Assembly: GCA_913009475.1 (NCBI GenBank) | Contig: CAJVYJ010000001.1 | Coordinates: forward strand, 1-31,402 | Direction: 5' to 3' | DNA: 31,402 bases | Origin: an uncultured Actinomycetes bacterium | GTDB lineage: Bacteria > Actinomycetota > Aquicultoria > CAJVYJ01 | In this document: piece by piece, positions 1 through 31,402 of the stretch | Position numbering within the stretch: the first letter of the stretch is position 1 | How the letters are laid out: the number at the start of each line of letters is the position of its first letter | Made by a program: the position numbers and the translations under genes | Notes under the pieces: model-generated | Seen by the model: only the letters and a program-made list of their open reading frames with translations | Told to the model about the DNA's origin: nothing | Databases searched by the model: none

Positions 1-56
1 TACAGCTTGCTTTACGTGTGTGATTCTATTCTGATTTTATTGTTTTTTTTTTTTTT

Positions 57-122
57 CAAGCAGAAGACGGCATACGAGATATATCAGTGTGACTGGAGTT
101 CAGACGTGTGCTCTTCCGATCT
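57..122 (+). other. Illumina TruSeq indexed (P7) adapter, sequencing artefact
   Basis: CAAGCAGAAGACGGCATACGAGAT (57-80), index ATATCAGT (81-88) and GTGACTGGAGTTCAGACGTGTGCTCTTCCGATCT (89-122). Bases 1-56, including the poly-T, are read-through beyond the adapter. Confidence 0.99.
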
Positions 123-140
123 GGCAATGTTTTTACGCAA
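123..140 (-). CDS. aroK: Probable 5' fragment of shikimate kinase, cut by the adapter
   Basis: TTG-CGT-AAA-AAC-ATT-GCC (MRKNIA) starts 2 nt after the aroC stop, with AGGGG upstream. It resembles typical AroK N-termini and aroC-aroK is a common order, but only 6 codons are visible. Confidence 0.4.
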
Positions 141-142
141 GC

Positions 143-1297
143 TCAACCCCTAAGAGTTTCAATATATGACTGATAGTTGTTTTTAAATTCCGCCATGGAG
201 TCACCGCCAAATTTCACTTGGGTCGCCTTGGCTAATTCAATCGCCGTCATATGCTCTCCGATGACCGCCGCCGCCGGTACCGCACAAATATCGGAACGCT
301 CGCGGCCGGCCAATACCGCGGCTTTAGTTTGAATATCCACACTTTTAAGCGGTGCTCCCAGGGTGGGAATCGGTTTCATCCCCGCCCTAAGGATTAATGT
401 TTCCCCATTACTCATACCGCCTTCAATCCCACCGCCATGATTGGTCTCACGCCAATATCCGCGTTCGTTATCATAAAATATCTCATCATGGGCCTCAGAG
501 CCGGGCCGTGACGCCAAAACCATGCCGTCACCGACTTCCACCGCCTTGATGGCGGGAATACTCATCAGCGCTCTGGCTAAGTTAGCGTTCAAGCGTTCAT
601 CCCACTGGCGATAACCGCCCAGGCCAGGAACGACACCAAAGGCCAAAACCTCAAAAACCCCCCCGACCGTATCTTTCTTCTCCCTGGCCGACTCGATTGC
701 CTTAACCATAAGCGCACTGCTCTCTTTATCAAAACAACGCACCGGTGACTCATCGATAACCGATAAATCGCTAAACGTCGGTTGCAGACCGGGCCGGACA
801 TTAATCGGGCCGATGCCAACTACATGGCTGATAATACTAATATTGATTTCTTGTAAAATTCGCTTGGCGACCGCTCCCACCGCTACCCGCGCCGCTGTCT
901 CACGAGCACTGGCCCGTTCTAATATATTGCGAATATCCGATTGTCCGGTCTTTAAGATACCACTTAGATCAGCATGACCAGGCCGTGGAGCGGTTACAAG
1001 CGTAGCACCGGAGCCATCACCTTCCACCGGCATCCGCTCGCGCCAATTATCCCAATCACGATTGTTGATTTTTAAACTGATAGGGCTGCCGATAGTCTCA
1101 CCAAAGCGGACGCCGCTTAAGATCTGAACTTTATCGCGCTCGATTTTCATCCGACCACCGCGCCCAAAACCAAGCTGTCGCCGCGCCAGCTCTTTATTGA
1201 TATCATCCGGACTCAGCTTTAAACCGGCAGGCACACCTTCAATAACAGCCGTCAAAGCCGGGCCATGGGACTCTCCCGCTGTCAGAAATCTTAACAT
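143..1297 (-). CDS. aroC: Chorismate synthase
   Basis: Motifs LRFLTAGESHG, RPGHAD, LERASARETAARVAVG, GGIEGGMSNG and MKPIPTL, plus a RSD-containing C-terminal signature. ATG at 1297 is preferred; the ORF track starts at 1303. Confidence 0.97.
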   Translation of the reverse strand: MLRFLTAGESHGPALTAVIEGVPAGLKLSPDDINKELARRQLGFGRGGRMKIERDKVQILSGVRFGETIGSPISLKINNRDWDNWRERMPVEGDGSGATLVTAPRPGHADLSGILKTGQSDIRNILERASARETAARVAVGAVAKRILQEINISIISHVVGIGPINVRPGLQPTFSDLSVIDESPVRCFDKESSALMVKAIESAREKKDTVGGVFEVLAFGVVPGLGGYRQWDERLNANLARALMSIPAIKAVEVGDGMVLASRPGSEAHDEIFYDNERGYWRETNHGGGIEGGMSNGETLILRAGMKPIPTLGAPLKSVDIQTKAAVLAGRERSDICAVPAAAVIGEHMTAIELAKATQVKFGGDSMAEFKNNYQSYIETLRG

Positions 1298-1330
1298 TTG
1301 CACTCATTTCCTAGATTTAGATAATTTTCA

Positions 1331-1362
1331 ATTAATAGATCTCTTTACCGAGGTCTATTAAT
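1331..1362. terminator. AT-rich hairpin between the pilP-like gene and aroC (possible terminator or operator)
   Basis: ATTAATAGATCTC-N6-GAGGTCTATTAAT, 13-bp arms with one mismatch. There is no good U-tract on the minus strand. Confidence 0.3.
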
Positions 1363-1416
1363 AAAATATTTTATCACAGAAATGGATTAAGAGAACGATA
1401 AGAAGATGGTTGATAA

Positions 1417-2058
1417 TTATTTATAGACTTCCTGGCCGACATTGAGCGTAAATTGATCGTCGCCATATAATAATGTCACATTATCACTGCCGATCTGCTG
1501 CACCTGGTAAGGCGAACTCCCGACTTGGTCGCCGGTTTTAAGTTCATAGTCAGTACCGTCGTAATTAATAACGGCAAAGTTTATACCATCCCGGTTAACA
1601 ATATTTTTCAATAATAAAGACTTCTTAGCGGGAGCCGGTGTTGTCGTTGAATTAACGGTTCCCGACGTGTTTACAGCCGGCGGCAAACCCGGTGGCGGTG
1701 TAGCAGTAACTGTCGCCGTAGCTTCTTTAATAGCAGGCTTAAAAGGATCGCGAGTCTGATAGACTTCAAAATTACTGTTAAGATCCTCATTGTTAATACC
1801 ATCGTTAATATCGGATGTCGAACTGGTTTCCGTCTTGGCCGCAATGTTGTTGCTCTTAGCTACAACTTTTTTCGGCTGAGAATTATCGATTGCTTTAACC
1901 GTGGATTGACTATTGCCGCCTTTAAGAATAGACGTTAAGATAATAATCAATATGATTGCCAAGATACCGATTGCCGTAGCAATGGACACAATGCGACCCT
2001 GCTTGGTCTGGGAAAAGTTTTTAACTTTATCTATTAAGTTTTCTTCTTTATCTGCCAT
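1417..2058 (-). CDS. PilP-like membrane-anchored pilus assembly protein
   Basis: Single N-terminal TM helix, RDPFKP motif typical of PilP/GspC-like proteins, Pro/Thr-rich linker and small beta-rich C-terminal domain. It follows pilO. No lipobox was seen. Confidence 0.6.
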   Translation of the reverse strand: MADKEENLIDKVKNFSQTKQGRIVSIATAIGILAIILIIILTSILKGGNSQSTVKAIDNSQPKKVVAKSNNIAAKTETSSTSDINDGINNEDLNSNFEVYQTRDPFKPAIKEATATVTATPPPGLPPAVNTSGTVNSTTTPAPAKKSLLLKNIVNRDGINFAVINYDGTDYELKTGDQVGSSPYQVQQIGSDNVTLLYGDDQFTLNVGQEVYK

Positions 2059-2070
2059 GATTTCTCACTT

Positions 2071-2706
2071 TTATTTAACCTCCGCCGACGATTTATTTTG
2101 CCCCGCAGGCGCTGATTGACCCTGAGTTTCCGGCGGCTTCGGCAATGCCGTCTGTCCGGTACTGTTAAGTTTGAACGTCTTAGCCTTAATACCTACTTCA
2201 ATGGTTGGATATTCCTTCTCCGAGCTTGTAATCGTAACCCCGATTATAGATACCTTTCGCGCCATGTTTTCAAGCCGGTAAAGATAGTCTACTAAACTAT
2301 AAAATGTACCGCTGGCCTTAATATCGAATGGAATTTCCGAAAAACCGCTTTTATCAACAACGTCATTGATTTTAGCGGACTTGAAATCAAGGCCGGAGAC
2401 ATCAGCCAAGTCCTGTAATTCTACCAGCATAGACGGCACTTCGGCATCCACCGGCAGACGCCTGGTGATCTTAATCAGATTAGCCTCAATTTGCGCTGAC
2501 TCACTTTTAATGGACTTCAACCGCTGCAAATTTAATTTTGCTTGTTCCAGTTTACTTGTTTGTGCTTCTCGTTCTGCGGCCAAACTTTGAAGATGCTGAA
2601 ACTGCGGACGAATAAGCAACATAAAGACCAGAGCAACAAAAAGCGCAAAAAAACCAATTAGCGCTAATATCTGGTCTCTGGACGATAGGCGATTAAAGAA
2701 CTTCAC
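2071..2706 (-). CDS. pilO: Type IV pilus alignment protein PilO
   Basis: N-terminal TM and coiled coil, RLPVDAEVPSMLVELQDLA and G(T)FYSLVDYLYRLE patterns; follows pilN. Confidence 0.88.
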   Translation of the reverse strand: MKFFNRLSSRDQILALIGFFALFVALVFMLLIRPQFQHLQSLAAEREAQTSKLEQAKLNLQRLKSIKSESAQIEANLIKITRRLPVDAEVPSMLVELQDLADVSGLDFKSAKINDVVDKSGFSEIPFDIKASGTFYSLVDYLYRLENMARKVSIIGVTITSSEKEYPTIEVGIKAKTFKLNSTGQTALPKPPETQGQSAPAGQNKSSAEVK

Positions 2707-3359
2707 TTTGACGCTCCTACATTATTCCCAGAAGCAGGCGGGGCAGGGACTGCAGAAACGGTCTTAGCTATCTCCGGCTGCTTTATCTTAGCCGTGGTTG
2801 TAAATTTTATTTTGCCGCTGGTCTTATCTTTAAAACGTTCCGATGAGGTCAGCCAAACATCGGTTAAACTATCGACCTGTCCCAGATGAACCAACCATTT
2901 AGCGACTAACTTATAACCAATATCAGTGCTTTGGCTGGTATCGGACTCCGTCAAACCTTCAAATGTAATTACCTTGTCATCACCTTTAATCTGAGTCAAC
3001 CAAACATCATTTGGTATAATTAAACTTACGTCATTTAAAAATTTTGACCAGGCGAAATTAGAATTTGAAATTGAGGCAATCAGCTTCTTCCGCTGTTCAA
3101 GCTGGCTTTGTTTATTTTGGAAGATCTGTACTTCTTTTATGGCCGTTTCATATTTAGTGTTTTCCGCTTCCAGCTGCTGGACGACTCTGTCTCTACCGGA
3201 AATCCTGATCATATTAAAACCATAAATAACGAAGAGCAGCCCCGCAAGCACAATACCGACAAACAGAGCATAGACCAACCTATTTTCTCCCCTCCGTTTA
3301 TCTATCACTTCTTGAGGTAAGAGATTAATATTAACTCTCTTGGAGCCGTTTTCAGTCAT
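2703..3359 (-). CDS. pilN: Type IV pilus alignment protein PilN
   Basis: INLLP PilM-binding motif, TM, coiled coil and WSKFLNDVSLIIPNDVWLT core. Confidence 0.9.
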   Translation of the reverse strand: MTENGSKRVNINLLPQEVIDKRRGENRLVYALFVGIVLAGLLFVIYGFNMIRISGRDRVVQQLEAENTKYETAIKEVQIFQNKQSQLEQRKKLIASISNSNFAWSKFLNDVSLIIPNDVWLTQIKGDDKVITFEGLTESDTSQSTDIGYKLVAKWLVHLGQVDSLTDVWLTSSERFKDKTSGKIKFTTTAKIKQPEIAKTVSAVPAPPASGNNVGASK

Positions 3360-4494
3360 TATTTAATCCTTGTAACGCTAAGCCAATTGGTATCGCCATC
3401 GATGGTTCTTCGGAAACCAAGGCTTCCGCTTCCAGCTTAGGACTGATTTTTATCTTAGCAAGTGGAGTCCCCAGTTCGACTTTTGATTGTAGGCCATTCT
3501 CCAGATAATCAGTGATGTTGGTTAATCTAGCTCCGTTACCCGATAAGATAATGCGAGACACCTTCCTGACTTTAGTCGCTTGAGTTAAATAATAGTCAAG
3601 TGAGCGGCGGAGTTCAGCCACAAAGTAAGCTATCTGAGTTTCCAATACTCGCCGGACAGCATCTTCCTGGGTCCCTTCCTCAGGGTCAATAGGGTTTTCC
3701 TCTTCTTTTTGGGTTAATTTCGGCAACCCGACCTTGCGTTTTAACTCATCAGCCACCTCAAAAGAGACATTGAGCGCATCGGATATAGCTCTATTCAGGT
3801 CATCACCCGCCATAGGAGTAACACGAGCAAAACGCGGCATTCCATCTTCGACTACGACAATATTGGTCAGCCCGGAACCTATATTGATTAGCGCCGTCGC
3901 CGACTCTACCGAAGTATCGTCATCCTCAGGCAAGAAAGTATTGGTATCATCAAGAAGCGACCTGACAATCGCGAAAGCGGATAGGTCGACAACTTGCGGC
4001 CTAAGCCCAGCTTTCTCGACAGCGCTGATGGTGTTGTTGATTAAATCTTTTTGTGCCGCCACTAACAGCACTTCAATCATTTTCTCATCATTTTCGCCTA
4101 AGAATTGATTGACTATTTGCGCGTCAATAATCGCTTCATTAATTGGAATGGGGATATAGTCTTGCGCTTGAAATTGAATAGCTCCCTTAAGCTCATTTGG
4201 CTCCATAAAAGGAAGCTCGATTAAACGAACAATAACTTTTTGGCTGGCGATGCCAATCGTCACATCTTTACCTGACAAACCACTTTTTTTCCATAATTGG
4301 GTTAAGGATTGAGATACGGTCTCGACATCAATGATCTCACCCTCGACTACGGAACCGACCGGAACTTTGATTTTGGCGTAGTTGGCTAAGGTATTGGTTG
4401 CAGCGCCTGGAGTAATTTGCGCGGCCCGAAAATGGCCTGTACCTATATCTAGGCCTATTGGTGTGGCTGATCTGCCAAATGGAAAAATGCCCAA
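3352..4494 (-). CDS. pilM: Type IV pilus assembly protein PilM (actin-like)
   Basis: IGLDIG N-terminus, VLLVAA, LINIGSG, ELRRSLDYY, ILSGNGA and IPIGLAL motifs. TTG start with a GGAGGA RBS. Confidence 0.93.
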   Translation of the reverse strand: MGIFPFGRSATPIGLDIGTGHFRAAQITPGAATNTLANYAKIKVPVGSVVEGEIIDVETVSQSLTQLWKKSGLSGKDVTIGIASQKVIVRLIELPFMEPNELKGAIQFQAQDYIPIPINEAIIDAQIVNQFLGENDEKMIEVLLVAAQKDLINNTISAVEKAGLRPQVVDLSAFAIVRSLLDDTNTFLPEDDDTSVESATALINIGSGLTNIVVVEDGMPRFARVTPMAGDDLNRAISDALNVSFEVADELKRKVGLPKLTQKEEENPIDPEEGTQEDAVRRVLETQIAYFVAELRRSLDYYLTQATKVRKVSRIILSGNGARLTNITDYLENGLQSKVELGTPLAKIKISPKLEAEALVSEEPSMAIPIGLALQGLNND

Positions 4495-4644
4495 TCTTCG
4501 AATCCTCCTGTGACTTCTATTTCTTCATCTGCTACAAATATTTCTGCGCTAATTATAGTAATCAAGCTATATAAGCTGTTTAATACAGGCAAAACCAACT
4601 ATTTATGATAGCATATCTTAAATTTTATTTCATTACTTAATAGA

Positions 4645-4672
4645 TTATCGGTTAAGCGAAAGCTATCCTTTA
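4645..4672 (-). promoter_or_regulatory. Putative sigma28/WhiG-type promoter for pilMNOP
   Basis: Minus strand reads TAAAGGAT-N12-ACCGATAA, i.e. TAAA-N16-(G)CCGATAA. Spacing is the same as at the pilA and pilT sites. Confidence 0.6.
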
Positions 4673-4755
4673 GGAGCCTGTCTAAATATTCCGCTTCGTC
4701 AAAGTTATGAACGCCGTTCCTCTTTTCCCTGTCACTACACTCTTCCTTGGTTACA

Positions 4756-4783
4756 GAATTGTCAAGATTGAAGATCTGACCCC
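4756..4783 (+). repeat. 28-bp inverted repeat, left copy
   Basis: GAATTGTCAAGATTGAAGATCTGACCCC is the exact reverse complement of 8802-8829 and lies 2 nt beyond the pilD stop codon. Confidence 0.95.
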
Positions 4784-4785
4784 TT

Positions 4786-5580
4786 TTAGAGTATGAAACC
4801 GATATACCATTGAAATAGTTCATAGCCAAAAAAGAGCGTCAACATCGCTCCCAGGCTTAAATAAGGACCGAAAGGCAATAAGTCTTTGCGGCTCTTATGG
4901 AAAAAAGCCATAGATATAATACCTGCCAACGAACCCAGTAAAAAACCTATAAAGAGCGCTATGAGCACATAGCGGCCGAGAAATATACCCATAAATGCCG
5001 CTAGCTTAATATCGCCGCCGCCCATCCCACCCGGACGGACCATCGCAATAATCAATAGCAGACCGCCGCCTAAAACAAAACCGATTGCCATCTCCAAATA
5101 ACCCACGCTGCCGACAATCGGCATGGCTTGACGGCCTGCCAAACCGGCGGCAACAGCTAATATCGGCACTACGACCAGCGAGGGCAGAATAATGCGGTTA
5201 GGAATTATCTGCCGTTGCGCATCAACTACCGCGACCGTCAATAAAACTAACAGCATCAGCGCCGCAAATATGAATTTGAGGTCAACGCCGAATTTAAAAA
5301 AGGCAGCCACCAGCAATAAAGCGGTTGTTAATTCAACCAACGGATATTGCCACGATATCGGCCGGCCGCAATGGCGGCACCGTCCCCGTAACCAAAACCA
5401 ACTGAGCAGAGGGATATTATCATACCAACTTAATCCCTCACCGCACTTCGGGCAGTGAGAGCCCGGCCAGACTATCGATTCTTTACGCGGCACCCGATAG
5501 ATTATAACATTCAAGAAACTGCCGGTCGCCAAAGCAAAGGCGATAATTACTGATAATATAAAAATCAATGCCAACTCCAT
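4786..5580 (-). CDS. pilD: Prepilin peptidase / N-methyltransferase
   Basis: GSFLNVIIYRVP, SHCPKC and RCRHC Zn-binding domain, D-x-x-x-x-IIP, MGGGDIKL and PFGPYL motifs; multiple TM segments. Confidence 0.96.
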   Translation of the reverse strand: MELALIFILSVIIAFALATGSFLNVIIYRVPRKESIVWPGSHCPKCGEGLSWYDNIPLLSWFWLRGRCRHCGRPISWQYPLVELTTALLLVAAFFKFGVDLKFIFAALMLLVLLTVAVVDAQRQIIPNRIILPSLVVVPILAVAAGLAGRQAMPIVGSVGYLEMAIGFVLGGGLLLIIAMVRPGGMGGGDIKLAAFMGIFLGRYVLIALFIGFLLGSLAGIISMAFFHKSRKDLLPFGPYLSLGAMLTLFFGYELFQWYIGFIL

Positions 5581-6267
5581 CTATTTTACTCCGTTTCCGG
5601 AAAGATCAATGCCGTCCTTACCCTTATCAGCATAACGCTCTTTTTCTTTAATAATCAGGGCGGCTTTTTTGGTCTCTCCTAGTTTATTATATATTGCCGC
5701 CAGCTCATCACGAGCATTGTTAAAATTAGGCTCAAGCTTTAGGACCCGCCTGAAGGCGGCCTTGCTCTTCTCCCAGCGGCCTAATTTTTTATAAAAATAG
5801 GCAATCGCCAATTCGTACTGATAATTCTTAGGATCAAGCCGTATCGCCTTTTCCATCTTCTTAACCGCTTCTTCCCGCTTATCCATCTGATTAAAATAGA
5901 GATAGGCCTGATACGCATAGTACTGGGCTTTACCGCCATTTAAACTAACAGCCTTATCAAGCTCTTTCTTCGCCATTTTACTATTTTTTTCAGACAAGTA
6001 GATAGTTCCTAAGTTGAAATAGGCCGTGGCCGAATTAGGATTTAATTTCAATGCCTTTATAAAATTTTTCTTCGCTAAATTAAAATGACCGCTTTTTTGA
6101 TTTTTGATTCCAACGCGTAAAAACTTGTCTACCCTTATCCGACGCGACCCCTGATAACTGATAATCGCTAAAACAAACATTAAAACCAGCGACAACCCTA
6201 CTAAAGGTTTTTGTCTATTCATCGGTTTTTTCCTTTTCATCTTTAACTTATTATCCCTTAATTTCAT
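5581..6267 (-). CDS. Membrane-anchored TPR protein
   Basis: One N-terminal hydrophobic helix, then TPR-like helices (ALKLNPNSATAYFNLG, AIRLDPKNYQY, VLKLEPNFNNA). The start codon is uncertain because there are several Met residues. Confidence 0.8.
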   Translation of the reverse strand: MKLRDNKLKMKRKKPMNRQKPLVGLSLVLMFVLAIISYQGSRRIRVDKFLRVGIKNQKSGHFNLAKKNFIKALKLNPNSATAYFNLGTIYLSEKNSKMAKKELDKAVSLNGGKAQYYAYQAYLYFNQMDKREEAVKKMEKAIRLDPKNYQYELAIAYFYKKLGRWEKSKAAFRRVLKLEPNFNNARDELAAIYNKLGETKKAALIIKEKERYADKGKDGIDLSGNGVK

Positions 6268-6314
6268 TCTATTTAGGCTATTTTTACTTTAAATAATTCT
6301 CAAAATCAGCCGCT

Positions 6315-8168
6315 TCAGTTTTTACGGACCGCTTTGTCGCTAACGTAGCCGGCCGTTTTCCTCCCCATAAGCGCCTGCGTCTTAGCAATCTTGCTCTTGA
6401 CTGTTGAAGAATATTTAACTAATCTATCCGCCTGCTCAAAACTTGCCAGCGCCGCGGGTAGAGTCGGTCTATTTAGCAGCTGATTCTCGGTTAGATAAAC
6501 ATCACCCAGACCCGCGTGAGCATCCACATAATCCGGCTCAGCTTTAGTGAGACGCTTATAAGTAATCGCCGCCGCCTGAAAATCACTTACTGTTTTGTGT
6601 TTAGCCGCGTATTTTAGTTGTGACAAGCCCAAATAAAGCTGATACCTCATCTCGTAAGGATTAAAAGCCACCGCTAACTTATTTTCCTTAACTACCTTGT
6701 TCCATGTGGCTGAATCAGCCGCAATAAATCCCTCGTTAAAATGGTAGTCGGCCAATTGAACTCTAGCGATAAAAAAAATACCGGTGGAAACCGTTGCCAG
6801 AAGCAATAAAGCCGCCGATACCCTGAAGATTACCTTGGGAAATCTTATTGATATGGAACGATAATTCTTTTCGCAAAGTGCCATACCGATAGCGGCCAGA
6901 CTCCAAAAAAACGGTGATAACTCCACGGTCGAGAAATAAGCTTGGATAAATATTAAATAAGCGATAATAGACGCTGTTAAGCCCCATAATACCGCCTCTT
7001 TTTCACCGCCGGCAGCGCGCGCGCCCTTGATCAGTCCACCGACAAGCGCTATTAAAAGCGCCAGATAAGCCGCTAGGCCTAAAATCCCCATATTTGACGC
7101 TGTCTGCAGAAATTCATTATGAGCCTTATCTACCGGCCGGCCTTCCGTATCACGTACTTTCCAATCGGCGGGACGATTTAACCTGTAAGCATAGTTAAAA
7201 GTGTCGGGGCCATAGCCGAATATCGGCCGTTTGGCTAAAGACACCAGCGCCACCCGCCAGTATAATAACCGAGCTGATTCATTCATATTAATCTTATTTA
7301 TACTGGCCGACCGGAGATCGACATCTTGATTGGTTGAAGCACTGCCAACCAACACCACGGATAAAAATAGGAGTAAAGCAATAAAACCAATAATCAATAT
7401 CCTAAGATTAAGCCGGTGACGATAAACTACCAATAAAATAAAAATACCAAGGCCGACGCCAATCCAAGCGCTTTTTGTATGTGATAAATATAAGACCGGT
7501 AGAGCCAAAATCAGATTAACCGTAGCTAATATAGCTTCGGAGGAACGATAATTTTTGTTTATTATTAACGCCAGCGACACCGGTATGGTAAGAGTCAAAA
7601 AACCGCCCAAAAAACCGGGGTTGCCCCAGAGCGCCGCTAGCCGCGAACCGTCCAAGGCCAGTTCCGGAAAGAGTGAATATCCGAAAAATTCAAATACGGC
7701 GTAAACACAGACTATAATAGAAGCGAGCAACAAAATAGATAGATAATCCAGAGCTCGTTTTTGGTTAGAAAAAAGTTGATATATAAGTGTAAATAATAAC
7801 GCGTAACTTAAGAGGGCCAGTAGGCCGTCATAGCGCATAAACCAACCAAAAATCGCCGTAGTTCGGCTGACTGAAAATATCGTCGAGGCAGCGGCGGCTA
7901 AAAGATAAATAAAAATAAACAGGTGAAGCCGGGAAAGTCTTACTCTAAGAGCACCATGAATACTAGCCCCTAATAGCCAAAAAAAGACACCTATTAATAG
8001 TAACCCGAAAAAAATAGTTACTTTTATTAATGAGTAAGGTTGAAAACCCCAGGGATTAATAGCTAAGGGAATGAGTAATGTCATACCTAGGATAATAATC
8101 CGACTAACATTTGTAGAAAAAGAAAACTCATCAACCCGATCTACCGCTGCTACGACTGTTGTTGCCAA
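6315..8168 (-). CDS. O-antigen-ligase (Wzy_C) family protein with C-terminal TPR-like region; candidate pilin O-oligosaccharyltransferase
   Basis: About 12 TM segments, R-x-x-A-x-x-GNP, RLLYW, PIFGYGPDTF and KAHNEFLQ Wzy_C motifs, and a helical C-terminus. It lies directly downstream of the pilin. TTG start. Confidence 0.8.
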   Translation of the reverse strand: MATTVVAAVDRVDEFSFSTNVSRIIILGMTLLIPLAINPWGFQPYSLIKVTIFFGLLLIGVFFWLLGASIHGALRVRLSRLHLFIFIYLLAAAASTIFSVSRTTAIFGWFMRYDGLLALLSYALLFTLIYQLFSNQKRALDYLSILLLASIIVCVYAVFEFFGYSLFPELALDGSRLAALWGNPGFLGGFLTLTIPVSLALIINKNYRSSEAILATVNLILALPVLYLSHTKSAWIGVGLGIFILLVVYRHRLNLRILIIGFIALLLFLSVVLVGSASTNQDVDLRSASINKINMNESARLLYWRVALVSLAKRPIFGYGPDTFNYAYRLNRPADWKVRDTEGRPVDKAHNEFLQTASNMGILGLAAYLALLIALVGGLIKGARAAGGEKEAVLWGLTASIIAYLIFIQAYFSTVELSPFFWSLAAIGMALCEKNYRSISIRFPKVIFRVSAALLLLATVSTGIFFIARVQLADYHFNEGFIAADSATWNKVVKENKLAVAFNPYEMRYQLYLGLSQLKYAAKHKTVSDFQAAAITYKRLTKAEPDYVDAHAGLGDVYLTENQLLNRPTLPAALASFEQADRLVKYSSTVKSKIAKTQALMGRKTAGYVSDKAVRKN

Positions 8169-8294
8169 AATAACGCGACCTTTGCTGTGAATTATGGTTT
8201 AAATATCAAACTGTTTAGTTGTTGGCAGATAATATATTTCTTAAGTTATAACTATATATCGGTTTAAAGAAAAAATAGTTAAATTAAAAAAGGC

Positions 8295-8331
8295 AAAAAA
8301 ATCGACCGGCATTTAAGTGCCGGTCGATTTT
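8295..8331 (-). terminator. Intrinsic terminator after pilA
   Basis: Minus strand reads AAAATCGACCGGCA-CTTAAA-TGCCGGTCGATTTTTTT, a perfect GC-rich stem followed by a U7 tract. Confidence 0.85.
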
Positions 8332-8368
8332 AACCTAAATAACTTTAGTCTTTTTTATTAATTAGCGT

Positions 8369-8710
8369 TTAGTAAGTAGTACCCTCATCATCTTGCGCAT
8401 GAGCCGGAGCAGATGAAGTGGCAGCCACATATGTATAATCGCCGCCGCCTAACGGATCAGAAGGCATCTTTTTAATATAGGTTGGAATTAAGTCTGATAT
8501 AGCACTTGGCTCCGTATTATTGACCGATATATAAGTTTGGATGGCTCCATCCAAGGTCCTTAAGTTAGCCTGAGCGGATTTTACTTTAGCATTTTGTGAA
8601 GCATTCATAAATACGGGCACAGCAATGGCTACTAAGATACCAATAATAAGAACAACTACCATTAACTCAATTAAAGTAAAGCCTTGCTCGCCTCTGAGTG
8701 ATTTCAACAT
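8369..8710 (-). CDS. pilA: Type IV pilin, probable major pilin (113 aa prepilin)
   Basis: Class III signal MLKSLRGEQG|FTLIELMVVVLIIGILVAIAVP with Glu5. GGGAGGTG RBS lies 7 nt before ATG 8710, so the longer ORF start at 8794 is unlikely. It has its own promoter and terminator. The mature protein has no Cys. Confidence 0.92.
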   Translation of the reverse strand: MLKSLRGEQGFTLIELMVVVLIIGILVAIAVPVFMNASQNAKVKSAQANLRTLDGAIQTYISVNNTEPSAISDLIPTYIKKMPSDPLGGGDYTYVAATSSAPAHAQDDEGTTY

Positions 8711-8754
8711 TTTAATACACCTCCCTTCCATGTTGGAAATATCTCTTATGACTT

Positions 8755-8782
8755 TTATCGGCTGTTGACCGTAAAAACTTGA
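8755..8782 (-). promoter_or_regulatory. Putative sigma28/WhiG-type promoter for pilA
   Basis: Minus strand reads TCAAGTTT-N12-GCCGATAA. The -10 is a perfect sigma28 match and the -35 matches TAAAGTTT at 7/8. Confidence 0.75.
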
Positions 8783-8801
8783 TAAAAATTCCATATCAAA
8801 T

Positions 8802-8829
8802 GGGGTCAGATCTTCAATCTTGACAATTC
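8802..8829 (-). repeat. 28-bp inverted repeat, right copy
   Basis: GGGGTCAGATCTTCAATCTTGACAATTC is the exact reverse complement of 4756-4783 and lies 19 nt upstream of the pilA -35 box. Confidence 0.95.
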
Positions 8830-8883
8830 AGTTACGGATTATGGATAACGGAGAATTAATTAAAAATACAAAACGGAATAGCG

Positions 8884-8922
8884 CGGTTAGCCGTGGATTC
8901 CCGATCGGGGTCGGGAATGACA
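8884..8922 (+). repeat. 39-bp direct repeat copy 1 (CGTC/TGTC-type REP-like palindrome)
   Basis: CGGTTAGCCGTGGATTCCCGATCGGGGTCGGGAATGACA matches 9126-9164 at 38/39 and contains the hairpin ATTCCCGA-N6-TCGGGAAT. Confidence 0.85.
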
Positions 8923-8930
8923 ATAGTGCA

Positions 8931-8997
8931 AGGGTAGAGCGTAGAGGGTCGAGGGTAGAAAAAACGTGAGAGCGTAAGGAGTACGGGCATGAGATGT
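8931..8997 (+). repeat. Degenerate heptamer tandem repeat
   Basis: AGAGCGT-AGAGGGT-CGAGGGT followed by GAGAGCGT-AAGGAGT. A second short heptamer run (TTACGGA-TTATGGA-TAACGGA) is at 8832-8852. Confidence 0.6.
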
Positions 8998-9021
8998 GTA
9001 GGGTGGGTTTTGTCCTCGCCC
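8998..9021 (+). repeat. GTAG-tagged REP-like imperfect hairpin
   Basis: GTAGGGTGGG-TTTTGTC-CTCGCCC: a GTAG tag followed by a 7-bp stem with two G-T pairs. Confidence 0.45.
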
Positions 9022-9063
9022 GTGAAAACTGACGTTTCTTGTTATACTCAGCTCGCTTACGTT

Positions 9064-9091
9064 TGTCATTCTCAGCTTGACTGGGAATCCA
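9064..9091 (-). repeat. Diverged inverted copy of the REP-like palindrome
   Basis: TGTCATTCTCAGCTTGACTGGGAATCCA. Its reverse complement TGGATTCCCAGTCAAGCTGAGAATGACA resembles the 39-bp repeat core and forms an inverted doublet with 9136-9164. Confidence 0.7.
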
Positions 9092-9125
9092 GGTAAAGAG
9101 GTGCACTGGGAAGCATGAAAAGGCT

Positions 9126-9164
9126 CGGTTGGCCGTGGATTCCCGATCGGGGTCGGGAATGACA
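9126..9164 (+). repeat. 39-bp direct repeat copy 2
   Basis: CGGTTGGCCGTGGATTCCCGATCGGGGTCGGGAATGACA. Partial copies are at 9172-9185 and 9241-9251. Confidence 0.85.
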
Positions 9165-9190
9165 GTGGTAAGGGTCGGGAATGACGGTAC

Positions 9191-9228
9191 ACCCCCACCC
9201 CAGCCCTCCCCCGTCCAGGGGGAGGGAG
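9191..9228. repeat. BoxC-like C-rich/G-rich element containing a G-quadruplex motif on the minus strand
   Basis: ACCCCCACCCCAGCCCTCCCCCGTCCAGGGGGAGGGAG contains a 9-bp hairpin (9204-9212/9218-9226). The minus strand of 9192-9212 reads GGGGGAGGGCTGGGGTGGGGG. Confidence 0.7.
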
Positions 9229-9357
9229 AAATTTGTTAAACGGGAATGACAAGTGAAAAAAAGATTACGGATTGGGAAATTATAGGTGGATGCCGGCTCT
9301 TGGCCATAGATACATTAATATATTCGAAATTCCTATTTCCAAAAGGGGAAGAAAAAA

Positions 9358-10575
9358 TTACGATTTAATCAGGTTGATCAAGCCAAACATCGGCAAATAC
9401 AAAGAGATAATGATACCGCCGACGACGATGCCCATAAAGACTATCATTAGTGGCTCGATCAGCGAAGTCAATGACTCGACTAAATTACCGACTTCCTCAT
9501 CGTAAAAATCGGCGATCTTAATCAACATGGAATCAAGAGCGCCGGTCTCTTCACCAACCGCTATCATCTGTACGACCATCGGCGGGAAAACCGGACTTTT
9601 CTCTAAAGGCTGAGCGATAGTTTCGCCCTCTTTAATACTCAACCTGGCGCTTCTTATCGTGCCGGAGATAACTTCATTGTTGGCGGTATCGGCGACAATA
9701 TCCATCGCTTGCAATATCGGCACACCACTGGAGATCAGGGTTCCAAAAGTTCTGGTAAACCTGGCAATTGCTAGCTTGGTAAAGAGCTGCCCGAAGACGG
9801 GAAGTTTTAGTTTGAACTTATCAAGCTGCAGTCGGCCGGAATCGGAATTCTTATAAATTTTAAAAAGATAACGCGCGCCGAAAACTAAGCCGATCAATAT
9901 ATACCAGTAATTATGGATCACGTCGCTGCTAAAAACCAGTAACTTGGTAGGTAAGGGAAGATCACCACCTAATTGGGCGAACATGTTGACAAAGACTGGT
10001 ACCACGAAGGTAACCATGGCAAAGACAATCAGCATCGACATTATAAACATCGCTATCGGATAGGTCATCGCCGCTTTTATCTTACTCTTGATGGCGATAT
10101 CTTTCTCGTAATGGTCGGCGACTCTAAGCAATACGTCATCTAAAACGCCGCCGGTTTCGCCGGCCCTTACCATATTTACAAAAAGATTGGAAAATACTCG
10201 CGGATGTTTAGCCAGCGCCTCGGATAAGGTTTGCCCTGCTTCCACGTCTTTTTGTATTTTTGTGATGACCTCGGCAAACGTCGGATTTTCCACTTGTTCC
10301 GCTAGAATATGCAGCGCTTTGGTCAGAGATAGACCGGCATTGATCATAGTAGCGAACTGGCGGCTGAAAATGGTTATCTCTTTGATTTTAACCTTTTTCT
10401 TGCGGCCGATATTAAAACTAAGGTTTTGGCTGGCGGATTTAGCGCTTACGTTTAGAACCGTAAGTCCCTTCTGCCGCAGTTTGGTTACTACGGTGGTTAC
10501 GCTGTCACCTTCCAGGGTGCCGCTGGTAACTTGGCCGCTTCTATCCTTGACCTTGTAAGCAAATGTTGTCGCCAT
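9358..10575 (-). CDS. pilC: Type IV pilus platform protein PilC
   Basis: FAYKVKDRSG start, FSRQFATMINAGL, MVRAGETGG, KAAMTYP, VQMIAVGEETG and LIEP motifs (two T2SSF domains). Confidence 0.96.
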   Translation of the reverse strand: MATTFAYKVKDRSGQVTSGTLEGDSVTTVVTKLRQKGLTVLNVSAKSASQNLSFNIGRKKKVKIKEITIFSRQFATMINAGLSLTKALHILAEQVENPTFAEVITKIQKDVEAGQTLSEALAKHPRVFSNLFVNMVRAGETGGVLDDVLLRVADHYEKDIAIKSKIKAAMTYPIAMFIMSMLIVFAMVTFVVPVFVNMFAQLGGDLPLPTKLLVFSSDVIHNYWYILIGLVFGARYLFKIYKNSDSGRLQLDKFKLKLPVFGQLFTKLAIARFTRTFGTLISSGVPILQAMDIVADTANNEVISGTIRSARLSIKEGETIAQPLEKSPVFPPMVVQMIAVGEETGALDSMLIKIADFYDEEVGNLVESLTSLIEPLMIVFMGIVVGGIIISLYLPMFGLINLIKS

Positions 10576-10585
10576 ACCTCGCCTC

Positions 10586-11650
10586 CTATCCGATTCTGCC
10601 TAAAATCTGTCTGACCTCTTGAGGATTACTGGCTTGTGCTATCGCCAGATCAAACCCTATTTTTCCTTGGCGATAAAGTTCCGACAGACTTTGATCCATA
10701 GTTTGCATACCATATTTTTGACCGGTCTGTATGGCGTTGTATATCTGATGTGTTTTCGCTTCACGTATCAGATTTCTAACGCCCGGCGTCGGTATCAAAA
10801 TCTCCACCGCCGGTACTCGACTGTTGCCGTTGCGAACAGGAAGTAACTGCTGACACATTATACATTGTAAGCTGCCCGCCAACTGCATCCTGACCTGCGA
10901 TTGCTGATGAGGCGGAAAAACATCGATAATGCGGTCGATTGTCTGCGGCGCATCTTGCGTATGTAAAGTAGCCAGAACTAAATGTCCAGTTTCAGCCGCG
11001 GTCAGCGCGGTAGAGATGGTTTCCATATCACGCATCTCGCCTACAAGTATTACATCCGGGTCTTGACGCAAAACATACTTCAACGCGTTGGAGAAGGAGT
11101 TGGTGTCATTGCCTATCTCCCGCTGATTAATGATGGATTTTTTATGCTTATGAAGATATTCGATCGGATCCTCGACGGTTATAATATGAACCGAACGATT
11201 GGTGTTGATATAATCGATAATAGCTGCCAGAGTAGTTGATTTACCACTACCGGTCGGTCCGGTTATCAAAACAAAGCCTCTGGGTTTTTTGGCGACCTTT
11301 TCTAGTATACGCGGCATACCCAATTCCTCAAGCGTACGAATCCTAATTGGTATCAGCCTAAAAGCCGCGGCTAAACTGTTCCTTTGAAAGTAAATATTGA
11401 CCCTAAAGCGGGAATGGCCGGGTACAGAATAAGACATGTCAAATTCTTTCTTACGTTCGACTTGCTCACGCTGTTCTTGAGTTAAAATACTATAGATGAT
11501 TTCTTGAGTATCGGTGGCCGTCAATTTAGGATAACTTAATCTACTAAGCGCTCCATTAATTCTGACGACAGGTGGGACGCCCACCGTTATGTGAAGGTCT
11601 GAGGCGCCCTTTTCCAATACTTCTATCAGTAGATCGTTGATATAAATCAT
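10586..11650 (-). CDS. pilT: Type IV pilus retraction ATPase PilT
   Basis: ASDLH, Walker A GPTGSGKST, TVEDPIE, LRQDPDVILVGEMRD, ETGHLVLATLHT and a GVRNLIRE (AIRNLIRE-type) motif. Confidence 0.97.
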   Translation of the reverse strand: MIYINDLLIEVLEKGASDLHITVGVPPVVRINGALSRLSYPKLTATDTQEIIYSILTQEQREQVERKKEFDMSYSVPGHSRFRVNIYFQRNSLAAAFRLIPIRIRTLEELGMPRILEKVAKKPRGFVLITGPTGSGKSTTLAAIIDYINTNRSVHIITVEDPIEYLHKHKKSIINQREIGNDTNSFSNALKYVLRQDPDVILVGEMRDMETISTALTAAETGHLVLATLHTQDAPQTIDRIIDVFPPHQQSQVRMQLAGSLQCIMCQQLLPVRNGNSRVPAVEILIPTPGVRNLIREAKTHQIYNAIQTGQKYGMQTMDQSLSELYRQGKIGFDLAIAQASNPQEVRQILGRIG

Positions 11651-11710
11651 GTATCTTCCCTTTCGCTTACAAACTACGCTGGCTATAGTCGAATTTTCAC
11701 ATACTCTTTA

Positions 11711-11738
11711 TTATCGGCTAGTTTATTGCGTAACTATA
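11711..11738 (-). promoter_or_regulatory. Putative sigma28/WhiG-type promoter for pilT-pilC
   Basis: Minus strand reads TATAGTTA-N12-GCCGATAA, with a perfect -10. The -35 overlaps the pilB2 stop codon. Confidence 0.68.
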
Positions 11739-13392
11739 CAACTACTCTCATTATCTCTTCTATCGAAGTTAAGCCCATTTTTATTTTCTCGAACCCGTCA
11801 TCTTTCAAAGTCCTTAGGCCCTCCTCTATTGCTACTTTCCTGATATCATCAGCGCTGGCTCGATCGACGGTCAACTGCTCGATTTTTTCGCTCATCGGCA
11901 TAATCTCATATAACCCGACTCGGCCTTTATAACCGGTATTATTACATTTGCCACAGCCAACCGGGCGATATAAAATAGGCAGCTCTTCCCCGCTGATTGG
12001 AAAGCCGGAGTTTTTTAGGGCCGACGCCGGTGGTTGGTATTCTTCTTTGCACTCCGGGCATAAACGCCGGGCCAACCTTTGCGCTTGAACGCAAGCTACG
12101 GCTGAAGAAATTAAAAATGGAGCTATGCCCATCTCCGTCAACCGGCTGATGGCACTGGGAGCGTCATTGGTATGGAGGGTACTTAAAACCAGATGCCCGG
12201 TAAGCGCGGCTTCAATGGCTATCTGCGCCGTCTCTTTGTCCCTGATTTCACCGATCATAATAATATCGGGTGAAGCCCGCAAAATCGCCCGTAAACCGCG
12301 GGCGAAGGTCAGCCCGGCCTTAGTATTTATTTGCACTTGATTAATACCGGGCAGACGATATTCGACTGGGTCCTCAACGGTAATAATATTCTTTCGCTCA
12401 TCGTTTATCGTATTAAGAGTAGCGTAAAGAGTAGTTGATTTACCACTGCCGGTCGGGCCGGTTACTAAAATAGCTCCATAAGGGCTCGTATATGCTTTTT
12501 TAAAACGCTCTAAGCTCTTGGGCATAAAACCCAGATCATTTAAGTTCAGCATAATACTGTCTTTTTCTAAAACTCTTAAGACGACGCGTTCCCCATAGAC
12601 AGTCGGAAGTGTCGCCACGCGAAAGTCAACGCCGCGACCGCGAATAGTCAAGGCGCAACGCCCATCTTGGGGCTTTCTTGTTTCCGCGATATCCATGCCC
12701 GCCATGATTTTTAAACGTGATATTATCGCTGATTGCACATGTTTGGGTGAGCGCATTATCTCCTGTAAAACACCGTCGATACGATAACGTATCCGCAAAT
12801 CTTTCTCCATCGGTTCTACGTGTATGTCGCTGGCTCGACTTTCCACGCCTTGAGAAATAATAACGTTTACTAATTTAACTATCGGCGCTTCTTCGGTAAA
12901 GCTTGTAAGCTCACTTAAATCTTCTTCAGGATTAAGATCTTCATCGGATAATGTTTCCGCCATCTGATGATAGCGGCCTATGTTGGCTTCAATATCTTCT
13001 TTGGTGGCAATAACCGGTATAATCTCATAACCGGTTATCATTTTAAGGTCATCACCAGCGACAAGATTATCCGGTGAGACCATTGCGACTACCAACTTGT
13101 TGCCGTCAAAATCTAAAGGTAAAACCAGATATTTTCGGCAAACTTCTTCCGGCACAACAGCGATAGCGTTAGCGTTGACTTTAGCGTCACTGATATCGAC
13201 AAAGGGAATGCCGATCTGCTCAGCCAACTTTGATATCAAGACCGAGCTATTGATGTCAGCCAGTTCGACCAGACACCGGCTAAGAGGCACTCCGGTCAGT
13301 CGGTGCACCGCTATGCAGTCAATATAATCAGGCTCCGTTATAAGTTCGGCTTTAACTAAAAACGCGCCGAATCGTTCAATAATATCGCTCAC
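11734..13392 (-). CDS. pilB: Type IV pilus extension ATPase PilB, paralogue 2
   Basis: ASDIHVEP, RKPQDGR, GPTGSGKSTT, TVEDPVE, IMIGEIRD, GHLVLSTLHTND, CPEC and CGKC Zn sites; degenerate MshEN-like N-terminus. Confidence 0.95.
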   Translation of the reverse strand: MSDIIERFGAFLVKAELITEPDYIDCIAVHRLTGVPLSRCLVELADINSSVLISKLAEQIGIPFVDISDAKVNANAIAVVPEEVCRKYLVLPLDFDGNKLVVAMVSPDNLVAGDDLKMITGYEIIPVIATKEDIEANIGRYHQMAETLSDEDLNPEEDLSELTSFTEEAPIVKLVNVIISQGVESRASDIHVEPMEKDLRIRYRIDGVLQEIMRSPKHVQSAIISRLKIMAGMDIAETRKPQDGRCALTIRGRGVDFRVATLPTVYGERVVLRVLEKDSIMLNLNDLGFMPKSLERFKKAYTSPYGAILVTGPTGSGKSTTLYATLNTINDERKNIITVEDPVEYRLPGINQVQINTKAGLTFARGLRAILRASPDIIMIGEIRDKETAQIAIEAALTGHLVLSTLHTNDAPSAISRLTEMGIAPFLISSAVACVQAQRLARRLCPECKEEYQPPASALKNSGFPISGEELPILYRPVGCGKCNNTGYKGRVGLYEIMPMSEKIEQLTVDRASADDIRKVAIEEGLRTLKDDGFEKIKMGLTSIEEIMRVVV

Positions 13393-13423
13393 AGTTGACG
13401 TCTCTCCTTAAATCATAAATATA

Positions 13424-13948
13424 TTAAGCGCTCTTGATTAGATTGTTATCTTTTTCGTCTTTATTGCTTAAAAGTACTGATAATATTCCCTGTTTGGCTG
13501 CATCTTTATTACGTACGCTAATATTAATTTGCGGACATCCGGCGACCAATTTTAATTTCTGCTGTAATTTCTTTAATTCGCCGGCCTTTTTTATATCATT
13601 AAATACGACCAAATAGGGTAAGCCCAAGGAAGCTAATTTATCAATCAATGTTTTGGCTTTCTCGATTTTATTTTTGGAATCATTGGAATTGACGATTATA
13701 ATTAGACCCGCTAAATCCTTGGCCGCTCGCTGCCAAATAACTTTATAACTATCCGCCAGCGGCGTTCCAATCAGAAATAAATACTGATTCCTGTCAATCT
13801 TAATGTGTCCCAATTCCATTTCTTGATAAGGAAAATCCGCCGAAAACTTTTTTTTCAGCTTGATTACTCTGCTCTCACCGGCACTCTCTATAAAAGTCGA
13901 CACTAAGGTAGTGTCGACACCGGTTATGATAATATTTATAAATTCCAT
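13424..13948 (-). CDS. MglA/CvnD-like small GTPase fold with a degenerate P-loop (putative pseudo-GTPase)
   Basis: The layout IIITG...STF / ELGHIKI / LFLIGTP / GLIIIVN / LPYLVVFN parallels MglA and ATP_bind_1 proteins, but GxxxxGK(T/S) reads GVDTTLVS and GTPGQ reads GTPLA. Confidence 0.6.
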   Translation of the reverse strand: MEFINIIITGVDTTLVSTFIESAGESRVIKLKKKFSADFPYQEMELGHIKIDRNQYLFLIGTPLADSYKVIWQRAAKDLAGLIIIVNSNDSKNKIEKAKTLIDKLASLGLPYLVVFNDIKKAGELKKLQQKLKLVAGCPQINISVRNKDAAKQGILSVLLSNKDEKDNNLIKSA

Positions 13949-13989
13949 GAAACTTTTCTTTCTGTGAATACATTACATTTATAATTAGT

Positions 13990-15054
13990 TCAGGCGTTAA
14001 GCTCTTCTTTTAATTTGGTAATTGCCTTATTTAAGGAATCGGCTTTTAAGGAATTATCAGTGATTATCTTTTCCAACTTAAATTTCTTCGCACCTACTTT
14101 GTCGGTAAGAACATCATCATTTGTTAACGCCGACAGCTCGTCTATGAAGTCTCTTCTATAGATGGACAATTCATTGGCTACCATATTATCCAAGCCCTCA
14201 ATGTCCAACTGCGTTAATATCTCTTTTTGTTTATTTTTATCAAGAGCCGAGGATGGAGCGGACTCGGCGGCAGGCTCTTTTTTCAAATTCGAGACGGTTT
14301 TGGACATCTTTGGTTCCGCCTTGATTTTATGCTTTTCTTTTACATGCGATAGTTTTAAAAGACCTGAAACTACTAGGTCAGACAGCAGAGAGCTGGTAAC
14401 AAACTCACTTTTTTTACTTTTTAGCGCCAACTCCGTTACACTACGTTTACCGTCGATAAAACGGAGTAACTTCCAATGCTCTTGGTTTAAAGAGGAGTCT
14501 TGATAATTAGCGGCCTTACCACTGACGGCAAAGACAGCGCTAACTGATGGTACTTGTTTTTGAACTCGACTCCATTCACCGCGCCGTTGGTTACTCTCCA
14601 ACAAGACCTTTTTAGCATTTACCAGTAAACCGATGTCTTCAATGGCCGGTAAATTCGGCAAGAATTGAAAATCACCTTCCTCCCAAGGAAGTAGGTCAAA
14701 AACTGTTGATTGTATCTGCTCACGCACAATTTTCTTCAATATCTCCGGTGAGATCAAACCTTCAGCTACTAATATTTGGCCGATTTTTCTTCGTTTCTTA
14801 TCTTTTTTCTGAAGTTCTAAAGCTTGAATTAGATTTTCTTCAGTTATATATCCACCTTCTATCAAGCGTTCGCCAATGGGAACACGATTAAAATTGGATA
14901 CGGCCCCGAATATTTTGCCGTTACGAAAGTAGACAAAAGCCTCAGCCTCACCTTGAGACCGAACGATATGAAGCGTACCGGTTTTTTTACCGGTATGTAT
15001 AAGCTGAAAAATATGTTCCAGGCTAAAGTCGCTAAGGTTGCCGCCAAGCGCCAA
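13990..15054 (-). CDS. DUF4388 (PATAN-like) protein with an internal MshEN-like tandem motif
   Basis: LGGNLSDFSLEHIFQLIHTGKKTGTLHI N-terminus, W-x-EG-x-F-x-F and a winged-helix-like IDGKRSV segment. Residues about 57-113 are MshEN-like. TTG start with an AGGAG RBS. Confidence 0.8.
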   Translation of the reverse strand: MALGGNLSDFSLEHIFQLIHTGKKTGTLHIVRSQGEAEAFVYFRNGKIFGAVSNFNRVPIGERLIEGGYITEENLIQALELQKKDKKRRKIGQILVAEGLISPEILKKIVREQIQSTVFDLLPWEEGDFQFLPNLPAIEDIGLLVNAKKVLLESNQRRGEWSRVQKQVPSVSAVFAVSGKAANYQDSSLNQEHWKLLRFIDGKRSVTELALKSKKSEFVTSSLLSDLVVSGLLKLSHVKEKHKIKAEPKMSKTVSNLKKEPAAESAPSSALDKNKQKEILTQLDIEGLDNMVANELSIYRRDFIDELSALTNDDVLTDKVGAKKFKLEKIITDNSLKADSLNKAITKLKEELNA

Positions 15055-15088
15055 TTTATGCTCCTAATTAATATTATATTTTACGTTT

Positions 15089-16759
15089 CTAAGCCGTCAC
15101 TCTAAGTACTTCTTCAAGGGAGGTCAGGCCCTTTAGAACTTTTTTCAATCCATCCCGACGTAAAGTGACCATGCCCTCTTCAATCGCCGTTTCCTTAATT
15201 TTATCGGACGTTACTCGCTTAACTGTTAGTTTCTCTATTTTATCGCTGACCACTAGAACTTCATATAAGCCAACCCGACCGTGATAGCCGGTATTATTAC
15301 ATTTGTTGCAGCCTTTGGCCCGATATAAAGTGGGAATGTCGCCGGTGATTTCCAGCCCCGCATCTTTTAACATTTGTTCAGAAGGCGCAAACGGCTCACG
15401 ACACTCAACGCATAGCCGGCGCGCCAGCCTTTGGGCCACCACACAATCAACGGCTGAAGCTATCAAAAAAGGCTCAATGCCCATCTCAATTAACCTGGTG
15501 AGAGAACTGGCCGAATCGTTGGTATGTAGGGTTGATAAGACAAGATGGCCGGTAAGAGCAGATTCCACAGCTATCAGAGCAGTTTCTTGATCGCGAATCT
15601 CACCGATCATAACTATGTCGGGGTCATGTCGCAGAATGGACCGGAGGGCCGCGCCAAATGTCATTTTAGCTCTGACGTTTACTTGTACTTGATTAACGCC
15701 CGCCAAGCGATATTCGACCGGGTCTTCGACCGTAATTAAATTTTTTTCTATTTTATTCAATAAGCTCAAAGCACCATATAGAGTAGTGGTCTTACCGCTG
15801 CCGGTGGGTCCGGTAATTAAAATAGCGCCGTAAGGCTTAGTAAAAGATGCTTTAAAACGTTTCAGGGGTTGGGGCAGAAAACCCATATCGTTCAAATCGA
15901 CTTGGAGCGAATCCTTCAATAACAGCCTAAGAACTATATCCTCTCCATAAATAGTCGGCAACGTCGCTACGCGAAAATCAACCTCCTTACCTGAATGATT
16001 AAGGTTAAAGCGACCGTCTTGAGGCACGCGACGCTCAGCAATGTCCATGCCCGACATTATTTTTATGCGTGAAGTCAAGCCGGCTTGAATTTTTTTGGGT
16101 GAGCGCATAATCTCGTGAAGTACGCCATCGATACGATAACGGATACGTACATCACGATCCTGCGGTTCGATGAAGATATCGCTGGCCCGGTCACGTACCG
16201 CTTCCACTAAAATCAGATTTACCAACTTAACCACCGGTGCTTCCTCGGAAGCATCCTCATCGCCTTTGTTGGAACTCTGGCCACTCTCCAAATCATCGGC
16301 AACATTTTCAGCCATCTCTTCAACTGATTCATCCATGCGTGAAAATTTATTAATAGCGGCGCTAATATCCGATTCGGTAGCTACAATCGGGTCTATCTCT
16401 CGCTTGGTCAACAGACGCAAGTCATCAATGGCAAAAATATTAGCCGGGTCGACCATGGCTACAACTAAGCGCTCATTATTAAAAGCAACAGGGATTAGGT
16501 CGTATTTGCGGCTGATCTCTTCGTCTATCAGAGTGACGGCACTGGGGTCGACCTCATAATTATCAAGATCGACAAATTTAAGTTTCATATAGTCGGCGAT
16601 AGCGGCGGCAATCTTTTTTTCGCTACTAAAGCCAAGTTCCGCGATAGTACGGGTGAGGCCTTTATTTTTTTTAGATTCTAAGGCAATGTCAAGCTGCTCC
16701 TGAGTTATTAGGTTAGAACCGATTAGAATTCTTTCGAGTCGCCGGCTTACTCTTACCAT
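15089..16759 (-). CDS. pilB: Type IV pilus extension ATPase PilB, paralogue 1
   Basis: ASDIFIEP, RVPQDGR, GPTGSGKTTT, TVEDPVE, VMIGEIRD, GHLVLSTLHTND, CVEC and CNKC. The start overlaps the 3' end of aroE by 47 nt. Confidence 0.95.
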   Translation of the reverse strand: MVRVSRRLERILIGSNLITQEQLDIALESKKNKGLTRTIAELGFSSEKKIAAAIADYMKLKFVDLDNYEVDPSAVTLIDEEISRKYDLIPVAFNNERLVVAMVDPANIFAIDDLRLLTKREIDPIVATESDISAAINKFSRMDESVEEMAENVADDLESGQSSNKGDEDASEEAPVVKLVNLILVEAVRDRASDIFIEPQDRDVRIRYRIDGVLHEIMRSPKKIQAGLTSRIKIMSGMDIAERRVPQDGRFNLNHSGKEVDFRVATLPTIYGEDIVLRLLLKDSLQVDLNDMGFLPQPLKRFKASFTKPYGAILITGPTGSGKTTTLYGALSLLNKIEKNLITVEDPVEYRLAGVNQVQVNVRAKMTFGAALRSILRHDPDIVMIGEIRDQETALIAVESALTGHLVLSTLHTNDSASSLTRLIEMGIEPFLIASAVDCVVAQRLARRLCVECREPFAPSEQMLKDAGLEITGDIPTLYRAKGCNKCNNTGYHGRVGLYEVLVVSDKIEKLTVKRVTSDKIKETAIEEGMVTLRRDGLKKVLKGLTSLEEVLRVTA

Positions 16760-17633
16760 TATTTTTTGCGCCTTTCAAATTTTGTTCAGCTTCAAGAGCA
16801 GCCGCCATAGTCGCAACTGGAGCGGATTGTCCGGTCCAGATTTGCCATGAGGCTACTCCCTGGTAGAGCAACATATAGGCGCCGTTTAATATTCTGGCGC
16901 CTCTTCTTTTGGCGCCGGCCAAAAACCGGGTTTCCGCCGGTTCATAAATTATGTCATACACTAAATGCTTACGCCCTATGTTCTCCATCCCTATGGGAAG
17001 ACCCGGATTAGATAACATTCCGACAGATGTCGCGTTAACTATCAAATGGTTCTCGCTTTGCAGGGATACTATATTTTCGTCATTTACAGCCAAAACCTTA
17101 ACTAAACAACGAGGAAAATTATCATGGATCAACCGTTGTAAACGCTGAGCGCGCTGAGGTGTTCTGTTGACGATAATGAGGCGTTTTATCCCAGCCATAG
17201 CCAACGAGACCGCAATAGACTTAGCGGCACCGCCGGCGCCAATCAATAGAACATTTTTGCCGCGCGGAGAGAACTGGGCCTGCTTCTTTAAACTCTCAAC
17301 AAAACCTTGCCCGTCAGTGTTATAACCCACCAAGCCGTCTTCTTTAAATAATATCGTATTAACAGCACCGGCTATTCTTGCCGCCGGCGATAGTTCGTCC
17401 AAATACTTTATCACCTCCTTCTTGTAAGGCATGGTGACGTTAATACCGACAAAATTTAACGCCTTTAAACCTTTAATGGCAAAACCAAGTTGTTCGGATT
17501 TAACTAATAACGGTAAGTAAGCCCAGTTTAAACCCGCTTTTTTAAAGGCGGCATTTTGAAATACAGGCGAAAGTGTATGCTTTATCGGATAGCCGATAAT
17601 CCCTGTTAATTTGGTTTTTCCATCAATTTTCAT
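16713..17633 (-). CDS. aroE: Shikimate dehydrogenase
   Basis: GYPIKHTLSP, GINVTMPYK, GAVNT, GYNTDG, IGAGGAA, NATSVG, DIIYEP and MLLYQG motifs. Confidence 0.96.
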   Translation of the reverse strand: MKIDGKTKLTGIIGYPIKHTLSPVFQNAAFKKAGLNWAYLPLLVKSEQLGFAIKGLKALNFVGINVTMPYKKEVIKYLDELSPAARIAGAVNTILFKEDGLVGYNTDGQGFVESLKKQAQFSPRGKNVLLIGAGGAAKSIAVSLAMAGIKRLIIVNRTPQRAQRLQRLIHDNFPRCLVKVLAVNDENIVSLQSENHLIVNATSVGMLSNPGLPIGMENIGRKHLVYDIIYEPAETRFLAGAKRRGARILNGAYMLLYQGVASWQIWTGQSAPVATMAAALEAEQNLKGAKNNGKSKPATRKNSNRF

Positions 17634-17703
17634 AATTTGTTCCTATTAATGAGATTTGTATACTCCTCTATACCCTCTTTGACAATGACCTTCCCTCGTT
17701 ATC

Positions 17704-17979
17704 CTAACATATATCAAAGCCCCGGTAATCGCGACTAAGCGCTGACCATCGCGTAGTTACTTCACTGACTTCAGCCGAGCGCGGCCCTAACCGCAGCAGG
17801 GAAATCAGCTGTTTCAGTTTTAACTCTTCGCCTTGCGCCAAAACCTCCACACTGCCGTCCGCCAGATTTTTAGCATAACCGGACAACCCTAATGAATTAG
17901 CCTGTTTGGCGGTAAAGTAACGGAAGCCCACTCCTTGCACACGCCCCTTTATCTTGGCTAAGACTTCTTTTTTTATCAT
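17704..17979 (-). CDS. acyP: Acylphosphatase
   Basis: GRVQGVGFRYF, GYAKNLADGSVEV and GPRSAEV motifs. Confidence 0.95.
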   Translation of the reverse strand: MIKKEVLAKIKGRVQGVGFRYFTAKQANSLGLSGYAKNLADGSVEVLAQGEELKLKQLISLLRLGPRSAEVSEVTTRWSALSRDYRGFDIC

Positions 17980-18488
17980 CGTTTTATAATCAATCTTTCC
18001 AGACGCCGTAATATTTTGGTATGAACCAGATCGACTTGGCTTACCGGGTTCACCAAAATCGTCTTTAAGCCCAAGCGATTAGCGCCGAAAACATCAGTAA
18101 ATATTTGATCACCGATAGCGACGGTCTGGCCCCGGCGAGCGCCCATTTTTGCCATCGCCCGCTTGTAAACCCAACCCATCGGCTTAGCAGCGCGACCGAA
18201 AACGGGAACGCCGGCATTGGCGCCAAAAGACCGCACTCTATGGCCCCAATTATTGGAGATGATAATAATTTTAAAACCATCATCTTTCAACTGCGAAAAA
18301 AGCACTTTTAATTCGTCGGAGACTTGGCCGTCGTCACGAGCCACCAGTGTATTATCCAAATCATATAAGAGAAACAATAAACCCGAATTTTTTAAAGCCT
18401 GATAGTCTATCTTAAATATTGAAGCGGCAAACCAAGTGGGAATAAATGGCTGACGAAGTTTTGCTTTTAATTTTTGCCAAAACATCAA
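17976..18488 (-). CDS. YqeG-family HAD IIIA phosphatase
   Basis: DLDNTL motif I, IISNN, AAKP and IGDQIFTDVFGANRLG motifs. Confidence 0.9.
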   Translation of the reverse strand: MMFWQKLKAKLRQPFIPTWFAASIFKIDYQALKNSGLLFLLYDLDNTLVARDDGQVSDELKVLFSQLKDDGFKIIIISNNWGHRVRSFGANAGVPVFGRAAKPMGWVYKRAMAKMGARRGQTVAIGDQIFTDVFGANRLGLKTILVNPVSQVDLVHTKILRRLERLIIKR

Positions 18489-19720
18489 TTCATATCCGTT
18501 TCTTTAATAGAAGTATTCGACCGGCGCAGAATGGACCCGGCCATTACCGGCTTATTAGTGATTATTTCAATCTTATCATTGGCATGGGCCTCAAGCACAT
18601 CCTCACCGCCTAAAATTATCGTCTCCAATTTAAATGACATAATATTACCATTAGGCATCAACGCCTCCAATTCGTCCCCTATCCTTAATCTATTCCTTAC
18701 TCCGACAAGCAACCGCCCTGAATTTAACCGGCACTCCTCAACCAGGCCAACAAAATCATAGCGCCGGATATAGGTTGAGTTTTCGTTGGCTTCCAGCTCA
18801 CTTTCACCATCTAAAAAGCCGGTAGAATAACGGCGATGGCTGACTTTTTCCAACTCATATAACCATTCTCTTTTAAACGAAAAATCTTTTCCAAGTTTGT
18901 AATAATTATCGACAATGGAACGATAAACCCTGACAACCGTAGCGACATAGTGCAAGCTTTTCATCCGACCTTCGATCTTAAATGAGCTGACACCGGCTTT
19001 AATCAAGTCTGGAATAAAAGCAGCCAACCGTAAATCTTTAGAGTTAAAGATATACGAGCCGCGCCTATCTTCAAAAACAGGAAGAAATTCGCCCGAGCGT
19101 TTTTCTTCCATTAAATGATATTTCCATCGGCATGAATGAGCGCAATCGCCAAGATTAGCATCTCGGCCGGCTAAATATTTGCTCAGGAAACAGCGTCCGG
19201 AATATGAAATACACATGGCCCCATGAACAAAGACTTCCGTTTCTAAGCCTGACCGGCCCGCAATCAAACTTATTTCGGGCAGAGACAACTCCCGTGCCAG
19301 AGTTACACGCTTGGCTCCTTGGTCACGCCAGAATTCCGCCGCGTAGCGATTGGTGGTATTTGCTTGAGTGCTAATGTGAACAGGTAGACGCGGCAGAATG
19401 TGACGGACCTGATAAAAAATCCCGGGGTCGCTGACAATAATAGCGTCCGCTTTGCTTTTTGCCACCACCCGCAATATTTCAGGCAAACTGTCAAAATCTT
19501 GATTATGGGCAAAAATATTTAAAGCGATATAGGCTTTAACCTCGTGACGATGAGCAAAAGTTACAGCCGCCGGCAGGTCGCCTAATTTAAAACTACCGGC
19601 GCTACCGCGTAAACTGTAACCATCTATACCGATATAAACAGCGTCAGCGCCGTACAGAATAGCGATTTTTAGTTTTTCTTGGTTACCGGCCGGTGCCAGC
19701 AGTTCGACCTTGTTAGCCAA
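18485..19720 (-). CDS. Peptidase U32 family protein (TrhP/YegQ-like, Fe-S-dependent tRNA hydroxylation family)
   Basis: ELLAPAG, GADAVY, HISTQAN, LARELS, the Cys cluster C-x6-C-x15-C-x3-C (CISYSGRC...CAHSC), KIEGRMKS and a C-terminal beta-barrel. Confidence 0.9.
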   Translation of the reverse strand: MANKVELLAPAGNQEKLKIAILYGADAVYIGIDGYSLRGSAGSFKLGDLPAAVTFAHRHEVKAYIALNIFAHNQDFDSLPEILRVVAKSKADAIIVSDPGIFYQVRHILPRLPVHISTQANTTNRYAAEFWRDQGAKRVTLARELSLPEISLIAGRSGLETEVFVHGAMCISYSGRCFLSKYLAGRDANLGDCAHSCRWKYHLMEEKRSGEFLPVFEDRRGSYIFNSKDLRLAAFIPDLIKAGVSSFKIEGRMKSLHYVATVVRVYRSIVDNYYKLGKDFSFKREWLYELEKVSHRRYSTGFLDGESELEANENSTYIRRYDFVGLVEECRLNSGRLLVGVRNRLRIGDELEALMPNGNIMSFKLETIILGGEDVLEAHANDKIEIITNKPVMAGSILRRSNTSIKETDMN

Positions 19721-19771
19721 CTTAATCTCCTTAGTGACATTTTACACTTTTTTTCATAGTAAGCTAAGATA

Positions 19772-22762
19772 TTAATTAAAGCTGAAGATACTGGTGGTAT
19801 TACCGCCTTGGTCATAGAAACCGAGTAATTCATCCAAGGCGTTCGGACCTGTATCACCACTGACATTGCCGTTTAGCACAGTCGTAGCCGACCAGTTCCA
19901 GTTACCCGGACCGGAGTCCCACCAAGTAGTGGGGGCGTTAAATTGGTTGGCGCCCGGGTTGGCGCTAAAGACAAAGATGCGGGTCTGGTTGCCGCCGTAA
20001 CCGTAGAGGGCGGCAATATCGCTGCCCGGATCGGTATCGAAATTACCGACGGAGAGCTTGGTGCCGGCCCAGTCCCAGTTACCGGGGCCGCTATCCCACC
20101 AAGTGGTAGGAGCATTAAAATTGTTTGAGGCTCCGGCTTTAAAGACAAAAGCGCGGGTCTGGCGCTGGACAAAGTAACCGTAGAAAGCTAGAAGGTCGTC
20201 TTTACCGTCGTTATTAAAGTCACCTGATGCCAGTTTAGTGCCGGCGGCGTCCCAATTACCGGGCCCGGAGTCCCACCAGACAGTGGGAGCGTTAAAACTA
20301 TTGGTGCCGTTGGAATCAAAAACAAAAGCGCGGGCTTGGCGCTGGGCAAAGTAACCGTAAAAGGCGGCCAAGTCATCGCTGCCGTCACCGTTATAGTCAC
20401 CGACTTGCAGCTTAGTACCGTCCCAATCCCAATTGCCAGGCCCGGAGTCCCACCAGACAGTGGGAGCGTTAAAAGTGTTTGAGGCCCCGGCTTTAAAAAC
20501 AAAGGCGCGGGTCTGCCGCTGGGCGGCGTAACCATAAAAAACCACTAAGTCGTCCTTACCGTCGTTGTTAAAGTCACCCGCGGCCAGCTTGGTACCGGCC
20601 CAGTCCCAGTTACCAGGCCCGGAGTCCCACCACATTTGGGGAGCGCCGTAATTGCCGTTACCGTCGTTAAGCCAGACCCAAGCCTTGACTTGGCGCGTAG
20701 CCGGATAGTTATAGAAAGAGACGATGTCTTGATAACCGTCGTGGTTAAAGTCACCGGCCGCCAGTTTATTGTTGGCGGCGTTCCAGCCGCCGAGGCCGGA
20801 AGACCAGGGCTGACTGGTAAAAAAAGCGGATCTGTTTAAAGTCCGATAAGCATTGATGCGGCCATACCCAAATTGATTATCACGGCCGACGGCTCCTTTA
20901 TCATCAGCGTTATTTTCTATAACCTGTTCAGCTTGTCCCGGAGTTAAAGCCGGCCTCTGTTCAATAAGCAGTGAGGCCAACCCGGCCGCCATTGGCGACG
21001 CCATCGAAGTCCCACTGAGAAAATCATAAGTTTGACTATAGCCCTGGCTGTTTAAGCCGACAGGATAAGTCGGCATAGTAGAATAGATATCTTGACCTGG
21101 AGCAGAGATATCGACACTGGCATTAATATTTGAAAAATCAGCTTTTTGGTCCTGGTTGGTGGTCGCCCCCACACCAATAACGTTATTATAAGCTGCCGGA
21201 TAGATTGTAGTACTATCGCCATTATTGCCCGCCGCCGCGAACATAATAACGTTTTTGCTGTTAGCGTAATTAATAGCATCTTGCTCAAGTGCTGACATAT
21301 TAGTCTCGCCAAAACTCATATTTATCACCTTAGCGCCATTGTCAACAGCATAATAGATAGCTTGAATAATATCCGAACTATTAAGAAAACCGCTGGAGTC
21401 ACCGACTTTAAGCGACATAATTTTAGCATTCCATGACACCCCGGTAATTCCCAGACCATTATTACCGGCAGCCGCGGCAATGCCGCTTACGTGAGTTCCA
21501 TGGCCGTAATCATCGCGCACATTGGCATTGGCGTTGGTGTGAAAATAAAGATCATCATTAGCATAGGCTTGCCAGTTCGCACCGTTAAAATCATATTCTT
21601 GGCCGTCTCGATAAGTGTTAGGCAAATAAGCGGTACTGAGATCTGAATTATCAAGTATCCAATAGTAATTATTAGTATTATTATTAGTTGTAGTGACCAC
21701 CAGATAATAAGTATCACCATCCGTTAAAGTGACCGATGAGGAAAGTTGTTTATAGATTTCCTCGGTATTGACTTTAACTTCTGATGGATAAATCGTAAAA
21801 GAGGCTAACGAGCTGCCGCTGATACTATTTCTGATCGAGACAACAATATCGCCGGTCGGATTGGAGTGCTTGGCCAGCAATATGCCAATATGGCTGAGCT
21901 CTCTCCCGGTCCCTTTTATGGACTGAGCAAAACCTTGAGTTGTGTTGTCGTATCCAAACGGCCAAGCGCTATTGGCATAAGACTGTGATATGCCGGCCCA
22001 GTTATAGCCGTTAACATCATCAATATAACCATTACCATCATCATCAAGGCCATTGTCGGGTATCTCACCGGTATTTTGCCATAGCCGGCCGGATAAATCA
22101 GGATGACTTTGGTCGATACCGGAATCGATTACAGCTATGGTCGTGCCGCTGCTCTCTATACTCCAGGCTTCCGGAGCGTCAATATCGGCGTCAGCAACGC
22201 CACTCACCCCTTTTATAGCCTGGCCGGTATTGTTAAGCCCCCATTGGTTGGTAAAATATGTATCGTTGGGAATATTAAGAAGCTTATACCGATAATTCGG
22301 TTCCGCCAAAAGAACATCACTCTGCGATCTTAAAACCTTAAGCGCTTTTTTAACGTCCATGCCACGTTTTAATTTTAACCGGAGAATCCGTCCCTTGTTA
22401 TTAGGGCCGATTTTCTGAGCCTCAGAGGATTTGCCCGCTAAGGCTGCTATTTTTGCCTGCTCCGCCCAGGTCGTCTGCGTCTTATATTTTACCAATACCT
22501 CACCAGGTACATAAGCATAAGAGGTTAGCGCCGGCTGACTTTTTTTCGGTGTGTTTATTGATTCTTGGTTAACTGATCCAAACGCAGCTACAACACCACC
22601 ACTATTTTGCACTAGCAATAAGACTAGGATAACCAGCGTCAATTTAGCATAATATCTATACTTTTTAACCAATAAATCGTGATATAAATTATAAATTCGC
22701 ATCCAATTCTTTCGCGTTAGACTTAGCGGAATATTCAGATAAAAATTAAGGGGTAAATTCAA
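19772..22762 (-). CDS. Secreted subtilase (S8) with prodomain, inserted domain and six FG-GAP/VCBS-like repeats
   Basis: Signal peptide, YVPGEVLVKYK...AEPNY prodomain, triad VIDSG / HGTHVSG / GTSMASP and oxyanion AAGN; GDFNxDG repeats at the C-terminus. The true start may be ATG 22702. Confidence 0.93.
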   Translation of the reverse strand: MNLPLNFYLNIPLSLTRKNWMRIYNLYHDLLVKKYRYYAKLTLVILVLLLVQNSGGVVAAFGSVNQESINTPKKSQPALTSYAYVPGEVLVKYKTQTTWAEQAKIAALAGKSSEAQKIGPNNKGRILRLKLKRGMDVKKALKVLRSQSDVLLAEPNYRYKLLNIPNDTYFTNQWGLNNTGQAIKGVSGVADADIDAPEAWSIESSGTTIAVIDSGIDQSHPDLSGRLWQNTGEIPDNGLDDDGNGYIDDVNGYNWAGISQSYANSAWPFGYDNTTQGFAQSIKGTGRELSHIGILLAKHSNPTGDIVVSIRNSISGSSLASFTIYPSEVKVNTEEIYKQLSSSVTLTDGDTYYLVVTTTNNNTNNYYWILDNSDLSTAYLPNTYRDGQEYDFNGANWQAYANDDLYFHTNANANVRDDYGHGTHVSGIAAAAGNNGLGITGVSWNAKIMSLKVGDSSGFLNSSDIIQAIYYAVDNGAKVINMSFGETNMSALEQDAINYANSKNVIMFAAAGNNGDSTTIYPAAYNNVIGVGATTNQDQKADFSNINASVDISAPGQDIYSTMPTYPVGLNSQGYSQTYDFLSGTSMASPMAAGLASLLIEQRPALTPGQAEQVIENNADDKGAVGRDNQFGYGRINAYRTLNRSAFFTSQPWSSGLGGWNAANNKLAAGDFNHDGYQDIVSFYNYPATRQVKAWVWLNDGNGNYGAPQMWWDSGPGNWDWAGTKLAAGDFNNDGKDDLVVFYGYAAQRQTRAFVFKAGASNTFNAPTVWWDSGPGNWDWDGTKLQVGDYNGDGSDDLAAFYGYFAQRQARAFVFDSNGTNSFNAPTVWWDSGPGNWDAAGTKLASGDFNNDGKDDLLAFYGYFVQRQTRAFVFKAGASNNFNAPTTWWDSGPGNWDWAGTKLSVGNFDTDPGSDIAALYGYGGNQTRIFVFSANPGANQFNAPTTWWDSGPGNWNWSATTVLNGNVSGDTGPNALDELLGFYDQGGNTTSIFSFN
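19775..20809 (-). repeat. Six intragenic tandem repeats, 177-bp (59-aa) period
   Basis: The WWDSGPGNW codons recur at 19919, 20096, 20273, 20450 and 20627, with a diverged PWSSG unit at 20804; every interval is 177 bp. Confidence 0.93.
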
Positions 22763-22840
22763 TTAATATAATATTTCCTTTTTACATAAATAGCAATTAG
22801 CGACCAGTCTACACCGATCTTGGAACGCGGGAATATAACT

Positions 22841-23929
22841 CTAATTTCCCGCTTGCCTCTTGGCTTTAAGAAAATCAGCATAGTTGCGGGTAAAGGTGTG
22901 ATGCCCGTCCGGAGAAGTCAATACATAATAAAGATAATCCACCGGCGCCGGGGCTAAAGCGGCTTTAATCGAATTAAGGCCCGGGTTGGCAATAGGTCCG
23001 GGCGGCAACCCCGGATTCAAATACGTATTATAGGGAGATGGAAACTTGGTATCCGCCAAAGTCAAGCGGTCTTTTCTTTCAGGCAAAACATACTGGATAG
23101 TAGCGTCAATTTGGAGCGGCATTCTCAGAGCCAAACGGTTGTAGATTACCGCCGCCATCAATGAGCGCTCCTCCGGCACCTTAGCCTCTTTCTCAATTAA
23201 GGACGCAATAGTAACAATATCTTTACGACTTAAACTTTTTTGTTCAGCCAACGACCAATCAAGATTTTCGGTTTCCAGTTGAAATTGATAGAGTAACCGA
23301 CTGATAATTTTTTTAGCGCCCATCGTCTTATCAAACTGATAGGTTTTAGGAAAGAGATAACCTTCTAAATTTTTCGCACCGGTCGGAATATATTTGAAAT
23401 CATATTTATAGATTTCCGGACCTGACGTTGCCGCCACAAACGATGCCTCCGAACGGCCGGTTTTCTCCGCCAATCTACGATTAATCTCTTTTAAGGTAAA
23501 ACCTTCGGGAATAACTACTTTTATCAGCTTTTTTTTAGGCCCGGCTGCCAGCTTTTTTGCGATTTCTTGATAACTCATATTCGAACTTAAGCGATATTTT
23601 CCAGGTAAAAAATGATTATCAATATTATTAAAGATAGCGTAAAGGCGAAAGGTATAAGCATTGCCGACAATACCGGCTTTGGCTAACTTATTTGCAATTT
23701 GTGACGAATTAAAACCGCGAGGAATAGTTATGCGCGCCGCTGTGACTTTAGAACGATTGGGACGATTTATAATGATAATGGCGATTGAGCCTATTATCGT
23801 CAACAATACTATCCACAAACTTACAATGCCGATAATATAATATCGCTTTCTGGAGCCGCTTTTTTTCTCAGAAATGTCTTGCGTGTTATTATTTAAATCT
23901 TTAAACTCGTGCTTACCGGTCAATAACAA
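22841..23929 (-). CDS. mltG: Endolytic transglycosylase MltG (YceG family)
   Basis: N-terminal TM, VVIPEG, LEGYLFPKTY, catalytic SLIEKEA, NRL-x-x-x-M-x-LQID, SPYNTY and GLPPGPIANPG motifs. Confidence 0.95.
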   Translation of the reverse strand: MLLTGKHEFKDLNNNTQDISEKKSGSRKRYYIIGIVSLWIVLLTIIGSIAIIIINRPNRSKVTAARITIPRGFNSSQIANKLAKAGIVGNAYTFRLYAIFNNIDNHFLPGKYRLSSNMSYQEIAKKLAAGPKKKLIKVVIPEGFTLKEINRRLAEKTGRSEASFVAATSGPEIYKYDFKYIPTGAKNLEGYLFPKTYQFDKTMGAKKIISRLLYQFQLETENLDWSLAEQKSLSRKDIVTIASLIEKEAKVPEERSLMAAVIYNRLALRMPLQIDATIQYVLPERKDRLTLADTKFPSPYNTYLNPGLPPGPIANPGLNSIKAALAPAPVDYLYYVLTSPDGHHTFTRNYADFLKAKRQAGN

Positions 23930-24022
23930 TACCCCTTCTCATTATAAAATAAAGTTACTTTAATGACCCTTCAATGGCTATTTTAACACTAAAATTTATC
24001 TTTTGCGTTGTTGCTTATTTCG

Positions 24023-24120
24023 GATTTTGGATTGTGAATCGCTAATTTATCGAACCTGCCTGACCAAAATTTTAACTTATCATTTTACGATTACCATTTC
24101 GCGATTCCAAACTTAAAATC
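24023..24120. repeat. Imperfect 20-bp inverted repeat in the ruvX-mltG spacer
   Basis: GATTTTGGATTGTGAATCGC (24023-24042) versus GCGATTCCAAACTTAAAATC (24101-24120): the outer 6 and inner 7 bp are complementary. Confidence 0.4.
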
Positions 24121-24133
24121 CCCTGGAGCCACC

Positions 24134-24571
24134 TTAATTTTTACTATCGAGAAAACTTTGTAATATAATTGACGCCGCCGCGGCGTCAATTAATCCGCGC
24201 CGCTTTTTTCTTTTAACCCCGGCCCTGATAAGATCTTTTTCAGCCGTAACGGTAGTCAGCCTCTCATCCCAACGTTCTATCTTCACCGGCAACGCTGCCA
24301 GAGCTTTACTGATAAAAGCTTCTACTATTCTCGATTGCGGCCCCGGCTCACCGTTTAAAGTCAGGGGATAGCCGACAACTATGACCTCAACTTGATATTG
24401 TGCCACTAATTCAGCTATTGTTTTCGTGTCTGTTTTAAAAGAGGAATGAATAATAACTTGCAGCGGCAGAGCTACTCGACCGCTAATATCACTTACGGCT
24501 ACGCCGATTCTTTTTTGTCCGACATCTAAGGCTATAAACCTGGACTCAGCCGCTTGACTCTTTTCAGCCAA
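24134..24571 (-). CDS. ruvX: RuvX/YqgF family nuclease (pre-16S rRNA processing, Holliday-junction-resolvase-like)
   Basis: ALDVGQKRIGVAVSD, VVGYPL, WDERLTT and IDAAAASIILQ motifs. Confidence 0.95.
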   Translation of the reverse strand: MAEKSQAAESRFIALDVGQKRIGVAVSDISGRVALPLQVIIHSSFKTDTKTIAELVAQYQVEVIVVGYPLTLNGEPGPQSRIVEAFISKALAALPVKIERWDERLTTVTAEKDLIRAGVKRKKRRGLIDAAAASIILQSFLDSKN

Positions 24572-24579
24572 AATTCCGC

Positions 24580-27228
24580 CTAGGCCCGGCTACTAGTAAA
24601 ATCTTCCACGAACTTTTTCGCGGCCGGAAAAAGTTCAGCGATACCGTCCGGATCCTTACCGCCGGCTTGAGCCAAGTCAGCTCGTCCGCCGCCGCCGCCG
24701 CCAATTATCGGCGCTATCTTTTTTAACATATCAACGGAGCTAAAACCCAATTTTATTAGAGCCGGCGTCGCCGCTATCAATAATGTGGCCTTGCCCTTAT
24801 CGGATGAGGCTAAAACAACTATAGAGCTCTTTTCGGCGCTGCGTAAGCGGTCCGCCAGGATTCTCAACTCATCCATAGTGGCGAACTCCAAAGCGTGAGT
24901 TAACAGTACAATATCACCAAGCATAATTTTATCATTGATAATATTCTCTACCTCACCTTCCATTTGCTTGGAACGTAATGAGGCAAGCGTTTTTCGCTCT
25001 TTCTCCGCCTTCTGTTTAAGATTTTCAACTGCCTGATATACTTGCCCGTCTTTAACACCCAACAACTCGGATATTTGTTTTAACTCCGTTTCGACTCGAC
25101 GATGGTCCTCTAAGAACCTCTCGCCGGTAATGGCCTCAATCCGCCTGGTATTGGCGCCAATACTGGAAACTGAGGTAATCTTTATAAATCCGACCTCACT
25201 TGTGTTTCCCAAGTGAACTCCGCCGCATAATTCTTTACTAAAATCACCGATTTCAACAACCCGAACATATTTACCGTATTTCTCCTCAAACAGCGCCGTA
25301 GCGCCAATGTCCTTAGCATAATCTAAGGTCGTTATGTAAGTTCTGACCGGATGATTTTGTAATATCTTTTCGTTAACTAAGCGTTGTATATTACCGATTT
25401 CCTTGGATGAGAGAGGTTGATGATGCGTAAAATCAAAACGGAGCCTATCCGCCCCAACAAAAGACCCGGCTTGCTTAACATGCTCGCCTAAGATAATGCG
25501 CAGCGCCCATTGGAGGAGATGGGTAGCGGTATGATTTCTGGAAATAGAGCGGCGACGGCGCTTATCGATTACGGCATTAACAGTTTGCCCCGATTCCAAA
25601 CCACCCTCAATAACTTTAACTTTATGGGCAATAAGGTCAGCCAGGGGCGCTGATGTATCCAATACTCGAGCCTTACCGGTCTCAGAGGTCATGATGCCGA
25701 CATCACCTATTTGACCGCCTTTTTCCGCGTAAAATGGGGTATGGTCAAGAAACAACTCGACTTCGTCACCCGTCTTTGCCGACAACACCAATTGGTCATC
25801 AGCGGCTATCGCCACGATTTTCGCTTCAACCTGGTCCGTCTCATATCCGGTAAAATCGCTCTTACCATACTTCTCAACAACTTTTGGATAGACATTGCCC
25901 ACGTAGATACTGGCATGCCCTTCGGCGGTAACACCTTCGGCTCTGGCCCGTTCACGCTGCTTGGACATGAGCTTATTAAATGAATTAATATCGACTTTCA
26001 ACCCTGATTCATCGGCAATTTCAATCGTCAACTCCAAGGGAAATCCATAAGTATCATACAGCTTAAAGACCGACTCGCCGGGAATTATAGATAAGTCTTT
26101 ATCTTTAGCGTCACTAATCACTTTATCGAGAATGGCTAATCCCTGTTTTAAGGTATAGTTGAATCTCTCTTCTTCCCCGACAATCATCATCCTTATCTGG
26201 TCGGCCTTGGCTCTTAATGTCGGATAGAAACCACTCATTAACTCAATGACTTTATCCACGACTTTAACCGCGAATGGTTCCTTTATTCCCAGCAATCGAC
26301 CATGTCGAACAGCTCGACGCACCAAGCGCCGCAATATATAACCACGGCCTTCATTGGCCGGCATAATGCCATCACCCGCCATAAAAGTAACCGCACGCAG
26401 GTGGTCAACGATAATTTTTAGAGAAATATCAGTTTTTTCATCCTCACCGTATTTTACGTCCGCTATACCGGCGATTATATCGATAAGAGGTTTGATGGTA
26501 TCGATCTCAAAATTTGTCTCCGCTCCCTGTAGAATAGAAGCTATACGCTCCAAGCCCATACCTGTATCAATATTTTTTTTCGGCAGCGGATGTAATTCGC
26601 CTTTTTCATCACGGTTATACTGCATAAAAACTAAATTCCATACCTCCAAGTAGCGGTCACAGTCGCAACCAACTCCACAATCAGGGCGTTCGCAACCGCG
26701 TTCGGGCCCCAAATCATACAAAATTTCCGAACAAGGCCCGCAAGGACCGGTCGGACCAGCGGACCAAAAATTGTCCTTTTCCCCTAATCTAACTATCCTA
26801 TCCATGGATACACCGATGTCATCATGCCAAATCTTTATAGCTTCCTCATCTGTTTCAAATACAGTCACCCAAAGTTTACGACTATCCAAGCCCAATTCTT
26901 TTGTCAAAAATTCCCAGGCCCATCGGCAGGCTTCTTCTTTATAATAATCGCCGAAAGAAAAATTGCCGAACATTTCAAAAAAGGTCAAATGACGAGCGGT
27001 GCGACCGACTTGCTCGATATCCGTAGTCCGCACACATCTTTGCACGCTGGCGGCGCGACTGTAGTCAACCGCGATTTTACCTAAGAAAATCGGCTTAAAT
27101 TGGACCATGCCGGCGGCAGTTAATAGTAAGGTCGGGTCAGACGGCACCAAAGAAGAGCCGGCTACAATCTTATGGTCACGTTGACGAAAATAATCTAAAA
27201 ATTTATTACGTAAAATATCGCTTTTCAT
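24580..27228 (-). CDS. alaS: Alanine--tRNA ligase
   Basis: PTLLLTAAGMVQFK, RHLTFFEMFGNFSFGDYYK, EVWNLVFMQY, IDTGMGLER, editing HTATH and ELCGGVH motifs, and GGGGGR in the C-Ala domain. Confidence 0.99.
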   Translation of the reverse strand: MKSDILRNKFLDYFRQRDHKIVAGSSLVPSDPTLLLTAAGMVQFKPIFLGKIAVDYSRAASVQRCVRTTDIEQVGRTARHLTFFEMFGNFSFGDYYKEEACRWAWEFLTKELGLDSRKLWVTVFETDEEAIKIWHDDIGVSMDRIVRLGEKDNFWSAGPTGPCGPCSEILYDLGPERGCERPDCGVGCDCDRYLEVWNLVFMQYNRDEKGELHPLPKKNIDTGMGLERIASILQGAETNFEIDTIKPLIDIIAGIADVKYGEDEKTDISLKIIVDHLRAVTFMAGDGIMPANEGRGYILRRLVRRAVRHGRLLGIKEPFAVKVVDKVIELMSGFYPTLRAKADQIRMMIVGEEERFNYTLKQGLAILDKVISDAKDKDLSIIPGESVFKLYDTYGFPLELTIEIADESGLKVDINSFNKLMSKQRERARAEGVTAEGHASIYVGNVYPKVVEKYGKSDFTGYETDQVEAKIVAIAADDQLVLSAKTGDEVELFLDHTPFYAEKGGQIGDVGIMTSETGKARVLDTSAPLADLIAHKVKVIEGGLESGQTVNAVIDKRRRRSISRNHTATHLLQWALRIILGEHVKQAGSFVGADRLRFDFTHHQPLSSKEIGNIQRLVNEKILQNHPVRTYITTLDYAKDIGATALFEEKYGKYVRVVEIGDFSKELCGGVHLGNTSEVGFIKITSVSSIGANTRRIEAITGERFLEDHRRVETELKQISELLGVKDGQVYQAVENLKQKAEKERKTLASLRSKQMEGEVENIINDKIMLGDIVLLTHALEFATMDELRILADRLRSAEKSSIVVLASSDKGKATLLIAATPALIKLGFSSVDMLKKIAPIIGGGGGGRADLAQAGGKDPDGIAELFPAAKKFVEDFTSSRA

Positions 27229-27262
27229 TCAAGCTCCGTTCAAAGTTGTTTGTCAGCAGGTC

Positions 27263-28324
27263 TTAAGCTAACTCTGATTCTTCGTAAAAATAATACATTA
27301 CCAAAGCCTTGACAACCGCCGCTACCGGAATAGCCAACAAGAGGCCGACGAATCCCATTAAAACCGCCCCGGCTAAAAGAGAGAAAATAATCCAGGCGGG
27401 ATGCAGATCGATGGTATGGTGCAAAATATTGGGTGAAATGATCAAACCGTCCAACTGTTGGATGATAACCATACCCACAACCACCCAAAGCGCGAGCATC
27501 GGCGATTGGAGCAGAGCAATACCAACGGCGACGGCGCCGCCGACTAAAGGGCCGAAATAAGGGATTATATTTAAAACTCCCGCCAATAAACCTAACAAAA
27601 ACGCGAACTTAACCCCGATTATCCAAAGATATAATCCGATAGTTGTCCCGACCACCAGTGAAACTAAAGCTTGGCCGCGAAGAAAACCGCCGACAATATT
27701 ATTGATCTTTCGCGCCACCACCAAAACCTCTTCGCGATGACGCCGCGGGAATAAATTTAGAAAAGTCTCGCGGACAGCGTTGATATCCTTTAATAAATAG
27801 AAGGCAATGATCGGAGCAAGAACCAAGTTAAATAAACCGCCGAATATCCCGGTAGTAGTTTCCGGCAAAGAGCTAATTATAAATAAACCGTATTTTTGTG
27901 ACCTGACCGTCAACTCATGTAAGACTTTATCCGAACCCCGAGGCAAGGTTAGACTATGATAACGATTTTGTAACAAGCTAAAAATATGATTCGTTCGCTG
28001 ATAATACTGGGGCAAGTGCGAAACAATACTGCTTACCTGAGCTATGACAACCGGTAATAAATAAAAGATGAGTAAGGCAAAAATTAAGATAAAAATTATG
28101 TAAGTTATTATGACGGCAAGCAGATGAGGCATTTTCAATTTAACAAAAAAATTCACGATCGGCCTCAGTAAATAAACAATTATAAAAGCGTAAATGAACG
28201 GCGGCAGGACCGGCCTTAAGATATCGGCCACATGTAAAAAGACATATATTAAAATAACGATGCCAATCAGTGACCATGATACTATGGCTATACGTTTATA
28301 TTTGTCGGTTGACTCATCTGACAC
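27263..28324 (-). CDS. AI-2E family permease (UPF0118/PerM-like)
   Basis: Multi-TM protein with YLLRP, FYLLKD, LNIIPYFGP, QQLDGLIISP and GLLLAIP motifs. Confidence 0.92.
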   Translation of the reverse strand: MSDESTDKYKRIAIVSWSLIGIVILIYVFLHVADILRPVLPPFIYAFIIVYLLRPIVNFFVKLKMPHLLAVIITYIIFILIFALLIFYLLPVVIAQVSSIVSHLPQYYQRTNHIFSLLQNRYHSLTLPRGSDKVLHELTVRSQKYGLFIISSLPETTTGIFGGLFNLVLAPIIAFYLLKDINAVRETFLNLFPRRHREEVLVVARKINNIVGGFLRGQALVSLVVGTTIGLYLWIIGVKFAFLLGLLAGVLNIIPYFGPLVGGAVAVGIALLQSPMLALWVVVGMVIIQQLDGLIISPNILHHTIDLHPAWIIFSLLAGAVLMGFVGLLLAIPVAAVVKALVMYYFYEESELA

Positions 28325-28384
28325 AGCAAACTCCTTCGTCTTACATCATTATAGCTTAAGAGAGGAGCCTGTTTAAGTATTTTA

Positions 28385-29164
28385 TTATTCGGCTTTTAAC
28401 ATTTTTTGGCGTAAGATCTGCAGTGTCCTTCGGAGCAGACGAGAGACATGCATTTGGGAGATATCTAGCTCACTGGCAATCTCGGTCTGGGTCAACCCTT
28501 TAAAAAAGCGTAGATATAAAATTTTCTGTTCTTGATGAGTCAGCTCGGTTAAAGCAGCAGCTAAACTAGCTCTATCCTCAAAATTTGCCAATTGCTTATC
28601 ATTCTCACCCAGATAATCCATTAGTGAAAAACTTTCGCCGGAAGCGGAGGATATGTCGCCGTCAAGAGAGACGAAATTGTATGCTTCCGTAGTTTCCAAG
28701 GCCTCGATTACTTGTTCGTCGGAAACATGCAATCGCTCGGCTATCTCGCTTATCCTAGGTGAGCGCCTCAACTCTTGAGTTAGGCTGCCAACCAATTTAT
28801 TTATCTGTAAGTTTAGTTCTTGGAGCCGGCGCGGAACACGAATAGCCCAGCCTTTGTCCCGAAAATATCTTTTTAGCTCACCGACAATCGTTGGCGTGGC
28901 GTAAGTTGTAAATTCAACCGCCCTGCCTACGTCAAAACGATCCACCGCTTTTATTAAACCGATAGTACCGACTTGAACTAAATCCTCTAGAGGCTCACCC
29001 CGGCTTTTAAATCTGCGTGCCAGATATTCGACCAAATTGAGGTACATTTCTACCAGCTCATCACGAATTTCCGGATCGTGATTCTGCTGATATCGTTTAA
29101 ACAACTCGTAGGTTCTTTCGCGATCCCAAACTAAAGTTCGCTTATGAGCTCTTTGCACAGACAA
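28385..29164 (-). CDS. SigB/SigF/SigG-family alternative sigma factor
   Basis: LARRFKSRGEPLEDLVQVGTIGLIKAVDRFD, FTTYATPTIVGELKRYFRD and TQTEIASELDISQMHVSRL motifs. The start is placed at TTG 29164 because GGAGGA lies 7 nt upstream; the ORF track starts at 29179. Confidence 0.95.
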   Translation of the reverse strand: MSVQRAHKRTLVWDRERTYELFKRYQQNHDPEIRDELVEMYLNLVEYLARRFKSRGEPLEDLVQVGTIGLIKAVDRFDVGRAVEFTTYATPTIVGELKRYFRDKGWAIRVPRRLQELNLQINKLVGSLTQELRRSPRISEIAERLHVSDEQVIEALETTEAYNFVSLDGDISSASGESFSLMDYLGENDKQLANFEDRASLAAALTELTHQEQKILYLRFFKGLTQTEIASELDISQMHVSRLLRRTLQILRQKMLKAE

Positions 29165-29266
29165 ATACCTATCCTCCAAAACTAATGTAAAACAAACTTT
29201 TCAACAGTACTGAAAATAATTAGATGACCTCCAGGGAGCTGATAATTGTGAATCAATATTACTTAT

Positions 29267-29293
29267 CTACCCACATTTATAAATATCTACTCC
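29267..29293 (-). promoter_or_regulatory. Possible SigF/SigB-type autoregulatory promoter
   Basis: Minus strand reads GGAGT-N16-GGGTAG, one mismatch in each box against the mycobacterial SigF consensus GGWWT-N16/17-GGGTAY. Confidence 0.3.
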
Positions 29294-29328
29294 ACTTAGA
29301 TGTTTTTTAATAATATTGATGTCAGAAA

Positions 29329-29715
29329 TTAAACGCGCTTTTTTAAAAGTCTTAAGTCAACACCTTTGTCTCTTTTAATAAATTTAAATTCATCTACCAA
29401 GGCTTCAATAATAAAAAATCCATAGTTTTGATGCTTACGATATTTATCTTCCATATCATCCACAGACATTTTGGTATCCTCAAAAACTATTTCCAAGTGT
29501 TTATCCGTTATCTTAAAAGAGACTTTTGCTTCTGCGCCGCCGCAGTAGTTTATCAACATTAAAAAAACTTCTTCCACGGCCATCTTTAAATCATCTATCA
29601 TCTCAATGGAAAAATTCATCCGGCCGGCCACACCGGCCACCAGCAAACGCAAGAGATGAGCGTATTCTTTATCAATAGGTAACTCAATATAAATATCGTC
29701 TGCGCCTTTAGACAA
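29329..29715 (-). CDS. RsbW-like anti-sigma factor with degenerate ATP-binding boxes
   Basis: IELP...EY...LRL...GVAGRMNFSIEMIDDLKMAVEE and FIIEALVDE patterns; adjacent to the sigma gene. Confidence 0.8.
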   Translation of the reverse strand: MSKGADDIYIELPIDKEYAHLLRLLVAGVAGRMNFSIEMIDDLKMAVEEVFLMLINYCGGAEAKVSFKITDKHLEIVFEDTKMSVDDMEDKYRKHQNYGFFIIEALVDEFKFIKRDKGVDLRLLKKRV

Positions 29716-29739
29716 TTTAACTCCTTTTAACCCTAATAC

Positions 29740-30009
29740 TTATATAATATAGTTAGGTGATTCCTCGTCTGTTTCCAGTTTGATAAAATTATTGGTTTTA
29801 TTAATCTTATTTTCACTCCGACCGGCAGCCTCAATTCCCGCCTCAATTGCTGTTCTAAGCCGTTCTTTAAGATTAGAAAAGTTATTATATAACTCCGGAT
29901 GCAAATTTTCCATTAAGGTTAATACCCTTTTTCTGACATTGGGAATCAAAATGAGCCCAAGGCCCATCCCGATTACAAAATAAATACCGCCTCGTTTGCG
30001 AACACTCAT
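29740..30009 (-). CDS. YtxH-like small membrane-anchored protein
   Basis: N-terminal GMGLGLILIP helix followed by an amphipathic helix. It follows a DUF948 gene, as in ytxG-ytxH. Confidence 0.55.
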   Translation of the reverse strand: MSVRKRGGIYFVIGMGLGLILIPNVRKRVLTLMENLHPELYNNFSNLKERLRTAIEAGIEAAGRSENKINKTNNFIKLETDEESPNYII

Positions 30010-30371
30010 CGTTTTTTCCTCCTACCTATCAATTTAGCGGCTGCTACCCGTAATCCTGTCGCCAGCCCCGATAACTTAAGCGCCGGGGAAGCTACTATTT
30101 TTTTAGCGACGTCCGTAGTGTTTTGTACCCGCTCGCTAACTTCATGAATAGAATTGACGATACCATTTACCCGTGAAAGTTCAGAATTAACCTCATCCAA
30201 AGTTATCCGCGCCTTCGACAGAAGCGGCGTCAACTCTGTATTAACTTTTTTCACCAACTCATCAATGCTAATCAGAGTTTTTTTTAACTGAACCAGCACT
30301 ATTATTATAAACCCAACTAAAAGTACGATAGCGAAAACAAATATAGTTTGTATGGATAAGTACCAACTCAT
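30006..30371 (-). CDS. DUF948 (YtxG/YoxC-like) membrane protein
   Basis: N-terminal TM followed by a long coiled coil (LVQLKKTLISIDELVKKV...ITLDEVNSEL). Confidence 0.7.
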   Translation of the reverse strand: MSWYLSIQTIFVFAIVLLVGFIIIVLVQLKKTLISIDELVKKVNTELTPLLSKARITLDEVNSELSRVNGIVNSIHEVSERVQNTTDVAKKIVASPALKLSGLATGLRVAAAKLIGRRKKR

Positions 30372-30479
30372 AGTTTCTCTCCAGCCGCGAACATTATTAC
30401 CAATAATTAATATTTTTCAGTTTTAATTAATTTTATTAATTATAGAACAAAAATAAAAGAGTAGATAGATGAGTTAAAT

Positions 30480-30914
30480 TTATTCCTTTGTGAAAGCCTT
30501 AGGTTTAGCTTTAGCTTTAGCTTTTGACGATTTAGCCGGCGCCTTTTTACCAGTTTTCTTATAGTAATCATCAACCGCCAAATGCAAAGCATCAGCTGCA
30601 AGATTTGAACAATGCATCTTTTGCGGAGGTAAACCGTCCAGTGCTTTAGCTACAGCCTGATTAGATATCTCCAGCGCTCTTTCAAGTGTTTGGCCTTTAA
30701 CCAATTCGGTAACCATGCTACTGGTAGCCACAGCGGCTCCACAGCCGAATGTTTTGAATTTAACATCACTGATGCGATCATTCTCCACTTTGATAGTTAA
30801 TTTCATAACATCGCCGCAGACCGGATTGCCTACCTGCCCGACACCGTCAGGATTTTCAACTTCACCCACATTGCGCGGGTTAGAAAAATGATCCATTACT
30901 TTTTCACTATACAT
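30480..30914 (-). CDS. iscU: Fe-S cluster scaffold IscU/NifU-N
   Basis: YSEKVMDHFSNPRNVG, GNPVCGD, KTFGCG and KMHCSNLA motifs; Lys/Ala-rich C-terminal tail. Confidence 0.96.
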   Translation of the reverse strand: MYSEKVMDHFSNPRNVGEVENPDGVGQVGNPVCGDVMKLTIKVENDRISDVKFKTFGCGAAVATSSMVTELVKGQTLERALEISNQAVAKALDGLPPQKMHCSNLAADALHLAVDDYYKKTGKKAPAKSSKAKAKAKPKAFTKE

Positions 30915-30945
30915 TTTTTAACCTCCATTTCTTAAATTATTATTA

Positions 30946-31289
30946 TCAGCTTTGATGAGCCTGATTATGTTCTCCCGCATTCATTAAATATTCCGCCTCG
31001 CGGTCGGCGCTAAACGGCGACATCTGCCGCAACCTAGCTACAATCGGCGGCAATTGCTCCAAGAAGTAATCCACCTCATCAACGGTTGTAGACCTTCCTA
31101 AAGTAATACGCAGCGACCCGTGCGCCTCAGCCGGAGCTATGCCGATACCTAAAAGTGCATGCGATGGCTCTAAGCTGTGTGACGAACATGCCGAACCGCT
31201 GGAAGCAGCAATTCCCACCATATCCAGCTGCAGCACCAATGATTCGCAGTCAATGTAGTTAAAGATAAAACAAGCGTGTCCAGGGAAAC
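30946..31289 (-). CDS. iscS: Cysteine desulfurase IscS/NifS, C-terminal part (5' truncated at the adapter)
   Basis: GIAASSGSACSS with the catalytic Cys, EPSHAL, HGSLRITLG and LRQMSP motifs. The frame stays open up to the adapter junction. Confidence 0.93.
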
Positions 31290-31347
31290 AGATCGGAAGA
31301 GAGTCGGGTAGGGAAAGAGTGTAGAGCGCGGTGGTCGCCGGAGCATG
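31290..31347 (+). other. Illumina TruSeq universal (P5) adapter, reverse complement with low-quality errors; artefact
   Basis: Matches AGATCGGAAGAGCGTCGTGTAGGGAAAGAGTGTAGATCTCGGTGGTCGCCGTATCATT with 7 mismatches (six T>G, one C>A). It is followed by poly-A read-through to 31402. Confidence 0.97.
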
Positions 31348-31402
31348 AAAAAAAAAAAAATAAAAAAAAGAAAAAGAAAAAGAAGAAAAAAAGCAAGCGA
31401 GG

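Follow-up and report, generated by a model that had tools for sequence, protein, structure and literature searches.

The closest described system is the (RsiG)2-(c-di-GMP)2-WhiG switch of Rubrobacter radiotolerans and R. xylanophilus, whose target is a type IV pilus gene cluster (Schumacher et al. 2021, PMC8325347; PDB 7LQ2-7LQ4); the Rubrobacter link between WhiG, RsiG and pili to which the original prediction referred is real. That study describes three start-site-verified WhiG promoters in the R. radiotolerans pilus cluster, and five WhiG promoters before DGC/PDE genes. The WhiG2 clade and its predicted regulons have been surveyed across Actinomycetota in 673 reference genomes (Denis et al. 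2026 preprint, PMC12871210), with pilus targets in Cellulomonadaceae, Cryptosporangiaceae, Sanguibacteraceae, Rubrobacteraceae and Jonesiaceae, and a published WhiG2 consensus of T(A/C)AA-N16-GCCGATAA. The flagellar sigma-28 (FliA/SigD) systems of E. coli, Salmonella and B. subtilis share with the present locus the promoter grammar, TAAA(G)-N15/16-GCCGATAA, and the sigma family. FliA-family sigma factors of Actinoplanes missouriensis drive both flagellar and zoospore pilus genes.

We analysed a window of 31,402 nucleotides, the whole stretch of DNA under study, from an Actinomycetota MAG (1.82 Mb, 44% GC, 89% complete, 239 contigs). Like Rubrobacter (PMC8325347), the host is a unicellular member of the Actinomycetota that encodes WhiG and a small, single-motif RsiG, and its pilus cluster carries three WhiG-type candidate promoters, predicted to yield three transcription units; consensus and N16 spacing are shared, and diguanylate cyclase genes are likewise preceded by candidate WhiG boxes. 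Unlike Rubrobacter, the host is a low-GC, uncultured marine lineage outside the Rubrobacteria, and its promoters are predicted from sequence, whereas those in the R. radiotolerans pilus cluster have verified start sites. Type IV pilus and DGC genes are also predicted targets in PMC12871210; here the pilus targets lie in an uncultured class for which the survey names none. We consider it highly probable that the three boxes are true promoters, used by RNA polymerase carrying a WhiG2-type WhiG, and, jointly, that RsiG and c-di-GMP probably switch the pilus units together. This would extend a switch known from Rubrobacter to one more lineage; the mechanism is not new.

Candidate WhiG promoters in the pilus cluster

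Pfam searches confirmed the pil gene identities in the window. The boxes and genes are as follows.

11711-11738, minus strand: P_pilT, WhiG/sigma-28-type box, TATAGTTA-N12-GCCGATAA, equivalent to TATA(GTTA)-N16-GCCGATAA
10586-11650, minus strand: pilT, retraction ATPase (Pfam T2SSE), ATG at 11650, first gene of unit 1
9358-10575, minus strand: pilC (Pfam T2SSF), unit 1, after pilT
8755-8782, minus strand: P_pilA, WhiG-type box, TCAAGTTT-N12-GCCGATAA, equivalent to TCAA(GTTT)-N16-GCCGATAA
8369-8710, minus strand: pilA, major type IV pilin (PF07963 N_methyl; G/FTLIELMVV leader), unit 2
8298-8331, minus strand: intrinsic-terminator-like hairpin (14-bp stem and T-run), directly 3' of pilA
6315-8168, minus strand: Wzy_C-type (O-antigen-ligase-like) gene (Pfam)
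5581-6267, minus strand: TPR gene (Pfam)
4786-5580, minus strand: pilD, prepilin peptidase (Pfam)
4645-4672, minus strand: P_pilM, WhiG-type box, TAAAGGAT-N12-ACCGATAA, equivalent to TAAA(GGAT)-N16-ACCGATAA
3352-4494, minus strand: pilM (Pfam PilM_2), first gene of unit 3
2703-3359, minus strand: pilN (Pfam PilN), unit 3
2071-2706, minus strand: pilO (Pfam PilO), unit 3
1417-2058, minus strand: 213-aa gene, last of unit 3 (1417-4494)

All three boxes were present at the minus-strand positions originally given, with the identical spacing claimed for them: the 8-mers are separated by 12 nt, or by N16 when counted from the TNAA tetramer. Each deviates from the WhiG2 consensus by at most one mismatch: P_pilA is an exact match, P_pilT has TATA instead of T(A/C)AA, and P_pilM has A instead of G at the first -10 position. 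Because of its TATA, P_pilT would escape the search rule of PMC12871210, which demands an exact -35 and allows one mismatch. The boxes are intergenic and share the strand of the genes, P_pilT overlapping the last codons of pilB2, and they head the pilT, pilA and pilM units as proposed, 44-150 nt before each start codon. The -10 box of P_pilT ends 60 nt before the pilT ATG, and P_pilA ends 44 nt before the true pilA ATG at 8710, which gives MLKSLRGEQGFTLIELMVVV, a prepilin signature (PF07963). P_pilM, which heads pilM, pilN, pilO and the 213-aa gene, lies 150 nt before the pilM TTG; we place this start at 4494 because the TTGGGCATTTTTCC start is conserved in relatives. The first unit of the cluster, pilB1-DUF4388-174aa-pilB2, carries no such box.

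Read by RNA polymerase with the sole sigma-28-family factor of the genome, these promoters would organise the distal two thirds of the cluster as three units: pilT and pilC; pilA, followed by its terminator and then Wzy_C-TPR-pilD; and pilM, pilN, pilO and the 213-aa gene. Each transcript is predicted to begin a few nucleotides 3' of its CCGATAA box. Given the terminator hairpin, pilA is likely monocistronic, and Wzy_C-TPR-pilD (4786-8168) would be expressed by read-through from P_pilA or from a weak box at 8283-8256.

Tests against chance and conservation in relatives

One rival account of the boxes is that they are chance matches in AT-rich intergenic DNA. The pattern THWA-N16-RCCGATAA, picked after the sites had been seen, matched three times in the window against a mean of 0.13 in 100 dinucleotide shuffles, one of which reached three. 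With a two-block matrix trained on relatives' sites only, the window's genome being left out, P_pilA (22.9), P_pilM (21.9) and P_pilT (19.0) ranked 1st, 5th and 13th of all positions in the genome. Loose forms of the motif were not enriched across this genome of 44% GC: when up to two mismatches were allowed, control spacings gave as many matches as N16, and the two-mismatch rule of the 2021 paper (PMC8325347) is unspecific at this GC content. The genome contains 334 copies of GCCGATAA, most of them within coding sequence; by our own estimate this number is far above the base-composition prediction. Intergenic matches numbered 13 at N16 and 10 at N15, compared with 4-8 at other spacings, and a WhiG regulon outside the pil cluster is only weakly visible.

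We then turned to the pil loci of 20 relatives (300 kb in total), which contained 55 sense-strand boxes outside mapped genes and 8 genic ones, as against 4 antisense boxes, 2 of them non-genic. Two positions left free by the search agreed with the sigma-28 consensus: G after TNAA (41/55) and G or A before CCGATA (48/55). Spacing was N16 in 34 boxes, N15 in 18 and N17 in 3, and the spacer held almost no information (0.02-0.26 bit per position). In 18 of 29 relatives CCGATA preceded the pilT orthologue, the full two-box form was seen in 13 of the 20 fetched loci, and a box preceded pilA in 14 of the 19 loci with a mapped pilA. Boxes at matching distance before pilM (-180 to -193) were found in L117, L119 and L129, and other relatives had a box directly 3' of pilD; the distance to the start codon was 30-190 nt. 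Two genomes, G014 and G017, encode WhiG and RsiG and have no box at pilT or pilA. The motif is thus conserved upstream of pilT, pilA and pilM orthologues in many relatives from several families, and together with the matrix ranks and the shuffle counts this makes an origin by chance extremely improbable.

The probable cognate sigma factor

A sigma-28-family gene, predicted to lie outside the window, was found on another contig, between an xerC-like gene and rpsB-tsf.

C119:1293-2111, minus strand: WhiG-type sigma gene (TIGR02479, NF004935)

Its product scored 282.9 bits against TIGR02479 (cut-off 189.6) and 381 bits against the NCBIfam WhiG equivalog NF004935 (cut-off 343), and it matched S. 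venezuelae WhiG (PDB 6pfj_A) at 317 bits and E. coli FliA at 165. It was alone in the genome in exceeding the family cut-off; the SigB/F-type sigma at 28385-29179 in the window, with 124.9 bits, falls outside the family, as had been argued. Together with the matching consensus and spacing and the conserved boxes, this gene supports the claim that the cluster is a sigma28/WhiG regulon.

The genome encodes further group-3 sigma factors, and we weighed whether one of these, for example that in the window, reads the boxes, or whether they are operators of a DNA-binding regulator. We regard either as very unlikely: the combination of GCCGATAA and a TAAA placed 15-16 nt before it is specific to FliA/SigD/WhiG sigma factors (PMC12871210, PMC8325347), the window sigma falls below the family cut-off, and two blocks at fixed spacing, strand-specific, with an uninformative spacer and 30-190 nt upstream of start codons, form the layout of a promoter and not of a dimeric operator.

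Reading by WhiG also fits the wider gene content. Unlike FliA/SigD systems, the host has an RsiG-like anti-sigma and not FlgM, and its output is pili only; searches for FlhA, flagellin and FlgM found none in the genome, so of the genes suggested for a search, whiG and rsiG were recovered and flgM was not. The absence of flagella or of a second sigma is provisional because the genome is 89% complete and in 239 contigs. The host is apparently non-flagellated, and WhiG appears to be retained for pili rather than flagella. Of 41 genomes in the class, 38 encode a WhiG-type sigma; FlhA was found in only 10 of 41 relatives. In 8 of these 10, flhA adjoins a second sigma with Glu at the critical Gly, resembling the flagellum-linked, WhiG1-like paralogue of PMC12871210.

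An RsiG homologue and c-di-GMP signalling

The genome also encodes a candidate partner for WhiG.

Contig C36 (genome's own copy L188:1432-1701), minus strand: RsiG homologue, 89 aa, single-motif, E-x3-S-x2-R-x3-H-x3-D

By analogy with Rubrobacter and Streptomyces, a homodimer of this protein with a c-di-GMP dimer probably sequesters WhiG; the pilus units would then be off together at high c-di-GMP and on at low. A possible but rather doubtful alternative is that the boxes are WhiG-dependent and WhiG is not gated in this way, the RsiG-like protein having another role or WhiG another control. The homologue is recognised by no NCBIfam model, rsiG is unlinked to whiG and to the pil genes, and in its motif His takes the place of the Gln seen in the solved single-motif structures. 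Against this, a profile matched only RsiG chains in the PDB (6pfj_T, 1.5e-13; 7lq2_B, 3e-12), motif residues E30, S34, R37, H41 and D45 were invariant in 22 sequences across the class, and His is an accepted variant able to stack on guanine (PMC8325347). In WhiG, one of five RsiG-contact residues of sigma-4 is altered (Thr to Ala), whereas the c-di-GMP contacts K57, G61 and R62 are retained, within a VKYVAGRV segment identical to that of S. venezuelae WhiG; relatives' flagellar paralogues lack the Gly. RsiG, with one match per genome, is, like WhiG, present in 38/41 genomes. These sigma-2 residues, the co-occurrence and the location away from flagellar genes are as in WhiG2 (PMC12871210).

Gating by c-di-GMP, raised originally as a possibility, gains support from the RsiG homologue, the retained WhiG contacts and the 13 GGDEF genes. 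Near-consensus boxes lie 56 nt upstream of a Cache-HAMP-GGDEF gene and 31 nt upstream of a GAF-GGDEF gene, the two candidate DGC targets. In seven relatives the pilA leader contains a c-di-GMP-I riboswitch immediately 3' of the box, an arrangement not described for Rubrobacter in the available text of PMC8325347.

Weaker candidate boxes

We rejected as a promoter TAAC-N16-TCCGATAA (15201-15228, minus strand), a weak candidate of the original prediction: the sequence is present, inside the pilB1 coding region, with a background score (9.4) and no counterpart in relatives. The other, ACCGATAT at 8263-8256 before the Wzy_C gene, is also present.

8256-8283, minus strand: weak candidate fourth promoter, TTTA-N16-ACCGATAT or TTAACTAT-N11-ACCGATAT

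The N11 form scored 17.0 (rank 44). The candidate has more than the two mismatches that the published rule allows, and it is missing from L115, the closest relative. The box lies just 3' of the pilA terminator (8331-8298) and 88 nt upstream of the Wzy_C gene; a fourth promoter here is plausible because the site is downstream of a strong terminator. Boxes between pilA and the following gene occur in L120, L122, L126 and L132.

Three WhiG-type boxes in the pilus cluster

We mapped the pilus (pil) cluster with Pfam and found its genes, all on the minus strand, in the order aroE, pilB1, a DUF4388/PATAN gene, a 174-aa gene, pilB2, pilT, pilC, pilA, a Wzy_C-type gene, a TPR gene, pilD, pilM, pilN, pilO, a 213-aa gene and aroC. 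The original prediction of three sigma-28/WhiG-type boxes with a single spacing on this strand was borne out, with N12 between the 8-mers, or N16 when the −35 element is read as a tetramer.

Promoter boxes and terminator of the distal pil cluster (minus strand)
11738-11711, P_pilT box: TATAGTTA-N12-GCCGATAA; tetramer reading TATA-N16-GCCGATAA
8782-8755, P_pilA box: TCAAGTTT-N12-GCCGATAA; tetramer reading TCAA-N16-GCCGATAA
8331-8298, strong hairpin terminator closing the pilA unit
8283-8256, weak fourth box before the Wzy_C-type gene
4672-4645, P_pilM box: TAAAGGAT-N12-ACCGATAA; tetramer reading TAAA-N16-ACCGATAA

Relative to the WhiG promoter criterion (−35 T(A/C)AA, −10 GCCGATAA, 16 nt between them, 15–17 tolerated), the three boxes carry at most one mismatch each and all have N16: TATA departs at P_pilT, P_pilA matches exactly, and ACCGATAA departs at P_pilM. 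By position (intergenic, on the gene strand, start codon at most 200 bp downstream), they lie 60 nt from the pilT ATG, 44 nt from the pilA ATG and 150 nt from the pilM TTG. The true pilA ATG is at 8710, the encoded prepilin leader ending G/FTLIELMVV, and the TTG start of pilM is common to relatives. We regard the boxes as most likely promoters, with start sites and WhiG dependence predicted. The weak fourth box scored 17.0 (rank 44) on a two-block matrix trained on relatives' boxes without this genome. The other weak candidate, 15228-15201 inside pilB1, was rejected as a promoter, and the proximal unit from pilB1 to pilB2 is without a WhiG-type box. Also inside the pilB1 end, directly 5′ of the DUF4388/PATAN gene, is a sigma-70-like match at 15073-15100 on the minus strand (GTGACG-16-TATAAT, 10/12), which could serve the proximal unit as an internal promoter.

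Conservation in relatives and the possibility of chance

We compared orthologous pil loci from 20 genomes of the same class (300 kb in total; the relatives are non-independent samples). In these loci, boxes are again seen upstream of pilT, upstream of pilA, and either downstream of pilD or upstream of pilM. On the sense strand outside mapped genes we counted 55 boxes against 2 antisense boxes there among these 20 non-independent relatives, so that the motif is, as had been expected, kept upstream of orthologues; 8 sense-strand boxes fell within genes, and antisense boxes numbered 4 overall in the 300 kb. Two positions left unfixed in the search agreed with the sigma-28 consensus: G after TNAA in 41 of the 55 boxes, and G or A before CCGATA in 48. 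The spacer itself was almost uninformative (0.02–0.26 bit per position), its length being N16 in 34 boxes, N15 in 18 and N17 in 3. We consider this comparison of relatives to be the decisive evidence against chance. When the 144-nt pilM leader was compared with four relatives, neither a small ORF nor any other obvious element proved to be conserved.

Within the window, THWA-N16-RCCGATAA matched three times, against a mean of 0.13 in 100 dinucleotide shuffles, a pattern chosen post hoc with the sites already seen. The original prediction had also proposed a genome-wide motif scan, for which the outcome was divided. Loose forms gave no excess: an 8-mer −35 (at least 6/8 to TAAAGTTT) with CCGATA occurred 17 times at N12 against 10–27 at other spacers, the published query T[AC]AA-N16-GCCGA showed no excess at N16, and a two-mismatch rule gave 67 sites at N16 against 37–63 at other spacings. 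Stricter forms showed a modest intergenic excess, with 13 sites at N16 and 10 at N15, other spacings giving 4–8. The loose searches were uninformative because, at 44% GC, their patterns are defined too broadly, and published mismatch-tolerant searches are likewise unspecific at this GC content; GCCGATAA alone occurs 334 times in the genome, mostly intragenically. Only near-perfect sites or the trained matrix discriminate, and the matrix ranked the pilA, pilM and pilT boxes 1st, 5th and 13th of all positions in the 1.82-Mb genome. High-scoring sites on contigs C56, C121, C31 and C116 have no same-strand ORF downstream and are probable chance matches.

A single WhiG-family sigma factor

The cognate sigma had been expected outside the window, and exactly one protein in the genome exceeded the FliA/WhiG family cut-off, encoded at C119:1293-2111 on the minus strand of contig C119. 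It scored 282.9 against a cut-off of 189.6 for TIGR02479 and 381 bits against a cut-off of 343 for the NCBIfam WhiG equivalog NF004935, and aligned at 317 bits with Streptomyces venezuelae WhiG versus 165 with Escherichia coli FliA. The SigB/F-type sigma of the window fell below the family cut-off, consistent with the earlier view that it is of another kind. In the C119 protein, the segment VKYVAGRV is identical to S. venezuelae WhiG, K47, G51 and R52 corresponding to Lys57, Gly61 and Arg62, which contact c-di-GMP and mark the WhiG2 clade. Four of the five RsiG-contacting sigma-4 residues (T235, L236, Y239, E240, L242) are kept, the Thr being replaced by Ala.

The surroundings of whiG (L001:1-3500) comprise a DprA-domain gene, an xerC-like gene, whiG, rpsB and tsf, with no flagellar cluster; the equivalent position in Bacillus is occupied by the fla/che operon ending in sigD. 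We looked for autoregulation and observed no box before whiG, the xerC-whiG gap being 14 nt. The sigma gene had its best matches in Actinomycetota metagenome-assembled genomes, among them Candidatus Aquicultor and bins either unclassified or labelled 'Coriobacteriia'. Among sequencing runs, window positions 4300-11900 matched only DNA contigs from marine metagenomes and no RNA run.

FlhA, flagellin and FlgM were not found in this fragmented, 89% complete genome, and these absences are provisional. Across the class, WhiG-type sigmas occurred in 38 of 41 genomes and FlhA in only 10, 8 of which carry a second FliA-type sigma next to or within a few kb of flhA:

Second FliA-type sigma linked to flhA
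Loci L201-L208, in relatives G029, G034, G025, G026, G038, G030, G009 and G020

In this second sigma, Glu replaces the c-di-GMP-contacting Gly. It is a WhiG1-like paralogue, in a lineage outside the published survey (Denis et al. 2026 preprint, PMC12871210), and the class therefore shows the published WhiG1/WhiG2 split. In the 89% complete genome, no candidate for reading the boxes was found other than the WhiG2-type protein.

A His-variant RsiG

The search proposed for both whiG and its partner succeeded, rsiG lying on contig C36. A strict regular expression for the RsiG motif in its Gln form had no match in the genome, a false negative, since the class uses His in place of Gln. The first RsiG match came from searching five complete relatives with a back-translated DNA pattern, and lay at L156 in relative G023: a 175-aa, twin-motif protein with PDB matches to the RsiG of both Rubrobacter and Streptomyces. 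Used as a query, it gave one match per genome in 38 of 41 genomes, mostly proteins of 84–114 aa, so that WhiG and RsiG are each present in 38 of the 41. The homologue here has 89 aa (L188:1432-1701, minus strand), and its motif E(X)3S(X)2R(X)3[Q/H](X)3D is formed by E30, S34, R37, H41 and D45, all invariant in an alignment of 22 class members. According to Schumacher et al. 2021 (PMC8325347), His is a frequent substitute for Gln in this motif and is able to form the stacking contact equally. Searched against the PDB, a profile built from the class alignment returned only RsiG chains (6pfj_T at 1.5e-13, covering both helices, and 7lq2_B at 3.2e-12). Structure prediction for WhiG with two RsiG and two c-di-GMP gave a score of 0.23 (mark 0.32), which counts neither for nor against binding.

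A box stands before rsiG in 2 of 24 relatives. In our genome the last ~200 nt of C36, just upstream of rsiG (L188 ~1735-1800), contain an Illumina index adapter preceded by poly-T; this contig end is assembly contamination, and the native rsiG promoter region is therefore missing.

Twin-motif RsiGs of 175–177 aa occur in a few families (L156:1126-1653, plus strand, in G023; L164, L165, L167 and L168), the RsiGs of the class being otherwise single-motif, and in the G023 protein one helix closely resembles the other. These proteins may bear on the origin of the intragenic duplication.

GGDEF genes and riboswitches

The genome encodes 13 GGDEF proteins, and two of the genes have a near-consensus box upstream, with one −10 mismatch each:

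Near-consensus boxes before GGDEF genes (plus strand)
C100:5015-5042, TAAAGAAA-N12-GTCGATAC, 56 nt before a Cache-HAMP-GGDEF gene
C19:4661-4688, TTAAGTTT-N12-GACGATAA, 31 nt before a GAF-GGDEF gene

These boxes raise the possibility that c-di-GMP synthesis is subject to feedback, as it is in Rubrobacter. In the ~240-nt pilA leaders of seven relatives, the WhiG-type box is followed immediately by a c-di-GMP-I riboswitch, each scoring above the gathering threshold of Rfam family RF03167 or RF01051:

c-di-GMP-I riboswitches in pilA leaders of relatives
Plus strand: L116:9479-9554, L118:9381-9456, L126:9532-9606, L123:9704-9784, L130:9431-9506
Minus strand: L124:8601-8676, L122:8441-8514

In an Rfam search of window positions 1-18000 at E up to 1, the leaders gave no match to a riboswitch or to any other RNA; the pilA leader here is ~40 nt. 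RF01051 was not found in the genome as a whole, a weak blank, as control genomes were equally silent.

A proposed c-di-GMP-responsive pilus switch

The link between WhiG and pili that the original prediction cited for Rubrobacter was confirmed: Schumacher et al. 2021 (PMC8325347) describe twelve start-site-verified WhiG promoters in R. radiotolerans, three of them inside the pilus cluster, giving three units, and five before diguanylate cyclase or phosphodiesterase genes. The WhiG2 survey (PMC12871210) gives the consensus T(A/C)AA-N16-GCCGATAA and lists pilus genes of five families among the predicted WhiG targets. The cluster described here has the same promoter architecture as that of R. radiotolerans, with three strong boxes and one weak box inside it and a terminator after pilA, but belongs to another lineage that is uncultured and low in GC; a possible counterpart of the promoters before cyclase and phosphodiesterase genes is the pair of near-consensus boxes among 13 GGDEF genes.

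In the proposed mechanism, WhiG holoenzyme would start transcription just downstream of each box, producing three units: pilT-pilC, the hairpin-closed pilA, and pilM-pilN-pilO with the 213-aa gene. The Wzy_C-type gene, TPR gene and pilD would be reached by read-through or from the weak fourth box. By analogy with the known systems, a complex of an RsiG homodimer and a c-di-GMP dimer would sequester WhiG, and high c-di-GMP would switch the three pil units off together.

Taken together, we tentatively propose, at somewhat less than even confidence, that type IV pilus control is an ancestral, class-wide output of a WhiG2–RsiG–c-di-GMP switch with a single-motif, presumably homodimeric, His-variant RsiG; that part of the class has a double c-di-GMP action on the pilin gene, through sigma/anti-sigma and a riboswitch directly behind the WhiG promoter; that the present lineage lost the riboswitch layer; and that twin-motif RsiGs may record the intragenic duplication behind the Streptomyces-type protein, or an independent repeat. 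The presence of single-motif RsiG homologues in most class genomes supports pilus control, not sporulation, as the older role. The c-di-GMP-armed anti-sigma switch of Streptomyces sporulation and Rubrobacter pili also appears to be at work in an uncultured marine class of actinobacteria with small genomes, where a flagellar-type sigma seems to have been retained without flagella (none found, 89% complete) and wired to every distal unit of the cluster.

What is new is modest: the wiring appears conserved class-wide, many single-motif His-variant RsiGs are added to five published single-motif proteins, single- and twin-motif RsiGs occur in one class, and relatives have a riboswitch layer. The ~55 conserved promoters offer a clean set for defining WhiG specificity in low-GC Actinomycetota.

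Additional features of the pilus loci

A 38-nt inverted repeat (92% complementary; 4750-4787 and 8798-8835) flanks the pilA-Wzy_C-TPR-pilD segment. P_pilA is 16 nt inside one arm; the other arm adjoins the stop codon of pilD, and P_pilM is found 78 nt outside this second arm. The bracketed segment may be an invertible or mobile cassette. A second locus of the genome, C27:1876-7234, holds three tandem pilT-like paralogues beside a GGDEF gene, one of which (3182-4162) carries two in-frame TAG stops.

Follow-up and report, generated by a model that had tools for sequence, protein, structure and literature searches.

To our knowledge, the control of type IV pili in single-membrane bacteria is largely unknown. 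Among small GTPases, MglA of Myxococcus xanthus and Thermus thermophilus (PDB 6izw, 6h17, 3t1o, and 5ymx) is linked to type IV pilus control; it binds and hydrolyzes GTP, has MglB as its GAP, and works through SgmX. MglA-family genes located near PATAN genes have been catalogued (Wuichet and Sogaard-Andersen, 2014; PMC4316618). A related GTPase subfamily operates in the conservons, or AGPS (CvnA-D), whose mycobacterial Mfp version comprises the CvnD-type GTPase MfpB, the Roadblock protein MfpD, which is the GAP of MfpB, the DUF742 protein MfpC, which binds MfpB directly and is its exchange factor (GEF), and the kinase MfpE (PMC11343762; summarized in PMC13343842). PATAN proteins, for their part, have been shown to contact the pilus machinery: in Synechocystis, PixE binds PilB1 through its PATAN domain, and PilC is bound by regulators of the PatA type (bioRxiv 10.1101/2021.06.11.447907).

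The window analyzed here, by which we mean the whole stretch of 31,402 nucleotides from an uncultured marine actinobacterium, carries a long co-directional pilus operon. One of its members, P0001, encodes a protein of the same superfamily as MglA and of the same GTPase subfamily as the conservons. P0001 is an ORF of 174 aa on the minus strand (13424..13948), with its ATG at 13948 and its stop at 13424. Read in the direction of transcription, the operon begins with aroE (16713-17633), followed by pilB1 (15089..16759), for a pilus assembly ATPase with MshEN and T2SSE domains, a gene for a PATAN (DUF4388) protein of 354 aa (13990..15054), directly upstream of P0001, P0001 itself, pilB2 (11734..13392), for a second pilus assembly ATPase that is 54% identical to PilB1, pilT (10586..11650), for the retraction ATPase, and pilC (9358..10575), for the platform protein, the genes from pilB1 to pilC all lying on the minus strand. 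It continues with a pilin gene, a Wzy_C-type gene, a TPR gene, pilD, pilM, pilN, pilO, an ORF of 213 aa without a Pfam match (1417-2058), and aroC. The gaps around P0001 are short, with 41 bp between the PATAN stop and the P0001 start and 31 bp between the P0001 stop and the pilB2 start. Pfam scans covering the operon from aroC through to the U32 peptidase gene (143-19720) revealed no histidine kinase of the CvnA type. PATAN and MglA-like genes occur once each in the whole genome; an additional, active paralogue of the MglA-like gene was considered and rejected, the remaining matches being long translation-factor-type ORFs. The annotated ORFs of aroE and pilB1 have 47 bp in common (16713-16759), and since the same overlap is seen in three related loci (L001, L002, and L003), the pilus operon seems to be translationally tied to aroE in this lineage. 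DNA of the locus was matched in three marine metagenome DNA runs alone, and the locus was absent from RNA runs.

The placement of P0001 among small GTPases is carried by structure prediction and by family profiles. With the P0001 sequence alone, Pfam and NCBIfam returned sub-threshold matches only (DUF460 at 17.8 bits and small_GTP at 17.2 bits), and a phmmer search of the PDB stayed at noise level, with Arf1 at an E-value of about 1. A first AlphaFold model, built on a three-sequence alignment, reached a pLDDT of 51; rebuilt with a 60-sequence alignment, the model attains a mean pLDDT of 88.8 and a pTM of 0.85, and presents the six strands and five helices of a canonical G domain in the order β1-α1-β2-β3-α2-β4-α3-β5-α4-β6-α5. 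The top Foldseek matches in the PDB are two structures of M. xanthus MglA (6izw, E 1.7e-8; 6h17, E 2.9e-8), although sequence identity between P0001 and MglA is 11–12%, and these are followed by Arf, Rab, Ras, and FeoB G domains; the MglA, Arf, Rab, and Ras matches have a probability of 1.00 and TM scores of 0.55–0.65. Furthermore, the 60-sequence family profile matches KRas over its full length (E 4.5e-13), and the protein language-model neighbors of P0001 fall in ATP_bind_1/Ras/Arf clusters (score 0.94).

Close relatives of P0001 are few. Among 5.8 billion proteins, the only ones detected were P0003 (60% identity) and P0004 (56–57%), which together with P0001 form a group of three sequences, 56–67% identical, that we call the dead clade; a search of genome contigs for relatives returned a MAG of the same family alone. 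A profile made from the three dead sequences obtained 88 matches among 1.84 billion representatives. The nearest are P0005 (E 8e-27), P0006 (E 3e-24), and P0007 (E 2e-16), with the Walker A motifs GPQGCGKT, GTGSSGKT, and GPSASGKS, respectively, and beyond them lie 80 more CvnD-like proteins. The majority of the remaining matches are ordinary members of the CvnD/MglA-like group and carry GPFNAGKT, GTPGQ, and NKQD. A metagenome match (L041) was discarded as an unrelated protein of 602 aa with N-terminal words alone in common. In other profile matches (P0009, P0025, P0047, P0015, and P0091), TIR and HEAT domains are combined with a CvnD-like G domain, in one case together with a receiver; several of these proteins have no recognizable GxxxxGK[ST], and they may be defense-type or signaling proteins related to the GTPase family.

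The G-domain fold of P0001 comes without the nucleotide-binding motifs. The former G1, or P-loop (residues 10-17; 13898..13921, minus strand), reads GVDTTLVS instead of the Walker A GxxxxGK[ST], the Gly-Lys having become Leu-Val without indels; Ser17 of the ancestral GK[ST] is retained, and an Asp occupies the former anion hole. At G2, the family TTVAMDFG is aligned to PYQEMELG, and the switch-I threonine is gone. The former G3 (residues 61-65; 13754..13768, minus strand) reads GTPLA against a family consensus of GTPGQ, having lost the gamma-phosphate Gly and the catalytic Gln, and the former G4 (residues 116-120; 13589..13603, minus strand) reads FNDIK, without the [NT]KxD guanine-specificity motif (family consensus NKQD/NKxD). 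In the AlphaFold model, helix α1 starts at residue 13 and hence runs into the former phosphate-binding loop. Parallel substitutions are present in two further independent assemblies (GADGSLVS in P0003 and GTDGSLVS in P0004), and assembly error is excluded as the cause of the dead motifs because the three assemblies agree. A P-loop hidden behind an alternative N-terminal start was likewise ruled out, since just 8 further codons are open upstream of the ATG (a 182-aa open frame). With the Gly-Lys of Walker A replaced, P0001 would be unable to bind nucleotide in the canonical manner. The first-pass annotation, made from the letters of the window, had proposed a small-GTPase layout of the MglA or CvnD kind with these three readings of G1, G3, and G4; the layout is borne out by the AlphaFold model and by MglA as the best structural match, and the readings and the coordinates of the ORF proved correct.

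The slot that P0001 occupies has a traceable history. The gene order aroE, PilB1, PATAN, X, PilB2, PilT, PilC, where X denotes the P0001 slot, is kept in every relative examined (the synteny loci for PilB1 to PilC being L001-L007, L027, and L029), and PATAN adjoins X across the class and also in high-GC members of the phylum. In class-level relatives (G010, G013, G014, and G017), X is canonical, with GPF[NA]AGKT, TTVAMDFG, and GTPGQ, while NKxD is present in G017 and G013 and diverged in G010 and G014; the GTPase profile matches GTPases of the live cassette with E-values of 1e-34 to 1e-36. A Roadblock gene lies directly upstream of PATAN in the same genomes. In G017, where the PilB1 encoded upstream of the cassette is 63% identical to that of the window, X is followed by a membrane ORF of 109 aa, and the full live four-gene cassette was verified. 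The P0001 locus shares with this live actinobacterial cassette the same pilB1-pilB2 slot, the PATAN gene upstream, and orthologous proteins, but it lacks the Roadblock gene, its GTPase lacks G1 to G4, and no small membrane ORF is found in the 31 bp that follow P0001.

Relatives from the window's own taxonomic order, represented by eight species genomes, occupy an intermediate position. Roadblock (PF03259) was found in none of the seven genomes searched (G000, G001-G005, and G007), including the 1.82-Mb genome of the window itself (G000), a MAG that is 89% complete and might thus have a copy elsewhere; the earlier remark that no roadblock/MglB gene is adjacent therefore extends to all of the recovered genome. 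None of the own-order orthologues has the Thr pair of switch I, the Gln of G3, or NKxD, and GK[ST] is still found in most of them (G001/P0006, of the same family, G002, G004, G005, P0005, and P0007). In the window's clade, GK has been changed to LV besides, again without indels, yielding a clade consensus of GxDxxLVS. In a maximum-likelihood tree, the dead clade is monophyletic (100/99) and has a long stem (1.09 substitutions per site), with the live P0005 as its sister. Independently, Walker A has eroded in another family of the order, in P0027 (APTEEELR, L027:4001-4507), P0013 (GPAGPKKS, L029:4001-4525), and G003 (GPAEKEKT, L013:1498-2022), with outright loss in P0027 and partial erosion in P0013 and G003; as these sit in a separate, supported clade (97/99) among live members, Walker A has been lost or eroded at least twice in this slot. 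P0001 descends from a CvnD/MglA-type GTPase of a pilus-linked cassette, and the degeneration of that GTPase has been stepwise and repeated.

Two loci of this set show further peculiarities. G003 has two nearly identical PATAN-adjacent gene copies (C59:3827-4348 and C46:36180-36644), which probably stem from different strains in the bin as opposed to a real duplication. In GCA_027068945.1 (L030:1197-4516), the slot is kept, no Pfam match is recorded for the genes called at the PilB1 and PATAN positions, and P0010 (GQENSGKS), the orthologue of X, has a very long branch. The unpublished genome G048 has no part in the conclusions drawn here.

The conservation of the PATAN pairing across the class, together with the published binding of PATAN domains to PilB1 and PilC, makes the PATAN protein the most likely direct partner of P0001. 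An alpha-helical insert of this protein (residues 59-113) carries an MshEN-like c-di-GMP motif. Its middle domain (165-243) is a winged helix, and the protein also has an acidic linker and a C-terminal helix that is conserved. The middle domain can tentatively be regarded as a DUF742-like winged helix: against DUF742/CvnC (PF05331) it scores 22.3 bits, under the cut-off of 27 bits, with 2 of 14 orthologues matching, and hhalign reports a probability of 70% (E 4e-5, 57 columns), a similarity that could be generic to winged helices. The resemblance to the conservons comprises this possible DUF742-like helix, the GTPGQ-type G3 of the live relatives of P0001, and its ATP_bind_1-type neighbors. The P0001 locus nonetheless differs from a conservon in having neither a histidine kinase nor a Roadblock gene, and in that the module with sub-threshold DUF742 similarity is fused to PATAN and located among pilus genes. 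A natural fusion of a CvnC-type DUF742 domain to a CvnD-type ATP_bind_1 domain exists in P0043 (423 aa) and would be consistent with direct interaction between DUF742 and the GTPase. Among the multidomain profile matches there is no PATAN-GTPase fusion; these are TIR-HEAT-GTPase fusions and one DUF742-GTPase. Genomes of 7.5–9.2 Mb from the same phylum have 8–12 DUF742 genes each, in keeping with Actinomycetota.

The insert of the PATAN protein points to a possible second-messenger input. The NCBIfam model NF053729, an MshE-related c-di-GMP motif, exceeds its cut-off in each of the seven own-order-type PATAN orthologues scanned (42–57 bits), and the 1.8-Mb genome has 13 GGDEF matches. The same model also matches the PATAN protein of G010, whose GTPase is canonical. 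The motif hence predates the loss of the P-loop and is not evidence of a hand-over, and the idea that c-di-GMP is the specific replacement signal is unsupported.

The reading that we regard as probable is that P0001 acts as a nucleotide-independent, fixed subunit together with the PATAN protein, linked to PilB and PilC, and perhaps subject to c-di-GMP input. The ancestral cassette between pilB1 and pilB2 would have comprised a GAP of the Roadblock type, a winged-helix PATAN protein, a GTPase, and a small membrane protein, as it does in class-level relatives. In the window's taxonomic order, this cassette would have shrunk to PATAN and GTPase with the loss of Roadblock, and the switch-I threonines, the catalytic glutamine, and the motif for guanine specificity would have disappeared from the GTPase. 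In the window's clade, the replacement of the Walker A Gly-Lys would then have abolished canonical nucleotide binding as well, leaving P0001 as a permanent nucleotide-independent subunit. Such a subunit may bind the neighboring PATAN protein by its switch I/switch II face, which is still conserved, and docking of the PATAN domain on PilB and PilC would then govern pilus assembly. In place of the lost GTP cycle, cyclic di-GMP could provide the regulation, sensed by the MshEN-like PATAN insert as well as by the MshEN domains of PilB1 and PilB2.

A more specific proposal, which we hold to be doubtful, builds on the tentative DUF742-like assignment and invokes an exchange-factor trap: P0001 would mimic the empty state of a GTPase, to which exchange factors bind most tightly, and be permanently clamped by the CvnC-like winged helix of the PATAN protein, forming a constitutive complex on the PilB motors whose control would have passed from a GTP cycle to c-di-GMP. 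If this were true, a single gene slot would document how a switch based on a G protein was fully replaced by one based on a second messenger.

Partnership with the PATAN protein has to be weighed against the suggestion of the first-pass annotation that P0001 is an adaptor for PilB. In this version, P0001 would bind PilB1 and/or PilB2 directly, independently of PATAN, for example to choose the paralogue that engages PilC. The two are not mutually exclusive. The gene is flanked by the two pilB genes in all relatives, P0001 ends 31 bp before pilB2, and MglA-GTP of Myxococcus stimulates pilus formation (cited in PMC11580455 and PMC13343842). Myxococcus MglA, however, works through SgmX and not directly on PilB, and the P0001 system has neither SgmX nor MglB. 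Moreover, the invariant neighbor over class and phylum is the PATAN gene, whose domain is a demonstrated binder of PilB1 and PilC, and direct action on PilB as the main role of P0001 thus appears unlikely.

A lower likelihood still attaches to P0001 remaining a switch under nucleotide control, with non-canonical binding of GTP, ATP, or some other ligand. The retention of Ser17 and the conserved pattern of the former P-loop, GxDxxLVS, would fit such a switch, and the close orthologues that keep GK[ST] without NKxD and Gln indicate that unusual nucleotide handling may run in the lineage. Set against this, the Lys and Gly of the P-loop, the switch-I Thr, the Gly-Gln of G3, and the NKxD of G4 are all gone, an Asp fills the former anion hole, and the modeled helix α1 begins inside the former loop, which makes the switch reading improbable.

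The substitution pattern of P0001 indicates that the gene is maintained. Pairwise dN/dS values for P0001 in the dead clade are 0.18, 0.17, and 0.23 (dS 1.0–1.8), against about 0.03–0.07 for the motor genes and 0.06–0.10 for the PATAN gene, figures that are rough because they come from three sequences with dS near saturation. The flanking genes of the three loci differ at a dS of 0.9–2.6, with the P0001 frame intact throughout. P0001 is the fastest-evolving gene of the operon, with a dN 3–4.6 times that of PilB1, compared with about 2.5 times in live lineages; this excess makes some relaxation possible, and neutrality is unsupported. The fraction of invariant sites, an equally rough measure in three sequences, is 0.68 in β1/α1, 0.70 in switch I, and 0.75 in switch II, and the least constrained parts are the former base-binding regions G4 (0.38) and G5 (0.14). 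Overall, 49% of the columns are invariant and clustered on the switch face, and both length and N-terminus are conserved. Such a pattern would be expected if the partner-binding face were still in use and the nucleotide pocket irrelevant, and it argues for purifying selection and against decay. That P0001 is a functionless, decaying remnant kept through its operon position is highly improbable, for although orthologues with intact Walker A exist, the gene evolves faster than its neighbors, and its stem branch is long, the frame has stayed open in three lineages whose neighboring genes differ at a dS above 1, and the low dN/dS and the conserved length, N-terminus, and switch face speak against it.

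These results also bear on the claim of the first-pass annotation that P0001 is a pseudo-GTPase whose P-loop loss might be shared by its orthologues. The loss is conserved in the dead clade and does not extend to the next-closest orthologues, whose P-loops are intact (P0005, P0006, P0007, G002, G004, and G005). Intact P-loops had been named as an argument for a decaying gene if joined to relaxed selection, and since the dN/dS of 0.17–0.23 does not indicate such relaxation, the claim stands. At the level of sequence and predicted structure, the status of P0001 as a pseudo-GTPase is well supported, with an MglA/CvnD fold and homology, the nucleotide-binding residues of G1 to G4 gone, the loss conserved in the clade, and the gene apparently held by selection.

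In the literature searched, neither a pseudo-GTPase in a pilus operon nor the actinobacterial cassette is described, and there is no Ras-type pseudoGTPase in prokaryotes and no experimental study of a G-protein cassette in actinobacterial pilus operons; within that literature the earlier statement that no described pilus system is built on such a protein holds. In eukaryotes, CENP-M is a nucleotide-free pseudoGTPase. The fungal dynein light intermediate chain is another (PMC4359372). Both have kept a Ras-like fold as a scaffold after loss of the nucleotide-binding residues, but they belong to lineages and cellular contexts unrelated to those of P0001, and the comparison is one of analogy only.

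Within the pilus operon, one gene position provides a natural series that leads from a full switch, through a GAP-less and catalytically crippled form, to a nucleotide-dead form. This suggests that the essential job of the cassette GTPase is structural binding and not switching, and the series supplies ready-made constructs with which to ask what the nucleotide cycle adds. In P0001, a molecular switch seems to have been turned into a fixed adaptor, and its relatives show the steps of that loss.
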